Source: an uncultured Methanosarcinales archaeon (lineage in GTDB: Archaea; Nanobdellota; Nanobdellia; Woesearchaeales; DATGWN01). Taken from it: 60,424 nt of DNA. The notes under the pieces were generated by a model. That model worked only from the letters and a program-made list of their open reading frames with translations, had not been told where the DNA came from and did no database searches. The stretch is taken from the NCBI GenBank assembly GCA_964557345.1, contig CAZKZU010000002.1, positions 1 through 60,424 of the forward strand. The letters are read 5' to 3'. The position numbers were made by a program, and so were the translations under genes. Within the stretch, counting starts at the first letter, position 1; each line of letters begins with the position of its first letter. Below are positions 1 through 60,424 of the stretch, piece by piece.

Positions 1-293
1 AAGCTTAAGCCTCCGTGCCAAATTTTAAGCATTTCAAGAGGATATTTAAAATAAAAAGATGGGTTATAAAACAAAATTTCAAATATTCTAGCGCCAAGGA
101 TAGTCGATATCATTAATCCGATTAGAAAATTTTCAACATCATCCTTTTTAAAATTCAAAATGTGCTTCTTTTGACTAATAAATCTCAAAAAAAAGTAGAA
201 GAATAAAAGGGCTGCCGCATAGACCATGCCATAATATCTTATTTCCAAATTAAAAAAGTGAAATGCAACTGGGTTTAAATCATAAATATACAT
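1..293 (-). CDS. lgt: Prolipoprotein diacylglyceryl transferase (Lgt), N-terminal part; the gene runs off the left edge
   Basis: Manual reverse translation from the ATG at 293-291 gives MYIYDLNPVAFHFFNLEIRYYGMVYAAALLFFYFFLRFISQKK...DDVENFLIGLMISTILGARIFEILFYNPSFYFKYPLEMLKIWHGGLSF. It is colinear with the bacterial Lgt blocks as I recall them from E. coli (HWYGLMY, EVENLL, LGGRIGYVLFYN, W.GGMSFHGG). The ORF is absent from the track because it is truncated by the window edge. Confidence 0.8.
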   Translation of the reverse strand, partial: MYIYDLNPVAFHFFNLEIRYYGMVYAAALLFFYFFLRFISQKKHILNFKKDDVENFLIGLMISTILGARIFEILFYNPSFYFKYPLEMLKIWHGGLS

Positions 294-375
294 ATATTTT
301 AGCTAGATACAGTAATTAATAAATATATCGAGTTAAGATATAGGTAGGAGCGCATCAGCCGAATTGAATGATATA

Positions 376-383
376 TTTATAAA
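376..383 (+). promoter_or_regulatory. TATA box (TTTATAAA) about 22 nt upstream of the ATG at 405, implying a leaderless mRNA
   Basis: The same palindromic octamer TTTATAAA recurs 21-26 nt before several start codons in this window. Confidence 0.5.
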
Positions 384-404
384 TATAGTAAGTAATTCAG
401 TTGC

Positions 405-944
405 ATGATACAATCAATACTTATAGGAGCTTTAATAATCTTAATACTCTTTATTGTTTTTAGCGCTATTACAAAAGTTATTGGCTTTTTTTTCAAAATT
501 GCGATTTTTTTAATAATAATTATTTGTTGCATTTTTGGAATGTATTATTTTGAATATCATATCTTAAATTCATCATCAAATTTAACAATTTTAATTTCAA
601 ATGAAGATAAAATAATAACTGGATCAAATTTTCAAGAAAATAAAATAACTACTCTAAATGAAACAGAAATAAAGAACATTAATTATATCAATACTAAAAA
701 CAACAATTTTACAATAATATATTATCAAAATAATAATAGTGATAATAATAATGTTGCGATCAATACGACCACAATAATAATTGGAGGAAATTATACTGTA
801 GAAAACAATCCCTTATTAAATTGCGATATTCAAATAAATAGTGTGAAATGTATTAAAAATATACTTGCTGCTTCGAAAGCAAATGACGTACATATAATAC
901 CTAAAAGTAGACTTAGCAGTATTTTTGAATTACTCCACAAATAA
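405..944 (+). CDS. Hypothetical membrane protein with two N-terminal TM helices and an Asn-rich extracellular part
   Basis: Hydrophobic N-terminus ILIGALIILILFIVFSAI... and IAIFLIIIICCIFGMYYF, followed by many N-x-S/T sequons. A TATA box lies at the correct distance. No recognisable family. Confidence 0.5.
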   Translation: MIQSILIGALIILILFIVFSAITKVIGFFFKIAIFLIIIICCIFGMYYFEYHILNSSSNLTILISNEDKIITGSNFQENKITTLNETEIKNINYINTKNNNFTIIYYQNNNSDNNNVAINTTTIIIGGNYTVENNPLLNCDIQINSVKCIKNILAASKANDVHIIPKSRLSSIFELLHK

Positions 945-1015
945 TTATATTATAACGTTAAAAATCATTTGAAAATGTTAATTTTAAAACATAAAACAAC
1001 AAAAAAAGAGGTTGT

Positions 1016-3763
1016 ATGAAATCAATTAGAGCTATTTTAATAATATTAATAATTATAATCCTATCGCAAGTAGCTTTCGGATCAATATCTTATATCTGGG
1101 TTGCTAGCGGAGATTCGTTTAATGTTGATGGATTGAGTTATTCTTTATATATACAAGATACCGGTAGCACTCAAAAAATACTGCTTAAAAATATGGTGAC
1201 GCCAGATAAATCAGAAATTGTTTCTGTTGGAAATTGTATTAAAACCGACTATAAAAATGTGTGTTTCATCGAAATGAACTATTCATTAGATAGATACGGG
1301 GTAAAAAATTACAGGGTTCTTGTTGGATTAGAAGAGATATTCATAGGCATGAATGGAAGTATAGCTAATACAAATATTACTGCGTATGTTCTTGATACGA
1401 AAGAGATTCAAATTAATCTAGAGCCACAAGGAGAAATGGATTTTGCTAATTTCACACTTGCCCTGCCAAAAGAATTAGAGATTAGCAATGAGAATGGATG
1501 TAATATTAAAATAGAAGATAATCAAACTGTTATTTACTCAAATCAAAATAATCCTAAATATAACGAGTCTTGTATTTTCGATATCACTTCAAAAGAACCT
1601 TTTAGTGCAGATATATCAGGTAAAATTGTTTCTAAATATAAAGATAAAGAAAAGATAACGTATTTATTGCCTGTGAAAATTAATTTTATTGTACCATATA
1701 CATACACCTATGTTATCGAGTCAATTAATCTTTCAAAACAATTTAAGATGAATTTCACTTTTCAAAATCCGACTGAGAAAGAAATAATTTTTAATAACTT
1801 AGCATTCAATGTTCCTACAAGTATATATAGTCCTGATGCTCATAGCATAAGCGAATTGGGTTCTAAATATTATGCTTTACAAAAAAAATTTAATATCAAA
1901 CCAAATGAAAGTGAAAATATAACTTTAAACTTAATGTTATATAACGAAGGAAATTACACTATTCTTCTTTTACCTGAATACGAATATGACGGAAATATTT
2001 TCAATAAAAAACATTTAGACACAATAAGTTTAAAATATGGAAATACAACAACGAGTACTGAACTAAGCACTCTTTGTACAAATGAAAGTATTGTATTTAA
2101 TTCAACATATAATTCATCAACAATATATTATCCTGGAGATGAAATTGATTTTAACATTTATGGTCAAAGTAATATAAGTGGAAATATAAAAAATGTGACT
2201 GTTGATTTATATGATAATGGGAAAAAAATAGCTACTAGATTCATAGATGTAGTTCAAACACAAGACAAATTTTTAGTTTCTAGAATGTATAAAACTATCC
2301 CTGATTTTGAAAGTAATTTAAATTATGAGGCGAGATTTACTTTTAAGTGTTATTCAGCGGTTCTTAAATCATATAATGTATTTAGCGGGAAATATAATTT
2401 AAATGTTGTAGTTGATAAAAATACAAGTATAGATGTACAAAAAGAAATGCCTGGTACAATTAGTAAAGGGGAAAAAATAAAGGTGACAGTGAATGTGTCT
2501 AATACGAAAGAAAGATTCATTAGAAACATCAGTTTGAAAGAAGTAATCCCTTCTGATTTTAACACAGAGGGAATTACTGAGAGAACCATTTCCTTAGGAA
2601 ATTCCACTGAAGAAGCATATTCATACTATTTAGAATATTTAGGAAACCAGGAGAAAGATTATACTATAAAAACTCTTGTTTCATATAACATAGATAATAA
2701 AATAACAACTAAAGAAATAGAAAAAATGCTTTCAATAGTTAAACAAAATGCATCAAATAAAACAGAGAGTACTTTTTCGGTTAACCCCGCGTATATTAAT
2801 GAACCACTAGAAATAACTTATCAAATAAAAAATATTGCTGAAGAAGAAATCAAAAATATTGAGTTTAAAATAAAAGATGATGAAAACTATGATGTAGAAG
2901 TTAACAACGACTATTTTATCTCATCATTAACTCCTAATCAATCTGTATCAAAGAAATTTTGGATAATTCCTAAGAAAGAGAATATATCACTATTAACTAC
3001 AATAGAATTTGAGGGTAGACTTAAATCAGATGATAGGAATATAAGTGTAAATGTAAAAAGAACGAATATTGCAATTCCAAAATATGGTTTAAGCGTATTT
3101 AAATTACTTAATGGCTCCTCCAACTTAACTGCTAATATAACTAATGACTATGATAACAATGTAACTATTTACATATTCGGAAAAGAAAGTATTGTTGCCC
3201 CGGATGCTAACGAAATTGTAACCACTACATCCTCCGAAGAAGAAATACCTAATTTAATATATTATGTTTTCAACACATCGTACGCAACACTTCCTTATTC
3301 GAAATCTTTTTCAGTAGAACAGCCAGTTATAGTTCCAATTAATGTAACTGAAAATAAACCAAGTGAAAATATAGAAATTCCAGTTCCCCCTCAAAATGAT
3401 ACAAAACAAATAACCTTAGAAAAAGTAAAACCGCTTTCTCAATTGCAAATAATCAGCTACGTTTCTGTGATTGCAGTTATAATTTTTGGAATTATATTTG
3501 GAATTATAAACTTGAAAAATAAAGCCGCTTCTTCAAATAATAGAAAAAAAAACTCAGATAATAATTCGCCTAGTGCAAATTACAATAATAATAGTGCTAA
3601 TAATGATAATAAGACTAATTCTAGCATAGATAAACAAAAAAATATCGACTCGCTCTCAACAACAGATGATCAGAAAGAGATACCTACTCTAGATGTTTTT
3701 AATTTTAATGAGTTCGATAAATTAAAGGAAAAAGTTGATTCCACAGATAAGAATAAGAAATGA
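1016..3763 (+). CDS. Large surface-anchored protein (signal peptide, N-glycosylation-sequon-rich ectodomain, C-terminal TM anchor, Asn/Lys-rich cytoplasmic tail)
   Basis: N-terminal MKSIRAILIILIIIILSQVAFGS and C-terminal helix ISYVSVIAVIIFGIIFGIINL followed by NNRKKNSDNNSPSANYNNNSANNDNK. Dozens of NxS/NxT sites. No enzymatic motif. Confidence 0.7.
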   Translation: MKSIRAILIILIIIILSQVAFGSISYIWVASGDSFNVDGLSYSLYIQDTGSTQKILLKNMVTPDKSEIVSVGNCIKTDYKNVCFIEMNYSLDRYGVKNYRVLVGLEEIFIGMNGSIANTNITAYVLDTKEIQINLEPQGEMDFANFTLALPKELEISNENGCNIKIEDNQTVIYSNQNNPKYNESCIFDITSKEPFSADISGKIVSKYKDKEKITYLLPVKINFIVPYTYTYVIESINLSKQFKMNFTFQNPTEKEIIFNNLAFNVPTSIYSPDAHSISELGSKYYALQKKFNIKPNESENITLNLMLYNEGNYTILLLPEYEYDGNIFNKKHLDTISLKYGNTTTSTELSTLCTNESIVFNSTYNSSTIYYPGDEIDFNIYGQSNISGNIKNVTVDLYDNGKKIATRFIDVVQTQDKFLVSRMYKTIPDFESNLNYEARFTFKCYSAVLKSYNVFSGKYNLNVVVDKNTSIDVQKEMPGTISKGEKIKVTVNVSNTKERFIRNISLKEVIPSDFNTEGITERTISLGNSTEEAYSYYLEYLGNQEKDYTIKTLVSYNIDNKITTKEIEKMLSIVKQNASNKTESTFSVNPAYINEPLEITYQIKNIAEEEIKNIEFKIKDDENYDVEVNNDYFISSLTPNQSVSKKFWIIPKKENISLLTTIEFEGRLKSDDRNISVNVKRTNIAIPKYGLSVFKLLNGSSNLTANITNDYDNNVTIYIFGKESIVAPDANEIVTTTSSEEEIPNLIYYVFNTSYATLPYSKSFSVEQPVIVPINVTENKPSENIEIPVPPQNDTKQITLEKVKPLSQLQIISYVSVIAVIIFGIIFGIINLKNKAASSNNRKKNSDNNSPSANYNNNSANNDNKTNSSIDKQKNIDSLSTTDDQKEIPTLDVFNFNEFDKLKEKVDSTDKNKK

Positions 3764-3814
3764 AATGATTCGAACTGCTGTAGAAAAATAAAAATAATAG
3801 AATCTAATTAAACT

Positions 3815-5716
3815 TTATTTAAGTCGTATTGCTTCTAAGTTTTTAGGAGCAACAGTTTCAACCTTATACAATTTATGTAAAGAGGATGCTAAATCAAGAC
3901 ACCTAGAGCTTTCTCCGTGATTAATTATTACTTTTTTAGGGGAAGGAGAACATTTCTTAATGAAATTTAATAATTCAGATCTGCTGCTGTGACCGGAAAG
4001 TCCTTCTAAAGTTTGAATCTCCATATTAATTGTTACCAACTCAGATTTTCGTCCATTAATGCTACACATTATTTCTTTTTCACCTTGTTGAACTCTTCTT
4101 CCAAGACTACCTGGGCCTTGATAAGATGTAAAAATTAAAGTGTGTCTTTTATCTGGAGCTAAAAATTCAAAGTACTCTTGGGATGCACCACCAGTAAGCA
4201 TTCCAGAAGTTGCAATTATAATGCAAGACCCTTGATTTTCTAATAAATCAGTTCTTTCTTTTTTACTTCCAATTCTTTTAAACATTGGGTCCATAAAAGG
4301 ATTATCATTATGTTGGAAAATTTGATTTTTTACAGTTTTACTTAAATACTCCGGATAGGCCGTTGTTATTGCGTTAATATCCCAAACCATACCGTCGATA
4401 TAGATAGGAATTTCTTTAAGTTGCCCGTCTTTAATTTTATCATATAGAACTAACATTACTTCTTGTGCTCTACCAACACCTAATACTGGAAGAAGAACTT
4501 TTCCTCCTCTATCAACAGTTTCAACTATGTGTTTCATAAAATCTTCTTCCATTACTTCTTTTTCAGGGAAGACGTTATCTTTACCACCATAAGTAGATTC
4601 AATCATTAAACTTTCAAGTCTTGGGAACTTAGTTACTGCAGCACTTAATAATCTGGAGTTTGCATACTTTAAATCTGCCGTATATAAAAAGTTATGAAGT
4701 CCATTTCCAATATGCAAATGAACCATTGAACTGCCTAAAATATGACCTGCATTATATAATGTAATTCTAATGTCAGGAGTTATATCCGTAACTTCTTCAT
4801 AATCTAAAGTTATTGTATGAAGAACTGTTTTTTTCACATCTTCTCCGCTGTATAAGGGATCAAGACCTTGTCCTGCCATTATTTTTATCATATCTAATTG
4901 CAATAAAGACATAATATCTCTAGTTGGATCAGTACAATAAACCGGACCTCTATATCCGAATTTAAATAAATACGGTAAAAAACCGCTATGATCTAAATGA
5001 GCGTGACTAATTATTATTGCATCAAGTTCATTAATATTAAATTCTGGCGCTTCTAAAATTGGATATGCCTCACTGCCAGATCCTGCAGGGTTTATTCCAC
5101 AATCTAAAAGAACTTTACTCATTGGAGTTTGAAGAAGTATTGCGGATCTACCTACTTGACGGCCAGCACCTAGAATAGAAAGTCTAACCCATTCTTCCTT
5201 TTTACCTTTTACCCAACCCTTGTAAACACTTTCCCCAACTGAATTTAAGAATTTTCTTCGCTCGTCGTTATTTTGATATAAAACACTTCTTATGTCTTCT
5301 ATTAATTGAGATCTAATTCCAGGAGTTCTTCTTACTAAAGGGGTCCAGTTCGTTTTATCTTTAATTTCTTTCAATATAGAGCCTTGCTTTCCCATAGCAA
5401 CACTTGGATTTTCAGATTCAATTATTACTACAGAACGTTGAACATCAAAAATAACTTGTTCTGCTGTTGCGTCTTCAGGAATTATATGATTGATAATTTT
5501 TTTACTTTTTTCAATATCTAAACAAATAGAAGGGTCTGCACGTAATTCAACACGTTTTTTTATTTTATTAACTATATCTTTTATGAGTTGAGTTCCTTCA
5601 GATAAAAAAACTTTATCTTTAGTGTATAGAACAACATTCGCACCTTCTAAAACTGCATCGCAAATTTTCCCAGAAGGAATATCTTTCATTATTTCTTTGA
5701 TTATTTCTGATACCAT
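3815..5716 (-). CDS. aCPSF1-type RNA-processing/termination ribonuclease (KH domains + metallo-beta-lactamase + beta-CASP)
   Basis: 633 aa. N-terminal KH-like region, the HAHLDHSG metallo-beta-lactamase motif, a beta-CASP region and the C-terminal INHGE block. Length and architecture are typical of archaeal CPSF1. Confidence 0.9.
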   Translation of the reverse strand: MVSEIIKEIMKDIPSGKICDAVLEGANVVLYTKDKVFLSEGTQLIKDIVNKIKKRVELRADPSICLDIEKSKKIINHIIPEDATAEQVIFDVQRSVVIIESENPSVAMGKQGSILKEIKDKTNWTPLVRRTPGIRSQLIEDIRSVLYQNNDERRKFLNSVGESVYKGWVKGKKEEWVRLSILGAGRQVGRSAILLQTPMSKVLLDCGINPAGSGSEAYPILEAPEFNINELDAIIISHAHLDHSGFLPYLFKFGYRGPVYCTDPTRDIMSLLQLDMIKIMAGQGLDPLYSGEDVKKTVLHTITLDYEEVTDITPDIRITLYNAGHILGSSMVHLHIGNGLHNFLYTADLKYANSRLLSAAVTKFPRLESLMIESTYGGKDNVFPEKEVMEEDFMKHIVETVDRGGKVLLPVLGVGRAQEVMLVLYDKIKDGQLKEIPIYIDGMVWDINAITTAYPEYLSKTVKNQIFQHNDNPFMDPMFKRIGSKKERTDLLENQGSCIIIATSGMLTGGASQEYFEFLAPDKRHTLIFTSYQGPGSLGRRVQQGEKEIMCSINGRKSELVTINMEIQTLEGLSGHSSRSELLNFIKKCSPSPKKVIINHGESSRCLDLASSLHKLYKVETVAPKNLEAIRLK

Positions 5717-5909
5717 TTAATTTCCTTTTTTTATCAATTTTGATTTTAACAGTTGATAATTTTAGTTATTTACCTAATCCACCCTTATTTTTGTTAATAA
5801 ATTATACCTATATGTTTGCACATATTTGTGCTAGCGTTTAAACGCATCTTAATTATAGACGTTATTGTAAAATAATACTAATAGTAATAGTACTAGTAAA
5901 AATAAAAAA

Positions 5910-6542
5910 TTATTTCTTTAAACCTGTATTAATTATCTCATCTGCTTCAAGATTAGCGCCTTTATCAGTTATAGAGTATATTAAGAATCCATTTCCTGAC
6001 GCAGTATCTCTTTTTAATGCTACATCGATTGCTCTTTTTGCTAATTCAACCCCTTCTTTAATATTTAGGTCTTTAGAATAACTATCTTCTAAAACACTGA
6101 TTGCAAATGTTCCACCAGAGCCATCTGCTGCAAAAGTATTCACTTCTAGGTTTGAACCCGCAGGATTTATCTCGAATATATGTGCCCCTGTTCCGTCCAC
6201 TCCGCCTACAATAAATGCAGTTATTGGAACCATCATACTAGGAGTTCTAAAATTACTATAAACAATATTGGTTAATTGAGATACAACTTCTTTGACCAGC
6301 ATTTTTCTGCCTAAATGAAGTTCATTTAATTTTATTTCAGAAGACATTACTTTTAGTAATCTTTGAATTTCGGCAACATCGCCCGCGATTGCAACTAAAA
6401 TGTTGCTTGTTAATTTAACTACTTTTGAATATGTAGTATTAACTACTTCGTGTCCTGCAGTAACTCTCTTGTCAGCTGCAATTATTACGCCATCTTTACA
6501 TTTTATTGCTAAAGTTGTAGTTCCCGTTTTTAGATCTTTCAT
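5910..6542 (-). CDS. psmB: Proteasome subunit beta
   Basis: MKDLKTG/TTTLAIKCKDGVIIAADKRVTAG: a short propeptide followed by the catalytic Thr. 210 aa, Ntn-hydrolase fold pattern. Confidence 0.9.
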   Translation of the reverse strand: MKDLKTGTTTLAIKCKDGVIIAADKRVTAGHEVVNTTYSKVVKLTSNILVAIAGDVAEIQRLLKVMSSEIKLNELHLGRKMLVKEVVSQLTNIVYSNFRTPSMMVPITAFIVGGVDGTGAHIFEINPAGSNLEVNTFAADGSGGTFAISVLEDSYSKDLNIKEGVELAKRAIDVALKRDTASGNGFLIYSITDKGANLEADEIINTGLKK

Positions 6543-6649
6543 CCAAACTCTCCAGAATAATACATATTGGTTATAGAAGGGTATTTATAAATCTTACGAA
6601 ATCTAATTAACATCAACTATTACTTCAATTATTATTGAAATATATATCC

Positions 6650-6795
6650 AGGCACAGAACTTTTTGACTTTTGGCCAGCATCCGTCCTCGTTGCACGCTG
6701 TCCGTATTCGACAGTTCTGCTTCCCCGCAGGGGGCATCCCCCGCAACGAACATACTGTCATCATAAATAGTACTGCGGTTAAGATGCAGGCCAAG
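6650..6795. ncRNA. GC-enriched intergenic island with nested helices; candidate structured RNA of unknown class
   Basis: Visibly GC-rich against the AT-rich background. Long-range pairing 6671-6682 (ttggccagcatc) with 6782-6793 (gatgcaggccaa), 11 of 12 pairs. Inner helix 6688-6694 (tcgttgc) with 6743-6749 (gcaacga). Hairpin ctgtc-cgtattc-gacag at 6698-6714. Hairpin ggggg-cat-ccccc at 6730-6742. Strand undetermined. Confidence 0.35.
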
Positions 6796-6824
6796 AGTAG
6801 ACTATTACCAAAATATACTTAATA

Positions 6825-6832
6825 TTTATAAA
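6825..6832 (+). promoter_or_regulatory. TATA box (TTTATAAA) upstream of the giant surface-protein gene
   Basis: It lies 19 nt before the ATG at 6851 and 31 nt before the second in-frame ATG at 6863. The true start may therefore be 6863. Confidence 0.45.
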
Positions 6833-6850
6833 TGAAAAACCAAATGAGTT

Positions 6851-9800
6851 ATGCAAGGTAGAATGATAAAATTAGATAGGATACAAAAGAGCGGTAAACA
6901 ACTAAATTTAGGGCTCTTCTTTTTCATGATATTATCTATAACTATATCGCTATTAACATTAATTAGTACTGAAGTAAACGCTACATCAACATGGGGTTGT
7001 TGTGCAGATACTGTTACTGGATGTAGAAATGTTTACACAACCGCGCAAATCCAAGATTGTGTAAATAGCCACTATGCCTTTGAGGGAGATAAATCTTGTT
7101 TTCCAATTGCATCTAATCCTGGGCTTAATATAACTACAAATCCTGTTTGTAATCAAGTGGGGTGCTGCTGTTTTAATGATGGAACGTTTAGTGCTAGAGT
7201 CACAGGACAAGCGTGCCTGTCTTTATCAGGAACATTAAAACAAGGAACTGATTGCGGAGTTGTTTGTAATTCAGTTGTTCCAATTAATACTACTTGCGCT
7301 AGCCTAGGGGGATCCTGGTGTAACTCGACGTCAAAAGCAGCGGGTGCAATCGCAATAACAGGAATTACTGATTACTCAGGTAAACCTGGAACTGAGTATA
7401 CTTGTTATAATCTTCAATGTACAACCCCTGCTAATAATTGTCAAAAAGGAAATAGTAGTTATGAAATATATTGCTTGGACGGAATCAATAACGACCAAGA
7501 TTGTAGTACAGATGTCGCAGATACTGATTGTCAAAATAGCGTGGGTGGATTTGTTAAAAATCAATACGGAATTGGGATTTCTAATGTAAAAATAAAAATA
7601 GTGAATAAACTCGCTAATGTATTTGGAAAAGACGAAATATTTTATACTTATTCGTCAGGGAATTTAGGGACTCTTTTTTATCAAGGATTATCGAAAGGAA
7701 ATTACGATGTTTTTGTAGATGATCCAATATATACTAATACTAATTCAATAAGCGGATTTACAATAGATGAAAATACTAAATTTATTTCAGGAATTCAAAT
7801 AACAGTAGTTCAAAAAAATTCATATAAATTGAAAGGGAATGTAGTTAGCAATAATGGTAGCGCAGTTGTTGGCGCCTTAGTTGTATTAGACAATAGTGAG
7901 TATAGCGCATACACAAATTCAACAGGCGGCTTTGTGATTGAAAATGTTAAAGCGGGAAATTATTTTGGAATTGCGTACAAGACAGAATATATTTCATCAA
8001 TTAGAACTCCGACATCAGTAGGACTTGGAAAAGAAAATTATTTAGCATTACAGCTTAGAACTGGAGACTGCAGTACGAGTCCTTCTGCACCAAAAATCTC
8101 GTCTATTAATAATGTTAAAGGAAAAACGGACATAATACTTAATTTTAATTCGAATAATTGTACCCCTAACTCGTATACTATTTATAGGTGTAATAAAGCG
8201 ATTGGATTGTGTAGTAATTCTTCGGAATATACTCCGGTTGCAAATGCAGGAGCAGGAGTTATAAGTTATTTAGATAGCGGACTTTTCTGGAATACTACTT
8301 ATAATTATATTGTTCTAGCAAATTATGGAACTGGTAGCTCAATGAAAAGCGTAGCTTCTTTGCCTGCAAGTATAAATACTGGAAATGAGAATTGTAACGG
8401 AGTTATTAATTTCAATAAGCATTGTAATTATAATTTTATAACTTTGTCTGGGACTAAAACTCTTAGCTCTAGCACAGTATTTTATTGTAATGCTAATAAT
8501 AGCATAACCACTGTTGGTAGTTGTACAAATAATTCTAAATGTACTGAGGATCCTTCTATCTCAGGAACAGATACTGCGTATTGTAGACAAATAGATAATT
8601 GCAGTCCTTTAAGTAATAATTATTTTGGACTGTTTTTTGGAAATAATTTTAATAATAATGCTTGCCAAGGACAAAGTAATCAAAAATTTTGCGCCCTAGA
8701 TAATTCTATAACAAACGTAAACGCTTGTAATAATTGTAAAGACTATACAACTTGTGTTGATTATAAAACTGAAAATGCATGTAATGTTAATAATTGCGGG
8801 CTTGGAAGTTGTGAATGGAAAACAACAGATTCTACATTAAAGTTAGGAATTTGTATTGATAAAATTAAATCTAATTGTGATTCTTGTACTGATGTTTTTA
8901 ACCGAGTATTTGGTTCATGTAATTCTGATGTGTGTAATTCTTTAGGTAATTGTAGTTTTAGTAAAACTAGTGGTGCTTGTAATAGTTGCAGTGCTACTTC
9001 ATGTTATGATTATGATGGTGCAAACTCTTGCGGCAATTCGCCTTATGGAGCAATAAATCTAAAAACAAATGCGGTAATTATTGCACAAGATACTTGTAAA
9101 ATAGGTGTTTGCGCTTGGAATCCTACGGTAAGTGATGGAACTTGCTTTAAAGATGCTGACGCTGACGGAAGAGATGATTGTGAAAGTGCCTCGATAATAT
9201 TCGGGGCTAATGGAACTAATGCGTACACACAAGATTATTGTAAAAAAGACGTATTGCCTCCTGAAACAAAAATATTGCTTAATAAAAAAAGTTTTAATCC
9301 TTCTGGACCTATGAACGGAAAAATTACTGCTACTTTTAATTCATTAGATAGAGTTTCTAATTCAGATGCGTTTAGAACTAAAATCTTTGGAGTAAAGGAG
9401 GTTTATTTCTGCATCGACGATGTTGCAGGAAATTATTGTAAAAACACAAAACAAAACTATAACACTGTACCAAAAGTAGATGGAAATTATCAGATCGACA
9501 TAAGTGGTGGAACATATGTTGCATTAGGAATTGGAAGTAATAAATATTATCTAAAAAGCGGTACAAATATATTAAAATATTATGCTAAAGATTATGCTAA
9601 TAATATGGAAATTGTAAAATCAGAGGAGTTTTACGTTGATACTTTCCCTCCCGCGCTAAATGTTTCTTTTGTTAAATTCCCAGATATGGTTAGTGGAACT
9701 TCGGATGTATCCATTTTTGTCGAAGCAGATGAAGATGTGTATTGTTATTCGGAACAAGCGGATTGTAATGTATACGGAAATTGTGATAATAATAAGTTTA

Positions 9801-12800
9801 CTGGAAATATTACTGAAGCATTTTTACAAGCTAAAGCTCAACAGTTTGCAAAAACATATACTAGAGAAGTTTTCGGTCTTGAAGATGGAACGTATTTGGT
9901 CAAAACTGTTTGTGTTGATAAATCAGGTAACGTAAATAATAAAACTTCGGTTTTGAGTATAAATGTAGATTCTAGAATTTTTGACGGGGTTCCAAACGGC
10001 GCAATTAATTACACTAATGTCATTTTAAAAGTAAAAACTGCATCTAACGTACAATGCAAATACGGGACTTCAATAAGTGCTAATTTTAATACAATGCAAA
10101 ATTTAATGACTAAAAAAGCAGTGGATACATACTACGAGCATACTGCACAAATCGTAGTTAGTGGAAATTCAGTTCAAAATTATTATGTCAGATGTAATTA
10201 TGATCCTGTTGCAATGGAAAAAATAAGTTTTGTTGTCGATAATATTAAACCAAGTGTAAAAGCAATATTGAATGGAATTGAAATCGGCGATGGCGCTACG
10301 TGGACTCAAAATGCTAATTTGGAATTAAGATGTTCTGATTCCCCTGAATTCGGCTTTGGATGTAACCAAACATATTATTGCACTTCTGACATCGTTAATT
10401 TTAATAATCTTCAAAATGTAGTTTCTTGCACGCCAACAACTACGTATGTTGGACCATTAAACATATCATCTCCAAAAACAGTTTGCTTTTATTCGGTTGA
10501 AAATATTCGAAGTGTTGATAATAAAATTGTAGGAGGTTTGAGTTCAGGAATAATATGTAGGAATATTCTGACAAGTGATTCTGAACCTATATTGTCAATT
10601 AACAATATATCAAATACTACTAATAGAAATAGCATTCTTATTGGAGGAGGAGTTAGAAGTAACCTTCCAGGAAATAAAAAATTATTTTTCAAAATCAACT
10701 CAGAGCTAATTAAAACTGTTGATACTTTGAGCAACTTTAGCTTCCAAACAACTCTAACTAGAGGAACGCCAGTCCACGGGAATAAATATGAATTGACAAT
10801 GTATGCACAAGATGTTTCAGGAAAACAATCTGAATCTTATTCTAAAATTATTACCTACGATTTATCTGGACCAGAAGTTAAAGATTTAAAAGTTCAAACT
10901 CTAAGTACCGGAGATAATTATGGTTCTAATATGGAATTCGGATATAGGGGTCAAATAAGGTTAACTGCAGAAGATGATTACAGCGGAGTGTCTAAAGTTT
11001 TAGTCGAGATTGAAGGAATTCAAAGTGAACTAAAATTCAATGCTCTAAATGGAAAATGGGAGGGCGCAATAAATTCACAAGATTTACCTATCGGTAATTT
11101 TACACCAAAAATTACTTTGTATGATGGACTTGGAAACATTAATGTCGTTTATCTTACTGATGCTGTCGAAATAATTGATGCAATAAATCCAGCATTTACT
11201 ATTAATCTTAAAAGACAGTATTTTAATACAGACGCTCCATTTATAGATATAAATACTAGTGTACTTACTAGTTGTTCAATAAAGTATACTGCTAAAAATA
11301 ATATAAATTATTCGCACCTATTCTCAACTAGTTATTCTAAAGATTTTTCAGTTCAAGTTAAATCTCAACTATATTCTGATGTTGATGACGAGGTTAAGAA
11401 TATAATCAGAGTTGATTGTGTTGATCGAAATGGTAGCAAAGTTGCTAGAATGTTTAACACTTTTGTTGATCTTAAAAAACCAGTTTATTTTGCGGGAATA
11501 TCCTCATTATCTGCTGAAAAGGTAATAACTATGAGAAACGAGATAGATTATCTTGGATTAAAAGCAGAAGACTATTTATTATATTTTAAATCTGATGAAC
11601 CAGTTAATTGCAGATATGCGAAAAGTAATGAACTTAGCTCTAATGGATATGGTTACAATTACACGCTCAGAAATTTTATTAGAAACTTCACTAATTCAAG
11701 AGATACTAATTATATTGTTAATGATGTATCTGACGGAATTTACTTACAAGATAAAACTTCTTATGACTATAAAATACTTTGTGAAGATAGAGCAGGAAAT
11801 CAAGGAAACATTAAAACCATTAAAATAAGTGTAGATTCAGATAGCAGGCCTTATCTATTTAATCTGGACGAGAAACATATAATTAATAATAATAATAGTA
11901 ATAGTAATAATAACGCACTACAAGGAATTAATTTCTATACTGCAAGACCGACTGAGTGCACATATAGCATCAATAGCAGTGAAATAAAAAATCTGGAACA
12001 TAAAAATATTTCGCAAAACATATATGAGTACACTGTAAATACTTCAGACATTATTTCAAATTATGCAGACGGAACTTATGAATTACGGGTTTTATGTAAA
12101 AAACAAAATACAACTAATGCATTCTACACTGTAAGATCTAGTATTATTAAAGACACAATTTCACCCATACTTATATCTGCTAACGGGAAATTGACTGACA
12201 AAACATCGACAGAAAACGTTCTGCCTTATTTTAATGAAGATAAAAAAGAAATTATAAATACTGCTGGCGGAATTATAAATTTTAGTTTTATAACTAATGA
12301 AGATACGAACGTTGCAATTTACAACAACAATGTTCTTACTGCAATAAGTTCAAAAGGAAAAAATCTGAATTTAGAGATTCCATTGATATACGGACTTAAC
12401 GATCTTGAAATTGCAGTAATCGATATTGCAGGAAACTATATTTCCACAAGAGTTCCAGTTATTTCTTCTAGAAATACTCCTGATATAAAACTATCAGAAC
12501 TTTTAGATAACTCTCTTTCAAATAGTTACCAAGGAAATATAAAGTCAAATGTTGCACTAAATACTCCTAATATTAAACTTAAATATGCTCAGAAAGAAAT
12601 AACTATTCCTATTACCCTTATCCCTAATTCTCTTATTCCGAACAGCGGAGTTAATAATTATTATTATAATATATCATTTAGTAAAAATATTCTTTACAGT
12701 CTAATTGATAATAATAATAATAATAATAATAATAATGGCAGTATCAATAATAGTGCAAATAATTTGTCAGGACTTAGTTCTTTTGATTGGCAATATTCTA

Positions 12801-15800
12801 AAAATAATAGTGCATATAATCAAAATTTGATTGATCCGAAAGTCTCAAACATTATTTCACTAGAACTTTATGATGCAGGTCAAAAAATACAAACAGAAGT
12901 TTTCTTATACAGTCCTTTTTCAGAAAGTCTAAAAATATATTCTCCATCGTATAAAGATATTTCTAACGGTGAAATAAGTAATTATAATGAAATAAAAATC
13001 AGCGGAAAAGTAAACAATGATAACTATATCATAGGAGGAAGATATTCTGTAGAAACTACTAATTCGCAAAATAAGATTTCTCCAATAATGGTTCTTGCAA
13101 AAATTATTTCTGAAGGGAGAGGGTTTAAAACTTTTAAATTTAATAATGCGGTTTTACAAGAATTAAACATTAATCAAAATAAATATTCTGTAAGTATTCC
13201 TTATTTAGATAGCGGATACTTATATTTAGAATTATTGAACGATTTAGGAACTTCAGTTATTAAATCAACATTTTTTAGAACTGAGAAAAATAGTCCTTAT
13301 CCAACAATCACAATTTTCCCCGGCGGAGGAGATACTGCTTATTCAAATAGGCCTCAATTCTTAGTAGAAAATAGTGTCCTTGGTAGAATTAAAACAGCAT
13401 ACGTGTCTAATTTTGACCTGTCTAAAAATTATTCTGTTTCTGGAATAGATCCTCAATTTAATTTCAGAGATATAATTATACAAAACGATGCATTGGATGG
13501 AGAAAATGTGTATTATTTGAATGTCATCATAGAAGATAGTAAAGGCAATCTTGTTGAAAAGCAATTTGCTTTTATATTTTCAGTTGCAGACTTTAATTTG
13601 TATCTTAAAACACCTAAATATGGAGTAATGACTAGTAATAATCAAAATGTATATTTAGAGTCAAATATGCCTGCTATGTGCAAATATGCATATTCAGATA
13701 AACCTTATTCCAATATGACTAATGTTACTAATTATTATTCAAGCAAACATAGGTTTATTACAAATATTACTACTAGAGAAAATGTGTATATACGATGTGA
13801 TGCATATGCCGATTCAACTAATAAATTATTTAATTATACTCTTGAAATTGATAACATTGCGCCACAAATTACAAGCATAACTATCGACAATGCTAAATCA
13901 AAGAGCGGAGGATTCTTAATAACTGAATATCCTCTTGAAGCACAAGTAAAAATAAATACGAATAAATTGGCATATTGTAGATATGATATTTCTAAAAATG
14001 AAGCTGGTTTGAAAACGACGTTTGCAAATATGAGGGATGTTGCAATATCTGAATGTGTCGGCATTCAAGATGGAAATTTTTGTTTTAACACTCAATCTAA
14101 TATTAAAATTCCTAATTTACAAGATAAGACTAAGTACTATTTACAAACTATTTGCCAAGGCAAATCTGAATTAAATAGTTCTATTGCAAAAAGAACAATT
14201 GAAGTTGATCTAGGAAAAGATAGCATTAACATTATATCTCCAAATACATATGAGTCAAATCTTAGGATAGACGTTGTTGTTGAAACTAAAAATAATGCGG
14301 AATATTGTGCTATTTCCTCTGGAAATTCAACTCAATTCAGTAATTTAACAAAAGTTAGTGATAAAAGATTTAACTCTTCAATTAGTTTTACAACGACAGG
14401 TCAAAAATCAATAACAATTAGTTGTAAAGTTGGCGAAGAGATATACAATAGAACAAAAATATTCACAATCGATAACACAGTTCCTTTAAGAGGATATATA
14501 GTTCATGCTAATTCGACAACTATTAATTATAGTTTATCTGCAAAAGCAGAGAACTTTTCAGATCCAGAATCAGATATTGAAAGGTATGAGTTTGCAATTG
14601 GCACGGCGCCATTCGGGCAAGATAATTGGAATTCCGTATTAAATTGGACTAGCTCTAGTTCAAGTAATCTTGTGGCAAATAACTTAAATTTAGCTAGAAA
14701 AACAACTTTCTACTGGAGCGTCAGGGTGTTGAATAAGGCTAATTTGTATTCAGTGCCTATTTCTAGCGCAGGAATTTATGTTGAAAATGTAAGCGTTATA
14801 GTTGAATCTGTGCCTAGCTGCAGAAACGGGATTAAAGATGCGAATGAAACTGGAGTAGATTGCGGTGAAAAATGTAATAAAGAATGTCCTGAAGGAACTC
14901 TTTGTCAATACGATGATGACTGTTTTTCGATTGCACTCACTTGTACTAATAACGAATGTAGTTATAGGAATTCAGGTGGCGGTAGTCACACTACAGCGTG
15001 TACTGATGGAATTAAAGATGGAAATGAGACTGGAGTAGACTGTGGAGAGAGCTGTAATAAAGAATGTCCTGAAGGAACTATTTGCGAGTTCGACGTAGAT
15101 TGTTTCTCAGCTAACTTGAAATGTAGTAACAATCTTTGTAGTAAAAGTGATAATAATATTTTTATTAATAGAACATTAGATGAGCCAGATATTAGCATAA
15201 ATAATAATTCTAGTAATTGGTGGATTTATTTAATTATACTCCTTATTGGAATATTAATTATTGCAGTGGTACTTGCATACTATTTCCTCATATATAAAAA
15301 GAAAGATGACGAAACAAATATTTCAAATTATGGTAATATGAATGGAACAACTGGAATGAATACAACTACTCCTAATATGAGTAATAGAGTAAACCCTGCT
15401 GATCAGAATAGACCAAATGTTTCTATTAATAATAAGGGAAATAATAGCAATAATAATGCTCCTAACGTTCCAATATCAAATGTGCCGATATATGCTGAAC
15501 CTGAAGAAAGAAAAGAAGATTTAATTAAAAGGATACTTGAAAAGAAATTAATTGAAGAGAGAAAAAAGAAAGGTAATCAAGAACGAGAAGGACGATTCAA
15601 TTTATTTGAAAGTAAAAAGCGGTTTTCAGATGGGAATAGTGCTTACGGTTCAGGAAATAAGGTTTCTACAAGTAGTAGTGCTGAACAACCAAAAAGAGTT
15701 GTTAAAGAAGAAATAAAACCTAAAGTCCAAGAAACCATTTACAAATCAAATGATGCTGAAAAAGACATTAAGACCGCTGTTAAAAAAGAAATAATTACTG

Positions 15801-15925
15801 AAAAAGATAATCTTGCTAAATTAAAGGAAGATAAAAATAATTCTTTAAATGGGATAAGGGGTCTTAAGAAAAAGAACCAGGAAGTCACTAAAAATACAAA
15901 AAGTAGTAGTAATAAAAAGAGGTAA
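6851..15925 (+). CDS. Giant (3024 aa) Cys-rich cell-surface protein / putative adhesin with a C-terminal TM anchor and cytoplasmic tail
   Basis: Uninterrupted 9 kb ORF. N-terminal signal-anchor LGLFFFMILSITISLLTLIS. Cys-rich N-terminal modules. Carboxypeptidase-regulatory/PEGA-like beta-sandwich stretches (e.g. GNVVSNNGSAVVGALVVLDNSEYSAYTNSTGGFVIENVKAGNY). Many NxS/T sequons. Two tandem Cys-rich modules. TM helix WWIYLIILLIGILIIAVVLAYYFLIY. Tail of roughly 240 aa rich in Asn, then Lys/Glu. Confidence 0.85.
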   Translation: MQGRMIKLDRIQKSGKQLNLGLFFFMILSITISLLTLISTEVNATSTWGCCADTVTGCRNVYTTAQIQDCVNSHYAFEGDKSCFPIASNPGLNITTNPVCNQVGCCCFNDGTFSARVTGQACLSLSGTLKQGTDCGVVCNSVVPINTTCASLGGSWCNSTSKAAGAIAITGITDYSGKPGTEYTCYNLQCTTPANNCQKGNSSYEIYCLDGINNDQDCSTDVADTDCQNSVGGFVKNQYGIGISNVKIKIVNKLANVFGKDEIFYTYSSGNLGTLFYQGLSKGNYDVFVDDPIYTNTNSISGFTIDENTKFISGIQITVVQKNSYKLKGNVVSNNGSAVVGALVVLDNSEYSAYTNSTGGFVIENVKAGNYFGIAYKTEYISSIRTPTSVGLGKENYLALQLRTGDCSTSPSAPKISSINNVKGKTDIILNFNSNNCTPNSYTIYRCNKAIGLCSNSSEYTPVANAGAGVISYLDSGLFWNTTYNYIVLANYGTGSSMKSVASLPASINTGNENCNGVINFNKHCNYNFITLSGTKTLSSSTVFYCNANNSITTVGSCTNNSKCTEDPSISGTDTAYCRQIDNCSPLSNNYFGLFFGNNFNNNACQGQSNQKFCALDNSITNVNACNNCKDYTTCVDYKTENACNVNNCGLGSCEWKTTDSTLKLGICIDKIKSNCDSCTDVFNRVFGSCNSDVCNSLGNCSFSKTSGACNSCSATSCYDYDGANSCGNSPYGAINLKTNAVIIAQDTCKIGVCAWNPTVSDGTCFKDADADGRDDCESASIIFGANGTNAYTQDYCKKDVLPPETKILLNKKSFNPSGPMNGKITATFNSLDRVSNSDAFRTKIFGVKEVYFCIDDVAGNYCKNTKQNYNTVPKVDGNYQIDISGGTYVALGIGSNKYYLKSGTNILKYYAKDYANNMEIVKSEEFYVDTFPPALNVSFVKFPDMVSGTSDVSIFVEADEDVYCYSEQADCNVYGNCDNNKFTGNITEAFLQAKAQQFAKTYTREVFGLEDGTYLVKTVCVDKSGNVNNKTSVLSINVDSRIFDGVPNGAINYTNVILKVKTASNVQCKYGTSISANFNTMQNLMTKKAVDTYYEHTAQIVVSGNSVQNYYVRCNYDPVAMEKISFVVDNIKPSVKAILNGIEIGDGATWTQNANLELRCSDSPEFGFGCNQTYYCTSDIVNFNNLQNVVSCTPTTTYVGPLNISSPKTVCFYSVENIRSVDNKIVGGLSSGIICRNILTSDSEPILSINNISNTTNRNSILIGGGVRSNLPGNKKLFFKINSELIKTVDTLSNFSFQTTLTRGTPVHGNKYELTMYAQDVSGKQSESYSKIITYDLSGPEVKDLKVQTLSTGDNYGSNMEFGYRGQIRLTAEDDYSGVSKVLVEIEGIQSELKFNALNGKWEGAINSQDLPIGNFTPKITLYDGLGNINVVYLTDAVEIIDAINPAFTINLKRQYFNTDAPFIDINTSVLTSCSIKYTAKNNINYSHLFSTSYSKDFSVQVKSQLYSDVDDEVKNIIRVDCVDRNGSKVARMFNTFVDLKKPVYFAGISSLSAEKVITMRNEIDYLGLKAEDYLLYFKSDEPVNCRYAKSNELSSNGYGYNYTLRNFIRNFTNSRDTNYIVNDVSDGIYLQDKTSYDYKILCEDRAGNQGNIKTIKISVDSDSRPYLFNLDEKHIINNNNSNSNNNALQGINFYTARPTECTYSINSSEIKNLEHKNISQNIYEYTVNTSDIISNYADGTYELRVLCKKQNTTNAFYTVRSSIIKDTISPILISANGKLTDKTSTENVLPYFNEDKKEIINTAGGIINFSFITNEDTNVAIYNNNVLTAISSKGKNLNLEIPLIYGLNDLEIAVIDIAGNYISTRVPVISSRNTPDIKLSELLDNSLSNSYQGNIKSNVALNTPNIKLKYAQKEITIPITLIPNSLIPNSGVNNYYYNISFSKNILYSLIDNNNNNNNNNGSINNSANNLSGLSSFDWQYSKNNSAYNQNLIDPKVSNIISLELYDAGQKIQTEVFLYSPFSESLKIYSPSYKDISNGEISNYNEIKISGKVNNDNYIIGGRYSVETTNSQNKISPIMVLAKIISEGRGFKTFKFNNAVLQELNINQNKYSVSIPYLDSGYLYLELLNDLGTSVIKSTFFRTEKNSPYPTITIFPGGGDTAYSNRPQFLVENSVLGRIKTAYVSNFDLSKNYSVSGIDPQFNFRDIIIQNDALDGENVYYLNVIIEDSKGNLVEKQFAFIFSVADFNLYLKTPKYGVMTSNNQNVYLESNMPAMCKYAYSDKPYSNMTNVTNYYSSKHRFITNITTRENVYIRCDAYADSTNKLFNYTLEIDNIAPQITSITIDNAKSKSGGFLITEYPLEAQVKINTNKLAYCRYDISKNEAGLKTTFANMRDVAISECVGIQDGNFCFNTQSNIKIPNLQDKTKYYLQTICQGKSELNSSIAKRTIEVDLGKDSINIISPNTYESNLRIDVVVETKNNAEYCAISSGNSTQFSNLTKVSDKRFNSSISFTTTGQKSITISCKVGEEIYNRTKIFTIDNTVPLRGYIVHANSTTINYSLSAKAENFSDPESDIERYEFAIGTAPFGQDNWNSVLNWTSSSSSNLVANNLNLARKTTFYWSVRVLNKANLYSVPISSAGIYVENVSVIVESVPSCRNGIKDANETGVDCGEKCNKECPEGTLCQYDDDCFSIALTCTNNECSYRNSGGGSHTTACTDGIKDGNETGVDCGESCNKECPEGTICEFDVDCFSANLKCSNNLCSKSDNNIFINRTLDEPDISINNNSSNWWIYLIILLIGILIIAVVLAYYFLIYKKKDDETNISNYGNMNGTTGMNTTTPNMSNRVNPADQNRPNVSINNKGNNSNNNAPNVPISNVPIYAEPEERKEDLIKRILEKKLIEERKKKGNQEREGRFNLFESKKRFSDGNSAYGSGNKVSTSSSAEQPKRVVKEEIKPKVQETIYKSNDAEKDIKTAVKKEIITEKDNLAKLKEDKNNSLNGIRGLKKKNQEVTKNTKSSSNKKR
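12710..12736 (+). repeat. (AAT)9 trinucleotide microsatellite inside the giant gene, encoding a poly-Asn run
   Basis: gat (aat)x9 ggc reads as D-N9-G in frame. A second, imperfect aat/agt run lies at about 11881-11915. Confidence 0.9.
14819..15142 (+). repeat. Tandem duplication of a 48-aa Cys-rich module near the C-terminus of the giant protein
   Basis: CRNGIKDANETGVDCGEKCNKECPEGTLCQYDDDCFSIALTCTNNECS (14819-14962) and CTDGIKDGNETGVDCGESCNKECPEGTICEFDVDCFSANLKCSNNLCS (14999-15142). They share an identical 27-nt stretch, tgtaataaagaatgtcctgaaggaact. Confidence 0.85.
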
Positions 15926-15926
15926 A

Positions 15927-16442
15927 ATGAAAAAAGCACAAATAAGTTCTGCGTTTAACTATATAACGGCAGCTATTATTATAGGAGTTGTTTTGATATT
16001 TGGAACTATATCGATTATCAAATTGATGGGATATGTTAACAAAATTGACGACCAGCAATTTAGAAAAGAATTTGTGTCCGCAATGGATAGAGCAGGATCC
16101 TCTTTACATTCTGTTCAATATATTGAATTGTCTGGATTAAAAAGCTTTAAGCAAATTTGTTTTTTTGACTCAAGTCCTGATGTTAGAAATGCTGTGGCAA
16201 ATAGTTTTGGATCGAGTAGTCTAAGCAAGTATGCCACAATACAAGGAGATTTGATGGATACATCAGATAATATTTATCTACTTGGAGAAAACACTGTTGA
16301 GGATAAATTTGAAAATCCGAAAATATCTGTCGATGTTGGAGTTTATGGCGGATATGTTTGTGCAAATGTAACTTCAAGAGGTACAATTGCGATAAAACTA
16401 GAGGGCTTAGGAAAAAAAGTAGCAGTAAGCCTTTCTGAGTAA
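15927..16442 (+). CDS. Putative archaeal type IV pilin-like protein (class III signal peptide)
   Basis: N-terminus MKKAQISSAFNYITAAIIIGVVLIFGTISII has basic residues, then A/Q, then a hydrophobic helix, resembling the [KR][GA]Q prepilin-peptidase site of archaeal pilins. The start is 1 nt after the stop of the giant gene. Confidence 0.5.
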   Translation: MKKAQISSAFNYITAAIIIGVVLIFGTISIIKLMGYVNKIDDQQFRKEFVSAMDRAGSSLHSVQYIELSGLKSFKQICFFDSSPDVRNAVANSFGSSSLSKYATIQGDLMDTSDNIYLLGENTVEDKFENPKISVDVGVYGGYVCANVTSRGTIAIKLEGLGKKVAVSLSE

Positions 16443-16445
16443 AGT

Positions 16446-18476
16446 TTATTTTTTATTTATATTTGCCTTACTAGTTGATTCTAAATTACTTACTAAAGCA
16501 GTTGTCTCTATATCAGAAGTTTTTACACCATTAACTGTAGTACTTGTTTTAATTATTACAGGAGTATTTTTTTTCAATTTAGAATTCGTTTTTTTATACT
16601 TTAACTTATGTGCTTTTTTAATTTTAGAATTGGTTGGCTTTAATCTAGAGTTGGCTTTAGTGGATTTTATTCGAATATTTGACATTGTAGACTTTGATTT
16701 CGAAGTCACTTTCAAATTAGATTTTTTTGTTTTTTTCTTGTCTACTTTCTTTTTTGATTTAGAAACCGATGTGTTTTGAGGGCCAAATTTTACTTTGGCA
16801 GACGCCATTTTTACTTTTGATTTATTTTTTTTAGACTTAGTTTTTAACGTCTTAGACTTTTTATCATTTATTTCTTCAAAAAATAAATTAAACAAAAAAT
16901 CTTTTGCTGATTTACTATAAGTATTTTTTTTCTTATTTGTAGACGCTGGATTGACATCAGAAGCAAGTTTTGAAGTTTTATTTAAGTTAGCGCTTACAAC
17001 TTTATTTGCCGCCGAATTTTCTTTTTTTACCGCACTGGTTTTCAAGTATAATTTATCATTAGATTCAACTAAAAGTAAGAGTTCTTTGATAGTTTTTACC
17101 ATTTCTTCACTGATGTTCTTTTGTACGTCTAATTCTGCTTTAATTAACTTGTTTTGCTTCAACACTTCTTTATGAGTTTCAGATATTTTTTTATCGCAGT
17201 AGTTTTCAACTTCTGTTGCAGTTCCAAGAACAAATCGTTCTATTTCTTGCACTGGATTTTTCTTGTCGAATGCTAACATTTTAGCAGATAATTTTTTATG
17301 ATCGGCCTGAAGCACGTTTAATTTAACGTCTATCTCACTTGTTGCATTTTTTAATGTGTTTGTTAATTGCTTTATTTTAGTTTCATTTGTTTTATCTAAT
17401 TCATCATTGTCATTGAATCTATTTTGAATTAATTTATTGGTATTTACATTAGAAAGCATTATCTTGTCAACCTTTTTAGAGATGTTATTTTTTTCAGCAT
17501 CTAATTCTATGATTAGCTTGTGTTGTTCAATTAATCCTGACTTTATTTTGTTGTCTAAACTATCAGATCTTTCCTCATTCTGAGTTTTTATATTTTGAAT
17601 ATTTTCTAATATTGTTTCTGTTTCTGCTTCTACTTGTCGTAGTGTTAAATCGTGTTTTTTCTCTGCGTCATTTAATTTTTGTGTTAATTTGGAAATATTT
17701 GCTTTAGCGGATTTATCTAAATTATTTGTGTTTAAAATCAATATTGCGTTTTTTGAAGCTAAATCATCTAATAGGACATTTTGTTGTTTTAATTTTGATA
17801 ATAAGTCGTCTTCTAATTTAGTTGTTTGTTCTATATTTTTTTGTTTTATATCTTTTATGTTTTTTAATAAATTTTCGACATCTTTTTTTTGTGACTTTGA
17901 TATGTTGTCTATTTTAGTCTCAGTTTCAATTATTTTTTGAGAATTATTTTCTAAAGAAATCATTCTTTTTTGATATAAATTATAGTGATCTTTGTAATCT
18001 TTTTGAGATCGGTGTATTTCACTTAATTCTTTTTTTAATTTTTTCATTTCTTCGAATAAGCCTTTTAAACTAGAATTAGTAGTCTCAATATTTTTATTTA
18101 ATTGAATTATATCTAAATCAATACTTTTATTTGTTTTTGTGAAGTCTTTTCTAATTGAATTAATTGAGCTTTTATTTTGATCAACTGTATTTGAATATGC
18201 TACAGATTTTGCTAAAGTGCTTATTTCAGCAGCGTTATTTTTTATTTGAGAACTTAAATTTGATATAGAGTTTGATATCTGAGTTATTTTTTTCTCTGTA
18301 TTTTCTTTTAATACAGATATCTCTTCGTTTAGGGTTCGTTTTTCAATAGAAGTATTGGTATTTACTGCTGATTTTTTATCTAATTTGGAAATTATAGAAT
18401 TAAGATAAGTAACATCCTTTTTTATAGCATTAAATGCTTCTTGAGTTTTTTCTACTGTTGCGTATTTTGTGTCCAT
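16446..18476 (-). CDS. Long coiled-coil protein with a very basic Lys/Ser/Thr-rich C-terminal tail
   Basis: 676 aa. About 480 aa of heptad-like, Asn/Lys/Glu/Leu-rich sequence, then about 190 aa of KSKKNKSKVK / KKKVDKKKTKKSN type sequence. No enzymatic motif. Confidence 0.65.
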   Translation of the reverse strand: MDTKYATVEKTQEAFNAIKKDVTYLNSIISKLDKKSAVNTNTSIEKRTLNEEISVLKENTEKKITQISNSISNLSSQIKNNAAEISTLAKSVAYSNTVDQNKSSINSIRKDFTKTNKSIDLDIIQLNKNIETTNSSLKGLFEEMKKLKKELSEIHRSQKDYKDHYNLYQKRMISLENNSQKIIETETKIDNISKSQKKDVENLLKNIKDIKQKNIEQTTKLEDDLLSKLKQQNVLLDDLASKNAILILNTNNLDKSAKANISKLTQKLNDAEKKHDLTLRQVEAETETILENIQNIKTQNEERSDSLDNKIKSGLIEQHKLIIELDAEKNNISKKVDKIMLSNVNTNKLIQNRFNDNDELDKTNETKIKQLTNTLKNATSEIDVKLNVLQADHKKLSAKMLAFDKKNPVQEIERFVLGTATEVENYCDKKISETHKEVLKQNKLIKAELDVQKNISEEMVKTIKELLLLVESNDKLYLKTSAVKKENSAANKVVSANLNKTSKLASDVNPASTNKKKNTYSKSAKDFLFNLFFEEINDKKSKTLKTKSKKNKSKVKMASAKVKFGPQNTSVSKSKKKVDKKKTKKSNLKVTSKSKSTMSNIRIKSTKANSRLKPTNSKIKKAHKLKYKKTNSKLKKNTPVIIKTSTTVNGVKTSDIETTALVSNLESTSKANINKK

Positions 18477-18606
18477 GAGCTCTCCTTATTAAGTGTTACG
18501 ACTGTGTTATAGGAACAGGTATGTTTATTTTATTTATAAAGATGTTCTTTTGAAAAATATGTGCTCGAGATCTATCATGTTAATTATAAATTGCAAATAA
18601 ACATTA

Positions 18607-18680
18607 GGGTAAGCTCAGTAGTTACTTCCGCATTTCATCGGCATACGCCTCAACGGGTGTTCACCTCATCATCGCTCACA
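18607..18680. repeat. Short or truncated member (copy A) of the structured intergenic element family
   Basis: Shares gtaagct(c) at its 5' end, a tcggcatacgcct core (18638-18650, versus tcggcattcgcct in copies B and C) and a cctcatcatcgctc block. No matching 3' closing arm was found. Confidence 0.35.
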
Positions 18681-18850
18681 ATTGTTGATATTTTGCACCG
18701 GTTTAAAAAATCAGCGATAATACTAAAATCCAGGGTTAAATTCCAAAAATAGTGGTTAAAATTGTGTGAAAGAGCCTTTTTTTTCAAAATCACCTTTTTT
18801 TCACATATTTTAGACCTAAATTTAGGCTGACGTCGAGAGGTGCCTGAAAA

Positions 18851-18876
18851 TCTCCAGTGGAAATAAAGGGGGTCCC
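18851..18876 (+). promoter_or_regulatory. Origin recognition box (ORB)-type Orc1/Cdc6 binding site just upstream of the mcm promoter
   Basis: tctccagtggaaataaagggggtccc combines the TCCAGTGGAAAT dyad core with a G-string. It matches the two ORBs at the cdc6-linked origin. A TATA-like ttttaaata lies at 18899-18907 and the mcm ATG at 18929. Confidence 0.6.
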
Positions 18877-18928
18877 ACTAGTCAACCACCGAAATTGATT
18901 TTAAATACTAGTTAAATAGCTCAAGTAT

Positions 18929-20962
18929 ATGGAAACAGCATTACAAGTATTGAAATTCAAAGAATTTATTGAACAAAACTATTTGGGAGAGCTATTATCC
19001 AATATCGCTACAGGCAAATATTTTTTAAAAATCAACTTTCAGTTCCTTTCTGCTTATGACCCTGAACTTGCAAACTTACTTTTAGATAGCCCAGAAGACT
19101 TAATTAAAGCAGGAGAGTTAGCAATAGAGCAATTTGATATTGAAAAAGAACAAAAGCCTATTAGAATTAGATTTTTTGAATTACCTTCCAAAGAAAAACT
19201 TCAAATAAGAGAAATTAGAAGTAATCATTTAGGGAAGTTCGTATTTATTGATGGTGTAGTAAGACAGAAATCAGATGTTAGACCTCAAATAGAAAAAGCA
19301 AAATTTGAATGTCCTCAATGTGGAACTACTCAAATAATTGCTCAAGATGATAAAGTTTTAACTGAACCTAAAAAATGTCATTCTTGTGGATACAAAGGAA
19401 AATTCTCGCTTATAGGTAAAACGCTTGTTGATGTGCAAGGATTTATTCTAGAAGAAACCACTGAGAGCTTGGATGGTGGAGAACAGCCAAAAAGACTTAA
19501 TGTTTTTTTGAAAGAGGATTTAGTTAGTCCAATGAGTGAGAAAAGAACTAATCCTGGAAGTAATGTTCGTGCATATGGAATATTGAAAGAAATTGCTATG
19601 GAAGCAAAAAATGGCACTCAAAAATTAATTAAATATGATTTAATTTTGATGACCAATTATATTCAGCCACTCGAAGAGGATTATAGTAGTATTGTAATTT
19701 CTAAAGAAGATGAGAAAAAAATAATTCAGTTATCAGAAGATCCAAAAATCTATGATAAATTAATTTCATCTCTTGCTCCAGGAATTTATGGACATGATAG
19801 AGTTAAAGAAGCAATTATGCTTTTATTTTTAGGAGGTGTTCAAAAACGAAGAGGGGACGGAGTAAAAAATAGAGGAGATATTCACATTCTATTAATTGGA
19901 GACCCAGGTTCAGGTAAATCTCAACTTCTAAAGAGAGCGGCAGTTATTGCTCCAAAAGGAAGATATGTTTCTGGTAAAGGTGCATCTGGAGCAGGTCTTA
20001 CTGCAGCAGTTGTAAAAAATGAATTTATTGGAGGATGGGCACTAGAAGCAGGAGCTTTGGTCTTAGCAAACAAAGGTGTTTGTATGATTGATGAATTGGA
20101 TAAGATGTCTGAAGATGATACATCAGCCATGCACGAAGCCCTAGAACAGCAAAGCGTAACTATTAGTAAAGCAAATATTCAAGCAACTCTACGGTGTGAG
20201 ACTACTGTACTTGCAGCAGCAAACCCAAAATTAGGCCGATTTGATCCGTTTGAATCACTTGCTAAACAAATTAATCTTCCTCCGGCTTTAATTAACAGAT
20301 TTGATCTTATTTTTCCATTTAGAGACGAGCCTAATGTAGAAAAAGATGAAATTATGGCTAAATTTATTCTTAACATGCATAAAGATAAAGAAACTGTTAA
20401 ACCTGATATTGATACAGATACTATTCGAAAATATATTATTTATGCTAGACAACAAATTCATCCTGTAATTACTGAAACCGCGTTGATGGAAATTAAAACT
20501 TATTACGTATCTATGAGAAATGCAAATAATGATTCTGGTAACCGAGCAATTCCTATTTCCGCACGACAGCTTGAAGCTTTAATTAGACTTACTGAGGCAT
20601 CTGCGAAATCTAGATTAGCGGATAAAGCAACAAAAAGAGATGCGCAAAGAGCAATTAGTTTGTTACATTTTTGTTTAAGTCAAGTTGGAATGGATAAAGA
20701 GACAGGGCAATTTGATATTGACAGTATTGCTACAGGAGTTACAACAAGTCAGAGAAGTAAAGTTATTGTTGTAAGAGAATTGATTAGAGATTTAGAAGAG
20801 AAATTTGGAAAGAAAATCCCTCTTAACGAAATTAAAGCTTATGCTGAAACTAAAGGTTTAAAGCTTGATGAATTAGAAGACATATTAGAGAAATTGAATA
20901 GAAATGGGGATACATTTATGCCAGACAATGATCATATCTCAAGAACAGATTATAATGGATAG
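18929..20962 (+). CDS. mcm: Replicative helicase MCM
   Basis: Zinc motif CPQCG...CHSCG, Walker A GDPGSGKSQLL, Walker B CMIDELDKM, Arg finger NRFDLIF, C-terminal winged-helix-like region. 677 aa, no intein. Confidence 0.95.
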   Translation: METALQVLKFKEFIEQNYLGELLSNIATGKYFLKINFQFLSAYDPELANLLLDSPEDLIKAGELAIEQFDIEKEQKPIRIRFFELPSKEKLQIREIRSNHLGKFVFIDGVVRQKSDVRPQIEKAKFECPQCGTTQIIAQDDKVLTEPKKCHSCGYKGKFSLIGKTLVDVQGFILEETTESLDGGEQPKRLNVFLKEDLVSPMSEKRTNPGSNVRAYGILKEIAMEAKNGTQKLIKYDLILMTNYIQPLEEDYSSIVISKEDEKKIIQLSEDPKIYDKLISSLAPGIYGHDRVKEAIMLLFLGGVQKRRGDGVKNRGDIHILLIGDPGSGKSQLLKRAAVIAPKGRYVSGKGASGAGLTAAVVKNEFIGGWALEAGALVLANKGVCMIDELDKMSEDDTSAMHEALEQQSVTISKANIQATLRCETTVLAAANPKLGRFDPFESLAKQINLPPALINRFDLIFPFRDEPNVEKDEIMAKFILNMHKDKETVKPDIDTDTIRKYIIYARQQIHPVITETALMEIKTYYVSMRNANNDSGNRAIPISARQLEALIRLTEASAKSRLADKATKRDAQRAISLLHFCLSQVGMDKETGQFDIDSIATGVTTSQRSKVIVVRELIRDLEEKFGKKIPLNEIKAYAETKGLKLDELEDILEKLNRNGDTFMPDNDHISRTDYNG

Positions 20963-20983
20963 AGTTAATTAATAATTAAAATC

Positions 20984-21113
20984 CTAAAGTATACTGCCTC
21001 CTTTCGTGAGTATAATTACCTCTGAGCTAATAACTATAGAAATGAGCTGTTCCTCATTTCGTTATAGTAATCGCATCTATTTCTAATAATGCGAACTCGG
21101 TAGTATACTTTAG
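20984..21113 (+). repeat. Structured intergenic element, copy D (15-bp closing stem); candidate ncRNA or MITE-like repeat
   Basis: ctaaagtatactgcc (20984-20998) pairs with ggtagtatactttag (21099-21113): 15 pairs including one G.T, which is tolerated only on the + strand as RNA. Internal hairpin aaatgag-ctgttc-ctcattt. The termini resemble those of copies B and C. Confidence 0.4.
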
Positions 21114-21176
21114 ACAAAATAAATAGTTAATAATAATAGTATAACTAATAGAATGTATTAGTAAGAGTTTGTTTTC

Positions 21177-21315
21177 AAAAGTATGCTGTTAATTCGCCAA
21201 TCTTCTTTTTGTCGGCATTCGCCTGTCAATAGTCGCGAACACTCCTCACTATGCGTTCGTCGCTGCTCTTTTCATGAACACGTGATATTGGCTCATAATA
21301 AAACAGCATACTTTT
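21177..21315 (+). repeat. Structured intergenic element, copy B (perfect 14-bp closing stem); candidate ncRNA or MITE-like repeat
   Basis: aaaagtatgctgtt (21177-21190) pairs perfectly with aacagcatactttt (21302-21315). Second helix gccaat (21196-21201) with attggc (21287-21292). Visibly GC-enriched core. Homologous to 47559-47757. A T-run follows the 3' arm. Confidence 0.45.
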
Positions 21316-21379
21316 TTATCATTATAGATGCACTCAAACAATAATAACTAATATAAACCTTAATCATTTTGAGTTAAAT

Positions 21380-22069
21380 ATGGCTGAACAAGAAACTTTA
21401 CAACCAACTGAGGAACGTAAGAAAAGGCAAGTTGCATATGTTGTTTCTATTGGAGATGTTATTGCAGGGGAATTTGTTAAAGTTGGGGGATGGGAACCTA
21501 ATTTTGTTAAAACACCGTTTGGATTAAAAGTTTCTAGAGTTAATTTGATTGGAACCATTCTTGAGAAGAAAGGAGATATTGTTGTAATTGATGATACTAC
21601 AGGAATTATTACTATTCGATCTTTTGGCGATTTCCCTCCGTTTGGTAAAGTAAATATTGGTGATTATGTTATGATTATAGGAAAGGTGCGACAATTTAAT
21701 GAGGAAATTTATGTTATGCCTGAATTGTGTAAGAAAATTGAAAGAACTTGGCACGATTTCCGTCTTGAAGAAATATATCTTATAAAAAAATTATATAGAG
21801 AAGGAAAAATAAAGCAAGAAGAGCAGAAACTTCAAATTAAAATTGATAATGATAGATCTGATAGTGATGGGACTGTATTTGAAAAGAAAGAAAATGATGC
21901 TGAGAAAATAATTAGATATATTAATGAAAATGATAAAGGTAGTGGTGTAAGTAAAAATGATTTGCTTGGTAATTTCTTAGGAGATGACTTTGATAATATT
22001 TTTAATAAGTTAATAAATGATGGCGATATATTCGAGATTAAACCTGGTGTGTTTAAGATTCTTAAATAG
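21380..22069 (+). CDS. RPA32/Rpa2-like single-stranded DNA-binding protein (OB fold + C-terminal winged helix)
   Basis: The OB-fold pattern VSRVNLIGTILEKKGDIVVIDDTTGIITIRSF...VMIIGKVRQFNEEIYVMPE resembles RPA32/Stn1-type OB domains. The C-terminus GVSKNDLLGNF...INDGDIFEIKPGVFKI looks like a winged helix. Located next to mcm and oriC. Confidence 0.6.
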   Translation: MAEQETLQPTEERKKRQVAYVVSIGDVIAGEFVKVGGWEPNFVKTPFGLKVSRVNLIGTILEKKGDIVVIDDTTGIITIRSFGDFPPFGKVNIGDYVMIIGKVRQFNEEIYVMPELCKKIERTWHDFRLEEIYLIKKLYREGKIKQEEQKLQIKIDNDRSDSDGTVFEKKENDAEKIIRYINENDKGSGVSKNDLLGNFLGDDFDNIFNKLINDGDIFEIKPGVFKILK

Positions 22070-22191
22070 ACGTAATATTATCATATTTAATAATTTTAAT
22101 TCAAATACAAAGATATAAAATTAACGTAACAATTATATTTCAAAAATTAAGAACGTATAAATAAAAAAATAATTAAACTAATAAAAATTAT

Positions 22192-22986
22192 TTAATGAAC
22201 TATCTTCATTGATTTCCAAGATAATTCAAATAATTGTTCTAATGCATTCGCAAAGAATGGAGTATTTACCCATACACCAACATCGTAGCTTGGATGTACA
22301 TCTTCATCATCAACAATCATAAATAATATTTCTTCACCATCAACGATAACAAATCTTGATCTTAAATCAGTATTTCTTATTTCAGCAAAGTCTTTTACTG
22401 AGTCTAATACAGATTTGTCTTGAATTTTTGCAGCAATTTTAATTTTAACTCCTCTTTTAGCAGCTTTTTCTAAAGTCTTACCGAAGTAAGATATTTTTCT
22501 AATAAAGCCTTTTTCAGTAGTTACAATTGTAATTGATTTTTCTGCTGATTTGAACATTGTTTCTAAATGATCGTAAGTACTGTCTCTTCCTCTAAAACTA
22601 CCTGCGTGTTCAGATGGATTTACAGATTCAATTCCATTTTTGTGTAATAATGTTAATTCGTTAAGTAAATCAGATGAATTAATTTCTTCCATTGATTTGA
22701 TTTGCAAGTCTGCATCCTTTTTGATGTTTAACTGTACTCTTTTAACAACTTCAGAAGGTTCAACCGCTAAATATTTGATTGGTTTACCTAATTTCATAAT
22801 AATAAATCCTTTCTTTTCCAAGCTTTCAAGTACATCATAAGTTCTTGATCTAGGAACGTTTGCAATGTCAGATAGTTCTCCTGCGGTAGAACTTCCTCTA
22901 GAAAGTAAAGCAACCCATAGTTTTGCTTCGTAACTGTTAAGGCCGAATGATTTAACCTTTTCCATAAAGTCTTTTGCTATTACCAT
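22192..22986 (-). CDS. TrmB-family transcriptional regulator
   Basis: The N-terminal wHTH LNSYEAKLWVALLSRGSSTAGELSDIANVPRSRTYDVLESLEKKGFI is the classical TrmB signature. C-terminal TrmB-like effector domain. Confidence 0.85.
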   Translation of the reverse strand: MVIAKDFMEKVKSFGLNSYEAKLWVALLSRGSSTAGELSDIANVPRSRTYDVLESLEKKGFIIMKLGKPIKYLAVEPSEVVKRVQLNIKKDADLQIKSMEEINSSDLLNELTLLHKNGIESVNPSEHAGSFRGRDSTYDHLETMFKSAEKSITIVTTEKGFIRKISYFGKTLEKAAKRGVKIKIAAKIQDKSVLDSVKDFAEIRNTDLRSRFVIVDGEEILFMIVDDEDVHPSYDVGVWVNTPFFANALEQLFELSWKSMKIVH

Positions 22987-23221
22987 TTTTGTGTCTCAAT
23001 TTATATTTTAATAATTAATATTTCATAAGGTAATTGATTATCCTTTTTAAAGGTTCTGGTTTGTAACTATTGTTAAGTAAATACACTTTTAAAAATATAC
23101 TCTGATTTACTCGTAAAATATACGCTTTTACAATTATAATTACAATAAACTATTAATAAGAATGATATGATAACTATATTATACATTGTATATAATAATA
23201 TGAATTTAGTACTTATATATA

Positions 23222-23248
23222 GGGTCACCCCCTCATTTCCACTGGAAG
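23222..23248 (-). promoter_or_regulatory. ORB element (left, inverted) of the replication origin
   Basis: The top strand gggtcaccccctcatttccactggaag has the reverse complement cttccagtggaaatgagggggtgaccc. Dyad core plus G-string. Confidence 0.75.
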
Positions 23249-23622
23249 ATAATTAAAAAATTAAAAATACAAAAAACAAAAATTATTGTTAAAAATCGTT
23301 TGTAAAAGTTTTGAATAATTATTAAAAAATTATTTAAGTTCTCTTATACAATTTAATTATTTTAAAATTTTTTTTATAATATAATAGTCATTTGTTTGTT
23401 TTTTTATTTAAAAATAATATTTTTATTATAATAGTAATAGTTCTAATTTATTTTATTATTATTATTATATTGTATAATATATATATTATATATAATTACT
23501 TTCTATATAGATAATAATATGAAGATTAATCAAAAAAGTGTGAAATCAAAAAGTTAAAGTTTATTAAGAAAAAAATGAAGGTAATAAAGCTATTTTTTGT
23601 TTTTTGTTTTTTTATTATTCAT
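23249..23622. other. A/T-rich duplex unwinding region of oriC between the inverted ORBs
   Basis: About 370 bp of almost pure A/T with tataat/atatat runs. Its ends mirror each other: aaaaatacaaaaaacaaaaa next to the left ORB and ttttttgttttttgttttttt next to the right ORB. Confidence 0.7.
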
Positions 23623-23648
23623 GTTTCCAGTGGAAATGATGGGGTGGC
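23623..23648 (+). promoter_or_regulatory. ORB element (right) of the replication origin
   Basis: gtttccagtggaaatgatggggtggc has the same core and G-string as 23222-23248 in the opposite orientation. It lies 160 nt upstream of orc1/cdc6. Confidence 0.75.
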
Positions 23649-23806
23649 GTATTATGTTCAATATATATAATTGAATTTTATATATTCGGGAATTTATAAT
23701 ATAAGATGATTAACTTTAAAAAGGACCTTTGCTTCGTATGGAAATTAAGGGGAAAGTATAGATTATATTAAATTTATACATATATATTTTATTTTGAGGA
23801 TAGAAA

Positions 23807-25027
23807 ATGACTGATGAAGTAGACGATTTTTTTGAAAAGTATATTGAAAGTACTCCTTTATTTAAGAATAAAAAAATTCTCCAATCTAACTATATTCCTG
23901 ACTCAATATTACATAGAGAGAAAGAAATTAAACAGATGGCTAAAATTTTAGCACCTGCTCTTAAAGGGGATAGACCATCTAATTTGTTTATTTATGGTAA
24001 AACTGGTACTGGAAAGACTCTTACAGCGCAATATTTTTCTCAGAAGCTTATTTATGCGGGTACTAATAATAAAAATAGTGGTAAAACTGATTTTGATGTA
24101 AAAATAGTTTATGTTAATTGTAAGCTTAAAAGAATAGCTGATACTGAGTATCGACTTATTGCACAATTAGCAAGAGAATTTGGTAAAGATATACCACCAA
24201 CTGGACTTCCAACTGATGAAGTATATAAAATTTTTACGCAAGCACTTGATAATAAAAAACAAGTTGTTATATTTATTTTAGATGAGATTGATCAGCTTGT
24301 TAAAAAAACTGGTGATGAAATTATTTATAATTTAACAAGAATTAATTCTGAATTAGTTAATGCTCAAATATCATTAATAGGAATTTCAAACGATTTAATG
24401 TTTACTGAACATTTAGATCCGAGAGTAAAATCTAGTCTAAGTGAAGAAGAATTAATGTTTCCACCATATAATGCAGTTCAAATTCAACAAATATTAAAAG
24501 AAAGATCAAAAGAAGCTTTTGCTGACGGAATTATTGAAGATGGTGTTATTGAAAAATGCGCAGCATTAGCCGCTAGAGAACATGGAGATGCAAGAAGAGC
24601 GCTTGAATTACTTCGAGTTTCTGGAGAATTGTCTGAAAGAGATAGTTCACCTATATTATTATTAAAATATGTGGATGAAGCAGAAAATAAGATTGAAAGA
24701 GATAAAGTTTTTGATGTTGTGGCATCTCAACCAAAACAATTTCAAACTGTAATTTATGCAATATTATTATCTAATAAAGATGGGATGAAAGATATTTTAA
24801 CTGGAGAAATATATTCAGAATACAAAAATATTTGTGATAAGATTGGACTAAGACCTCTTACTCAAAGAAGAGTTTCAGATATTTTAGCAGAATTTGACAT
24901 GCTTGGAATAATTAATGCTAAAGTTATGTCTAAAGGAAGATATGGTAGGACTAGAGAAATTTCTCTTGCAATTCCAGAACAAACTAAAAAGAATTTATTA
25001 AAAATGTTAAAAGATAATTTAGAATAA
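23807..25027 (+). CDS. cdc6: Orc1/Cdc6 replication initiator
   Basis: Walker A IYGKTGTGKT, Walker B FILDEIDQL, AAA+ lid, C-terminal winged helix (RPLTQRRVSDILAEFDMLGII). 406 aa. Confidence 0.95.
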   Translation: MTDEVDDFFEKYIESTPLFKNKKILQSNYIPDSILHREKEIKQMAKILAPALKGDRPSNLFIYGKTGTGKTLTAQYFSQKLIYAGTNNKNSGKTDFDVKIVYVNCKLKRIADTEYRLIAQLAREFGKDIPPTGLPTDEVYKIFTQALDNKKQVVIFILDEIDQLVKKTGDEIIYNLTRINSELVNAQISLIGISNDLMFTEHLDPRVKSSLSEEELMFPPYNAVQIQQILKERSKEAFADGIIEDGVIEKCAALAAREHGDARRALELLRVSGELSERDSSPILLLKYVDEAENKIERDKVFDVVASQPKQFQTVIYAILLSNKDGMKDILTGEIYSEYKNICDKIGLRPLTQRRVSDILAEFDMLGIINAKVMSKGRYGRTREISLAIPEQTKKNLLKMLKDNLE

Positions 25028-25091
25028 GGATATAATAAAATTAACAGAATATAAGTAATAATATAGTTATAAAATATTTGGTGATTAACTA

Positions 25092-26525
25092 ATGTCAGAA
25101 GTAATTTCTAGAGAGGAAGCTGTAAAAATTTTGATGAGATATAATGTTCTTCCAACACCCGATATATTAGAAGAATTAGCCAAGGTAAAAACTATTGATG
25201 ATATGGAAGGTATTATTGATAAATATTCTTTAAGAACAAAAGAAACAATACCTTCCAATGTAGTTGTTTTACAATCATATCAAGAACATATGAAAAAAAG
25301 AGAAATAAATGACTTCGTTATTTATTACAATAATAGATTTAAAGTTTTGTCGAATATGTTAAAGAGCAGAGATATACCGAATTTAACTTCTATAAAAAGA
25401 GTTACTGATATTAAAAATGAAGAAGTTTCAATTATTGGTATGATTTTTAATATTGAAGTTAGTAAAAATGGTCATTACATTATTACATTAGAAGACAAGA
25501 CAGGACTCGTCAAAGTTTTAATCAGTAAAGATAAAAAAGATTTATTTGATATGGCTAAAAATTTAGTTTTAGACGAGACAATAGCTATAACTGGTATGTC
25601 TGGGGATAATATTATATTCGGACAGAAAATTTATTTGCCAGATATACCTCTTGATAAAATTATTAAAAAATCACCCTACGAAGGAGATATTTTGTTTATA
25701 AGTGATATTCATGTCGGCTCATCGTACTTTTTCAAAGATGAATTTGAAAATTTTTTAAGTTTTGTTCAAAAAAATAAAACAATAAAATATATTTTCATAT
25801 CTGGGGACTTGATTGATGGAGTCGGGGCTTATCCAGGTCAAGATAAAGAACTAACTATGTTGAGTGTAAAGGATCAAATAAATAAAATAGCTGAATATCT
25901 TTCAAGATTATCTAAAGATATTAAGATAATTATTTGTCCAGGGAATCACGATCCTGTTAGAATTGCAGAACCTCAACCCCCTCTTAGCGAAAAATTTTGT
26001 AAGGCACTAACCGAATTGCCTAATGTGACATTAGTTAGTTCCCCCGCAATTGTTAATATTGAAAAGACCGATACTTTTGAAGGTTTTAATGTTTTAATGT
26101 ACCATGGATTTAGTATGCCTTATTATGGAGATAAAGTTCCAGAAATAAGAGAAAATGGCGGACTTTCTAGAATGGAATTAATAATGAAATTTTATCTTCA
26201 AAGAAGACACTTTGCGCCTTCTCATGGTTCAACTCAATTTATTCCTGATATTATGAAAGATTCTTTGGTCATTGAAAAAGTACCGGATTTTTTTGTAACA
26301 GGGCATGTACATAAAGTCGTTGTTCAAAATTACAGAGGAGTTACTATGATTAATGCATCTGGTTGGATAAAACAAACCGAATATCAAAAACGTTTTGGAT
26401 TAGTGCCTGATAATTGTAGAGCTATAATAATTAATATGAAGACGAGAGATGTTAATATAGTTGATTTTTCAAAACAAGAAGAACAAATTAAGAAAGAAAA
26501 TAATGGAATTGCTGTAACTCATTAA
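25092..26525 (+). CDS. polB: DNA polymerase II (PolD) small subunit DP1
   Basis: OB-fold region followed by calcineurin-like phosphoesterase motifs (ISDIHVGS, ISGDLIDGVG, PGNHDP, GHVH). 477 aa. GGTGA Shine-Dalgarno-like sequence upstream. Lies between cdc6 and DP2. Confidence 0.9.
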   Translation: MSEVISREEAVKILMRYNVLPTPDILEELAKVKTIDDMEGIIDKYSLRTKETIPSNVVVLQSYQEHMKKREINDFVIYYNNRFKVLSNMLKSRDIPNLTSIKRVTDIKNEEVSIIGMIFNIEVSKNGHYIITLEDKTGLVKVLISKDKKDLFDMAKNLVLDETIAITGMSGDNIIFGQKIYLPDIPLDKIIKKSPYEGDILFISDIHVGSSYFFKDEFENFLSFVQKNKTIKYIFISGDLIDGVGAYPGQDKELTMLSVKDQINKIAEYLSRLSKDIKIIICPGNHDPVRIAEPQPPLSEKFCKALTELPNVTLVSSPAIVNIEKTDTFEGFNVLMYHGFSMPYYGDKVPEIRENGGLSRMELIMKFYLQRRHFAPSHGSTQFIPDIMKDSLVIEKVPDFFVTGHVHKVVVQNYRGVTMINASGWIKQTEYQKRFGLVPDNCRAIIINMKTRDVNIVDFSKQEEQIKKENNGIAVTH

Positions 26526-26650
26526 TATTAATATTAATATATATTTAATTTAATATTAAAAATTGCAAAGATGAATGATGTTATTTAAAAAAACTAAGTA
26601 TAATAAAATAAATAAAACTAAATTAATTAAAAACATTGAAAAGGATTACT

Positions 26651-29600
26651 ATGGAAGCAAGCGATAAAATAAAAAAATATTTTGAGGATACTATAAGTAA
26701 AGTAGATATAGCTTATAATATTGCAAAAGTCGCTCGAAGCAAAGGTAAAGATCCATCTTTAGATGTCGATATTAAATTAGCGCAAAATTTAGCCGAAAGA
26801 GTAGTGGGCCTTATTTCTGTTGTTGCACCACAAATAGTGAACACTCAAATTGTCCCAAGAATTTTGGAATTTGAGAAAGAATATGGTGCTCTTGATTGGA
26901 GAGTTGCATTAAAAATAGCACTTGAAGTTGCTGAAGAAAAACATTGTAAATTTAAGACTAAAAAAGAAGCAATTGAAGTAGGGATAAGGATGGGTTTTGC
27001 ATATGTTACTGTAGGAGTAGTTTCTTCTCCACTTGAAGGATTTACAGATTTAGAAATTAAAAAAAGAGCGGATGGAAAAGACTATTTTTGTATTAATTTT
27101 GCAGGCCCTATAAGAAACGCTGGTGGAACTAGTGCTTCCGTATGCGTAATAATTGCTGATTATGTGAGAAAAATGTTGGGATATGATGTTTATGATGCAA
27201 CAGAAAAAGAATGTGAACGTTGCTATAGAGAAATAATGGATTACCATGATAGAATTACAAATTTGCAATATGTTCCATCGAAAGAGGAGTCTTTATTTTT
27301 AGTTAAACATCTTCCAGTGGAAATCGCAGGAATTGCTTCTGAGAGAATAGAGGTTTCTAATTTTAAAGATCTTCCTCGTATACCTACAAACTTTATAAGG
27401 TCAGGATTTTGTCTTGTACATAGTTCTTGTCTTCCACTAAAAGCACCAAAACTTTGGAAAAATTTATCGAAATGGGGGAAGGATTTTAATTTAGATCATT
27501 GGAAGTTTATGGAAGAATTTTTAGAAATTCAACACCTTGCAAAAGCAAGATCTAAAAAAGAAGAAGTTAAAAAATCTGAGGATCAAATATCTTTACCTGA
27601 AGATATAATAGAGGTCTTAGGTAAAAAAAGACCGACTGTTGATATGGTTTATACTTATATTTCTGATTTAATTGCAGGTCGACCTGTTTTAGCTCATCCT
27701 TCGAGAAGCGGGGGGTTTAGATTAAGATATGGTCGTTCTAGAACATCAGGGTATTCCGCACAGTCAGTTTCCCCGGCAACACTTTCAGTTTTAGATAATT
27801 TTATTACGACTGCAACACAACTGAAAGTTGAGCGTCCTGGAAAAGCAGCAGCATTTACAGTTTGTGATTCTATTTCAGGCCCAGTAGTATTATTAAATGA
27901 TGGATCAGTAGTAGAAGTTGAAAATGATAAACAAGGAGATGCACTTACAAATAATGTAAAACAAATTTTGTATTTAGGCGATCTTTTAATTAATTATGGT
28001 GATTTTTTTGATCGTGCGCATTTATTGTGTCCTCCAGGATATTGTGAGGAATGGTGGAGTCAGGAGCTAGAAAAAGAAATTAGCACACATTTTACTGAAA
28101 GTATTTCTTTTGAAGAGAAATTAATTAAAATATCTGAAGTAATTAAGATAGATTACAATATTTTGAATTTATTTATTACTTCTCCTTTGCGAAATAAACC
28201 TTCCTCAAATATTGCGATAGCACTGAGTGATTTTTTCCCTAATTTATCATTACACCCAAAATATACTTATTTTTGGACTCAAATAAGTTTCGATGACTTT
28301 GTGGATTTTCTTGATTATTTACAAAATGTAAAAATTGATAATGGTAAGATTGTTCTTAAGTGTGATGTTGAAAATGAATCTGAGAAAAAAATAAAAAGGA
28401 CCTTGGAGATAATAGGAATTCCTCATTTTTACGTTAAAGATTTAGTGGTTATTGAAGAAAACATCTCTAGAGCATTAATTAAAATATTTTCTTTAAATGA
28501 TACAGATAAGGATAGGCATAATTATTCTGATTTGTTACAATATTGTTTTGGCATAAAAGATAAAGAAAGAGAGTTGGTTTTAAGCGGTAGATTAAAGCCA
28601 TTAGATGGACATTCTGTTTTAGTTGCGATAAATAAATTTTCAAAAATTAAACTTCGAGATAAGGCAGGTACTTTTATTGGTGCTAGGATGGGTCGACCTG
28701 AAAAAGCAAAAATGAGAAAGATGCAGCCTCCTCCACATGTATTATTTCCACTCGGTGAAGAAGGTGGACGACTGAGAACATTTCAATCCGCTCTAGAGGG
28801 AGATGGTTTTATTACTGCAGATTTTGAATATTGGTGGGATGAAAAAAATAGTCAAGAGAGCATATTTCCTATAAATTATAAAACTGGTGAGAAATGTGTT
28901 TTGAAATATTGGGATAAAAAAAATAAAATGACTTTGGACGCTTCAACAGTTGCCGCTAAAGATGATGCTGAAAAAAAGTGGCTTAAACCTTGTAAGCAAA
29001 TGAAGTACGATTTTAAAAGTGAATTTAATTGGTGCTTATCTCGAATGAAAACTAAAGTTTATCCTGATTTAATTAAAGGAGTTTTAGGTACTGTTAGTGA
29101 GAATCATTCTCCTGAACATATAATGAAGGGAATACTTCGTGCAAAACACGATGTGTTTGTAAACAAAGATGGAACTATTAGATATGATGCATCAGAAGTT
29201 CCAATTACGCATTTTAAACCTAAAGAAGTTGGAACGTCAGTTGAGCGTTTAAGAGAATTAGGTTATACTCATGATATGTTAGGAAATCCGTTGACTAATG
29301 ATGATCAAGTTTTGGAGATGGTTCCTCAGGATGTTATTTTACCGGCGTCAAAAGAATCTCCTAATGAGGCATGTGATGATGTATTTTTTAGAGTTGCAAA
29401 TTTTATTGATGATGAATTAAATTATTTATATGATATGGAGTCTTATTATAAATTAAAAACACCTGCTGATTTAGCTGGTCATTATGTAATTGTTCTTGCT
29501 CCTCACACATCCGCCGGTTCTCTTGGAAGAATTATTGGATTTTCCAAAACTCAAGGGTTATTTGCCCATCCATTAATGCATGCAGCTATTCGAAGAGACT

Positions 29601-30349
29601 GCGATGGTGATGAAGGTGGTATATTTTTACTGTTGGATGCATTTTTGAATTTTTCAACTAAATATCTTAACACAAAATTAGGTGCTACTATGGATGCACC
29701 ACTAGTATTAACATCTATTTTGAATCCATCTGAAGTTGATGACATGGTATTTAATATGGATAGAGTTTCTAAATACGGACTCGATTTTTATGATGCTGCT
29801 ATGACCGGAAAGAAGCCTTGGGATGTAAAAGTAGAATTAGTAAAAAACGTATTAGGAACTGTTGGACAATATGAGGGATATAAATTTACTCATGAGACTG
29901 ATGACTTTAATTCTGGTGTTAAGTGTTCTGCATATAAGCTTTTACCTTCTATGAAAGAAAAATTGGATGGTCAAATGAAATTAGCTGAAAAGATAAGAGC
30001 CGTAGATGCAAGTGATGTTGCTAAAATTGTAATTGAGAAGCATTTCATTAAAGATACTATGGGTAATTTAAGAAAATTTTCACAGCAAGAATTTAGGTGT
30101 ACTGCTTGTGGAGCTAAATATCGAAGACCCCCTCTATCAGGCAGATGTAATACTTGTGGGAAAGCCAATATTATTTTCACTGTTACTGAAGGTTCTATTA
30201 AAAAGTACGTTGGATATTCTAAGGAATTAGCTGATAAGTATAAATTACCTGACTATTTGAAAGAGGTTTTGGAATTAAACGAAGAATATATTGATAGTAT
30301 TTTCGGAAAGGAAACTGAGAAACAAGAAGGATTATCTAGTTTTTTCTAA
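26651..30349 (+). CDS. polC: DNA polymerase II (PolD) large subunit DP2
   Basis: About 1230 aa with conserved PolD blocks (RPGKAAAF, GARMGRPEKA, DCDGDE) and a C-terminal Zn motif CTACGAKYRRPPLSGRCNTCG. The track ORF opens at a TTG at 26636. The ATG at 26651, preceded by aagga, is preferred. Confidence 0.93.
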   Translation: MEASDKIKKYFEDTISKVDIAYNIAKVARSKGKDPSLDVDIKLAQNLAERVVGLISVVAPQIVNTQIVPRILEFEKEYGALDWRVALKIALEVAEEKHCKFKTKKEAIEVGIRMGFAYVTVGVVSSPLEGFTDLEIKKRADGKDYFCINFAGPIRNAGGTSASVCVIIADYVRKMLGYDVYDATEKECERCYREIMDYHDRITNLQYVPSKEESLFLVKHLPVEIAGIASERIEVSNFKDLPRIPTNFIRSGFCLVHSSCLPLKAPKLWKNLSKWGKDFNLDHWKFMEEFLEIQHLAKARSKKEEVKKSEDQISLPEDIIEVLGKKRPTVDMVYTYISDLIAGRPVLAHPSRSGGFRLRYGRSRTSGYSAQSVSPATLSVLDNFITTATQLKVERPGKAAAFTVCDSISGPVVLLNDGSVVEVENDKQGDALTNNVKQILYLGDLLINYGDFFDRAHLLCPPGYCEEWWSQELEKEISTHFTESISFEEKLIKISEVIKIDYNILNLFITSPLRNKPSSNIAIALSDFFPNLSLHPKYTYFWTQISFDDFVDFLDYLQNVKIDNGKIVLKCDVENESEKKIKRTLEIIGIPHFYVKDLVVIEENISRALIKIFSLNDTDKDRHNYSDLLQYCFGIKDKERELVLSGRLKPLDGHSVLVAINKFSKIKLRDKAGTFIGARMGRPEKAKMRKMQPPPHVLFPLGEEGGRLRTFQSALEGDGFITADFEYWWDEKNSQESIFPINYKTGEKCVLKYWDKKNKMTLDASTVAAKDDAEKKWLKPCKQMKYDFKSEFNWCLSRMKTKVYPDLIKGVLGTVSENHSPEHIMKGILRAKHDVFVNKDGTIRYDASEVPITHFKPKEVGTSVERLRELGYTHDMLGNPLTNDDQVLEMVPQDVILPASKESPNEACDDVFFRVANFIDDELNYLYDMESYYKLKTPADLAGHYVIVLAPHTSAGSLGRIIGFSKTQGLFAHPLMHAAIRRDCDGDEGGIFLLLDAFLNFSTKYLNTKLGATMDAPLVLTSILNPSEVDDMVFNMDRVSKYGLDFYDAAMTGKKPWDVKVELVKNVLGTVGQYEGYKFTHETDDFNSGVKCSAYKLLPSMKEKLDGQMKLAEKIRAVDASDVAKIVIEKHFIKDTMGNLRKFSQQEFRCTACGAKYRRPPLSGRCNTCGKANIIFTVTEGSIKKYVGYSKELADKYKLPDYLKEVLELNEEYIDSIFGKETEKQEGLSSFF

Positions 30350-30444
30350 TTATTATTATAATACTATCCTCATTTTATTGTAATGTCCTTATTATATTAT
30401 TATTATGTAGTAATTTGTAAAAAATAAAATAAAGTTAGATTATA

Positions 30445-30780
30445 TCAGAGCAAATCATCTGAGTTTTTTTCTTTTCGTTCTCTAATAATTCCTCTTGCTA
30501 TAAATAGAGTTATTACTATAATTAAAGCGGAGTAAATCGTCGTAGATATTAGTAAGTCTATGTCTTGTTTTTCAAAACCTAAAATTATGCTACTGGTGAT
30601 TGAATTAAATTCTGTTTTTTCAAGGGTATTTTGTGTAATAATTACTGCGTTATCAGTATTGCCAGGAGCTGCAACTGTAACTAAAGTTTTATGAGGAATG
30701 ATAGGGGATGAAAAAAGTACTGCAAGGACAAGTACAATGAAAAATGTTCTTAAAACGGTTACTCCTTTACTTTGGGCCAT
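30445..30780 (-). CDS. Small hypothetical membrane protein
   Basis: 111 aa with an N-terminal signal/TM (FFIVLVLAVLFSSPI) and a C-terminal TM (IYSALIIVITLFIA) followed by a basic tail. No recognisable family. Confidence 0.4.
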   Translation of the reverse strand: MAQSKGVTVLRTFFIVLVLAVLFSSPIIPHKTLVTVAAPGNTDNAVIITQNTLEKTEFNSITSSIILGFEKQDIDLLISTTIYSALIIVITLFIARGIIRERKEKNSDDLL

Positions 30781-30843
30781 ACTTATTTATTATCATTTTT
30801 CTTTTTATATTTTATGTTTTTAAGTATATGTTTCAGTGTAACA

Positions 30844-30851
30844 TTTATAAA
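30844..30851 (+). promoter_or_regulatory. TATA box (TTTATAAA) 21 nt upstream of the aIF2-beta ATG
   Basis: The spacing supports the internal start at 30873 and a leaderless transcript. Confidence 0.5.
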
Positions 30852-30872
30852 CGGCTGTCAATTATCAGGATT

Positions 30873-31283
30873 ATGGAATATTTAGATATGCTTAAGCGTG
30901 CAAGAGAAAATTTACCTGAAAGTTCTAAAAATAGAGAGCGATTTGAAATCCCGAAAGTACGGGGACATTTAGAAGGTAATAAAACTATCATATCTAATTT
31001 TTCTCAAATCTGTGAAGCTCTTTTAAGAGAGCAAAGAACTGTTTGGAAATTTGTTTTAAGAGAATTAGCAACACCGGGTTTAATGGAACCAAATAGAGTT
31101 ATTTTTGGAAGAAAATTACCTTCTTCGTTAATTAATGATAAAATTAAAAAGTTCGCAGATAATTTTGTAATTTGCCCCGAATGTGGTAAGCCTGAGACTT
31201 CCATTGAAAAAGAAGGAACTGCTAGATTTCTAAGATGCCAAGCTTGTGGTGCAAAAAACCCAGTTAAAGGCTGGTTGGAATAA
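30873..31283 (+). CDS. eif2b: Translation initiation factor aIF2 subunit beta
   Basis: MEYLDMLKRARENLPE...RFEIPKV...GNKTII.NF and a C-terminal zinc ribbon CPECGKPETSIEKEGTARFLRCQACGA. The track ORF (30744) adds a hydrophobic 43-aa extension that overlaps the neighbouring gene and precedes the TATA box. Confidence 0.85.
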   Translation: MEYLDMLKRARENLPESSKNRERFEIPKVRGHLEGNKTIISNFSQICEALLREQRTVWKFVLRELATPGLMEPNRVIFGRKLPSSLINDKIKKFADNFVICPECGKPETSIEKEGTARFLRCQACGAKNPVKGWLE

Positions 31284-31375
31284 GTAATTTCTATAATTTG
31301 AAATATAGGTTTAGTTTTTGATTTAGGGACCTTTAACTTTAAAGAAATAATTTTCTATATAATTTGAATTTTTAA

Positions 31376-32098
31376 TTAAATACTATTGCCATTATTTAGT
31401 GATTTTACCTTTTTTCCATCTTTTAAGTATTCTACTCGATCTGCCATTTGTGCTAATTTGTCGTCGTGAGTTACCATAACGATAGTTTTTCCTTGTTCAC
31501 GATGAAGTTTTTTTAAGAAATCCATAACATTAGCACCCATTGTAGAATCTAAGTTTCCAGTTGGTTCATCTGCTAATATTAATGGCGGATCTAGTGCTAG
31601 AGCTCTTGCAATCGCAACTCTTTGTTGTTGTCCGCCAGAAAGTTCTCCTGGTCTGTGATCAGCTCTATCCCCTAAATCTACAAGTTTTAATAACTCTTTT
31701 GCTTTTTTAGTTCTTTCAGCTTCAGGAATATTTTGAAACGCCATAGGTAATTTAATATTATCTAAAGCTGTTAGAGTTGGTATCAGATTAAATTTTTGGA
31801 AAATGAATCCTATTTTTCTCCCACGTATTTGGGCTAAATCGCTTTCGTGTAGTGTTGAGATATCTTTTCCGTCTAAGAAAATTTTTCCTTTTGTGGGTAT
31901 ATCTAAACATCCAATTAAATTCATAGCAGTACTTTTTCCGCTTCCAGAAGGTCCTTGTATTGCGACAAATTCTCCAGGATATATGTCTAAGCTTAATCCT
32001 CTTAAGGCATGCACTTGCACTTTTCCCAAGTCATAAGTTTTCCATGCATCTTGAATTTTAATTATAGGTTCTAGTTGCTTTTTTTCTATTTTTGTCAT
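31376..32098 (-). CDS. ABC transporter ATP-binding protein (MacB/LolD/FtsE-like subfamily)
   Basis: Walker A GPSGSGKST, signature LSGGQQQRVAIARAL, Walker B ILADEPTGNLD, H-loop VTHD. Confidence 0.9.
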   Translation of the reverse strand: MTKIEKKQLEPIIKIQDAWKTYDLGKVQVHALRGLSLDIYPGEFVAIQGPSGSGKSTAMNLIGCLDIPTKGKIFLDGKDISTLHESDLAQIRGRKIGFIFQKFNLIPTLTALDNIKLPMAFQNIPEAERTKKAKELLKLVDLGDRADHRPGELSGGQQQRVAIARALALDPPLILADEPTGNLDSTMGANVMDFLKKLHREQGKTIVMVTHDDKLAQMADRVEYLKDGKKVKSLNNGNSI

Positions 32099-32208
32099 TT
32101 TTCTAAATTCCTATGTTTTTTAGTAAATCTTAATTGATTATATATTTTTGTTAATATGTTTATAACTTTTATGAAATGTAATTGTGCGATTTAGCGTTAA
32201 ACAGGTTT

Positions 32209-33450
32209 TCATTCTTTGATTTCTTTGTCGGGACAAATTTCACTTATTGTCATATTATCTATGAAATATTTTTTTGCAACTCGAACAATATCTTGTTTTG
32301 TAACTTTTTTTATTTTTTCTAAGTATTCATCACTATATTCTTTTCCTTGTATGAGTTGCCAGAATGCAATTCTTTCAGCTAGATGTCTAGTGTCTTCGCT
32401 TTCTAATAATAATTTTCCTTCGATATATTGTTTAGCATTGATAATTTCTTTTTCTGAAAAAGCTCCGTTTTTCATTTTTTCAAATTCATCTTTTACAATT
32501 CGTAGAGCCAATTCTTTTTTAGAGGGTTTTATTCCCATATTTACTGCAAAAAAACTGAATTTCAAGAAATTTTCATACATTATTGAGATGTCGTATGCCA
32601 ATCCGCTTTTATTTCTAACTTCATCGACAATTATGCCAGATTGAGGTTTACCTAGTATTGCTTCTATAATTTCTAAAACAGCAGAATCTTCGTGAGTAAT
32701 GCTTTCTGTAATGAATCCAATCGTAAGATATGTTTGCTGTATTTTTTTTGTTTCTTTACTATATCTTTTTTTATTTTTAGGTAAATTAGGACTTATATTT
32801 GTGAATTTTCCTTTCCATGCTGAGAACTTTTTTTCAACTTCTGAAATAATTTCATCATTAAAATTACCTGCGATTGAAATTATCGCGTTGTTTGGGACAT
32901 AATGTTTTTTATAATAATTAAGAAGTGTTTTTTTAGTCACGTTTTGTAAATCACTAATGTTGCCGTATACAGGCTTACTGTATATTGTATTTTCAAACAT
33001 GTTTTTCTCAAAAAAAATCCATTGATAATATCTTGGATTGTCCATCAACATCTTCATTTCTTCAAGGACTATTTTCTTTTCTTTTTCGAATTTATCAAAA
33101 GTAGAATTCATTACAATGTCAGCTAAAATATCTAGCGCGATTTTGTAGTGTTTATTTAGTATTTTTATGTAGAAAGAAGTTGTTTCATTAGATGTTGCAG
33201 CATTAAATTCACCACCTAAATTTTCTATTTCACTAGTTATTATTTTTGCATTTTTACGTTTTTTCGTTCCTTCGAATAATAAATGTTCTATTAGGTGTGA
33301 AATGCCCTTTTCGCCATCTTTTTCGTTTATTGATCCTACTTTAAAGGTAATTAACAGTGTTATACTAGCGCCTTCCTTTTTCTTTGTAACTATTGTAAGG
33401 TCATTTTTTAGTTTGATTGCATTCGTCTTTTCTTCTTTTTTATTTGGCAT
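32209..33450 (-). CDS. M16-family (pitrilysin-like) zinc peptidase
   Basis: Inverted zinc motif HxxEH in GISHLIEHLLFEGT. 413 aa with the two-lobe M16 layout. Confidence 0.85.
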   Translation of the reverse strand: MPNKKEEKTNAIKLKNDLTIVTKKKEGASITLLITFKVGSINEKDGEKGISHLIEHLLFEGTKKRKNAKIITSEIENLGGEFNAATSNETTSFYIKILNKHYKIALDILADIVMNSTFDKFEKEKKIVLEEMKMLMDNPRYYQWIFFEKNMFENTIYSKPVYGNISDLQNVTKKTLLNYYKKHYVPNNAIISIAGNFNDEIISEVEKKFSAWKGKFTNISPNLPKNKKRYSKETKKIQQTYLTIGFITESITHEDSAVLEIIEAILGKPQSGIIVDEVRNKSGLAYDISIMYENFLKFSFFAVNMGIKPSKKELALRIVKDEFEKMKNGAFSEKEIINAKQYIEGKLLLESEDTRHLAERIAFWQLIQGKEYSDEYLEKIKKVTKQDIVRVAKKYFIDNMTISEICPDKEIKE

Positions 33451-33559
33451 ATCATAAAGTATATAAAAACAGTTTATATTCTTTCTGCTATTTAGATGTG
33501 TTTATTGTTGTTTTTGGCTTTAATTGCTGAAACCTAAATATATTGCTTAAGAGGGCGTA

Positions 33560-34591
33560 ATGGATGATTATGTAGTTAAAATGAATAATTTTTGTAAAGT
33601 TTCAGAATTCTCTTTATTTTTTAAGTCTGACAAAGTGGCTGAAAAATCAATTGAGTATTTCACAGGAGTATCAAGCGATTACGCAATTTTAATTTTATCA
33701 AAACGTAAAAAAATACTTTATGTGTCTTCTTTAGAAAAAAAACCAGTATTAAAAGGAGTTGTGGTTAAGTCTCTTGATTTTAAAGAGCTATTTTTAGATA
33801 TAAAGAAAATAAATCCTAAAAAAATAGGATTGAGTTATTCTGAATTATCTGCAAAAGCTTTGATTTTTTTTAAGAAAGAGTTTAAGAAAATTTTGAAGAA
33901 AATTAAGGTTGTTGACATCGGTGATGAAGTTTTGAAGTTACGAAGCGTTAAATCACTGGATGAAATTAAAACCATAAAAACTGCGGTGAGAATAACTGAA
34001 AATATTTTGTCTAAATGTATTTCTTCTTTTACCAAATTCAAAAAAGAAAAGGATGTTGTTGATTTTTTATATGCTGAATGTATGCGAGAAAACGTTGATG
34101 TATCATTTAAGCCAATTGTTGCAAGCGGGGCACATTCTAGTAATCCTCATTATTTTCCAAATTCAACTGATAAGCTTAAGAAGGGCTTTTGTATTATTGA
34201 TTTTGGCGTTAAATATAATAGATATTGTTCTGATTTGACGAGAACTATTTATTTAGGAAAGGCTAGCGTAAAAGAAAAGCACGATTATAATTTAATTTTA
34301 AGTGAATTAAATATTGTTGAAAATTGTATTAAATGCGGAACTGATAAAATAAAAACGAGTTTTGAAATGGTTCATTCTTTAGGTCACGGCATTGGTTTGG
34401 ATGTTCATGAAAAGCCATTTTTTAATAAAGATAAATTTCAATCTAATATGGTAATTGCCGTTGAGCCAGCTAGGTATTTTAAGAAGTATGGGATACGGAT
34501 AGAAGATGATTATTTGGTTACTGAAAAAGGACTGGTTAAATTGTCTTCATTATCTAGAGAATTGATTGAAATTAAGTTGAATACCAAGTAA
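33560..34591 (+). CDS. M24-family Xaa-Pro aminopeptidase/dipeptidase
   Basis: Pita-bread metal ligand blocks IIDFGV...YCSDLTRT, HSLGHGIGLDVHE, VEPA, IRIEDD. Confidence 0.85.
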   Translation: MDDYVVKMNNFCKVSEFSLFFKSDKVAEKSIEYFTGVSSDYAILILSKRKKILYVSSLEKKPVLKGVVVKSLDFKELFLDIKKINPKKIGLSYSELSAKALIFFKKEFKKILKKIKVVDIGDEVLKLRSVKSLDEIKTIKTAVRITENILSKCISSFTKFKKEKDVVDFLYAECMRENVDVSFKPIVASGAHSSNPHYFPNSTDKLKKGFCIIDFGVKYNRYCSDLTRTIYLGKASVKEKHDYNLILSELNIVENCIKCGTDKIKTSFEMVHSLGHGIGLDVHEKPFFNKDKFQSNMVIAVEPARYFKKYGIRIEDDYLVTEKGLVKLSSLSRELIEIKLNTK

Positions 34592-34705
34592 AGGTGAGAA
34601 ATTTAATATTTCAATGACTTTTTTTATTTTTTTCTTATGCCTAATATAATACATTTTTAAGAAGTACTTTTAAGTGTAACTAAATAGTGGTAAAAATAAG
34701 AAATA

Positions 34706-34713
34706 TTTATAAA
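34706..34713 (+). promoter_or_regulatory. TATA box (TTTATAAA) 23 nt upstream of the HD-GYP gene ATG
   Basis: Same octamer and spacing class as the other leaderless genes in this window. Confidence 0.5.
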
Positions 34714-34736
34714 TACTGGAATATTGCCTTTAACGT

Positions 34737-36224
34737 ATGACTACTTTAGAAGATATGCTTGAAAGTGAGTTTGTTGCTTTAGGTATTGAATCTACGAATA
34801 AGGAACGTCTTATCGGCTTAGTTAATCCATTGAAAATACACCATAAGCCAACTTATGATCATTCTATTCGTGTTGGTCTTCTTTGTTCTAAAATTGCTCG
34901 ACATATGCATATTGATCCAAACGCACTATTTTATCCTGGATTAACACATGATGTAGGAAAATTAAAGATTTCAGCAAATATTTTGAATAAAACTGATGGA
35001 TTAAGTGCAGAAGACTGGGCGGAAATAAAAAAGCACCCTTATTATACACATCAAATATTAAGAGGTTGCTTTGATTTTTCTAGCGAAGTAGGTGGAAGAC
35101 ATCATCAACATCAAGAAGGAGGATATCCAGACCATTTACCTGAAAGCACAATACCTTTTTCAAAAAGAACTTTGTTAATGAGAGATTTTTTTTCAAGAAT
35201 AATTTCTCTTGTTGATTTTTATGATTCAATAACTACTCGAGTTAATAATAAATTTGGTGAAAAAAGAAAATTAAATGAGGATGAAGCTAAAGCAATATTT
35301 TTAATGAAAAATTTAGATCAAAAATATTTGATTGAAGATCTCTATACCAATGGTATTTTTGGAGAAAAAGAAGTTTTAAGTGAAGCAGATGCTAATTCTA
35401 TCAAAGATTCTCACGATATAATTTACAATTCTATTTGGACAGGATGGAATGGTCAAAGAAATCCTCGAGAAACAAGACGATTTATTTCTCTTGCGTGTGC
35501 TTTAGAACCATTATCAGATAAAGTTGGATGTACTACTCGAGAAACTGATTTAAATCGATATCAAAAACTGGAATATTTTATTGCAGGCGCAATAAATATC
35601 GGGGATGCATTTGAGGATCTTGCAAAAAGAATTTCTGAGTCAAGAATACAACCTGAACTAATTTATGATTTAGCATATCGTGCACAAGCTGATTGTAAAA
35701 AAAATCGCTCTGGAGGACGAGTGAATCAAGGAATAATTGAAATGTTGATTCCAATTGTTACTGCACAAATGCTTTATGATCCTAATTATCAATCAACTCC
35801 TGATGAAATTTTAAAAAAAGCAGTTGATGTAATGAAAAATACTACTCCGAGTGATGTTAGAGAATTAATTAAAATGAAACGTTTGGCCTATGATTTAAGC
35901 GGGTATCATGATAGAATAGTTCCAGATTATCCCGAAGCAAAAAACGTGTTCGAATATTATAGCTTAGATTTACAACATTCAAAAAAACTTACAAGTGTAA
36001 AACATAATGAGGAATTCGTATTAGGTTTTCCATCGATTAAAAAAATTCAAGATATGATTATGCTAAGCAAATTACGTGATTTTAATGGAAAAGTAGAAGA
36101 AGCATATAATAATGTTAGACGAGAGGATCATTTTAGGGTTTCTGCAGGACTGACTGCAGATTGTACTGCTTGTGGTATTTATTTAGTTCTTTCTCATCAT
36201 CCAAAAGACAAGGTTGTGAGATAG
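34737..36224 (+). CDS. HD-GYP domain protein fused to a CitG-like (triphosphoribosyl-dephospho-CoA synthase family) C-terminal domain
   Basis: N-terminal half: HSIRVG, LTHDVGKLKI, IKKHPYYTH and RHHQHQEGGYPDHL, which matches the HHExxDGSGYP class. C-terminal half: EPLSDKVGCTTRETD, GGRVNQGIIEMLIPIVTAQ and SAGLTADCTACGIYLVLS. I read these as colinear with E. coli CitG blocks (PKPGLVD...HKDM, GVNTHKGSIFSLGLL, SPGGSADLL..WFL). The C-terminal call is from memory and is less certain. Confidence 0.65.
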   Translation: MTTLEDMLESEFVALGIESTNKERLIGLVNPLKIHHKPTYDHSIRVGLLCSKIARHMHIDPNALFYPGLTHDVGKLKISANILNKTDGLSAEDWAEIKKHPYYTHQILRGCFDFSSEVGGRHHQHQEGGYPDHLPESTIPFSKRTLLMRDFFSRIISLVDFYDSITTRVNNKFGEKRKLNEDEAKAIFLMKNLDQKYLIEDLYTNGIFGEKEVLSEADANSIKDSHDIIYNSIWTGWNGQRNPRETRRFISLACALEPLSDKVGCTTRETDLNRYQKLEYFIAGAINIGDAFEDLAKRISESRIQPELIYDLAYRAQADCKKNRSGGRVNQGIIEMLIPIVTAQMLYDPNYQSTPDEILKKAVDVMKNTTPSDVRELIKMKRLAYDLSGYHDRIVPDYPEAKNVFEYYSLDLQHSKKLTSVKHNEEFVLGFPSIKKIQDMIMLSKLRDFNGKVEEAYNNVRREDHFRVSAGLTADCTACGIYLVLSHHPKDKVVR

Positions 36225-37754
36225 ATGGAAAGATCAAAAATTGCAATTTGGAATTTGACTGATTCAAAATTACCTGAACATATTGATTTTGAAGAAGGAA
36301 TTGGTCCATATAAATTAGCAACTATTGCTAAAGAAAATGGTTTTGATGTTGAGGTTTTTCAGGGAAATCATTTTGGTTGTAATTCCGAACAAATATGCGC
36401 AAAAACTGAAGAGGTTTTAAATAATAAAGGTCTAGTTGGAATAAGTTCTTTTTCTACTGCAAAAGGTTTATTAGAGCAATTAGCTAAAACTGAAACTTTT
36501 TCTAAATACCCTTTAGTTTTAGGTGGCGCTGGGGCTACGACAACTCCTGAACAATATTTAGAGTTATTTAAAGGAAAAAATCCTCTGGTATTAGTGGAGG
36601 GAGATGGTGAATTATTATTTGGACAAATTTTAGATACAAATCCTGCAGATTGGCATACAATTGATGGATTATGGACATACAGTTCTAATGGACTTTTGAA
36701 TAAAGGAAATTTTCAAACTCTTTCTAATTTAGATGAAAGCCCAATTATTGATTTGAAGCCAAGTTTTGCTCGAAAAATAGCTGAATCAAAAGTTAAAGAA
36801 TCATCTTCAGATTTAGTTGGAAAAATTATTGCAATTCGAGCTTTACAGTTTTCCCATTTTGAAACACGACGAGGATGTTATTATAATTGTGGTTTTTGTA
36901 GTGAACCTCAACTTGCAAAGAAGGGAGTTAGAAAAATGTCTCCACAACGAGCGGTTGATGAAATGGTGCATCTTTATAGTAATTTTGGAATTACTTTTTT
37001 TAATTTTTCAGATAATATTGCATTCGACAAACAAGAGTGGTGGCAAGAATTTGCAACAGAGTTGAAGACTAGCGGAATTTCTCAATACATTACATTTGGA
37101 GGTTATGGAACCCCGAAATTTTTTGCGTTACAAAATTGGTTTTCAGAAACAATTCCTGCATTAGCAGAAGTAGGATTATCTTTTATCACATTAGGTGTTC
37201 AGTCAGGATCCAAACGAGTTTTAACTGATATTATTAAAAGACCTGTGGATGATCCTGAAAATGCATTACAAGTTGTTAAAAATGCAGTTCCTCTTGGAAT
37301 AAATGTAAAGACTGATTTTATTGTTGGACATCCAACTGAAACACTTTTTGATTTAGAAAATACTTATACTGCGGTAAAAAGAATTTACGACTCTGGCGGA
37401 CAAGCTTTTGTTAGAAAATTAGGCATTGTTCCTAATTCACAATATGATATAAATTTGAGTAGTGGTAATTACGTTTTACCCAAGTGGACTGATGAATTTA
37501 CTTCAGTTGCTGAAAAATCATTAGCTTATCACGGAAAAAAAGATTCTTATAAAAATATATCTAAACAATTAGGTGTGGTTCCTAATTTAGAATTTATCGA
37601 TAGGTTTAAAGGAGTCAGATTTCCCAAACAGAGTATGAGTTTAGAGGAACTTCGTAAGAGTTTATCTACATTAAGGAATAGTGATATGTACGACGACGTT
37701 AAAATAAATTATGAATTATTATATGAGCTAGTTATTCAACAAAAGTCAGATTAA
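36225..37754 (+). CDS. B12-binding-domain radical SAM enzyme
   Basis: N-terminal Rossmann/B12-like region (VGISSFSTAKGLLEQL...PLVLGGAGATTTPEQYL) and the CxxxCxxC cluster RRGCYYNCGFCSE. The ATG directly abuts the upstream stop (tagATG). Confidence 0.85.
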   Translation: MERSKIAIWNLTDSKLPEHIDFEEGIGPYKLATIAKENGFDVEVFQGNHFGCNSEQICAKTEEVLNNKGLVGISSFSTAKGLLEQLAKTETFSKYPLVLGGAGATTTPEQYLELFKGKNPLVLVEGDGELLFGQILDTNPADWHTIDGLWTYSSNGLLNKGNFQTLSNLDESPIIDLKPSFARKIAESKVKESSSDLVGKIIAIRALQFSHFETRRGCYYNCGFCSEPQLAKKGVRKMSPQRAVDEMVHLYSNFGITFFNFSDNIAFDKQEWWQEFATELKTSGISQYITFGGYGTPKFFALQNWFSETIPALAEVGLSFITLGVQSGSKRVLTDIIKRPVDDPENALQVVKNAVPLGINVKTDFIVGHPTETLFDLENTYTAVKRIYDSGGQAFVRKLGIVPNSQYDINLSSGNYVLPKWTDEFTSVAEKSLAYHGKKDSYKNISKQLGVVPNLEFIDRFKGVRFPKQSMSLEELRKSLSTLRNSDMYDDVKINYELLYELVIQQKSD

Positions 37755-37838
37755 TTTTTTGTTTAGAATTTAATATCAGATAATTCTCAATTTAGTTTTA
37801 TTATTGTTATTACTATGTTTTTAATTTCACACAGTAAT

Positions 37839-38777
37839 TTATTTTAAATATGCTTTTAGACTGCTATCTATCATTTCTTGTAGTTTTCTTTTTGGTAACC
37901 AGCCCATTTTCTTCGCTTTTGTAGTTGATGCGATTATAATTGCAGGATCTCCTTTTCTATTAGCTCCAAGTTTACAATTTATTTTCATTTTTGAAGATTG
38001 TTCGAATCCTTTTACTAACTCATTTACAGAATATCCTTTTCCACTCCCTAGATTATATATTCCATTTTCCCAGTTGAGTGCAAGTACGTGTGCGTCAATC
38101 AAATCCCTTACGTCTATGTAATCTCTAACACAAGTTCCGTCGTTAGTTTTATATTTGTTTCCGTAAATTGTAAATTCTTTTCTTTTTCCAGTAAGGTTTT
38201 CAGCAAGAATAGGGAATACGTTTTTAGCCTCAGGATCTTGATAGTTTAACTCGTCTCCTGCGACGTTGAAGTATCTTAAACAAACAAATTTAATTTGGTG
38301 TATTTTACTGTACCAATCAATTATATTTTCTGCGCAAAGTTTTGTGTATCCATAATAACTAACAGGATTTGTTGGATGATTTTCATCGATTGGAACATAT
38401 TTCGGTTCTCCATACACAGCAGCAGATGACGAGAAAACAATTTTTTTAACTTTATATTTAACCATACAATTAAGTACGTTTGTAATTCCTTTAATATTAT
38501 CAGAATATTTTGGCGCATTTTCCATTGATTCTTCAACTGCTTTGTAACCTGCAAAATGAATCACTGCATCAAAAGGTTTTTCTTCGTGGTCTTTAAACAA
38601 AGTTTCTATTTCTTCTTTAGCGCAATCTAATTGATAAAATTTGATATTAGGTGGAAGTAATTCTTTTTTTCCTTTTGAGAGATTATCTACTACTATTACT
38701 TCGTGTTTTTTTTGTATTAGATATTTTACCGCAATACTTCCAATATACCCTGCACCGCCAGTAACTAAGATCTTCAT
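37839..38777 (-). CDS. galE: UDP-glucose 4-epimerase
   Basis: MKILVTGGAGYIGS, catalytic YGYTKLCAE (YxxxK), 312 aa extended SDR. The TTTATAAA box at 38801-38808 lies 24 nt upstream. Confidence 0.88.
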   Translation of the reverse strand: MKILVTGGAGYIGSIAVKYLIQKKHEVIVVDNLSKGKKELLPPNIKFYQLDCAKEEIETLFKDHEEKPFDAVIHFAGYKAVEESMENAPKYSDNIKGITNVLNCMVKYKVKKIVFSSSAAVYGEPKYVPIDENHPTNPVSYYGYTKLCAENIIDWYSKIHQIKFVCLRYFNVAGDELNYQDPEAKNVFPILAENLTGKRKEFTIYGNKYKTNDGTCVRDYIDVRDLIDAHVLALNWENGIYNLGSGKGYSVNELVKGFEQSSKMKINCKLGANRKGDPAIIIASTTKAKKMGWLPKRKLQEMIDSSLKAYLK

Positions 38778-38800
38778 ATATCGACTGGCTCAATAATGAG

Positions 38801-38808
38801 TTTATAAA
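38801..38808 (-). promoter_or_regulatory. TATA box (TTTATAAA) 24 nt upstream of the galE start
   Basis: Palindromic octamer at the spacing typical of leaderless genes here. Confidence 0.45.
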
Positions 38809-38907
38809 TGTTTTTTATATATTAACTAGTGCTCGATGTATTTTAAATAGTTATATCGGATAACCTATCTTTATTTGTAAAATGAAGGCACTCATTTTTA
38901 ACTAAAT

Positions 38908-39636
38908 TTAAACATTTCTTTTTAGAACATGAATGTCGAAGTCATTAAAAGCAACTTCTTGATTTAAATCGGTTAATCTTTGATTTGTTAAATGTAATAA
39001 AGGAACAAAAGTGCTTATAACATCTTCTTTTCTGTCAGATGGAACTATATTAGAGAACTTAAGTTTATCTGTATTGTTTGCATCACAGTGTGCGAAAAGT
39101 CTTTTTTGAACATCTTGGATGACTAAGTTTATGTCTGCGTGTTTTAGATTCATTGGTGGCAGAGGTTTAAGTGGTATTATTGCATTTACTTTTTTTTGTT
39201 GTGATTCAAGCATTTTCTCTAATGCACCAATTAAATCGTAGATGGACACTTTTCTTTTTCTTGCTTGGGGTGTTCTTGGAAATATTTTAAAGTCGTTTGG
39301 ATTAGCTTTATTATAAATAGGATTTCCAGCTTCATCAAATTCAGCGTATTCTTCCGATGAGTTCATTAAATTTTCAAGATTAGTTAAGTCAAAGTCGATA
39401 AATCGTCCAGATTTTAATCTTAAAAGAATTGCCGCTGCTAATATTATTTTACCTGATATTTTCAAATTAGTTTCTTTCATTTGTTTGATGAAATCCAAGA
39501 ATTTACCAGTTAAGATTGTGATATCTACATCCCAAGGATCCATTTGCTCAGAATTAACTAATTCATGAAGTGTAGCTTGCCAACTAACGTCATCTTCCTC
39601 AATCAGATTTGTTAGGAATGCTTGTTCGTTTACCAT
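38908..39636 (-). CDS. scpA: Segregation and condensation protein A (kleisin ScpA)
   Basis: LHELVNSEQMDPWDVDITILTGKFLDFIK... is the typical ScpA N-terminus. 242 aa, divergent from smc. Confidence 0.8.
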   Translation of the reverse strand: MVNEQAFLTNLIEEDDVSWQATLHELVNSEQMDPWDVDITILTGKFLDFIKQMKETNLKISGKIILAAAILLRLKSGRFIDFDLTNLENLMNSSEEYAEFDEAGNPIYNKANPNDFKIFPRTPQARKRKVSIYDLIGALEKMLESQQKKVNAIIPLKPLPPMNLKHADINLVIQDVQKRLFAHCDANNTDKLKFSNIVPSDRKEDVISTFVPLLHLTNQRLTDLNQEVAFNDFDIHVLKRNV

Positions 39637-39774
39637 TTCAGTAATTTAGTACTATGCCGTTATTATTAAATTTAATCTGGTTGTTTATAAATATTCAGGG
39701 TTAGTGGACTTCAATGTACCGAGAAACTTTATAAATGCTGAATTTAATTTTTCATTGATAAAAGGTAAAGTTAA

Positions 39775-42700
39775 ATGACTAAGATATTAAAACTTGAGGC
39801 AAAAGGCTTCAAATCTTTCGCAAATAAAACTGAATTTTTGTTTGGTGATAACTTTAATGTAATTCTAGGTCCTAATGGGAGTGGTAAGTCTAATGTTCTT
39901 GATGCGCTTTGTTTTGTTTTAGGTAAATCTAGTGCAAAAGGGCTTAGAGCCGAAAAATCTTCTAATTTAATATATAATGGTGGTAAGAGTAAACAACCTG
40001 CAAAGCAAGGAGAGGTTTCTATATATTTTGATAATTCTAAAAAAGAGTTTCCAGTCGATGTTGCTGAAGTTAAAATTACGAGAATTATTCGAGAGAATGG
40101 ACAATCTATTTACAAAATTAATGAAGAAAAGCATACTAGAGAGCAGATATTGGAATTACTTGGTGCGGCTCAAATTTTCCCTGATGGTTATAATATTATT
40201 TTGCAAGGAGATATTGTTAGATTAGTTGAGATGTCTCCAGTTGAGAGAAGAGGAATTATTGAGGAAATCGCAGGAATTTCTGTGTACGAAGATAAAAAGC
40301 AAAAGGCTATGAATGAATTAGATAAGATTGAAAAAAATCTTAATGATGCTGAAATTATTTTACAAGAAAGAAAAGTTTATTTGTCAGAACTTAAAAAAGA
40401 AAGAGATCAAGCAGTTTTGTATAAGGAATTAATTGAAAAAGTCAGATCCTTAAAAGCAACATTAGTTCATATAGAGATCGAGTCTAGAGAGAAAAGTGTT
40501 TCTGAAATTAATGTTAAGTCAGGAGTTTTTGTTGAAAAAATAACCGCAATTCAAAAAGAGATCGCTGAAATTAAAACAATAGTTGTTGATTTTAAGAAAA
40601 AAATTGCGGATATTAATCATGAGATTGAAGAAAAAGGCGAACAAAGTCAAATTATTATTCATAAACAAGTTGAAATGCTTCGAGTTGATTTAGCGACTTC
40701 TACAGCAGGGATTGATGGGTTCAAAAATGAATTAGATAGAATTAAATCTCAAAGAAATCAATTAGAGCAATCATTAAATGAAACGAACACGAAACTTAGT
40801 TTGACTCAAAATGACATAGTTAGTTATACAAAAGAGTTGGAAGATAATAAACGATTGCAAGCAAGTATTGTTCAAAAAATAGCAGATTTCAAATTAAAAA
40901 ATAAATTAGATGATGCATCAGATGTTGAAAAACAAATTGCAGATATTGATGCTAAAGTTGAAGCACTTGAAAAAGAAATTTTTGAAATGCGAGGGAAACA
41001 ACAAGATTTTATTAGAGAAAAAGATAGACTTGAAATTCAAATTGCAAATGCTGATGAGAGAATAACTAAAGTTGCTCAAGTTTCAAAAGAGAGTAAGCAA
41101 GAAGTTGAAAGGTTACAAGAATTAAAAAAACAATTTAAAACATCTACAGTTGAATTACAAAAATGCTTGACTAACGATGCTTCTTATGCAGGTCAAGTAT
41201 CTACTGCTCGAGGTAAATTAGGTTCTATTCAAGAAGAATTAGCTAAAACAAGAGTGCGACAAGCTAGTTTAAAAGAAATGATTGGCGGAGATATGGCTGT
41301 TAAGTCCATTATCCAAAATAAAAGTAAATTTGAGGGCGTATTCGGTACTGTTGCAGAATTAGGAGTAGTTGAAAAAAAATATGCTACTGCTTTAGATGTT
41401 GCAGCTGGAAATAGATTAAATAGTATTGTTGTAAGTGATGATAAAGTTGCATCAGAATGTATAAAATTCTTAAAAAATCAAAAATTAGGCGCAGCAACTT
41501 TCCTTCCATTAAACAAGATTAAGGGTGGGTCAGTTGATTCTTCTATTTTGAAAACTCAAGGTGTTGTTGGTTCTGCAATCGCACTTGTTAAGTTTGATCC
41601 TAAATATAAGGCCGTATTTAGTTATGTATTCGGGGGAACTGTCGTTGTAGATAATATCGATACTGCTCGAAGAATAGGAATTGGAAATTATAAGATGGTA
41701 ACTCTTGATGGAGATATTGCTGAAGTTTCTGGTGCAATGCGAGGAGGGTTTATTAGAAGAAATTCTGGGACCGGATTTCAAGAAGCAAAAGATGATAATG
41801 AAGAAAAGTTAGAAGAACAAGAATCTGATTATCAAACTTTAGTTGCTAAACTTGAGACTGATCGAAAAAATAATCAAGATCAAATCGATAGACTGCGAGA
41901 GTTAAAAGCTAATTTAGAAGGGGATATTATTAGAATTGAAAAAAGTCTTCATTTAGATAGTGATGACCTTGAGATTTCACAAAAATTAAAATCAGAATTT
42001 AAATTAAAATTAGTTCAAGTTGAAACTGATTTGACCGCAATTAGTACAGTTGTTTCTGGAAAAAATAGAGAACTTGCAACATTCAAAATAGATAAGCAAA
42101 AAATGAGAGCTCAGATAATGGGTATGAAAGATCCAACTAAATTGGCAGAATTAACTGCATTTGAGCAGAAGTTACAATCTCTTAAAAATGATTCTATAAA
42201 ATTAGATACTGAAATAGGTATTAAGAAAAAACAAGTTGAGTCTTCTTCCGATGTTAAAAATATAAAGGATTTGTTGATTAGTAATGATTCAGAGAAAAAA
42301 GATATTGATGCTAAAGTAGATAAAATAAAAGAAAAAATAGTTAAAATTACTGCGGATCTTAAAGAAAAAGAGCAAGTAGAAAAAGAATTTATGGCTAAAT
42401 TTAAATTGTATTTTGCTGAAAGAAATAAGTTAATGGAAAAAGTAGATAAAGAAGAAGCTAAGATAATTAAGAAGGACGAGGAATTACGAGAAAATGAGCA
42501 TAAAAATACTACATTTGCTTTAGATTTAGCAAGAATTCGTGCTGAATTAAATGCGTATTTAGAGGAGTTTAAGCAGTATGAAGGAGTTAAACTTTTAACG
42601 CCTTCTTCTGATATGAGAAAAGAGCTTTGGGCGGCAGAGCAAAAGCTTGGAAGAATTGGTAATGTTAATATGAAGGCTTTAGAAATCTTCGATAAGATTG

Positions 42701-43245
42701 AAGAAGAATTCAATAAATTGTTAGTTAAAAAAGATATTTTAATTGATGAAAAAGAAAAAGTTTTAATGATGATTAATGAGATTGAAAGTAAGAAAAAAGA
42801 TCTTTTCATGACTATGTTTGACGTAGTTAATAATAATTTCCAAAAGGTATTTGAAATTTTATCTACTAAAGGTGAAGCTTCAATGGAATTGGAAAATCCT
42901 AAAGCACCATTTGATGGTGGAGTTATAATTAAAGTAAGATTAACTGGTAAGAAATTTATGGATATTAGAAGTCTTTCTGGTGGAGAGAAAACTCTCACTG
43001 CATTAGCATTCATTTTTGCTGTTCAAGAACATAATCCTGCATCATTCTATGTATTCGACGAAGTTGATGCCGCTCTTGATAAAAGAAATGCTGAAAAACT
43101 AGCAGGTTTAGTTAAAGCTTATTCTAACCGAGCACAATATGTTGTTATTAGCCACAATGATGGGGTTATTTCAGCAGCGGACATTCTTTATGGTGTAAGC
43201 ATGGATGAGCACGGAATTACTAAAGTAGTGAGTTTGAAGGTTTAA
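39775..43245 (+). CDS. smc: Chromosome partition protein SMC
   Basis: Walker A GPNGSGKSNVLDAL, long coiled coils, hinge (GVFGTVAELG...), signature LSGGEKTLTALAFIFA, Walker B FDEVDAALD. 1156 aa. Confidence 0.95.
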   Translation: MTKILKLEAKGFKSFANKTEFLFGDNFNVILGPNGSGKSNVLDALCFVLGKSSAKGLRAEKSSNLIYNGGKSKQPAKQGEVSIYFDNSKKEFPVDVAEVKITRIIRENGQSIYKINEEKHTREQILELLGAAQIFPDGYNIILQGDIVRLVEMSPVERRGIIEEIAGISVYEDKKQKAMNELDKIEKNLNDAEIILQERKVYLSELKKERDQAVLYKELIEKVRSLKATLVHIEIESREKSVSEINVKSGVFVEKITAIQKEIAEIKTIVVDFKKKIADINHEIEEKGEQSQIIIHKQVEMLRVDLATSTAGIDGFKNELDRIKSQRNQLEQSLNETNTKLSLTQNDIVSYTKELEDNKRLQASIVQKIADFKLKNKLDDASDVEKQIADIDAKVEALEKEIFEMRGKQQDFIREKDRLEIQIANADERITKVAQVSKESKQEVERLQELKKQFKTSTVELQKCLTNDASYAGQVSTARGKLGSIQEELAKTRVRQASLKEMIGGDMAVKSIIQNKSKFEGVFGTVAELGVVEKKYATALDVAAGNRLNSIVVSDDKVASECIKFLKNQKLGAATFLPLNKIKGGSVDSSILKTQGVVGSAIALVKFDPKYKAVFSYVFGGTVVVDNIDTARRIGIGNYKMVTLDGDIAEVSGAMRGGFIRRNSGTGFQEAKDDNEEKLEEQESDYQTLVAKLETDRKNNQDQIDRLRELKANLEGDIIRIEKSLHLDSDDLEISQKLKSEFKLKLVQVETDLTAISTVVSGKNRELATFKIDKQKMRAQIMGMKDPTKLAELTAFEQKLQSLKNDSIKLDTEIGIKKKQVESSSDVKNIKDLLISNDSEKKDIDAKVDKIKEKIVKITADLKEKEQVEKEFMAKFKLYFAERNKLMEKVDKEEAKIIKKDEELRENEHKNTTFALDLARIRAELNAYLEEFKQYEGVKLLTPSSDMRKELWAAEQKLGRIGNVNMKALEIFDKIEEEFNKLLVKKDILIDEKEKVLMMINEIESKKKDLFMTMFDVVNNNFQKVFEILSTKGEASMELENPKAPFDGGVIIKVRLTGKKFMDIRSLSGGEKTLTALAFIFAVQEHNPASFYVFDEVDAALDKRNAEKLAGLVKAYSNRAQYVVISHNDGVISAADILYGVSMDEHGITKVVSLKV

Positions 43246-43293
43246 TGTTATTTGAATTTTTAGTTAATGTGTTTTTTCATAAGAGGTTTAATT

Positions 43294-44067
43294 ATGATTG
43301 AGATATCTTCTATTGCATCTGGAAGTAATGGTAATTGTTATTATATTGGAAATGAAACGAGTGCAATTCTAATTGATGCGGGAGTTAGTTGTAAACAGAT
43401 TGTAAATAGAATGAGTTCTCTTGGTTTAGATATTAGTAAACTCAAAGGCATTTTTGTAACGCACGAACATTCTGATCACATTAAAGGAATAAATGTTTTT
43501 TCAACGAAATTTAAAATTCCAATTTATATATCTGAGAAAACACATGCTAATTCGCCTATTACTGTAGCTTCTAACTTAGTTAATTTTTTTAAAGTTAACG
43601 AACATATTGATGTAGGGAATTTTTGTGTACATTCTTTTGCAAAGCAACACGATGCCGCTGACCCGTGTAGTTTTATTATACATTCAGAAGGAAAAAAGAT
43701 CGCAGTTTTAACAGACATTGGTGCGCCTTGTAAAAATGTTATCAAGGTTTTAAAGGAAAGTGATGTCGTGTTTTTAGAATCAAATTATGACGATGAAATG
43801 TTGGCAAATGGCAAATATCCTTATTTTTTAAAGAAAAGAATATCCGGAGATTGCGGGCATATGTCTAATTATCAGGCGGGACTTTTAGTTTTACAACATG
43901 CAAAAGATAGTTTAACTCATGTTTTTTTATCACATTTGTCTGAAAATAACAATACTCCTGAATTAGCACATTCTACTTTTACTGACATGATTAAAGAACG
44001 AAAGGATCTTCGTCCTAATGTAATTCTGACTGATCGGGATAAAGAAACGCAAATTTTTAGATTTTAA
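43294..44067 (+). CDS. Metallo-beta-lactamase fold hydrolase
   Basis: MIEISSIASGSNGNCYYIG and THEHSDH motifs. AAGAGG Shine-Dalgarno-like sequence 8 nt upstream of the ATG at 43294. The track start at 43267 adds 9 poorly supported residues. Confidence 0.8.
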   Translation: MIEISSIASGSNGNCYYIGNETSAILIDAGVSCKQIVNRMSSLGLDISKLKGIFVTHEHSDHIKGINVFSTKFKIPIYISEKTHANSPITVASNLVNFFKVNEHIDVGNFCVHSFAKQHDAADPCSFIIHSEGKKIAVLTDIGAPCKNVIKVLKESDVVFLESNYDDEMLANGKYPYFLKKRISGDCGHMSNYQAGLLVLQHAKDSLTHVFLSHLSENNNTPELAHSTFTDMIKERKDLRPNVILTDRDKETQIFRF

Positions 44068-44079
44068 AATAATGTTGAT

Positions 44080-45261
44080 TTATGTTTTGTTTATATTATT
44101 TTTTTGATTTTCGTGGTTTTTATTTTCTAATTCTATTTTGAAAAACAACATTAGTGCGGTTAATATTCCGAATATAATAAATGTTGCAATAAATCCATTT
44201 TTAATGCTCATTGTTTTTAAAAATATGTATGTCAATCCGACGATTGTAATTCTAGCTATATTGAATATAATCTCTCGTCGTCCAAAAAATTCTGCTTTAT
44301 TACTTTTTTTTGCAAGCGGAATTATTGTTGAATCGACAGGTATGGTTGCAAATTGCATGCTTATTGTTATAATTATCCACGCCATAAAAAATAATATACT
44401 AGTGTTTATGAATCCAGCGAGTGCAGTAGTTATGGATAATACTATTATTGCAATAGGGAGTTGCTTGTATTTGACCTTTGAATAAGTGTATCTTGAAACA
44501 GCAATTGCGATTATTGCAAATATTCCAATTAAAGATCCACTCATCCCTAGATTTGAGAAGTCTGGTTTTGTTAAATATATCATTAGAGATAAGAATATTC
44601 CGAATACTGCTAATGCGCCTTGGCCTAAATATGTTAATACAAATTCTTTATTTTTAATGTTTTTGCGTATTGTTTTTATTATGTCGAATTGTTCTGCATC
44701 ATGTTTGTAATTTCGTGATGTAAATAGGGGCATAGGGGCTATTATCAATAACAGAAATGATAGGGCGAAAACTAGTTGTATGTTAACGATTTTAATTAAT
44801 AATGCGCCAATTAGTGGTCCAATAATTGCAACGATATTAAAAATAATCATCATTGATGATATATCATTTGTTGAATCTTTGTCGTTTGATATTTTAGCCA
44901 ATTCAAAATTATACGATAGCCAGTAGAAAGCATCGAATATTCCAAATATTATTCCACAGATTGCAACCCCTATGGTTTGCATAATGTTATTATATAATAT
45001 TAAATAAAAAATGATTCCTGGTATTGCGCTTAACATTATTAACTTTGCAGGTCCGTATTTGGATATCAATTTTGATGCAATGGCTGTAAACACTATCATT
45101 GATGAGTACAGCATAAAATAGAATAGAAATATGTCTGATATTTGTTTTGTTGTTATGTATATATAAGCTGGTAAAAATATTGTTATTATTGAATTAGCTA
45201 GATTTCTTAGTCCTGCCGAAGTTGCAAAGTGTTGCATTTCTTTTCTTAGAGTTTGATTCAT
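44080..45261 (-). CDS. MFS-type transporter
   Basis: 393 aa with about 12 hydrophobic helices in a two-bundle arrangement and a central basic loop. Substrate unknown. Confidence 0.65.
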   Translation of the reverse strand: MNQTLRKEMQHFATSAGLRNLANSIITIFLPAYIYITTKQISDIFLFYFMLYSSMIVFTAIASKLISKYGPAKLIMLSAIPGIIFYLILYNNIMQTIGVAICGIIFGIFDAFYWLSYNFELAKISNDKDSTNDISSMMIIFNIVAIIGPLIGALLIKIVNIQLVFALSFLLLIIAPMPLFTSRNYKHDAEQFDIIKTIRKNIKNKEFVLTYLGQGALAVFGIFLSLMIYLTKPDFSNLGMSGSLIGIFAIIAIAVSRYTYSKVKYKQLPIAIIVLSITTALAGFINTSILFFMAWIIITISMQFATIPVDSTIIPLAKKSNKAEFFGRREIIFNIARITIVGLTYIFLKTMSIKNGFIATFIIFGILTALMLFFKIELENKNHENQKNNINKT

Positions 45262-45318
45262 GGTAGTATTTTTATGTGGTTTATTTTGTTAAATATACGA
45301 TTTTTAGATAGTGGTATA

Positions 45319-46101
45319 TTATTTCTTTTTTAATTTACAGCTTCCAGGCGGTAGTGATTTAATGAAATCATCTAGAAGGCCATCTTCAAATGATTTTTTT
45401 AGTTTTTTAGCGATATCAGATGGTTTTTCATCTCCTTGAACTATTGTTTCTATTTTAGTATATTCTTTTAAACTACTTACAGGTCCTGCAATAACAACAC
45501 CTTCTTTTACAGTTATTCCTAATTCCATTTTATGACGGGTGTAATTAGTTTTTCCTCTTATTACAAAACTTCCTTTTGAAAGATATTCTCCAGTGTTCGC
45601 CTCTTTTGTTACTTGTTCTGGTTTTACATAAAATACTTCTGCGTTTCCGATTCCCTTTTTCCAAGCTCTTGAATAACATGCAGTAGCTGTTGCAACTTCT
45701 TCGATCTCCTCATCAGTTGCTTGGTCTTCATTTAATTTAATTACAAAAAATGGACTTCCTGCCATGTCAGTGTGGAAAACTAAATCATTTTTATCTAGAT
45801 GTTTTTTAATAATTACTTCGTTACTTCCAGCATCTCTTCCGCCAATACATAGATGTTTTTTTGATGTGAAAAACCATCTGAATTTTTCATACCACTCTTT
45901 TTTACGTGATTTAAGAATATTTTTGGATTCTTCTTCTTCTAAAAAGGCTCTTTCTTTGTTAGATAGAATTTCTTTTTCTTTTTCATATTTAGAAACGGTT
46001 TCGTTTATTCCTTCGATTTTTCCTTTGAATTTTTTAGATTTTTCAAAGTAGCTTGCTGCATTCTCGTTCACGTTCCTTCTTAAATCAAAGCTAATCTTCA
46101 T
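45319..46101 (-). CDS. Stand-alone NFACT-R (DUF814) RNA-binding domain protein with N-terminal coiled coil
   Basis: FFTSKKHLCIGGRDAGSNEVIIKKHLDKNDLVFHTDMAGSPFFVIK is the NFACT-R/DUF814 signature found in RqcH/FbpA-type proteins. Only 260 aa and no NFACT-N domain. Confidence 0.75.
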   Translation of the reverse strand: MKISFDLRRNVNENAASYFEKSKKFKGKIEGINETVSKYEKEKEILSNKERAFLEEEESKNILKSRKKEWYEKFRWFFTSKKHLCIGGRDAGSNEVIIKKHLDKNDLVFHTDMAGSPFFVIKLNEDQATDEEIEEVATATACYSRAWKKGIGNAEVFYVKPEQVTKEANTGEYLSKGSFVIRGKTNYTRHKMELGITVKEGVVIAGPVSSLKEYTKIETIVQGDEKPSDIAKKLKKSFEDGLLDDFIKSLPPGSCKLKKK

Positions 46102-46193
46102 GGTGTTTAATTATTTGCCGCTATTACTCTTCTTCGTGATTATTATTATCCTTATTTTGTAGCAGTTCTTTTATTATTATTATTATTATTATT

Positions 46194-46682
46194 TTATTCA
46201 ACACAATCTTTAATTTGGCTAGAATAATCTCCTGCGCCAGTGCAATACACATAGTTATTATTAAAATAAACGAAAGGGCTTAGTTTAGCCGATGTTAATT
46301 CCCCATTTTTTATGACATCATAGTTTATTTCTAATTTCTTGACTTCATTTGGTTTAATTTTATTGTACGTATCTATTATATCAGCCGTTCTGGCTTGATA
46401 ATTCAATCGTACGCCCTCAATCGCCTCTCCTTGATTATTTACGTTAATTTCTATTTTATCAGTTTCTCTGTTGAAACATATATCATTTTCGAAATTTGAT
46501 TCTGTAAATTTTATATTTATTTTTTCACAAATTCCCGTTCCATCTTTATTTTCAATTCCTTGAGCATTTGAAGTCCAATTTATTACAACGGAACCAACTG
46601 ATACTGCAAGAGCCATTAGGAGTATGGTTGCAACTAAAGGAGATACTCCCTTTTTTGATCTAATCGAAAATTTAATATTCAT
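46194..46682 (-). CDS. Archaeal type IV pilin-like protein (DUF1628-type class III signal peptide)
   Basis: SKKGVSPLVATILLMALAVSVGSVV is the classical K-G/VSPV-IATVLL prepilin N-terminus. Confidence 0.7.
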   Translation of the reverse strand: MNIKFSIRSKKGVSPLVATILLMALAVSVGSVVINWTSNAQGIENKDGTGICEKINIKFTESNFENDICFNRETDKIEINVNNQGEAIEGVRLNYQARTADIIDTYNKIKPNEVKKLEINYDVIKNGELTSAKLSPFVYFNNNYVYCTGAGDYSSQIKDCVE

Positions 46683-46791
46683 ACTGATGTATTTGAAAGG
46701 AGCTTTAAAAATTTAATGATAAATATATTTGGAGCAATGTTAGTGTTTTTTGTAGATTTGTCATTAATTAAATTTATAATGTGGTGTTTAT

Positions 46792-47514
46792 ATGCAGTAT
46801 ATTATGAGGAATGTTCAAAAAAAGAAACCTAAGTTGGCTTCCAATTTAAATAGTGGAATTAAAGGTGCTAATGATTTGAAGAAGGTTCGAAATTCATCTA
46901 GATTAAATCGAAAAAAATCAGCTAAAGTTTCTAAACATATCTCTTCTAATGTAGTTTCGAATTATGATAATTTGTTCATTAAAATGGCGGGCATTTCTAA
47001 TGTGGTGATTATGTTTTTATTTTTTCCATATTTAGCGTTATCTATTTTAAAGAATCACATAGTTACTGATTTACAAGTTGTTATATATTTTATTGTGAAT
47101 ATCGTTTATTTTATTTTTTCAAGTATTGCGTTTTACGGATTTATTCGGCTTGGTTATAAATTTAAGGTATCTCTGTTATCTAATACAGTATTATTAATCG
47201 CTGTTTCTATGGGAATTACTTTAGTTTATGATTTTGTAACTCTTTTTAGTCCTGTGTTTTATAGTAAGGTAGTTTTAATAATAATATCTGTTGTTCAGGG
47301 AATTTTATTATTAATTTATGGTTTGATGCTTTTAAAACTTAGACGTTATTTTAAGGGCGTAGCAATTGTAGCTGGTGTTTTGAATATTATTTCAGCAGTA
47401 TTTTTCTTAAGTTATTTCTGGTCAATACTTTTTATTTTTTTATTCATTCCCACTATTGTTGCAGAAACAATGTTGTTATTTTTAGCAGCAAAAACTGATC
47501 CTTCTGTTTATTGA
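46792..47514 (+). CDS. Hypothetical polytopic membrane protein with a basic N-terminal extension
   Basis: Lys-rich N-terminal region of about 60 aa, then 5-6 TM helices. The start is uncertain, with an internal Met at MAGISNV. Confidence 0.5.
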   Translation: MQYIMRNVQKKKPKLASNLNSGIKGANDLKKVRNSSRLNRKKSAKVSKHISSNVVSNYDNLFIKMAGISNVVIMFLFFPYLALSILKNHIVTDLQVVIYFIVNIVYFIFSSIAFYGFIRLGYKFKVSLLSNTVLLIAVSMGITLVYDFVTLFSPVFYSKVVLIIISVVQGILLLIYGLMLLKLRRYFKGVAIVAGVLNIISAVFFLSYFWSILFIFLFIPTIVAETMLLFLAAKTDPSVY

Positions 47515-47558
47515 GTTTTTTGTAATGATAGTTAAGGTATTTTAGAATAATTCTTGTC

Positions 47559-47757
47559 ATAAGTAAGCTACCAATTCGCCATTCTTCCAATTTTGGCTCG
47601 TAAAGACAAAAATGGAATTTGAAAAAGTAAGGCTTTTTCATTAATTCTTTATTTCGGCATTCGCCTGTTTATTGTCGCAACGCTCGTTCGCTATTCGCTC
47701 CTCGCTGCTCCATCAAGTCATACGAAATAGTGGCTCATACACAGGTAGCATACTTAT
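47559..47757 (+). repeat. Structured intergenic element, copy C (homologue of 21177-21315 with an insertion of about 65 nt)
   Basis: ataagtaagctacc (47559-47572) pairs with ggtagcatacttat (47744-47757), 13 of 14 pairs. Blocks shared with copy B: aattcgccattcttc, tcggcattcgcctgt (15/15 identical), tcgctgctc, tggctcata. The insertion carries the hairpin gaaaaag-taagg-ctttttc. Confidence 0.45.
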
Positions 47758-47823
47758 TCTTTCTTTTTCCATTCATCATAAAATCGAAAAAATATATAAA
47801 GAATGGCTGTCCAATAGGGATAT

Positions 47824-48492
47824 ATGGATGTTAAAGAAGCTATTATCAAAAGACGGTCTATTAGAAGTTTTCAAGATATTCCTATTCCGCGTGATGTGCT
47901 AGTTGATATTCTTGTCGCTGGACAATATGCGCCTAATGCAGGTAATTTACAAAATTGGAGATTTATAATCGTTGATGATGAGCATCTTAAAGACCAAGTT
48001 GCAGATTATTGTCACGAACAGACTTGGATGAAAACGGCGCCTGTTTTTATAGTAATTTTTATGGATTTTCCAAAGATGAAGAAGTTTTATGCAGAAAGAG
48101 GGGATACTTATTGTCATCAAACTGCAGCAGCGGTTGCAGAAAATATGATTATTATGGCCCAATCGCATGGGCTTTCAAGTTGTTGGGTTGGAGCTTATAA
48201 TGACGAAATGGTTAATCAAGTGTTAAATGCCCCTCCAAATTTTAAGGCAGCAGTAATTTTACCAATTGGGTATGCTAATGAAAAAGCGCCAGTTCCATTA
48301 AAATTAGAGTTACCCGCAGTTGTTTATAGAAATAATTGGGGAGGAAGAGGAAGAGTTGTTGAGGATTTCCTTGTACTTAATGATTATCTAGGTATGGTTC
48401 ATGGTGCTGCACATAAGACATCTAAGGGTTTTAGGAGCACGATGGGCGTTATTAGAGATAAAATTAAGAATAAATTTAAGCGAGAGAAGTGA
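47824..48492 (+). CDS. Nitroreductase-family flavoprotein
   Basis: AIIKRRSIRSFQDIPIPRDVL..IL.AGQYAPNAGNLQNWRFIIV is the typical nitroreductase N-terminus. 222 aa. Confidence 0.85.
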   Translation: MDVKEAIIKRRSIRSFQDIPIPRDVLVDILVAGQYAPNAGNLQNWRFIIVDDEHLKDQVADYCHEQTWMKTAPVFIVIFMDFPKMKKFYAERGDTYCHQTAAAVAENMIIMAQSHGLSSCWVGAYNDEMVNQVLNAPPNFKAAVILPIGYANEKAPVPLKLELPAVVYRNNWGGRGRVVEDFLVLNDYLGMVHGAAHKTSKGFRSTMGVIRDKIKNKFKREK

Positions 48493-48614
48493 ATATAAAA
48501 AATAAGTTATTTTAGAGAGTTTTTTCTTTTTTGAAGTTAAAATTTTATTAGTCCATCTTATAATTATCATACCTCTCAAAACATTTTTAATGATTAGATA
48601 TATCTACTTGTAAT

Positions 48615-50504
48615 ATGGAATTCAAAGTTTTTGCAGAGGTTTTGGCTAGTCTTGAAAGTACTTCAAAAAGGTTAGAAAAAACTAAAATAATTGAAGATTT
48701 ACTCGGCAAGATTAAAAAGGACGAGGTTGAGTCAGTTCTTTTGCTTTTAGAGGGCCGAGTTTTTCCTATTTGGAGTGAGAAAAATATCGGGATAGCCACC
48801 AAACTTGCTATAAAAGCAATTTCTACTGCATTTGGAAGAAGTCTTAATGATATTGAGCAGCATTTTAAAGAAAACGGCGATCTTGGTCTTACTGCTGAGA
48901 AATTTGTTAGTGGGAAAAAACAGCAAACATTATTTTCTTTTCAAGATGAAAAAGCGTCACTTACTGTAAAAAAAGTTTTTAATAATTTTAAAAAAATAGC
49001 TGAAATTGAAGGGGACGGAACTGTCGATATTAAAATAGGGCTTGTGTCCGAGTTATTGAATTCTGCTAGTTCAATTGAAGCAAAATATATTATTAGAATT
49101 GCTATTTCCGATCTTCGAGTGGGAGTTGCTTGGAGCACTATTAGAGATGCAGTTGCAGCAAAAGTTTTTCCTAAAATAATTGGTTTATATGACGAGAAGG
49201 AATTAAAAGATTCTGAAAAGCTGAAAATTGAAGTTGGAAAATATACACGAGTATTAAATTTGAAATTAGGTGAGACTATTTCGTCTATGTCTTTGCTAGA
49301 TTATGATGCGATTGTTTGTGAAAATTATGAGGATGCAAGAAGAGTTTATGATGAAATTATTGCTTCATTGCAACACGCATACGATACTTTAAATGAAGGA
49401 TATAAAGTTGTTTTAATCGCAGAAGAAAAGGGAATATTTGGGTTAAATAATGTTGCACTTGAAGTTATGGCGCCATTAAAAGCAATGCTAATGCAAAAAG
49501 TTAAAACTGTTTCTGAGGCAGTTGAAAAAATTCCGTTGCCTTTCGCTCTCGAATATAAATATGATGGTTTTAGAGCGCAGTGTCATAAAAAAGGAAATGA
49601 TGTTAAACTATTTACTAGAAATATGGAGAATGTTACATTGCAATTTCCTGATGTTGTTGAAATTTTACGAAAACACATCAAAGCTAAAGAAATCGTTCTT
49701 GACGGCGAGATATTAGGCATAGATAAAAAAACAGGTAAGTTTTTAGCGTTTCAAAATATATCTCAACGTATTAAAAGAAAATATGATATTGCAGAATTAG
49801 TTGAAAAGATTCCTGTTATTTATGCAACATGGGATGTTTTGTTTGTTGATGGAAAAAGCATTATAGATGTTTCTCAAAATGAAAGACGAAAAATACTGAT
49901 TGAAAATATTGATCAATCAGAAACTCTTCGAGTATCTGAGCAGAAGATTATTACAAATGTTGAAGATGGTGAAAAGTTTTATGCCCTGTCCTTGGCGATG
50001 GGAAACGAAGGAGTTGTTGTAAAAGATTTGAATTCTGTGTATCAACCAGGAAATAGAGTTGGATGTTGGCTTAAATTAAAACCTACAATGGATCCGCTTG
50101 ACTTAGTTATTATAGGCGCAGAATGGGGCGAAGGAAAACGTGCCAAGTGGCTTACTAGTTTTATAGTTGCATGTAGAAAAAGCGGTTCTACTGAAGAATT
50201 TTTAGAAATTGGAAGAGTTGGAACTGGATTTAAGGAGTTAGCACAAGAAGGTGGAACTACTTTTGAAGAACTTACAAATATTTTGGTTCCATTAATTGAT
50301 AAGTCAGTAAAAGAAAAAGATAAAACAGTTGCAATTAAGCCAAAACTGATTGTTGAAATAGCCTTTGAAGAAATACAGAAAAGTCCTACTTATTCTAGTG
50401 GGTACGCACTACGTTTCCCCCGATTTGTAAGGGTACGGGACGAAATGGGACTTTCCGATGTAAGTGATTTGACTAAGATTAATGATTATTTCGAAGGTCA
50501 GTAG
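48615..50504 (+). CDS. lig: ATP-dependent DNA ligase
   Basis: Motif I EYKYDGFRAQ (KxDG), LDGEIL, EGVVVKD, WLKLKP, plus the N-terminal DNA-binding domain and C-terminal OB fold (ALRFPRFVRVRDE). Confidence 0.95.
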   Translation: MEFKVFAEVLASLESTSKRLEKTKIIEDLLGKIKKDEVESVLLLLEGRVFPIWSEKNIGIATKLAIKAISTAFGRSLNDIEQHFKENGDLGLTAEKFVSGKKQQTLFSFQDEKASLTVKKVFNNFKKIAEIEGDGTVDIKIGLVSELLNSASSIEAKYIIRIAISDLRVGVAWSTIRDAVAAKVFPKIIGLYDEKELKDSEKLKIEVGKYTRVLNLKLGETISSMSLLDYDAIVCENYEDARRVYDEIIASLQHAYDTLNEGYKVVLIAEEKGIFGLNNVALEVMAPLKAMLMQKVKTVSEAVEKIPLPFALEYKYDGFRAQCHKKGNDVKLFTRNMENVTLQFPDVVEILRKHIKAKEIVLDGEILGIDKKTGKFLAFQNISQRIKRKYDIAELVEKIPVIYATWDVLFVDGKSIIDVSQNERRKILIENIDQSETLRVSEQKIITNVEDGEKFYALSLAMGNEGVVVKDLNSVYQPGNRVGCWLKLKPTMDPLDLVIIGAEWGEGKRAKWLTSFIVACRKSGSTEEFLEIGRVGTGFKELAQEGGTTFEELTNILVPLIDKSVKEKDKTVAIKPKLIVEIAFEEIQKSPTYSSGYALRFPRFVRVRDEMGLSDVSDLTKINDYFEGQ

Positions 50505-50653
50505 TTGCTAAAATTAGCTTTGTTTTTCGTTTTTTGACACATATTTGGATGTTTTTTCTAAAGCTAACTTCTAAACAACATTTATAAAGCTAAAAGATAC
50601 AATCTGTAATAAGAAAAGGGAAGAATATAGTCTCTTTACCCGGATAGAGCAAA

Positions 50654-50965
50654 ATGAAGTTATTAAATAAATATATGCATACACTTGAACCAATAGTGCA
50701 AATTGGAAAAAATGGTCTTACTGAAACTGTAATTGAAGAGATTTCTAAGCATCTTGAAAAGCGAAAAGTTGTAAAAATAAAGTGTTTAAAATATTTTTTA
50801 GATAGCATAGAATCTGAAGGCAGTGGTAGTCAAAAAGTAAAAGAAGTTGCAAAGACTTTGCAAGAAAGATTAAATTGTAGTATTAGTTGCGTTGGATTTA
50901 GTATTATTTTGAGTAAGAAAAAAGAAGTTGCAAAGAGTGCTGGAAGAAAAGACAGACTTGCTTAA
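50654..50965 (+). CDS. YhbY/CRS1 (CRM-domain) RNA-binding protein
   Basis: LEPIVQIGKNGLTETVIEEISKHLEKRKVVKIK matches the CRM/YhbY core. 103 aa. Confidence 0.8.
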   Translation: MKLLNKYMHTLEPIVQIGKNGLTETVIEEISKHLEKRKVVKIKCLKYFLDSIESEGSGSQKVKEVAKTLQERLNCSISCVGFSIILSKKKEVAKSAGRKDRLA

Positions 50966-51002
50966 GTAAATTGATTATTAACATATAATTAATTTAAAAA
51001 TA

Positions 51003-51010
51003 TTTATAAA
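51003..51010 (+). promoter_or_regulatory. TATA box (TTTATAAA) 26 nt upstream of the ATG at 51037
   Basis: Same octamer and spacing as the other leaderless genes. Confidence 0.45.
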
Positions 51011-51036
51011 ATAATTTTAGATAATAATTAAGTCAT

Positions 51037-52656
51037 ATGGCCGAACAAAAAGAGGATTTTATTAAGAGATTAGAGGCTGCAAAATTTAAGCCTGAAATAG
51101 CTGAAATATCGAGAGATTTTTTTGATTATACTGGATATCCCACCCCTCTTAAGAAATATCGTTTATCGTTTAAATCTCCTAATTATTCTGTCGAGGAAAT
51201 GTATTTTTGGTTGCTTGGTCATGCAACTAATGATTGGGGTATGCCTTATTCATATAAAATTAATGATATTTTCGCAGCAAGTGTTGGGGCTAGTACATTT
51301 GGAGATTTACATAGTAGAATGACTGCAATGCAAAATCAATCTATGCAAATGATGGCGACTGTTTCTAGTATGAGCAGAGATTTATTTAAGAGAGTAAGAG
51401 AACTTCGTCAAATAAGAGAACGATTGGCATATTATGTAAAAGCTGATGTTAAAAAATCTAGAAAAGAAAGAGCAGATGGTCCAACAATTGGTGCTGAAAA
51501 TACTTTAAAAGATATTTGGATAACAATGGTTGAAGGTGGTGGTGAAAATCCTTCATCTGTATACGGTATGGCTAGAAAAGTTAATTTTACTATTTTACCT
51601 GATTTATTTATGCAGGCGCCAGTTTTAAAACGAGAAGAAGTGCACGAATATTCTAATGCTTTAGATTATAATCCAGCAGTAAAAATCGCACTCGAGAGAA
51701 AATTATATCAATATTTAATTTGGAAAGAAAGAACTTGGGAAGAACTTGATTTTAAAGAGAAATTTCAAAAAAAATTAATTTACCAACATTACATGACTGT
51801 GCGACAATATTTAGTTTGGATAAAACCGTATTTGAAAAATGTTAAGAGCCTTGGAATGAATGAAAATTTAATGAACACTCAAGGCATAGTTAATTCATTT
51901 GAGTCAGCAATAGCTGAAATTGAGGTTTTACTTTACAAACCAGTAGGTATTTCTGAAGATCCAGTTTTAAGAAAAGAAATAGAAACTATGAAATCCGCTC
52001 TCGACAAATTGTCTGATGGTCCTGAAAAGAAAAAATTAAGTGCATCTGCCTCTGAAAAAGAATTAATTTTAAAGAGAAAATGCACTTGTAATTCTGTTGT
52101 TATTATGCATTTTTTATATCAAACAACTCCTTCGATGGATTATCATGCAAAAGATTCTTGGCAGCAAAAAGGTCCGATTCATATTGGAAAAGTGGACGCG
52201 ACTCTTCGAGCATATTCTTGGACTACTGAAAATATAGATGCTTATCGTAAATTAAAAGAAGATGAAGAGATGGATTTATTACAATCTATTGACTACACCC
52301 TGAAAGATGAGGCTGATCTTTTAGGAAATGATTTAAAAGAAATTTTAAATGAAGTTAGGGATAATTTAGGAAAGACTCTTTATCCTGATAAAAAAAGTGG
52401 TGATGATGCAAAAGAAAATAAGCCTGAGAATATGGGTAAAGTTTTTAGTTCAGTTTTTGATGGTTTAAGTGAATTATTTGTCGATCCTTTTTTTGGGAAA
52501 AAAGCAAAGTCAGTAAGGCCTCCTAAAAAAGCAGATTTATTCAAGTATAATACTGATTTTAAAAAATTTCAAACAGTTGCAGAAAAAGAAGCAAAAAATG
52601 TAGCATGGCAGTGTTATAAAAATTATAAAAAAGCACATAGAATGATTACTTGGTAA
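51037..52656 (+). CDS. Hypothetical 539-aa soluble protein, no recognisable family
   Basis: Long clean ORF with its own TATA box. No TM segment or nucleotide-binding motif. Predicted helical/coiled segments and a Lys-rich C-terminus. Confidence 0.6.
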   Translation: MAEQKEDFIKRLEAAKFKPEIAEISRDFFDYTGYPTPLKKYRLSFKSPNYSVEEMYFWLLGHATNDWGMPYSYKINDIFAASVGASTFGDLHSRMTAMQNQSMQMMATVSSMSRDLFKRVRELRQIRERLAYYVKADVKKSRKERADGPTIGAENTLKDIWITMVEGGGENPSSVYGMARKVNFTILPDLFMQAPVLKREEVHEYSNALDYNPAVKIALERKLYQYLIWKERTWEELDFKEKFQKKLIYQHYMTVRQYLVWIKPYLKNVKSLGMNENLMNTQGIVNSFESAIAEIEVLLYKPVGISEDPVLRKEIETMKSALDKLSDGPEKKKLSASASEKELILKRKCTCNSVVIMHFLYQTTPSMDYHAKDSWQQKGPIHIGKVDATLRAYSWTTENIDAYRKLKEDEEMDLLQSIDYTLKDEADLLGNDLKEILNEVRDNLGKTLYPDKKSGDDAKENKPENMGKVFSSVFDGLSELFVDPFFGKKAKSVRPPKKADLFKYNTDFKKFQTVAEKEAKNVAWQCYKNYKKAHRMITW

Positions 52657-52844
52657 TTTTTTATGTATTATAATTATGTTATAGGTTAGTTGTGTTTAGT
52701 TAAATTTAGTTTATAATAATAAAAATCAGATTAAGCGATATGGATAAATTGATTATATATGGGCGGTTTGGAAAGCAAAATTTCAGAATTGCGTTAAGAA
52801 CATTTAAAAATAAAGCTGAATCACGATAAAGAGGAGGAGTTAAA

Positions 52845-54197
52845 ATGGAAGACAGAAAATATCAGCAAGACACAGATCCTGCTACACATGTAAACGCACC
52901 TGCAAATGGGTTGCAAAATCAAATTCAAGATCAGCCGCAAGGCCAGAAAATGGATGAAGAGATGCTTAAAGAAATGGTTAAAAAAGCCAAAGAAATTCAA
53001 GAAAAAGCAGAAAAATTCTCAAAAAAGTTGATTGATAAAATGAAAGATGAAGTTTTAGGAATTTCAGTTTTACCTCCAACTAAAAAAGGACAAAAAGAAA
53101 TAAGTCTTTTCGTATTAATTAACGATAATAAAGTTGACTTTAAAGACAAGGGTCTTTTATTAAAAAACACTTCTGAAGAAGCTAAAAAAATCTGCGATGG
53201 AAGTGATTATGTCCCTCAAGTATATTTATATTCTGAAGTAAAGCAAGCAATGTTTGATGATAACAAAGAACTTGTTACAAAAATAACAAAATCTATGCCG
53301 GTATTTCAAAAAAATAATATTTTGAATGCATTTATTTTACCAGAAATTCATAAAAATTTCGTTTTAGAAAAATTCGAAAGATATGTAGTTTCATACGTAG
53401 GTGTTGGTTCAATTCTTAGAGGAGAAGGTAATCCAAAATCAGATATTGATGTATTTATTATTATTGATGATACTGATGTAAAGCAAATGTCTAGAATGGA
53501 ATTACAAGATAAGATAAGAAGTATTGTTTATAGTATGTCGCTTGAAGCTCAAGAGATGACTAAAATTAAAATCCCAATACATATACAAACTTATTTGTTA
53601 ACTGATTTCTGGGAAATGCTTAAAGAAACTTCATCTCCAGTAATTTATACTTTCTTAAGAGATGGTTTACCGTTCTTTGATAGAGGAATCTATAGACCTT
53701 GGAAATTACTTCTTGATATGGGTAGAATTAAACCTTCAAGAGAAGCTGTTGCAAAACATACTGAAGCAGGAGATTTATTTTATGAAAGAGCAAGAAAAAA
53801 ATTACTTTCAGTTGTAGTTGAGGATTTGTATTATTCTGTATTGAATTCTGCACAATCTTTACTTATGCTTAAAGGAATTGCGCCTCCAACTCATAAAGAA
53901 AGTGTTCAGTTATTTAGAGAAATAATTGTTAAAGATGAAAAATTAATGGATGAAAAATATGCTGATATATTGGAAGAATTTGTGTCCTTATTTAAGAAAT
54001 GGGAATACAATGAAATTCAAGATATGAGTGGATCTGAAACTGAAACTTTTATGAAAAAAGCGGATGACTTTAGGAAGAAAATCTTCCCTATAATTGAAGA
54101 ATTAAATTATAAGCTGTATAAGACAAAATTACTTGATAAAAGTAAAGTTGAAGCAGAAACTGCTAAGCCTGACAAAAAGGAGAGTAAGAAAAAGTAA
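52845..54197 (+). CDS. Pol-beta-superfamily nucleotidyltransferase domain protein with a helical (HEPN-like?) C-terminal domain
   Basis: The minimal NTase motif GVGSILRGEGNPKSDIDVFIIIDD fits hG[GS]x9-13DhD. The C-terminal all-helical region (AGDLFYERARKKLL...SAQSLLMLKGIAPPTHKE) is reminiscent of HEPN/KNTase C-domains. Strong Shine-Dalgarno-like sequence gaggagg 8 nt upstream. Confidence 0.7.
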   Translation: MEDRKYQQDTDPATHVNAPANGLQNQIQDQPQGQKMDEEMLKEMVKKAKEIQEKAEKFSKKLIDKMKDEVLGISVLPPTKKGQKEISLFVLINDNKVDFKDKGLLLKNTSEEAKKICDGSDYVPQVYLYSEVKQAMFDDNKELVTKITKSMPVFQKNNILNAFILPEIHKNFVLEKFERYVVSYVGVGSILRGEGNPKSDIDVFIIIDDTDVKQMSRMELQDKIRSIVYSMSLEAQEMTKIKIPIHIQTYLLTDFWEMLKETSSPVIYTFLRDGLPFFDRGIYRPWKLLLDMGRIKPSREAVAKHTEAGDLFYERARKKLLSVVVEDLYYSVLNSAQSLLMLKGIAPPTHKESVQLFREIIVKDEKLMDEKYADILEEFVSLFKKWEYNEIQDMSGSETETFMKKADDFRKKIFPIIEELNYKLYKTKLLDKSKVEAETAKPDKKESKKK

Positions 54198-54341
54198 GTT
54201 TTATACTTTATAATTATTTTTTTATTTTCATTTTTTGTGTGTATTTAGTACGACGATTAGTTAGCGTTGAAAAAGTTTTTACGAGTATAAATTTTTGAAT
54301 TATTGCACTGTAATTGAATGTGCAACTATGTGTGAAAAACT

Positions 54342-54803
54342 ATGGCTGTTGAATTTGATTTAAAGGAATTAGCAAAATTACCTCCTGCACTTAGACTTGC
54401 AAAGATAAAACAATTAAAAGCAGAAATGCAAAAGCAAGTAGAAAAAGAAGCGGCTAAATTAGAGGAAGATTCTCAAAAGCAAATTGTTAGTGAGCAAAAG
54501 GAGTTAGAAGAGCTTATTAAGTTACGAGAGGAAGAAGCAGCTGAAGAGCGAGCAAAACGTGAGTCTGAAGAAGCATCCAAACGGGCAAGTTTGGAATCAA
54601 CTGTTAGAAAAGAAGTCATAAATGAGGAACAGAAATCAAACGCTGTTGATTATAATACTAGACCCACTAATAATTATGCTTTGCCTCAAAACAATCAAAC
54701 TGGGCCTCAAGGAGAGCCTTTATTCAATGAGTCAATTGGTCCAAAAGATTTAAAACCAAATAGTATCTATAATAATGAAAAGAGTGATTTGTATAGGCAT
54801 TAA
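54342..54803 (+). CDS. Hypothetical highly charged coiled-coil protein
   Basis: 153 aa. Glu/Lys-rich helix (KQLKAEMQKQVEKEAAKLEEDSQKQ...), then an Asn/Pro/Gln-rich tail. Low complexity, so the coding call is moderate. Confidence 0.5.
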   Translation: MAVEFDLKELAKLPPALRLAKIKQLKAEMQKQVEKEAAKLEEDSQKQIVSEQKELEELIKLREEEAAEERAKRESEEASKRASLESTVRKEVINEEQKSNAVDYNTRPTNNYALPQNNQTGPQGEPLFNESIGPKDLKPNSIYNNEKSDLYRH

Positions 54804-54854
54804 GCGTTGTCAATTACGGGATAAAAATCCTCGTTATATTTAATTATAAAAAAG

Positions 54855-57155
54855 ATGGCTGACGAAGAAAAACAAAGTTATGCAGAAATGCAGAAAAAGA
54901 AAGTAGCTGGTGAGTGGGATAAGCTATGGAAAGAGTTAGATAGCACTCAGCCTATTCCTACATTTCATGATTATCATAAACAAGATGGTAGTTATACTAA
55001 AGAAGGCGAAGAAGCCGAAAAGAAATTTGTTACTAAAAATATAAAATCTAGTGATTTTGGTATTGGCGCAGCAATGATGGGAAAGTATGCCGACCCATTG
55101 CAAGGACTTCAAGCCGAAATTAGAGGCGGTGCGAGTCATATTGAATTTTCTCCGAGTATCAATCAAGGTCAAGGATTCCATAGTTTTACAAAGATAAGTG
55201 CAGAAAAAAGAGAGGCACTAAAAGAACTTCGAAAAGTAAACAAGGTTACTATGACAACTCACGCTCATGCAGGAGTTACTGGTCTTACTGGTTTTGATGA
55301 AAGAAGTTATAGTTTTAATGATCAATCAAGACAACATTCTATAGATGAAATAAAAAAGGCAATTGATTTTGCTGCTGATGTTGCTGAAGGTGGAGCAATT
55401 ACTTTCCACGCAGGAGATTTCGCAAGACCAATGGCTGGGCAAAAAATGGGTAATAACGGAGAGGAGTTTATGACTTCTGCTGATGAAAAAGATAATATTG
55501 TTCTCGCAGTAATTGATAAAGAAACAAAATCGAGAGCTGAGGCTGGGACATTTAGGACGGGACAGAAGTTTATGACCCCTATATTAGATAAAAACACTAA
55601 AAATTGGAAAACTCCTTATGGTTTTGATAAGGATTTTAAATTACCACAAGTTGAAAGAATAGATGGTTCTATTAAAACAAAAGAATTTGATACTTTTCAG
55701 GAATATGCAGGTTGGCTTATAAAAAATGACGCTGATTTTAGAGAAGATGTTGTAAAATCAGGTAAGGATCCCGAGGAATTATTAAAAGTAGTAAAAGATG
55801 CTAAAAACAATGATAAATTAGATGCATCTAAGGAAAAAGTCTACGAAGTAAATGATTACTATATATTAGAAAAAGCCGCAGCAAGACAATTTAAAGATAA
55901 AATGCTTTTAAAATTATCGCAAAATGCGAATGATATTACTCGAAGTATGAACACTCAAGAATCAGAAATAACTGAAGTTGAGAAGGCACTTAAAGTAGCT
56001 AAGGACGAATCTAAGGAGAAGGGTATAAAATTATATATCCCTAAGGCGCATCGTGCAAGGCAGAGAGGGGATATGGTAACCGAGCAAGAAAAAAACACTT
56101 TGATGCAAAGAGAACGTTTGTCTGATGATGATTTTATTGTTGTAGAGAACGGTGTTGTTTATGGAGGAGGAAAAGATAAAGAAGATACTTTTATTCAAAC
56201 TTTTTATGCCGGAGTTTTTGATGTTAATCATATACAAGACAGAATTGGTGAAATAGATACTATCAAAGAAAGTCAGAAGTCTGCCATAAAACAAGAATAT
56301 AACAAGTTAATTAATGATTCTAAATACACTACTGTTTCTGAATTTGCAAAAGAGCAAAATGAAAAAAGTTTCGGGCAATTAGGAATTGAACTTTATGAGA
56401 AGAATAAAATTCTTCAAAAAAGACAAGAAGCTAAGGGTGAGAAAGTCGATCAATTATATTTTGCAGTTGAAAATTTATTTCCTGATAAGTTTGGATCTAC
56501 TCCTGCAGAACTTCTTCAAGTTATTGACCAGGCAAGGGGCGCTATGGCTAAGGAGTTAGAAGTTAAGTATAGTAAAAGTAAGTCTGAAGCAAAAAAAATT
56601 GCTGAAGATAGTATTAAAGCCACTTTTGATACAGGTCATTTTAATATGTGGAGAAAGAATTTTAAACGACAAGATGGTGAAGACGACGCTTCTTTTGATA
56701 AGAGATTTAAGAATTGGTCTTTAACTGAAACTGAAAAATTAATTAAGGCTAAAGTTATTGGAAATATTCATTTAGCAGATAATACAGGATATGATGATGA
56801 TCATGTGACTGTTGGGCAAGGTAATGTTCCAGTAAAAGAATTAATGAAAATGCTTGATGAAGCCAGAGGACGAGGAGATGTTGTAGGAAAAATTTCTGTT
56901 GAAGGATTTGATGATTCTGGAGAAAGACACGGTGTTCATGAAGCATGGAAAGCTAGTGGAGCTAGTATTTTTAGAGCTCAACAAGCAACTGATGCATGGA
57001 CAAATCCTGGTTCTAGTGGCGGTTCTGGTGGCGGATACTTTTCTAAGTCTGAAAATTATTCTACTGGGTTTTATACTAAACCTAGTTTTATGTTCGGGAA
57101 GTATGTTCCTGATAGAGAAGAATGGGCTCCTTGGAGTGATACGACGTTAGAATAG
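54855..57155 (+). CDS. Xylose-isomerase-like (AP endonuclease 2 superfamily) TIM-barrel protein with a large internal insertion
   Basis: Barrel motifs are split between the two ends: GASHIEFSP, TTHAHAG and ITFHAGDF (residues about 90-190), then YFAVENLFP, FDTGHFNMW, IHLADNTGYDDDHVTVGQGNVPVKELMKML and ISVEGFD (about 535-680). The roughly 340 aa in between are charged and helical. Confidence 0.6.
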   Translation: MADEEKQSYAEMQKKKVAGEWDKLWKELDSTQPIPTFHDYHKQDGSYTKEGEEAEKKFVTKNIKSSDFGIGAAMMGKYADPLQGLQAEIRGGASHIEFSPSINQGQGFHSFTKISAEKREALKELRKVNKVTMTTHAHAGVTGLTGFDERSYSFNDQSRQHSIDEIKKAIDFAADVAEGGAITFHAGDFARPMAGQKMGNNGEEFMTSADEKDNIVLAVIDKETKSRAEAGTFRTGQKFMTPILDKNTKNWKTPYGFDKDFKLPQVERIDGSIKTKEFDTFQEYAGWLIKNDADFREDVVKSGKDPEELLKVVKDAKNNDKLDASKEKVYEVNDYYILEKAAARQFKDKMLLKLSQNANDITRSMNTQESEITEVEKALKVAKDESKEKGIKLYIPKAHRARQRGDMVTEQEKNTLMQRERLSDDDFIVVENGVVYGGGKDKEDTFIQTFYAGVFDVNHIQDRIGEIDTIKESQKSAIKQEYNKLINDSKYTTVSEFAKEQNEKSFGQLGIELYEKNKILQKRQEAKGEKVDQLYFAVENLFPDKFGSTPAELLQVIDQARGAMAKELEVKYSKSKSEAKKIAEDSIKATFDTGHFNMWRKNFKRQDGEDDASFDKRFKNWSLTETEKLIKAKVIGNIHLADNTGYDDDHVTVGQGNVPVKELMKMLDEARGRGDVVGKISVEGFDDSGERHGVHEAWKASGASIFRAQQATDAWTNPGSSGGSGGGYFSKSENYSTGFYTKPSFMFGKYVPDREEWAPWSDTTLE

Positions 57156-57180
57156 GAATGCTTTTTCTTGTTTATATATT

Positions 57181-58080
57181 TTAGTTTAAAAGTTTTATTA
57201 TATCATTCAAGTATACTAATACGGCACCGATAACTATTATTATTATTGATATAAATTTTCTTAAGAAGTTTTTGTCTTTAATCATATTTCCTACCATTTT
57301 GTTTGCTACGTATTCAAAAAATAAAACTGTTATGGGTTGTAGTGCGGCAATTGCAGTTACTAATGTAGCAGATATTCCCGACATTGCAACATATATTGTC
57401 AATAATCCTATAAAGGTAAATGATTCTGATAAAAGCGCCCATTTAAAATTCTTAAGTTCTTTTGGAAAATCTTTTCTGGTTTTTTTGTGAAATAATATGC
57501 AAAGGACTGTTGCACCCATGACTACAAGGTTAATTGCAAAACCGTTTAATTCAGGTATATTGTTAGTTGAGACTTTCATTAAAAATTCTGCTGTTGCTAC
57601 GCATATAATCAAGGGTATTATGAGATAAAATCCTTTCAACATACCTATTTTTTTAATGTGTAATGATAACAGCAATGACCCAAGAATAATTAAGAATATT
57701 CCGATGTATCCTTGGAGTGAAACAATTTCGTTTAAGAAAAGGAAAGATAAAAGTATGAGTATGATTGGGTATGAGTACATAAGTCCTATCGTGTGAGATG
57801 TATCCTTTTTGCTTAATATATAATAATAGAAAAAGAATTGTGAACCATATAGTATCCCCGCGATTATTGAAGACGTAGATGATGAAAAGTCTATGTTTTT
57901 CCAATCAATAAATGCTGCGAATATTAGTCCGAAAATGATATTTACTATTGCAACCACTGCTGTAAAACTAAGCGTATTTTTTACTTTTTTCGATACAATA
58001 AATTTATCTATAACATTCATCAAACCCCAGATGAAAGGTGATGCTATTGCCGCAATTAATGCTATTAGTAATGTTGCCAT
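57181..58080 (-). CDS. EamA/DMT-family transporter
   Basis: 299 aa with ten hydrophobic helices as two EamA-like halves. Confidence 0.8.
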   Translation of the reverse strand: MATLLIALIAAIASPFIWGLMNVIDKFIVSKKVKNTLSFTAVVAIVNIIFGLIFAAFIDWKNIDFSSSTSSIIAGILYGSQFFFYYYILSKKDTSHTIGLMYSYPIILILLSFLFLNEIVSLQGYIGIFLIILGSLLLSLHIKKIGMLKGFYLIIPLIICVATAEFLMKVSTNNIPELNGFAINLVVMGATVLCILFHKKTRKDFPKELKNFKWALLSESFTFIGLLTIYVAMSGISATLVTAIAALQPITVLFFEYVANKMVGNMIKDKNFLRKFISIIIIVIGAVLVYLNDIIKLLN

Positions 58081-58203
58081 GTTTTGTTTGATTTTGTGTT
58101 TTTTGTATTAATACTAAATAATAACTTATATATATATCTTGGTGATTGTATATTGTATTTTAATATAGTGTATTAAGTATTTAAATTGATTTGGTGGATA
58201 TTA

Positions 58204-59121
58204 ATGGAAATTTACGGGAAAAGCATTTCAAAGGAAAAGGAAGATTTCATTATTCACGAAGTTCAGGATAAGAAAGAGCTTCGAAATTTTAGTGAGAGCT
58301 ATATTTTAAGTTATGCTGAGCATTTGTTAAAGAAGGATAAAAAATTACTTGAGATGATTTCTTCCAAAGATAAACTTTCTAGTAAGTCTGTTGAAAAGCT
58401 TGTGAAATTGATTCGAGATAGAGCTAGACGTATTTATGGGGTTTATATTCCTGGAGATTATGTTAAATTTGATAAACTTTTGTCTGAATGTAAATTTAAG
58501 ACTGGAATAAAAATAAATAATTTATACAATATTGATCTAGTAAAGCCTTTAATTGAGTTGCATGTTTCTTCTGAAGAGAGAAAAGATTCCTATTTGCAAA
58601 TTTATAAAAAGATTGTTGAAGTTACCGGAACTCCTACGTCGGTTCTTGATTTAGCATGCGGATTAAATCCAATTGGAATATATTATTTGGCTTCTGTTTG
58701 CGGAGTTGATGCTGAGAAAATTAATTATTTTGCTTCTGATTTTGGGGAAAAAGATTGTTTGTTGTTGCAAAGTTTTTTTGATAAAGCAAAGTTGCACGGA
58801 AAGGCATTTAGACTCGATTTATCCGACGAGAAAGAACACGTTAAACTTCACGATTTTTGTAATAGTCACAAGGTTGATTGGTGTTTGATGTTTAAGGCAC
58901 TTGATCCTGTAGAGGAAACTAATGAGGATGTTACATATAAGTTACTTCCTTCAATTAAAGCAAAGTGGATAGTTGTAAGTTTTCCAACTATTACTATTGC
59001 GCGAAATGATATGAATAATCCTAGAAGAAATTGGTTTGAGAAAGTGCTTAATCGACTTGATTACAATTTTCAATATTTTGAGTTGAATAAGGAATTGTTT
59101 TATGTGATAAGCAAGAAGTAA
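58204..59121 (+). CDS. ArmA/Rmt (FmrO) family 16S rRNA (guanine-N7)-methyltransferase homologue
   Basis: Colinear with ArmA/RmtB as I recall them: LHVSSEERK (LHASTKERL), VLDLACGLNPIGI (VLDIACGLNPLAL), LMFKALDPVEE (IFKLLPLLE), VVSFPTITIARNDMNNPRRNWFE (AVSFPTRSLGGRGKGME.NY..WFE), KELFYVISK (TELIYLIKK). The ATG at 58204 is preferred over the TTG at 58186, with a TATA-like tatttaaatt at 58178-58187. Confidence 0.72.
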   Translation: MEIYGKSISKEKEDFIIHEVQDKKELRNFSESYILSYAEHLLKKDKKLLEMISSKDKLSSKSVEKLVKLIRDRARRIYGVYIPGDYVKFDKLLSECKFKTGIKINNLYNIDLVKPLIELHVSSEERKDSYLQIYKKIVEVTGTPTSVLDLACGLNPIGIYYLASVCGVDAEKINYFASDFGEKDCLLLQSFFDKAKLHGKAFRLDLSDEKEHVKLHDFCNSHKVDWCLMFKALDPVEETNEDVTYKLLPSIKAKWIVVSFPTITIARNDMNNPRRNWFEKVLNRLDYNFQYFELNKELFYVISKK

Positions 59122-59267
59122 TATCTGTGTTTTCTAACTGATTTTGAAGCAAAATATATCGCGTATATTCCAATATATAGAAATAATTAAAAATACGAGT
59201 ATAATATTCATTTTTATAGTAGTGATTTGCATACTATTTAGTATATGAAATTTATTAGGAGGACAAC

Positions 59268-60392
59268 ATGTTTGAAGATAAAAGAGTATTAGTTCGAGTG
59301 GAATACAATGTTCCATTGAATAAAGAAGGTGATATTACTGATAATTTTAGAATTAAGGGAAGTATTCCTACATTACAAAAAATTCTTTCTGAAAATCCAA
59401 AGCAATTAGTTTTGATGTTTCATTTAGGTAGGCCTAAGAATAAGGAAACTATTTTCAAAACTGATAAGGTTGCAAAAGAATTAAGTAAACTACTTGGCGA
59501 AGATGTGGTTAAAGTTGATCATTGTGGAGAGGGCATAATGCCGTCTAGTAGAATTGTGATGCTTGAAAATCTTAGATTTTATGAAGGAGAACAAGCAGGC
59601 GATATGACTTTTGCTAAGCAACTTGCTAAATTAGGAGATGTTTATGTAAATGAAAGTTTTGGAACTTGTCATCGAGAAGATGCAAGTATGTATGCTGTTC
59701 CTAGTTTATTTTCTCAAAATAACAGAATCGGCGGATATCTATTGAAAAACGAAGTTGAAAGATTAACTGAAGTTGCGAATGCAAAAAGTTTGACTACAAT
59801 CGTAGGATTTGCAAAAATTACTGATAAGCTTAAAATTATGGAAAAACTATTACAGAAATGTGATAAGATGTTAGTTGGTGGAGCAGTTGCATTTAGTTTT
59901 CTTAAAGCACAAGGTTATGAAGTTGGAAAAAGTCTGTGTGTTGACCCAGAAGTAGCTGGTAAATTGTATAATGACAATCCGGGAAAAATAATTTTACCTC
60001 TTGATTTCGTTGGAAAAGAAGGCGAGAAAATTGTTAGTTATGATTTAGGAAAAATGAGTCCTGAATTTGCAGGTCTTGATATTGGCCCAAAAACTGTTGC
60101 TAAGTTTGAGAAAGAATTGGAAACATCAAAATTAGTTTTCTGGAATGGACCAACTGGAATGTTTGAAGTTGTACCCTTTGACAAATCAACAAATGATTTA
60201 TCTGCATATTTAGCTAAACATAAAGATAAAGTAAGACTAGTTGTTGGTGGCGGAGATACAGCATTAGCTATTGCAAAAAGCGGATTTGCGGATCAATTCT
60301 ATCATATATCAAGTGGTGGTGGAGCCTCTCTAGAACTAATTGAGAATGGAACACTTCCTGCTCTAAAATATATAGAGCATTATATGGAATAG
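59268..60392 (+). CDS. pgk: Phosphoglycerate kinase
   Basis: VRVEYNVPL, the NESFGTCHR region, GGGDTA and SSGGGASLE motifs. AGGAGG Shine-Dalgarno-like sequence upstream. Confidence 0.93.
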   Translation: MFEDKRVLVRVEYNVPLNKEGDITDNFRIKGSIPTLQKILSENPKQLVLMFHLGRPKNKETIFKTDKVAKELSKLLGEDVVKVDHCGEGIMPSSRIVMLENLRFYEGEQAGDMTFAKQLAKLGDVYVNESFGTCHREDASMYAVPSLFSQNNRIGGYLLKNEVERLTEVANAKSLTTIVGFAKITDKLKIMEKLLQKCDKMLVGGAVAFSFLKAQGYEVGKSLCVDPEVAGKLYNDNPGKIILPLDFVGKEGEKIVSYDLGKMSPEFAGLDIGPKTVAKFEKELETSKLVFWNGPTGMFEVVPFDKSTNDLSAYLAKHKDKVRLVVGGGDTALAIAKSGFADQFYHISSGGGASLELIENGTLPALKYIEHYME

Positions 60393-60424
60393 AGTTCGGT
60401 AGATTAATTTTTATTTTTTTGATT

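Follow-up and report, generated by a model that had tools for sequence, protein, structure and literature searches.

Three short elements (A, B, and C) in the 60,424-nt stretch of DNA analyzed here (the window) are, on balance and with some reservation, best read as members of a new family of non-autonomous, hairpin-ended mobile repeats of the MITE/REPIN type. Rather than a new RNA gene, they most probably represent selfish mobile DNA. The mobile-repeat reading is drawn from four observations: no element follows the MCM gene in six relatives, the copies sit at unrelated loci, related copies are arranged in tandem beside an insertion sequence (IS), and element A carries unrelated cargo. An earlier note on this DNA had left B and C as either an undescribed structured RNA family or an unusual hairpin-forming mobile repeat, and the second alternative fits the evidence. 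In the proposed mechanism, small non-coding units would have entered the AT-rich spacers of a chromosome from the Woesearchaeota (DPANN), and an enzyme whose gene lies elsewhere would copy or move them in trans. If this is right, the elements document a hairpin-ended repeat family in one DPANN genome; little has been described of mobile DNA in this group.

The window has 30.3% GC and encodes core chromosomal functions, including FttA, a proteasome subunit, MCM, Cdc6, PolD, SMC/ScpA, and DNA ligase. Elements B (21177-21315) and C (47559-47757) are 26 kb apart, and both lie in spacers that separate plus-strand genes. Element B is found between the MCM gene (18929-20962, plus strand) and a gene for an RPA-like OB-fold protein (21380-22069, plus strand), and element C between an unannotated plus-strand ORF of 240 aa and a nitroreductase gene (47824-48492, plus strand). 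The conserved blocks quoted in the earlier note were all found in both copies: aattcgcca[a/t]tcttc at 21191 (B) and 47573 (C), the identical 15-mer tcggcattcgcctgt at 21212-21226 (B) and 47654-47668 (C), and the tcgctgctc and tggctcata blocks. The two loci match each other by blastn (E = 8e-12), and a family profile run on the window recovers B (E = 2e-40) and C (E = 4e-34) and no others. Judged by their sequences, B and C are real homologues. In B, the 5' arm AAAAGTATGCTGTT (21177-21190) is the perfect complement of the 3' arm AACAGCATACTTTT (21302-21315), which leads into a T6 tract (21312-21317). In C, the 5' arm ATAAGTAAGCTACC (47559-47572) pairs at 13 of 14 positions with the 3' arm GGTAGCATACTTAT (47744-47757), which is followed by T-rich sequence; the perfect 14-bp stem described for B holds, and that of C has one A.A mismatch that had been missed. 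The three swapped inner pairs are compensatory as described, TGTT/AACA in B against TACC/GGTA in C. A perfect 14-bp inverted repeat at the spacing of B arises in 6 of 60 shuffled versions of the window, so the stem alone is unremarkable; what is remarkable is the B/C homology together with the common stem motif.

Two further copies of the core are present on a metagenome contig (Ga0208248_1024223, 1435 bp, 35% GC; here L117). Copy c1 (about 1388-1269, minus strand) has no 5' arm and is 79-81% identical to the window copies (E = 2e-22 for B and 3e-25 for C), and copy c2 (92-1, minus strand) has 76-88% identity and is cut by the contig end. The B cargo (21191-21301, plus strand) is 79% identical to c1 over 121 nt (E = 2e-22). 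The recovered set therefore consists of four core copies (B, C, c1, and c2) plus A, and of the core copies only B and C are complete. A complete IS5-family element of 1176 bp (L117 93-1268, minus strand as read) lies between c1 and c2. It encodes a 311-aa transposase (domains DUF772 and DDE_Tnp_1) and is bounded by inverted repeats of 16 bp, GAGAACTTTG(C/A)A(A/T)AAG, that terminate in GAATAAG as in IS5; TATA borders it on either side as a 4-bp duplication. Its ends are unrelated to the arms of A, B, and C. The insertion splits a palindrome common to c1 and c2, GGCAGTATACTGCC, which reads GGCAG-TATA-CTGCC. Deleting the IS and one TATA restores the continuous sequence ...CTCATAACAA-GGCAGTATACTGCC-AATTCGCC..., a head-to-tail pair in which the 3' arm of one copy and the 5' arm of the other share a 14-bp palindrome.

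Element C probably records a similar arrangement, as a decayed dimer. Its block 1, AATTCGCCATTCTTC (47573-47588, plus strand), aligns to B 21191-21205 and is probably what is left of a first monomer after internal deletion. The following stretch of about 62 nt (47589-47650, plus strand) reads as a decayed tandem junction, with 3'-block-like TTGGCTCGTAA and a degenerate 5' arm, AAAAAGTAAGGCT. Aligned locally to a model junction made of the B 3' end plus the B 5' end, it scores 36, a value reached by 0 of 300 shuffles (20.6 +/- 3.8). The core of the second monomer (47651-47743, plus strand), including the 15-mer, matches the L117 copies at 81-87% identity (E = 3e-25). Together with the tandem pair on L117 and the adjacency of A and B, the C dimer suggests that clustering is habitual for this repeat family. 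Head-to-tail dimers could arise by recombination or by re-insertion at the palindromic center GTATAC.

Element A (20984-21113) lies 63 nt upstream of B and has arms CTAAAGTATACTGCC and GGTAGTATACTTTAG that form a 15-bp stem with one G.T pair. Its cargo is AT-rich (34% GC), strongly self-pairing, and unrelated to the interior of B and C; its fold is the strongest of the three (z = -6.4), and it has no T tract. Elements A, B, and C range from 130 to 199 nt and have inverted terminal arms of 14-15 bp, with a common outer stem AAGTAT(A/G)CT and the consensus (A/T)AAGTAT(A/G)CT(G/A)YY ... RR(C/T)AG(C/T)ATACTT(A/T). Across the three stems, both partners have changed in 6 of 15 pairs and the paired fraction of cells is 93%, a level matched by only 3 of 500 column shuffles; stems slid to other registers are 22-50% paired. 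About six two-sided changes stand against two unpaired ones. Pairing of the ends has thus been maintained, with the same ends around different cargo. The best reading of A is a sister element of B and C with the same arms. Elements B and C also have in common a derived G-C pair (GTATGC/GCATAC) where A and L117 have GTATAC, from which it follows that arms travel with their cargo.

REPIN/RAYT, IS200/IS605-type, and attC systems operate by recognizing hairpins formed by single-stranded DNA. The enzyme that moves the present elements may likewise read their paired ends as a single-stranded hairpin and not as a fixed sequence. Terminal repeats bound by a classical transposase are not expected to covary, and it is from this that we infer the hairpin-recognition step; compensatory changes in the arms would not be favored by a transposase that binds a fixed terminal sequence. 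The pairing of the ends, kept by such changes, therefore points to recognition of the hairpin. With four core copies recovered, our account of mobilization (enzyme, choice of strand, and chemistry of insertion) is a proposed one.

The palindromic junction on L117 also allows a different reading, in which the elements are site-specific recombination modules or foreign relics, and a circular or linear piece of DNA with a GGCAGTATACTGCC-like palindromic junction was integrated at palindromic AAGTA|TACTT sites of the chromosome. Both junctions of such a module would be inverted repeats by construction, as in attL/attR or dif-module architecture. Joining the outer half-arms does give near-identical palindromes in three of three cases (CTAAAGTATACTTTAG, AAAAGTATACTTTT, and ATAAGTATACTTAT), and joining the inner half-arms gives palindromes like the actual tandem junction of L117; the cargo is variable and foreign in origin, as this reading would have it. 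The central hexamers, however, are inverted and not direct (GTATGC/GCATAC in B and GTAAGC/GCATAC in C), which a conservative crossover within a common core would not produce. The inner halves also covary between copies of one genome, no recombinase is encoded nearby, and no intact AAGTATACTT site was found in the spacers of the window or of the relatives. We consider recombination modules unlikely on these grounds.

Comparison with relatives indicates that A and B are lineage-specific insertions, in agreement with the mobile-repeat reading. The six closest relatives with DNA available (MCM 69-74% identical; named Woesearchaeota or Nanoarchaeota, DPANN, at NCBI) have short gaps after MCM. By the NCBI names of its homologues, the MCM protein of the window also belongs to Woesearchaeota/Nanoarchaeota. 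The next gene is RPA-like in five of them, with gaps of 58 nt (L123), 8 nt (L129), and -4 nt (L125, L141, and L143), and a different gene follows after 8 nt in the sixth (L142). The same gap in the window is 417 nt long and is filled by A and B. Elements A, B, and C have no counterpart in approximately 74 kb of non-redundant DNA from the relatives, nor does that DNA contain a similar long-stem element. In three of the six (L123, L125, and L143) a TBP gene lies directly upstream of MCM, and none is there in the window. Variable insertion sites with target-site duplications had been named in the earlier note as the sign of a MITE; the sites do vary, while target-site duplications could not be shown. 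The flanks of B and C are loosely similar (TTTTC/TTATC and TCTTGTC/TCTTTC), but they are AT-rich and no target-site duplication is definable. A model with GTATAC as the duplicated target fits A and L117 and fails for B and C. The proteins encoded in the window include no transposase, no recombinase, and no Y1_Tnp domain. An autonomous element with matching ends was found neither in the window nor on L117, where the ends of the IS5-family element differ.

The position of B and C upstream of genes raises the question of a domesticated cis-acting hairpin, which would separate convergently read-through genes from the next promoter in the role of a terminator or insulator. The distance to the next start codon is 64 nt from the end of B and 66 nt from the end of C, with TATA-like boxes just beyond each element; B and C are oriented like the genes on both sides, and T-rich tracts follow their stems. 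The relatives nevertheless do without such an element, and their genes even overlap. Termination in archaea needs oligo-T and not hairpins, and A has no T tract. A terminator would also leave the NRAMP-derived fragment (see below) and the tandem copies unexplained. We regard this function as very unlikely to be what the elements are for, although it is possible as a side effect. In a transcript read through from upstream, the stem and T tract of a mobile repeat would yield a stable 3' hairpin as a by-product and not as the purpose of the element.

The origin of the core can be traced in part. Upstream of AATTCGCC, copy c1 runs in frame into high-GC sequence that reads TTAAQAASALRPLAGEFAFILF-VGI, and NRAMP transporters (PF01566) dominate the matches of a six-frame search in protein space. 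Aligned pairwise with NRAMP proteins, the TTAAQAASALRPLAGEFAFILF-VGI segment is identical at 24 of 26 positions. At the DNA level the match to NRAMP genes extends through GTCGGCATTC, minus one codon, and an NRAMP gene on a Burkholderia plasmid matches over positions 1-54. The stretch from AATTCGCC to GTCGGCATTC (about 30 nt) is what B, C, and c2 have in common with the NRAMP-matching end of c1; in B it occupies 21191-21220 (plus strand) and is homologous to the NRAMP codons EFAFILF(A)VGI. Since B, C, and c2 have these last 30 or so NRAMP nucleotides of c1, the 5' part of the core is NRAMP coding sequence. On L117, the core is joined in frame to an NRAMP (PF01566) fragment of about 70% GC (minus strand as read, 1435-1389), which looks like a trace of DNA from a high-GC bacterium. 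The B/C subfamily may have arisen around such an acquired fragment of bacterial-type DNA, which would make the NRAMP fragment a small, datable trace of cross-domain DNA acquisition. The remainder of the core had no match in plasmids and phages (BLAST), where the NRAMP part alone matched, nor in a six-frame search of protein space with the NRAMP segment removed, nor in viral contigs (three scans, no true match).

This origin bears on the composition of the elements. The earlier note had observed that both cores are GC-rich, and they are (44% in B and 40% in C against 30% in the window); it had taken this as a signature of structural RNA, an argument undercut by a core that is partly derived from a high-GC gene. 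The first 30 or so nucleotides are high-GC NRAMP coding sequence, and the GC-richness of B and C is, as far as the match extends, at least partly of high-GC bacterial-type gene origin.

A rival reading is that B and C are genes of an undescribed structured small RNA, transcribed from the plus strand, closed by the terminal stem, and ending at the T tract. The closing stem covaries, the folds beat shuffles, a T6 tract follows the stem of B, the core is GC-rich, and the blocks CGGCATTCGCCTG and TCGCTGCTC are invariant in four of four copies. The G.T pair in the stem of A and the T.G pair in the second helix of C are wobbles on the plus strand only, which is a weak fit to this reading. Folding itself singles out no strand or molecule, since B and C beat shuffles on both strands (z = -3.7 to -5.3) and do so whether treated as RNA or DNA; the minus strand folds equally well. 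The invariant runs are close to what we estimate for chance at about 20% divergence over about 120 nt. The second helix is as described in B (gccaat/attggc) and C (gccatt/agtggc), but in c1 it is broken to GCCTTT/ATTGGC with three pairs left. An RNAalifold alignment of B, C minus its junction, and c1 gave -9.4 kcal/mol with a positive covariation term, did not predict the second helix, and contained no compensatory interior pairs. An Rfam search returned no known family at the gathering score, and at E <= 10 it returned chance matches only, none within the elements. ARAGORN found no tRNA in the whole window; with this result and stems that have no bulges, a tRNA, a split tRNA, and a BHB intron were rejected. 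Coding for a small hydrophobic peptide or type I toxin was also rejected, as the copies have no common start codon or frame.

An undescribed structured RNA family is thus not borne out: covariation is confined to the closing stem, conservation does not extend to the interior helices, an NRAMP coding fragment lies inside, the same stem surrounds unrelated cargo in A, and no element follows MCM in six of six relatives, five of which have the same MCM-RPA gene order. We consider small RNA genes quite improbable. Reading the elements as mobile repeats removes a false lead, in that this GC-rich, well-folding island would not be a new archaeal RNA. The HgcC-type GC-rich archaeal sRNAs are similar in being GC-rich islands in AT-rich spacers with a stable predicted fold; in the present elements, interior structure and position are unconserved, and the GC-richness comes from a captured gene fragment.

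Mobile repeats with comparable properties have been described in bacteria and archaea. REPINs have compensatory hairpin changes and occur in tandem clusters (PMC3116915), and one Woesearchaea genome is reported to be among the most MITE-dense archaeal genomes, with 105 per Mb (PMC11602168). The REPIN/REP-BIME units of bacteria, moved by RAYT (IS200-like Y1) proteins, resemble the elements described here as non-coding, extragenic hairpin units with compensatory sides, tandem clustering, a role as IS targets, and structure that outweighs spacer sequence (PMC3116915). They differ in build, since REPINs consist of two REPs of about 20-35 nt with a short spacer, whereas the present elements have arms of 14-15 bp and a cargo of 100-170 nt. 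The host here is an archaeon, the cargo includes a gene fragment, no RAYT/Y1 transposase is among the window proteins, and no REP singlets were seen.

Elements A, B, and C also have features of MITEs: they are shorter than about 500 bp, non-coding, and bounded by terminal inverted repeats, and they occupy unrelated sites and are absent from orthologous ones. Prokaryotic MITEs (Correia elements of Neisseria, SM1-SM4 of Sulfolobus, and those of Woesearchaea, PMC11602168) are comparable in size (130-200 bp), intergenic location, terminal inverted repeats, multiple copies, absence from orthologous sites, internal deletions, and dimers. In contrast to MITEs, the elements showed neither a target-site duplication nor a parent IS sharing their ends; these ends covary and are not fixed, and unrelated cargo is found between them.

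Integron attC sites are recognized as folded hairpins. The present elements are like them in total size, in the proposed recognition of a folded single strand, in structure that prevails over sequence, and in a variable center. They lack the R/L boxes (GTTRRRY), extrahelical bases, unpaired spacer, cassette ORFs, and integrase of attC systems; read directly, the stems of A, B, and C are continuous and contain no GTTRRRY core. A bolder proposal, which we put forward as speculative and on present evidence unlikely, is that the arms belong to a structure-recognized, single-stranded hairpin mobilization system of DPANN archaea that accepts arbitrary cargo, including bacterial gene fragments. If true, it would be an archaeal counterpart of REPIN/attC-type elements that captures and spreads cross-domain DNA.

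Searches beyond the relatives added a single locus. A metagenome scan gave 19 chance matches and one true locus (L117), and the pattern CGGCATTCGCCTGNNNNNNGTCGC in a genome collection gave, among the matches listed, only chance ones in high-GC bacteria. An exhaustive profile search of 1.8 billion representatives returned two matches, neither of them real: the first is a translated satellite repeat with no relation to the elements, and the second (P0242), a repetitive protein of low complexity, was judged spurious from its sequence alone. Within the window, chance accounts for the AGTATACT sites at 7395, 11283, and 57210 and for an inverted repeat at 915/1174; those inspected (915/1174, 11283, and 57210) lie in ORFs or at ORF ends. 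In run SRR12261226, two Logan contigs start inside the elements, L001 at window position 21246 in B and L002 at 47658 in C. This hints at further near-identical copies in the sample, but low coverage could also account for it. Repeats of this kind break assemblies, and both of these contigs end inside them.

Several other intergenic regions of the window deserve mention. Upstream of MCM, a 452-nt spacer (18477-18928) lies beside a divergent ORF of 676 aa that has no Pfam match. A possible fourth copy at 18590-18750 was rejected (profile E = 8.6, no stem). The spacer holds a candidate C/D box sRNA (18611-18678, minus strand; GCG-AUGAUGA-12 nt-UUGA-GGCGUAUGCC-GAUGAAA-14 nt-CUGA-GC), which has weak Rfam matches to sR55, sR1, and sR14 below the gathering score, and its center resembles the 15-mer by chance. 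Another GC-rich (about 45%) intergenic element is found at about 6667-6800, in the spacer 6543-6850. It has a closing stem of about 15 bp (CTTTTGGCCAGCATC/GATGCAGGCCAAGAG), whose arms bear no relation to the arms of A, B, or C, and a multibranch fold (z = -3.9), and it had no Rfam match even at E <= 10. The ORF downstream of this spacer (6851-15925) encodes 3024 aa, with AAT-rich (Asn-rich) repeats and direct repeats of about 180 nt at 14828-15108, and may be a giant surface protein. The probable replication origin is an 820-nt spacer at 22987-23806, which is 9-20% GC, contains numerous AT-rich repeats, both inverted and direct, and immediately precedes cdc6/orc1 (23807-25027); the genes for MCM, RPA, and PolD are close by.

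Follow-up and report, generated by a model that had tools for sequence, protein, structure and literature searches.

Two abutting genes in the window, by which we mean the whole 60,424-nucleotide stretch of DNA, from a tiny DPANN-type archaeon, analysed here, probably make or process an uncharacterised ribosylated nucleotide-like molecule. Judged by its sequence and structure model, the product of the first gene (A) would be a rigid two-domain enzyme that joins an intact HD-GYP-type metal-dependent phosphohydrolase to a catalytic-looking CitG-superfamily domain, and the second gene (B) encodes a predicted radical SAM enzyme of B12 architecture. Our main reading, to which we give a probability of roughly 45%, is that the two form a module for ATP-derived triphosphoribosyl transfer in which the HD domain trims phosphates and the radical SAM enzyme optionally tailors a nucleotide-like molecule. 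An HD-GYP::CitG-like architecture with a radical SAM partner appears to be undescribed, the closest precedent being the OxsA/OxsB pair.

Locus and domain architecture of gene A

The two genes are predicted to form a single operon, since they abut, a TATA-like element precedes A and a T6 run follows B (Table 1). Both reading frames lie where the initial annotation had placed them. Its further observations, that the stop codon of A runs straight into the start codon of B (tagATG) and that a TATA box precedes the first gene alone, held up on inspection: the junction reads ...gtgagaTAG/ATGgaa with a gap of 0 nt, there is no intergenic space upstream of B, and TTTATAAA is found upstream of A. The placement of this element is not simply a product of AT-richness, because the TTTAWAWA motif class is depleted across the window (65 found against about 125 expected), and its distance from the ATG of A would imply a leaderless or very-short-leader transcript. 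The gene after B is on the minus strand and convergent. Genes for MCM, a Lig1-type ATP-dependent DNA ligase and SMC/ScpA mark the window as archaeal, and the closest homologues of A were found on Woesearchaeota MAG contigs.

Table 1. Features of the A/B locus, in window coordinates
Feature	Position	Strand	Basis
TATA-box-like TTTATAAA	34706..34713	+	24-31 nt 5' of gene A ATG; sequence match
Gene A, fusion protein of 495 aa	34737..36224	+	ORF listing
HD-GYP-type HD domain of A, ~residues 30-170	34824..35246	+	Pfam HD, HD_5; PDB profile; Foldseek
CitG-like all-alpha domain of A, ~residues 243-495	35463..36221	+	Pfam CitG; hhalign; reciprocal retrieval; colinear motifs
Gene B, predicted radical SAM enzyme of 509 aa	36225..37754	+	ORF listing
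Rossmann-like B12-binding-type N-terminal domain of B, ~residues 1-150	36225..36674	+	Sub-cutoff Pfam; fold
CX3CX2C [4Fe-4S]/SAM cluster motif of B (C218, C222, C225)	36876..36899	+	Invariant in 17/17 B family members
Oligo-T run T6, candidate archaeal terminator	37755..37760	+	Directly 3' of B stop; sequence only

About 70 full-length homologues of A were found, at 39-65% identity. Most of these relatives come from DPANN archaea and CPR bacteria, and the family as a whole is confined to these and similar small-genome lineages. Source annotations include 'HD domain-containing protein', 'putative nucleotidyltransferase with HDIG domain' and 'triphosphoribosyl-dephospho-CoA synthase'. The AlphaFold2 model of A has a pLDDT of 91 and a pTM of 0.87, the latter indicating that the protein is modelled confidently as a single unit. 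Across 38 sequences at 39-65% identity, 16 positions are invariant in the HD-GYP half, all metal ligands included, and more than 25 in the CitG-like half; by these patterns both domains look catalytic.

The full HD-GYP signature reported by the initial annotation was confirmed. The translation contains the motifs YDH42S, LTH71D72VGK and H122H123QHQEGGYP, the HD-GYP-type Pfam model HD_5 (PF13487) scores 33.7 bits against a cutoff of 27.2 (Pfam HD, 36.6 bits against 22), and the metal ligands H42, H71-D72, H100, H122-H123 and D160/D163 are invariant in the 38 family sequences. When the family profile was compared with the PDB (PmGH 4mcw, E 6.9e-22; V-cGAP3 5z7c, E 2.4e-12), these columns aligned with the ligands of PmGH, and Foldseek matched the N-terminal domain to 4mcw, 4r8z and 9rbz at probability 1.00 and also to PgpH. 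In HD_5 match, sequence and fold, the domain is thus like the HD-GYP phosphodiesterases PmGH, V-cGAP3, PA4781 (4r8z) and DvhD (9rbz). The H...HD...H...HH...D pattern is retained and the window protein also has GYP (as GGYP), but across the family only YP is invariant (Y130 and P131, with G129 varying), and the equivalent of the third-metal Glu of PmGH is, as read from the alignments, not conserved. Unlike the phosphodiesterases, A carries no REC, GAF or other sensor domain and goes with no cyclase; its HD-GYP domain is joined to a transferase-like one, and its host range is archaeal/CPR.

The C-terminal domain is best read, from profile comparisons, as a distant but real CitG homologue that belongs to the CitG superfamily and is not a CitG orthologue. 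Pfam CitG (PF01874) aligns residues 249-392 of A to model positions 3-145 of 284, at 29.7 bits against a cutoff of 27 (E 6.3e-7), and 40 of 67 standalone family members also match this model, with no other family recurrent. A profile built from the standalone members reached bona fide CitG proteins (E 3.5e-10 and 4.9e-9) in a search of 1.84 billion representatives, and hhalign joined the CitG-like family to a trio of CitG sequences (P0271, P0273 and E. coli CitG) with 98.5% probability and E 1.6e-15; against E. coli CitG alone the alignment was not significant. The homology to CitG/MdcB (EC 2.4.2.52) that had been proposed for the whole C-terminal half is therefore upheld as a distant relationship over at least ~140 residues, as profile alignment covers only the first ~140 residues, or half, of the domain. 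In the second half, two short motifs, G-[YF]-P and G-x-[ST]-A-D, were read by eye; together with E-x4-K-x-G-x-x-x-R and G-x-x-N-x-G they are shared with E. coli CitG in colinear order. Domain length is also similar (about 255-280 aa), as is the all-alpha composition, and the PDB profile search and Foldseek returned no solved CitG structure for fold comparison. Invariant positions in the domain are R248, E257, K262, T266, R268, N287, Q317, N323, G327-R328, E335, D373, R393, H423-N424-E426 and D475.

Beside CitG/MdcB, the CitG-like family is a very distant, small sister family, with only 187 representative clusters matched among the 1.84 billion and CitG proper reached at only ~1e-9. The CitG-like domain of A differs from CitG/MdcB in being fused to HD-GYP, in its tie to a radical SAM enzyme and in its occurrence in DPANN/CPR. 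The domain also occurs as a standalone protein, which argues that it is an enzyme in its own right. In P0182 it is fused to HAD_PNKP, a second, unrelated phosphatase fold, from which we argue that phosphate removal would be mechanistically tied to the CitG-like domain.

The radical SAM partner

Sequence and fold model together identify B as a likely B12-architecture radical SAM enzyme, in agreement with the initial annotation. Pfam Radical_SAM scores 60.2 bits and the CX3CX2C core is in place, while the B12-binding model reaches 21.5 bits, below its cutoff of 32.1 (E 2e-4), with PF02310 recorded for 7 of 17 homologues. A fold-level check backs the sub-cutoff match. The N-terminal domain has alternating beta-alpha secondary structure in the AlphaFold2 model (pLDDT 90), and the best structural match of B in Foldseek was OxsB at 3.5e-15, with MgmA, AprD4, CysS, TokK and TsrM at ~1e-14 to 1e-13. 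Fold and domain order, a Rossmann-like N-terminal domain followed by a CX3CX2C TIM-barrel core, are those of class B radical SAM enzymes (TsrM, TokK, CysS, MgmA/MJ0865, HpnJ and BchE). AprD4, a top fold match, carries a B12-type domain without cobalamin, so the fold of B can lack B12 and cobalamin binding by B is putative. In contrast to the class B enzymes named, B forms a small family of its own, with 17 homologues in 5.8 billion proteins; NCBIfam gave weak matches to TIGR04013, TIGR04072 and HpnJ, and no equivalog cutoff was reached (best 72.5 bits against 251).

Gene order across genomes ties B to one half of A. In 11 of 11 distinct loci examined, which span archaea and CPR bacteria and encode proteins at 36-65% identity to those of the window, B adjoins a co-directional CitG-like gene, at a spacing of -23 to +11 nt. 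Three arrangements were found: HD-GYP::CitG-like followed by B; c4, B and CitG-like; and domain X (fused or split), CitG-like and B. The adjacency thus survives both changed gene order and a changed N-terminal partner, and since B joins CitG-like genes with other N-terminal partners, it tracks the CitG-like domain. B is genomically dependent on the CitG-like domain and not on the HD-GYP domain. In the other direction the dependence is loose: B is present at only 7 of 38 informative A loci, which makes it an accessory to the CitG-like domain, and with about 80% of A genes lacking it, B is not needed for the core role of A. Conservation of the A-B pair in other genomes, which the initial annotation had named as a check on its reading, was accordingly found, CPR bacteria included; the link, though, is between B and the CitG-like domain and not HD-GYP, and most A genes stand without B.

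OxsA, an HD-domain phosphohydrolase, and OxsB, a B12-dependent radical SAM enzyme, reportedly act in oxetanocin-A biosynthesis. As with A and B, an HD phosphohydrolase and a B12-architecture radical SAM enzyme are encoded together, and the Oxs system acts on adenine nucleotides. The initial annotation was aware of no described pathway with the combination seen here; the Oxs system provides a precedent for HD plus B12 radical SAM on a nucleotide, but it has no CitG-like component, which is the component that B tracks. Orthology of B with OxsB and of the HD domain of A with OxsA was considered and rejected. At only ~15% identity, B stands no nearer to OxsB than to the rest of the B12 radical SAM enzymes, with MgmA, AprD4, TokK and TsrM matching equally well, and the HD domain of A is of the HD-GYP type, which that of OxsA is not. 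The resemblance is functional and architectural only.

Proposed mechanism and alternative functions

CitG/MdcB converts ATP and 3'-dephospho-CoA to adenine and 2'-(5''-triphosphoribosyl)-3'-dephospho-CoA; in general form, ATP and an acceptor hydroxyl yield adenine and an acceptor-O-alpha-ribosyl-5''-triphosphate. To our knowledge this chemistry, with ATP as ribosyl donor and adenine released, is known from only one pathway. By analogy, the CitG-like domain of A may use ATP as a triphosphoribosyl donor to an acceptor hydroxyl outside the citrate-lyase cofactor precursor pathway. The HD-GYP phosphohydrolase would then trim the 5''-triphosphate of the product, or alternatively strip a phosphate to expose the acceptor hydroxyl, and at about one locus in five B might go on to methylate or rearrange that same nucleotide-like intermediate, much as OxsB acts in concert with OxsA, an HD protein. 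We count the coupling of B to CitG-like genes in all 11 loci and three arrangements in favour of such a joint module. Against trimming of a triphosphate, every characterised HD-GYP domain known to us is a cyclic-dinucleotide phosphodiesterase and none trims triphosphates. The neighbourhoods of A are heterogeneous. ADP-ribosylglycohydrolase, NAPRTase, PncA-like isochorismatase, a Nudix fusion and NadA lie beside A at several CPR loci and one Woesearchaeota locus, and context suggests, as candidate acceptors, an ADP-containing cofactor (NAD, ADP-ribose or dephospho-CoA-like) or an RNA end; the rpsP-KH-X-trmD operon and the RlmH gene that accompany distant standalone CitG-like genes belong to these hints as well. 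The proposal of the initial annotation, that the pair makes or processes a modified nucleotide, cofactor or signalling molecule, is plausible.

Several other functions were weighed against this module. In the PDB, the N-terminal domain has its closest relatives among active c-di-GMP/cGAMP phosphodiesterases, and the window protein has a GYP motif, so the HD-GYP domain could be a genuine cyclic (di)nucleotide phosphodiesterase, with the CitG-like domain serving as a nucleotide sensor or as an ATP N-glycosidase-type effector that uses water as acceptor (ATP to adenine and ribose-5-triphosphate); A would then act in second-messenger or ATP-depletion control and not in biosynthesis. Two cNMP-binding::CitG-like fusions (P0083 and P0151) point towards such a signalling role, and one viral contig carries a standalone CitG-like gene. 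We consider it unlikely nonetheless. Across 55 loci no recurrent cyclase gene was seen near A, GGDEF and DAC families were not found among 87 immediate neighbours, PADLOC gave no defence-system match for A, and as far as we know c-di-GMP signalling is generally missing in archaea. The housekeeping-like neighbourhoods also speak against signalling, with distant members in ribosomal/tRNA operons, and an enzyme fits better than a sensor for a C-terminal domain that has more invariant residues than the HD domain and also stands alone. The strict linkage of B to the CitG-like gene would be left unexplained. Those same distant standalone members, inside an rpsP-KH-X-trmD operon between the KH-protein and trmD genes (L077/L078) and beside an RlmH-type SPOUT methyltransferase (L079), are what would favour action on RNA: the CitG-like domain would place a ribosyl group on a 2'-OH of RNA or tRNA, at a nucleotide or an end, much as 2'-O-ribosyl phosphate is formed, an HD or HAD phosphatase would prepare the end or trim the product, and B would methylate like the tRNA/rRNA radical SAM enzymes. 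The HAD_PNKP partner is a polynucleotide-kinase-type 3'-phosphatase domain, cysteinyl-tRNA synthetase is the immediate neighbour of A at 3 loci, and MiaB/RimO are among the structural matches of B, though weaker than the B12 enzymes. These are a handful of contexts, mostly from members only ~25% identical to the domain of A; domain-model searches detected no RNA-binding domain in A or B, and the flanking genes in the window are of unrelated kinds (an M24 peptidase and a sugar epimerase). We hold an RNA substrate to be less likely again than signalling.

A role in salvage ranks lower still. Here A would turn scavenged ATP into a ribose-phosphate donor for NAD salvage in organisms of minimal metabolism, with PPi, Pi or water attacking C1' and the 5-triphosphate then being trimmed, so that PRPP or ribose phosphates result; PRPP contains the alpha anomer, which is what a CitG-like inversion at C1' would yield. 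This would suit the restriction of the family to small-genome lineages and the presence of NAPRTase (a PRPP consumer), PncA-like and NadA genes beside A at six CPR loci (L013, L017, L028, L050, L062 and L071), as well as an isochorismatase and a NAPRTase-like gene downstream of A on the same strand at the Woesearchaeota locus L004. However, every step of the chemistry is inferred, the synteny at the CPR loci may come from one clade, most of its NAD genes are on the strand opposite A and are therefore not co-transcribed with it, no NAD genes adjoin A in the window, and B is left without a role. Very improbable is the canonical CitG/MdcB function of making the triphosphoribosyl-dephospho-CoA for the acyl carrier protein of citrate lyase or malonate decarboxylase, to which the above-cutoff Pfam match and the label of homologue P0049 ('triphosphoribosyl-dephospho-CoA synthase') would point. 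The family is far removed from CitG proper, E. coli CitX, CitD, CitC, CitE and CitF queries gave no credible tblastn match in 78 A-family loci plus the window (719 kb of flanks), and a Pfam census of the 87 immediate neighbours contained no CitX/MdcG, acyl carrier, citrate lyase or malonate decarboxylase family. Equally improbable is an adjacency of A and B that reflects chance or compaction with no functional link: genomes of this kind are compact, and about four-fifths of A loci lack B, but a family of so few homologues is found co-directional with and adjoining a CitG-like gene at every locus, in archaea and CPR bacteria alike, with start and stop codons overlapping or no more than 11 nt apart and through changes of gene order and partner.

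A broader form of the triphosphoribosyl-transfer module is more doubtful than the module itself but possible. The CitG-like family may represent an unrecognised ATP-dependent O-(triphospho)ribosylation in DPANN/CPR that yields a new ribosylated cofactor, nucleotide or RNA modification. Phosphate processing would fall to swappable phosphohydrolases (HD-GYP, HAD-PNKP type and possibly c4 and domain X), the dedicated radical SAM enzyme of B12 type would carry out a C-methylation or a rearrangement, and the ADP-ribosylglycohydrolases of some CPR loci would act as erasers of the ribose-ribose bond.

Implications for DPANN and CPR metabolism

The analysis of the A family corrects the database annotation of these proteins. 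DPANN and CPR organisms have minimal metabolism and rely on scavenged nucleotides and cofactors, and A, which is conserved, to all appearances catalytically intact and nearly exclusive to these lineages, makes a good candidate for an unrecognised salvage or modification step. If the proposed reaction is true, a second use of CitG chemistry would be new enzymology, all the more so with a phosphohydrolase and a B12-type radical SAM enzyme coupled to it, and might bring to light a new cofactor, nucleotide or RNA modification.

Layout of the operon and domain identities

Genes A (the HD-GYP::CitG-like fusion) and B (the radical SAM gene) occupy exactly the positions first annotated, on the same strand, and the ATG of B directly follows the TAG of A. 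A TATA-like element precedes A, the 0-nt junction leaves no promoter room before B, and a T6 run stands just 3' of the B stop codon, a geometry that fits the two-gene operon proposed in the initial annotation, with its single promoter before the first gene. The octamer TTTAWAWA is depleted approximately 2-fold in the window (65 copies observed versus about 125 expected from dinucleotide shuffles), which makes the position of the element before A meaningful. Many of the copies checked against ORF maps sit just outside ORFs; depletion and placement are consistent with selection against spurious promoters. The pair is flanked upstream by an M24 peptidase and downstream by a convergent NAD-dependent sugar epimerase, neither related to A or B, and an Rfam scan of the whole 60-kb window detected no RNA genes and hence no riboswitch or leader RNA.

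The window is AT-rich (G+C approximately 30%). Genes for MCM, an ATP-dependent DNA ligase of the Lig1 type and SMC/ScpA mark it as archaeal, and Woesearchaeota MAG contigs carry the relatives nearest to A. The window also contains an ORF that is very large for a small-genome archaeon and, 5.5 kb downstream of the operon, a metallo-beta-lactamase-fold protein. The latter scored below threshold against the anti-Pycsar Apyc1 cyclic-nucleotide phosphodiesterase family (26.9 bits, cutoff 50) and is probably a generic hydrolase of its fold.

Coordinates of the features discussed (L-numbers denote homologous loci from other genomes and metagenomes)
Feature	Sequence	Position	Strand	Detail
Gene A	window	34737..36224	+	495 aa
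Gene B	window	36225..37754	+	509 aa
TATA-like element TTTATAAA	window	24-31 nt upstream of A's ATG		sequence motif
Large ORF	window	6851-15925	+	3024 aa
Metallo-beta-lactamase-fold protein	window	43267-44067	+	
c4	L024	3788-4450		
c4	L025	5376-5996		
c4	L026	85-798		
c4	L027	2649-3293		
c4	L032	6476-7108		
c4	L075	4355-5017		
Domain X	L074	3241-4230		N-terminus of 587-aa fusion
Domain X	L083	2917-3861		split, separate upstream gene
A with NAD-salvage/ADP-ribose neighbours	L004	2625-5211		Woesearchaeota
A with NAD-salvage/ADP-ribose neighbours	L009	4407-5432		
A with NAD-salvage/ADP-ribose neighbours	L015	8842-10047		
Distant standalone CitG-like protein	L077	6001-6765		~25% identity
Distant standalone CitG-like protein	L078	2312-3076		~25% identity
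Distant standalone CitG-like protein	L079	904-1758		~25% identity
Viral standalone CitG-like gene and kinase-like ORF	L080	5505-6798		IMGVR_UViG_3300027779_003464, 118.6 kb

The N-terminal half of A is an intact HD-GYP-type hydrolase, as had been read from its signature. Pfam HD and HD_5 both scored above cutoff, a 38-member family profile matched the HD-GYP phosphodiesterase PmGH (4mcw, E 6.9e-22) and V-cGAP3 (E 2.4e-12), and the AlphaFold2 model (pLDDT 91, pTM 0.87) superposed on HD-GYP structures in Foldseek; the metal ligands H42, H71-D72, H100, H122-H123 and D160/D163 are invariant family-wide.

The proposed CitG homology of the C-terminal half was borne out, as a distant relation. Pfam CitG scored 29.7 bits against a cutoff of 27, with half of the model covered. 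With E. coli CitG as the only reference sequence, hhalign of the family was not significant; significance (98.5%, E 1.6e-15, 141 columns) was reached only when two bona fide archaeal-type CitG proteins, P0271 and P0273, were added. A profile built from nine standalone CitG-like homologues retrieved only 187 proteins from 1.84 billion representatives, among them these two full-length CitG proteins (237 and 204 bits to PF01874) at E 3.5e-10 and 4.9e-9. PF01874 was matched by 40 of the 67 standalone relatives and other families were never recurrent. The second half of the domain carries, in CitG order, G-[YF]-P and G-x-[ST]-A-D, both of them CitG motifs. Profile and Foldseek searches of the PDB and a Foldseek search of BFVD were empty for the domain, the two PDB searches found no solved CitG structure, and tblastn against phage and plasmid collections gave no match. 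Judged by sequence, this half of A is no CitG orthologue but forms a distant branch of the superfamily, rich in invariant polar residues of its own.

The B12-type assignment of B was upheld by fold despite a sub-threshold Pfam B12-binding match. Radical_SAM matched clearly, the CX3CX2C motif is invariant in the family, and the predicted structure (pLDDT 90) matched OxsB, MgmA, AprD4, CysS, TokK and TsrM at E 1e-13 to 1e-15, which confirms the architecture at the level of the model; cobalamin use is putative. No NCBIfam equivalog was found, PADLOC gave only a generic radical SAM match (PDC-M51A, 33.7 bits), and homologues numbered only 17 among 5.8 billion protein clusters.

Linkage of B to the CitG-like domain

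Genome and metagenome scans yielded 55 non-redundant A-family loci, and B-family contigs were also looked up directly. Conservation of the gene pair, on which the initial annotation had made its reading depend, held from the side of B: at all 11 distinct loci B sits directly beside a co-directional CitG-like gene, the two being -23 to +11 nt apart. The link is not to the HD-GYP domain, however, and from the side of A the gene was present in only 7 of 38 informative loci and missing beside some close relatives of A (61-65% identity). B is thus a dedicated accessory of the CitG-like domain.

Three gene arrangements were found. The first, HD-GYP::CitG-like followed by B, occurs in the window, at L001, L029, L035, L039 and L081, and in CPR bacteria at L020/L073 (Moraniibacteria) and L082 (Parcubacteria). 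In the second (L024/L075), c4, here a protein of 220 aa, precedes B and then a standalone CitG-like gene, and a TrmB-type regulator is encoded divergently. In the third, an unannotated domain, X, takes the place of HD-GYP beside the CitG-like domain, either fused to it (L074) or separate upstream (L083), and B then follows.

Protein c4 is conserved (206-237 aa, with invariant HxxH, RPHD and YHH motifs). Its gene always directly adjoins one for a CitG-like protein, the start codon of one overlapping the stop codon of the other, in one case (L032) downstream of the fused gene. Pfam, NCBIfam, PDB, PADLOC and PHROG gave no match; an HD-domain identity was unsupported by Pfam, NCBIfam or PDB and by hhalign against A1. 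The protein is a candidate for a new metal-dependent partner enzyme. Domain X (approximately 310-330 aa, with conserved ALDG, [DN]HH, ND-x-DQD and WGG motifs) also occurs in the homologous proteins P0079-P0082 and P0156. As the N-terminus of 570-587-aa fusions it was considered as a DHH-type phosphoesterase, an identity left unsupported, since Pfam and PDB gave no match. The 1.84-billion-protein representative search further returned CitG-like fusions to cNMP-binding (P0083, P0151), HAD_PNKP (P0182) and MGS-like (P0266) domains.

Gene neighbourhoods and alternative roles

NAD-salvage and ADP-ribose genes lie beside A in several CPR loci (L013, L017, L028, L050, L062, L071) and in one Woesearchaeota locus, and TrmB-like regulators lie near A in 9 loci. 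The former encode NadA, NAPRTase, a PncA-like isochorismatase, a nucleoside-2-deoxyribosyltransferase-like::Nudix fusion, an ADP-ribosylglycohydrolase and an unannotated HD-like protein of 218 aa; most run opposite to A in the CPR loci, and in L004 and L009 they share its strand. A salvage role for A is improbable. Bdellovibrionales and Gammaproteobacteria, given for L015, L018 and L023, are source labels only. The c4 proteins of L024 and L075 are identical and the source names the L075 proteins 'Nanoarchaeota archaeon'; the 'Methanosarcinales archaeon' MAG label on L024 and L025 may be a binning artefact.

A signalling or effector role is unlikely. Fusions to cNMP-binding domains suggest cyclic-nucleotide regulation of some CitG-like members. 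PADLOC was empty for A, c4 and the 587-aa fusion and PHROGs returned no match, so that A is not a known defence protein. An RNA-directed role for A and B is likewise unlikely. Distant standalone CitG-like genes lie between a KH-domain gene and trmD in an rpsP operon, the usual rimM slot (L077/L078), or adjoin an RlmH-type SPOUT methyltransferase and a HIT protein (L079), contexts hinting that part of the superfamily may have a function related to RNA. In a putative large virus (L080), a 160-aa P-loop kinase-like ORF runs at its end into the start of a standalone gene for a CitG-like protein of 272 aa (35% identity to the domain of A), and the locus had no PHROG matches. Canonical CitG function is very improbable and was rejected on genomic context, the canonical partners being absent from A-family neighbourhoods by tblastn and neighbour census. 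Chance adjacency of A and B is hardly credible beside the 11 loci.

Candidate chemistry of the A-B system

The components belong to known superfamilies, and databases give A-family proteins generic labels. The fusion and its radical SAM partnership appear to be absent from the searchable literature, as the initial annotation had supposed of a combined pathway: no paper contained both 'CitG' and 'HD-GYP', or both 'triphosphoribosyl-dephospho-CoA synthase' and 'radical SAM', and searches for CitG or triphosphoribosyl in archaea gave unrelated genome papers only.

Our tentative general model, to which we assign a probability of roughly 45%, is ATP-derived triphosphoribosyl transfer with coupled phosphate removal and tailoring by B. 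By analogy with CitG, the CitG-like domain would split off adenine from ATP and join 5-triphosphoribose to an acceptor hydroxyl. The triphosphate would be trimmed, or the acceptor unmasked; fusion of the domain to two unrelated phosphohydrolase folds argues for such a coupled step. B would tailor the nucleotide-like intermediate in the manner of OxsB, which works alongside the HD protein OxsA. Candidate acceptors are ADP-containing cofactors, chemically like dephospho-CoA; alternatives would be an RNA end, or PPi/Pi. ADP-ribosylglycohydrolases could cleave the alpha(1''-2') ribose-ribose bond, the type that CitG makes, and those encoded near A could act on such a bond.

The fusion and its pairing with B are real and conserved, and the range of fusion partners suggests, at the sequence level, a recurrent link of CitG-like domains to phosphatases.

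Follow-up and report, generated by a model that had tools for sequence, protein, structure and literature searches.

A Nanoarchaeota-type member of the FmrO/Arm/Rmt methyltransferase family as a candidate for native m7G1405 methylation of archaeal 16S rRNA

To our knowledge, every m7G1405 methyltransferase characterised so far serves resistance or self-protection, and we know of no organism in which modification of G1405 is native. RmtC, acquired by Gram-negative pathogens (PDB 6PQB, 6CN0, 8GHU) and carried on mobile plasmids, combines an N1/N2 helical domain with a class I Rossmann domain. Its universally conserved K204 contacts N7 of the flipped G1405 (K204A kills activity), the aromatic residue Tyr60 helps to position the flipped base, Loop237-246 pries h44 open (Met245 and basic residue 241), and Tyr21 and His54, near-universal in Rmt enzymes, contact h45 G1516 and are needed for activity (PMC10288597). 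The self-protection enzymes of aminoglycoside-producing actinomycetes (Sgm, FmrO, GrmA and KgmB) are encoded in antibiotic biosynthesis clusters; in Sgm, R108 binds the SAM carboxylate and R108A abolishes cofactor binding (PMC2896518). In archaea, NEQ545 of Nanoarchaeum equitans was described in 2010 as the ‘first archaeal Arm orthologue’, with perfectly conserved C-terminal motifs and a diverged N-terminal domain, and appeared in the tree as an offshoot of the pathogen enzymes (PMC2896518). The NEQ545-type gene was named a Nanoarchaeota signature gene in 2013, its homologue being among 15 genes common only to N. equitans and Nst1 in the archaeal genomes then available (PMC3655853). No biochemistry on any archaeal family member was found in the literature. 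KsgA/Dim1 and Erm provide an analogy only, as a single family that holds both universal self-directed maturation enzymes and antibiotic-resistance enzymes; it is a different family from FmrO, with N6-adenine chemistry and a different target, although KsgA works on the h44/h45 surface of the 30S subunit, as m7G1405 enzymes do (PMC10288597).

The window (the whole 60,424-nt stretch of DNA that was analysed) is archaeal by content, encoding MCM, Cdc6/Orc1, both PolD subunits (DP1 and DP2), FttA/aCPSF1 and an ATP-dependent DNA ligase, in agreement with the archaeal origin given in the initial annotation. The FmrO-type gene that it had proposed is present as an uninterrupted frame with an ATG start, and its identity is upheld by the Pfam family, fold and motifs described below (Table 1). 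In the ORF list the frame reaches further 5′, to a TTG at 58186. This start was dropped in favour of the ATG at 58204 because of the Shine-Dalgarno-like box and the register with homologue N-termini (MEIYGKS / MKIYDKT / MKVFNKE); the public gene call also starts there. The divergent intergenic region separating the gene from the EamA gene is 123 nt long and contains a putative TATA box.

Table 1 Features of the methyltransferase locus (positions are those of the window; residue numbers are those of the 305-aa protein).
Feature	Position	Strand	Remarks
Putative archaeal TATA box, TTATATATATAT	58127..58138	+	~65 nt 5′ of the ATG; tentative, by direct sequence inspection
Shine-Dalgarno-like box, GGTGGAT	58193..58199	+	4 nt 5′ of the methyltransferase ATG; sequence
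FmrO/Arm/Rmt-family SAM-dependent rRNA methyltransferase, archaeal (Nanoarchaeota-type) subfamily	58204..59121	+	complete CDS, 305 aa + stop
N-terminal domain, residues 1-118	58204..58557	+	short beta-hairpin and six helices (DSSP of model)
LHVSSEERK, residues 119-127	58558..58584	+	S122, E125, R126 = RmtC S107, E110, R111; R126 = Sgm R108
Motif I, VLDLACGLNPIGI, residues 147-159, SAM-binding loop	58642..58680	+	D149, G153, N155, P156; invariant alignment columns
D179, motif II acidic residue	58738..58740	+	RmtC D160, Sgm D156; predicted by homology to bind SAM ribose hydroxyls
LMFKALDPVEE, residues 228-238	58885..58917	+	K231 = RmtC K204; D234 where Rmt/ArmA carry Pro or Thr
VVSFPTITIARNDMNNPRRNW, residues 257-277, beta-strand and loop	58972..59034	+	loop = RmtC Loop237-246; M270 = Met245
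766-aa protein, split xylose-isomerase/AP-endonuclease-2 TIM barrel	54855..57155	+	Pfam PF01261; upstream, co-directional
EamA/DMT transporter	57181..58080	-	Pfam PF00892; between the 766-aa gene and the methyltransferase gene
pgk, phosphoglycerate kinase	59268..60392	+	Pfam PF00162, E=1e-108; immediately downstream, co-directional

Family membership and fold were observed directly. FmrO (PF07091) was the sole significant Pfam family for the 305-aa protein (E=8.2e-17; 61.9 bits against a gathering score of 27; protein residues 65-301 aligned with profile positions 30-255 of 255), which on these scores is a match far above chance, and was also present in 85/85 homologues from a word index. A sequence search of the PDB returned eight matches, all m7G1405 methyltransferases, with RmtC the best solved relative (E=1.8e-15; aligned residues 64-304; ~26% identity) and the Sgm/FmrO/GrmA/KgmB group, which has the Pfam family and fold in common with the window protein, at lower similarity (E=6e-10). 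The AF2 model (pLDDT 95.6, pTM 0.91) has the two-domain architecture of these enzymes, an N1+N2 helical 30S-docking domain followed by a class I Rossmann-fold SAM domain. Its top 16 Foldseek matches were exclusively RmtC, Sgm, RmtF, RmtB and ArmA (E 2e-14 to 1e-9; target-normalised TM-score, TMt, 0.64-0.81; ~300 columns). RmtC is among the best of them, and by TMt Sgm 3LCU (0.80) is second to RmtB 3B89 (0.81). The next matches were generic methyltransferases (E 1e-6 or weaker), and generic class I enzymes rank 3-8 orders of magnitude below the m7G1405 methyltransferases. The proposed colinearity with ArmA/RmtB was recovered in full-length structural alignments, and unrelated class I enzymes were the best matches in neither search. 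The description as a resistance-type m7G1405 homologue stands for family and fold but not for equivalog status: the protein scored 107.3 bits against a cut-off of 250 with the Rmt family equivalog model (NCBIfam NF000466) and 19-61 bits against cut-offs of 500-550 with the RmtC, H, D, B, F, E and G models, falls in a separate clade and is missing Tyr21 and His54. As judged from sequence, it belongs to the FmrO/Arm family by descent but is no equivalog of the resistance enzymes.

The archaeal-type set comprised 162 sequences with a median pairwise identity of 35%, which split from 52 Chloroflexi-like and four Rmt/ArmA sequences in 50/50 NJ bootstraps; a phylogeny with the Rmt/ArmA enzymes, which the initial annotation had suggested, places the archaeal-type clade apart from them. 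The protein is accordingly assigned to a deep and separate archaeal subfamily. In contrast to the 2010 tree, the archaeal sequences form a large clade of their own, of which we infer NEQ545 to be a member from its published description, not its sequence. The window protein shows the features of a Nanoarchaeota-type Arm (archaeal host, C-terminal motifs kept, N-terminal domain diverged, separate clade), and this archaeal copy is not new in kind, being one more member of a branch already noted. The next-nearest database relatives (23-28% identity) are FmrO-family proteins of Chloroflexota (Anaerolineae, Caldilineaceae, Roseilinea), which are chromosomal and uncharacterised, as in the window, and annotated ‘16S rRNA methyltransferase’. 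They keep Lys20, Tyr21 and His54 (45, 52 and 51 of 52, respectively) and cluster with Rmt/ArmA, outside the archaeal clade.

A wider search gave 938 clusters at 50% identity (E<=1e-3), the top 150 of which all scored >105 bits, against ~61 bits for RmtC. A scan of GTDB species genomes seeded with a 19-sequence alignment found at least 586 relatives, a figure that is not an archaeal count because the seed pattern fits bacterial Rmt genes too; among the best 80 of these, 79 carry archaeal labels, 52 of them Woese-, Pace- or Nanoarchaeota. A single-protein scan of genome contigs recovered no relative. The labelled relatives are nearly all Woese-/Pace-/Nanoarchaeota MAGs, and in this observed lineage distribution the subfamily is found almost only in Nanoarchaeota sensu lato (Woesearchaeales, Pacearchaeales, Nanoarchaeales; DPANN). 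The labels ‘uncultured Methanosarcinales archaeon’ (20 loci) and ‘Acidobacteriota’ (locus L060) were handled as placeholder or mis-binned taxonomy, since the gene neighbourhoods of these loci match those of Woesearchaeota-labelled loci.

Each of the short segments pointed out in the initial annotation has its counterpart in the resistance enzymes: LHVSSEERK aligns with LHTSTNERT of RmtC and LHASTKERL of RmtB, the SAM motif VLDLACGLNPIGI with VLDIACGLNPLAL of RmtB, LMFKALDPVEE with LMFKLYTLLDRQEE of RmtC, and VVSFP (257-261) and ELFYVI (297-302) with VISFP and EMYFIV of RmtC. The window protein has in common with RmtC the SAM motifs, including D149, N155 and P156 of motif I (RmtC D134, N140 and P141) and D205 of motif III (Asp188), as well as Lys204 (K231), Tyr60 (Y81), Arg50 (R71), Lys47 (K68) and Met245 (M270); Sgm R108, D156 and D182 correspond to R126, D179 and D205. 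Conservation of the catalytic and cofactor residues was observed throughout the archaeal-type set, in which S122, R126, D149 and K231 are invariant (162/162), E125, G153 and N155 are each present in 161, the acidic residue of motif II (D or E) is kept in 161, an aromatic residue (Phe/Tyr) fills the Y81 position in 161, and the M270 position is Met, Ile or Leu in 144. The equivalents of S122, E125 and R126 are also invariant in the 52 bacterial relatives, as is that of K231 (52/52). On this pattern the active site is predicted to be intact and under purifying selection. A decayed protein (a non-catalytic remnant, pseudo-enzyme or RNA-binding assembly factor without methyl transfer) is very improbable, given an intact reading frame, SAM-binding motifs and a catalytic Lys that are invariant across 162 diverse sequences, and a very confident fold prediction. 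The substitutions that would favour it are those in the RmtC Lys236 and Arg241 columns, occupied by Ile and Asn in the window protein, but the basic residue R267 adjoins in the loop; the Arg241 column is Lys/Arg in 127 of the 162 clade members.

The N-terminal domain corresponds to the N1/N2 30S-docking subdomains of RmtC in Foldseek alignments to RmtC, Sgm and RmtB and retains K68, R71 and Y81 (RmtC K47, R50 and Y60). It is full-length, and even lengthened by a 20-residue N-terminal extension with a beta-hairpin that sets it apart from RmtC, whereas NEQ545 is said to miss one N-terminal helix (PMC2896518). L26/E25 replace Tyr21/Lys20 and R75 replaces His54. In the Tyr21 column the window protein has L26 (or E25 with a one-residue shift) and the clade Leu in 127/162; in the His54 column, 117 of the 162 clade members have Arg and 31 have His, whereas the bacterial relatives hold Tyr21 in 52/52 and His54 in 51/52. 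MAFFT placement of RmtC Lys20/Tyr21 is uncertain by one residue (KKEL vs KKY), so loss is claimed for the Tyr only, not for the Lys. In addition, RmtC Thr207 is replaced by an Asp (D234) that is clade-specific (145/162), and the h44 loop has two residues fewer than that of Rmt/ArmA.

With Tyr21 and His54 replaced, and Ile and Asn in the Lys236 and Arg241 columns, the protein could dock differently and, conceivably, have a different target. The enzyme might then keep its fold and N7-guanine chemistry while acting on another SSU rRNA guanine or on a Dim2/Pno1-bound pre-ribosomal intermediate. Systematic replacement of the h45-reading N1 residues (Leu for Tyr21, Arg for His54, and Glu for Lys20 unless the Lys is displaced by one position), the shortened h44 loop and clade-specific Asp234 in place of the Pro/Thr207 that contacts A1408 are all consistent with such a shift, as is the linkage of the gene to those for Dim2/Pno1 and RIO, factors whose action precedes final maturation. 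An orthodox function of NEQ545 had already been questioned by Husain et al. (PMC2896518). However, conservation extends to the residues at the flipped G and cofactor (Y81, K231), to the Met that wedges into h44, and to R71 and K68, whose contacts are with h45 and h27, and the whole two-domain architecture superposes on G1405 enzymes. The h44/h45 region is also among the most conserved RNA surfaces (PMC10288597; general knowledge), and a changed substrate is, taken together, quite unlikely.

Gene neighbourhoods were observed at 82 loci. Three recurrent arrangements were identified: Pelota->FmrO->TrmB->PheRS in 15/82; Dim2/Pno1->FmrO, in some cases preceded by eIF1A and RIO kinase, in 12/82, often with gene overlaps of 4-13 nt; and AP-endonuclease-2-like gene->FmrO in 5/82, the window among them. 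These synteny groups mostly match FmrO subclades, and in relatives the gene often runs in the same direction as small-subunit maturation or translation genes. The flanking genes named in the initial annotation, a DMT transporter on one side and pgk on the other, were both confirmed (Table 1). In the nearest relatives, too (loci L002, L047, L060 and L064), the 766-aa gene lies upstream of the methyltransferase gene as its conserved partner, and homologues of its product share contigs with FmrO homologues. In L002, the closest relative, the AP-endonuclease-2-like gene and the FmrO gene overlap, the EamA gene is missing from the corresponding position, and the FmrO->pgk order is kept, with a 17-nt overlap between these two genes.

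At 31.0% G+C, the methyltransferase gene has a native composition (window, 30.3%), and neither IS elements nor integrases nor flanking repeats were found around it in the window, in keeping with the lack of mobile context noted previously. An origin by mobile element or horizontal transfer was dropped on these grounds and because synteny is conserved with relatives. Unlike plasmid-borne, mobile RmtC, the window gene is chromosomal, archaeal and vertically inherited, and unlike rmtB it does not adjoin blaTEM-1 and IS26. Nor does it lie in a biosynthesis cluster as the Sgm group does: the window holds no aminoglycoside biosynthesis or other resistance genes nearby, and in place of the mobile, plasmid or biosynthesis-cluster context of resistance determinants there is an archaeal housekeeping neighbourhood. 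No RNA genes were detected in the window (Rfam, ARAGORN), and no rRNA gene was found in the window or in 91 fetched loci (1.2 Mb) by a search for the universal ACACACCGCCCGTC motif.

The initial annotation had offered two explanations for an archaeal copy, intrinsic modification of helix 44 and protection from aminoglycosides, and these remain the right alternatives. In the second, the enzyme again makes m7G at G1405, but what is selected is protection from aminoglycosides made by neighbouring bacteria: these episymbiotic archaea, living in antibiotic-rich communities, would retain the gene as an environmental resistance determinant. Resistance or self-protection is the function of every family member characterised so far, A1408 of archaeal 16S rRNA is of the bacterial type, and aminoglycoside sensitivity occurs in several archaea. 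At the window locus itself, the gene adjoins a transporter gene and not ribosome genes, and its GC3 is slightly atypical (26.5%, against 17-21% for core genes; weak evidence). Both of these local features also count against a self-directed function. Retention as a resistance gene is nevertheless unlikely, as the clade is both deep and diverse but confined to its lineage, synteny is stable within subclades, mobile elements are lacking, and the gene is kept in strongly reduced genomes, including those of N. equitans and Nst1. Its repeated translational coupling to the genes for Dim2/Pno1, RIO kinase, eIF1A and Pelota, and the absence of aminoglycoside biosynthesis or other resistance genes close by, argue in the same direction.

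The first explanation is preferred, with a probability of roughly 0.6: the ORF would encode an active SAM-dependent rRNA methyltransferase, vertically inherited, that constitutively methylates the cell’s own 16S rRNA at the G1405 equivalent. Substrate nucleotide, timing and physiological role are what we infer here. A constitutive housekeeping mark appears most likely because the gene lies on the chromosome, is inherited vertically and is often linked in operons to genes for late SSU maturation or translation; the label ‘housekeeping’ is drawn from diversity and synteny, not from a phyletic census. By homology with the RmtC-30S complex, the Lys/Arg-rich N-terminal helical domain would dock on the h24/h27/h44/h45 surface of a nearly mature small subunit, and the 261-277 loop with M270 would force helix 44 apart at its top. 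The guanine equivalent to G1405 would flip out to lie between Y81 and the cofactor, where K231 would position its N7 for methyl transfer. Self-methylation would, as a by-product, make the cell insensitive to 4,6-disubstituted deoxystreptamine aminoglycosides, possibly with an extra selective benefit.

A more tentative proposal, somewhat less likely than not, is that m7G at the G1405 position is a constitutive feature of the small-subunit rRNA of Woese-, Pace- and Nanoarchaeales, installed by this enzyme late in SSU maturation, alongside the Dim2/Pno1-RIO steps, which would make it the first ‘housekeeping’ m7G1405. The archaeal branch is large, old and lineage-wide, is kept in some of the smallest cellular genomes and is repeatedly tied to SSU maturation and translation genes, and it is the best candidate for a native version of m7G1405. 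If the proposal holds, an entire archaeal phylum would be intrinsically insensitive to gentamicin/kanamycin-class drugs, and the Arm/Rmt resistance enzymes may descend from an ancient ribosome-maturation methyltransferase that was self-directed, much as Erm derives from KsgA. Proof of native m7G1405 would clarify the origin of the clinically important Rmt/ArmA enzymes, the drug-free effect of m7G1405 on decoding, and whether metagenomic ‘resistome’ surveys that count FmrO matches mislabel a DPANN housekeeping gene as a resistance gene.

Two FmrO fusion proteins were also identified in which the second domain, for which no informative solved relative was found, is a generic class I methyltransferase.

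The methyltransferase ORF (305 aa) is intact and begins with ATG at 58204, with GGTGGAT just upstream (58193-58199); all close homologues have N-termini that align at this start. A TTG start at 58186, from a mechanical ORF list, was rejected in favour of the ATG on the basis of this motif and the homologue N-termini. EamA/DMT transporter and pgk genes flank the ORF, as described in the initial annotation. The window is archaeal by gene content, again as proposed, encoding MCM, Cdc6/Orc1, both PolD subunits, FttA/aCPSF1, an ATP-dependent DNA ligase, SMC/ScpA, aIF2-beta and a proteasome subunit. Searches for rRNA and tRNA genes in the window found none.

Positions of the methyltransferase gene and of other features in the window
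Feature	Position	Strand	Remarks
Giant ORF	6851-15925	+	3024 aa; one recognisable domain, CarboxypepD_reg-like, residues 327-402
Third ORB-like box	18852-18872	+	weaker; just upstream of MCM (18929)
Intergenic region	22987-23806		820 bp; probable chromosomal replication origin
ORB-like box	23227-23247	-	TTCCAGTGGAAATGA[G/T]GGGGT, perfect
ORB-like box	23625-23645	+	TTCCAGTGGAAATGA[G/T]GGGGT, perfect
cdc6/orc1	23807-25027		
HD-domain/CitG fusion	34737-36224	+	CitG: triphosphoribosyl-dephospho-CoA synthase-like
B12-binding radical SAM protein	36225-37754	+	no gap after HD-domain/CitG gene
766-aa protein	54855-57155	+	xylose-isomerase/AP-endonuclease-2 TIM barrel at residues 580-688 only (C-terminal part)
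EamA/DMT transporter	57181-58080	-	flanking gene
Methyltransferase ORF	58204-59121	+	ATG start
Phosphoglycerate kinase (pgk)	59268-60392	+	flanking gene

The FmrO assignment first made by eye is borne out by PF07091 (Pfam FmrO), the sole significant family (61.9 bits versus a gathering score of 27, E=8.2e-17; residues 65-301, profile positions 30-255 of 255). All eight matches in a PDB sequence search are m7G1405 methyltransferases (RmtC, 1.8e-15; Sgm, 6e-10; RmtF, RmtB and ArmA weaker). AlphaFold2, given 110 homologues, models the protein with very high confidence (pLDDT 95.6, pTM 0.91) as a short N-terminal hairpin with six helices and a Rossmann-type alpha/beta domain. The top 16 Foldseek matches in the PDB are RmtC, Sgm, RmtF, RmtB and ArmA (E 2e-14 to 1e-9; TM-score normalised to target, 0.64-0.81), in alignments of ~300 columns; generic class I methyltransferases come only after a gap, at E of 1e-6 or weaker. 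As the fold alignments run full length, N-terminal domain included, the suggested colinearity with ArmA/RmtB is correct, and the five sequence blocks quoted with it are all present, each aligning with resistance enzymes: LHVSSEERK pairs with LHTSTNERT (RmtC) and LHASTKERL (RmtB), VLDLACGLNPIGI with VLDIACGLNPLAL of RmtB, and LMFKAL..EE, VVSFP and ELFYVI each with an RmtC counterpart. It is essentially certain that, evolutionarily, the protein belongs to the FmrO/Arm/Rmt family.

A word-indexed search returned 85 homologues, all with PF07091: ~28 at 30-53% identity, including one named Nanoarchaeota archaeon, the remainder being Chloroflexota proteins (23-28%). HMMER, run exhaustively on 1.84 billion representatives, gave 938 clusters at E<=1e-3, of which 474 reach E<=1e-10 and 70 reach E<=1e-30; the top 150 all score >105 bits, well above the ~61 bits for RmtC. 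A pattern scan in which each GTDB species was represented by one genome identified at least 586 relatives; since the seed pattern also fits bacterial Rmt genes, this is not a count of archaeal members. The best 80 of these (28-36% identity) are labelled Woesearchaeota (30), ‘uncultured Methanosarcinales archaeon’ (20, a bulk label), Nanoarchaeota, Nanoarchaeia or Nanobdellati (18), ‘archaeon’ (6), Pacearchaeota (4), Methanobacteriota (1) and Acidobacteriota (1). The last, L060 (DATGWN010000030.1), is probably mis-binned, because this 5.5-kb contig bears archaeal synteny (AP-endonuclease-2-like gene, then FmrO). ‘Methanosarcinales’ contigs and Woesearchaeota-labelled contigs have identical neighbourhoods, with Pelota/TrmB/PheRS in common; the record taxonomy of L060 and of the 20 ‘Methanosarcinales’ loci (e.g. 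L020, L040 and L047) looks wrong. The window's own lineage is consistent with the labels of the relatives, and the best named homologue of the neighbouring 766-aa protein is from a Nanobdellota archaeon (46% identity). In distance-based trees (neighbour-joining, 218 sequences), 162 archaeal-type proteins were split from 52 bacterial relatives plus RmtB, RmtC, RmtF and ArmA in 50/50 bootstraps; median pairwise identity is 35% within the archaeal clade, and identity to the Rmt/ArmA references is 21-27%.

RmtC, RmtB, ArmA and RmtF, taken from plasmid records, were aligned with 214 database homologues; residue roles follow Sgm-cofactor structures (PMC2896518) and the RmtC-30S cryo-EM structure (PMC10288597), and frequencies refer to the 162 archaeal-type sequences. 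Residues retained are S122, E125 and R126 (RmtC Ser107, Glu110 and Arg111; 162, 161 and 162 of 162), D149 (Asp134, motif I; 162/162), N155-P156 (Asn140-Pro141; N 161/162, P 158/162), D179 (Asp160, motif II; D or E 161/162), D205 (Asp188, motif III; D 131/162, N 29/162), R71 and K68 (Arg50 and Lys47; R 154/162, K 151/162), K231 (Lys204, touching N7 of G1405; 162/162), Y81 (Tyr60, the stacking aromatic; F or Y 161/162) and M270 (Met245, the h44 wedge; M, I or L 144/162) (PMC10288597). The near-invariant cofactor and catalytic columns show this machinery to be intact and subject to strong purifying selection; that the enzyme is dead is very unlikely.

Tyr21 of RmtC is replaced by L26 (Leu in 127/162; a one-residue alignment ambiguity makes E25 a possible partner, Tyr being lost in both cases) and His54 by R75 (Arg 117/162, His 31/162), so the archaeal clade has a remodelled N1 subdomain in the portion with which RmtC reads h45. 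The orthodox Lys20, Tyr21 and His54 persist in the 52 bacterial, Chloroflexota-like relatives. Thr/Pro207 is changed to Asp234, which is clade-specific (145/162); the window protein has Ile and Asn at the Lys236 and Arg241 columns, with R267 adjoining the latter, and these columns are basic in 92/162 and 127/162 of the clade. The loop with M270 is two residues shorter than in Rmt/ArmA. G1405 and its surroundings are taken as conserved in this lineage. The remodelled N1 surface could point to a shifted target, which we consider improbable; judging from the fold and the residues that position the G, the most likely chemistry, with good confidence, is methylation of the G1405 equivalent at N7.

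The initial annotation had noted no mobile context, and GC content is native (31.0% versus 30.3% for the window), codon usage correlates at 0.81 with that of the other genes, and no flanking repeats, IS elements or integrases were found around the gene. GC3 is ~26.5% in this gene and the divergent EamA gene versus 17-21% in the replication/core genes of the window, a difference that might stem from low expression or from a separate history and is weak evidence of mobility. The proposed archaeal Arm/Rmt-type homologue stands as to family (PF07091, fold), not as an Rmt equivalog: the protein scores 107 bits with the NCBIfam equivalog model, below the cut-off of 250, Tyr21 and His54 are lost, and neither mobile nor producer-cluster context was found in the window, so it should be classed neither with the Rmt equivalogs nor with acquired resistance genes.

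The window gene has its own AT-rich upstream region, from which the EamA gene diverges. In L002, the closest relative with a long contig (48% identity), a 750-aa AP-endonuclease-2-like gene, FmrO and pgk follow one another with overlapping stop/start codons and no EamA gene between the first two. The 766-aa gene, whose product has 19 homologues in 5.8 billion proteins, is the conserved upstream partner in the nearest relatives, overlapping in some. Among 82 loci with a recognisable FmrO ORF, this linkage is found in 5, window included. The order Pelota, FmrO, TrmB-type regulator, PheRS alpha/beta is found in 15 (Pelota directly upstream in 13, some overlapping, e.g. by 13 nt), and (eIF1A-RIO kinase-)Dim2/Pno1 KH protein, FmrO in 12 (directly upstream in 10, some overlapping, e.g. 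by 4 nt). FmrO subclades largely match these synteny groups, as vertical descent predicts, 13 of the 15 Pelota-linked genes falling in one clade of 14. eIF1A, RIO and Dim2/Pno1 act in initiation and late maturation of the small subunit, and Dim2/Pno1 and KsgA/Dim1 act at the h44/h45 face used by RmtC; KsgA shares this face with RmtC (PMC10288597). Lineage-wide vertical inheritance in reduced genomes and these neighbourhoods favour a constitutive, self-directed role, although a primarily defensive one, with the same chemistry, is a minority possibility somewhat ahead of a shifted target. Jointly, a family methyltransferase making m7G at the G1405 equivalent in a constitutive, self-directed role has a probability of about 0.6 on this comparative evidence.

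The literature searched contained no paper joining FmrO with archaea. Husain et al. (2010) called NEQ545, a Nanoarchaeum equitans protein, ‘the first archaeal ortholog’ in the Arm family, leaving its function open (PMC2896518); no further mention of NEQ545 was found in that literature. Among 15 genes exclusive to N. equitans and the Yellowstone nanoarchaeon Nst1, the only annotated one is ‘a homolog of a bacterial 16S rRNA methyltransferase’ (Podar et al. 2013, PMC3655853), and several relatives are already named ‘16S rRNA (guanine(1405)-N(7))-methyltransferase’ by JGI's pipeline. As these precede it, the window protein is a new member of a known archaeal branch of uncharacterised function, NEQ545 being compared by description. 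The present analysis adds how large and deep this branch is, that it reaches into Woese- and Pacearchaeota, which substitutions are diagnostic of it, and that it is recurrently linked to genes for subunit maturation and translation.

Two relatives, P0102 (482 aa) and P0186 (489 aa), are archaeal-type FmrO proteins fused to a C-terminal class I methyltransferase domain (Methyltransf_11/25), for which no informative solved relative was found, and could be double rRNA methyltransferases. Intein-containing genes come directly after FmrO/pgk in L002, where the product is an 867-aa protein that has intein splicing and LAGLIDADG domains (12202-14805), and in L004, another relative's locus, where it is a topoisomerase VI B subunit split by an intein (10876-14121). 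In the window, the two perfect ORB-like boxes are inverted and bracket a ~377-bp extremely AT-rich stretch, within the intergenic region directly upstream of cdc6/orc1; none of the three boxes would be expected by chance, and MCM, Cdc6 and PolD small and large subunit genes cluster around this probable origin. The giant ORF probably encodes a huge surface protein of a kind typical of DPANN archaea, and the HD/CitG fusion and B12-binding radical SAM protein form an unusual pairing.
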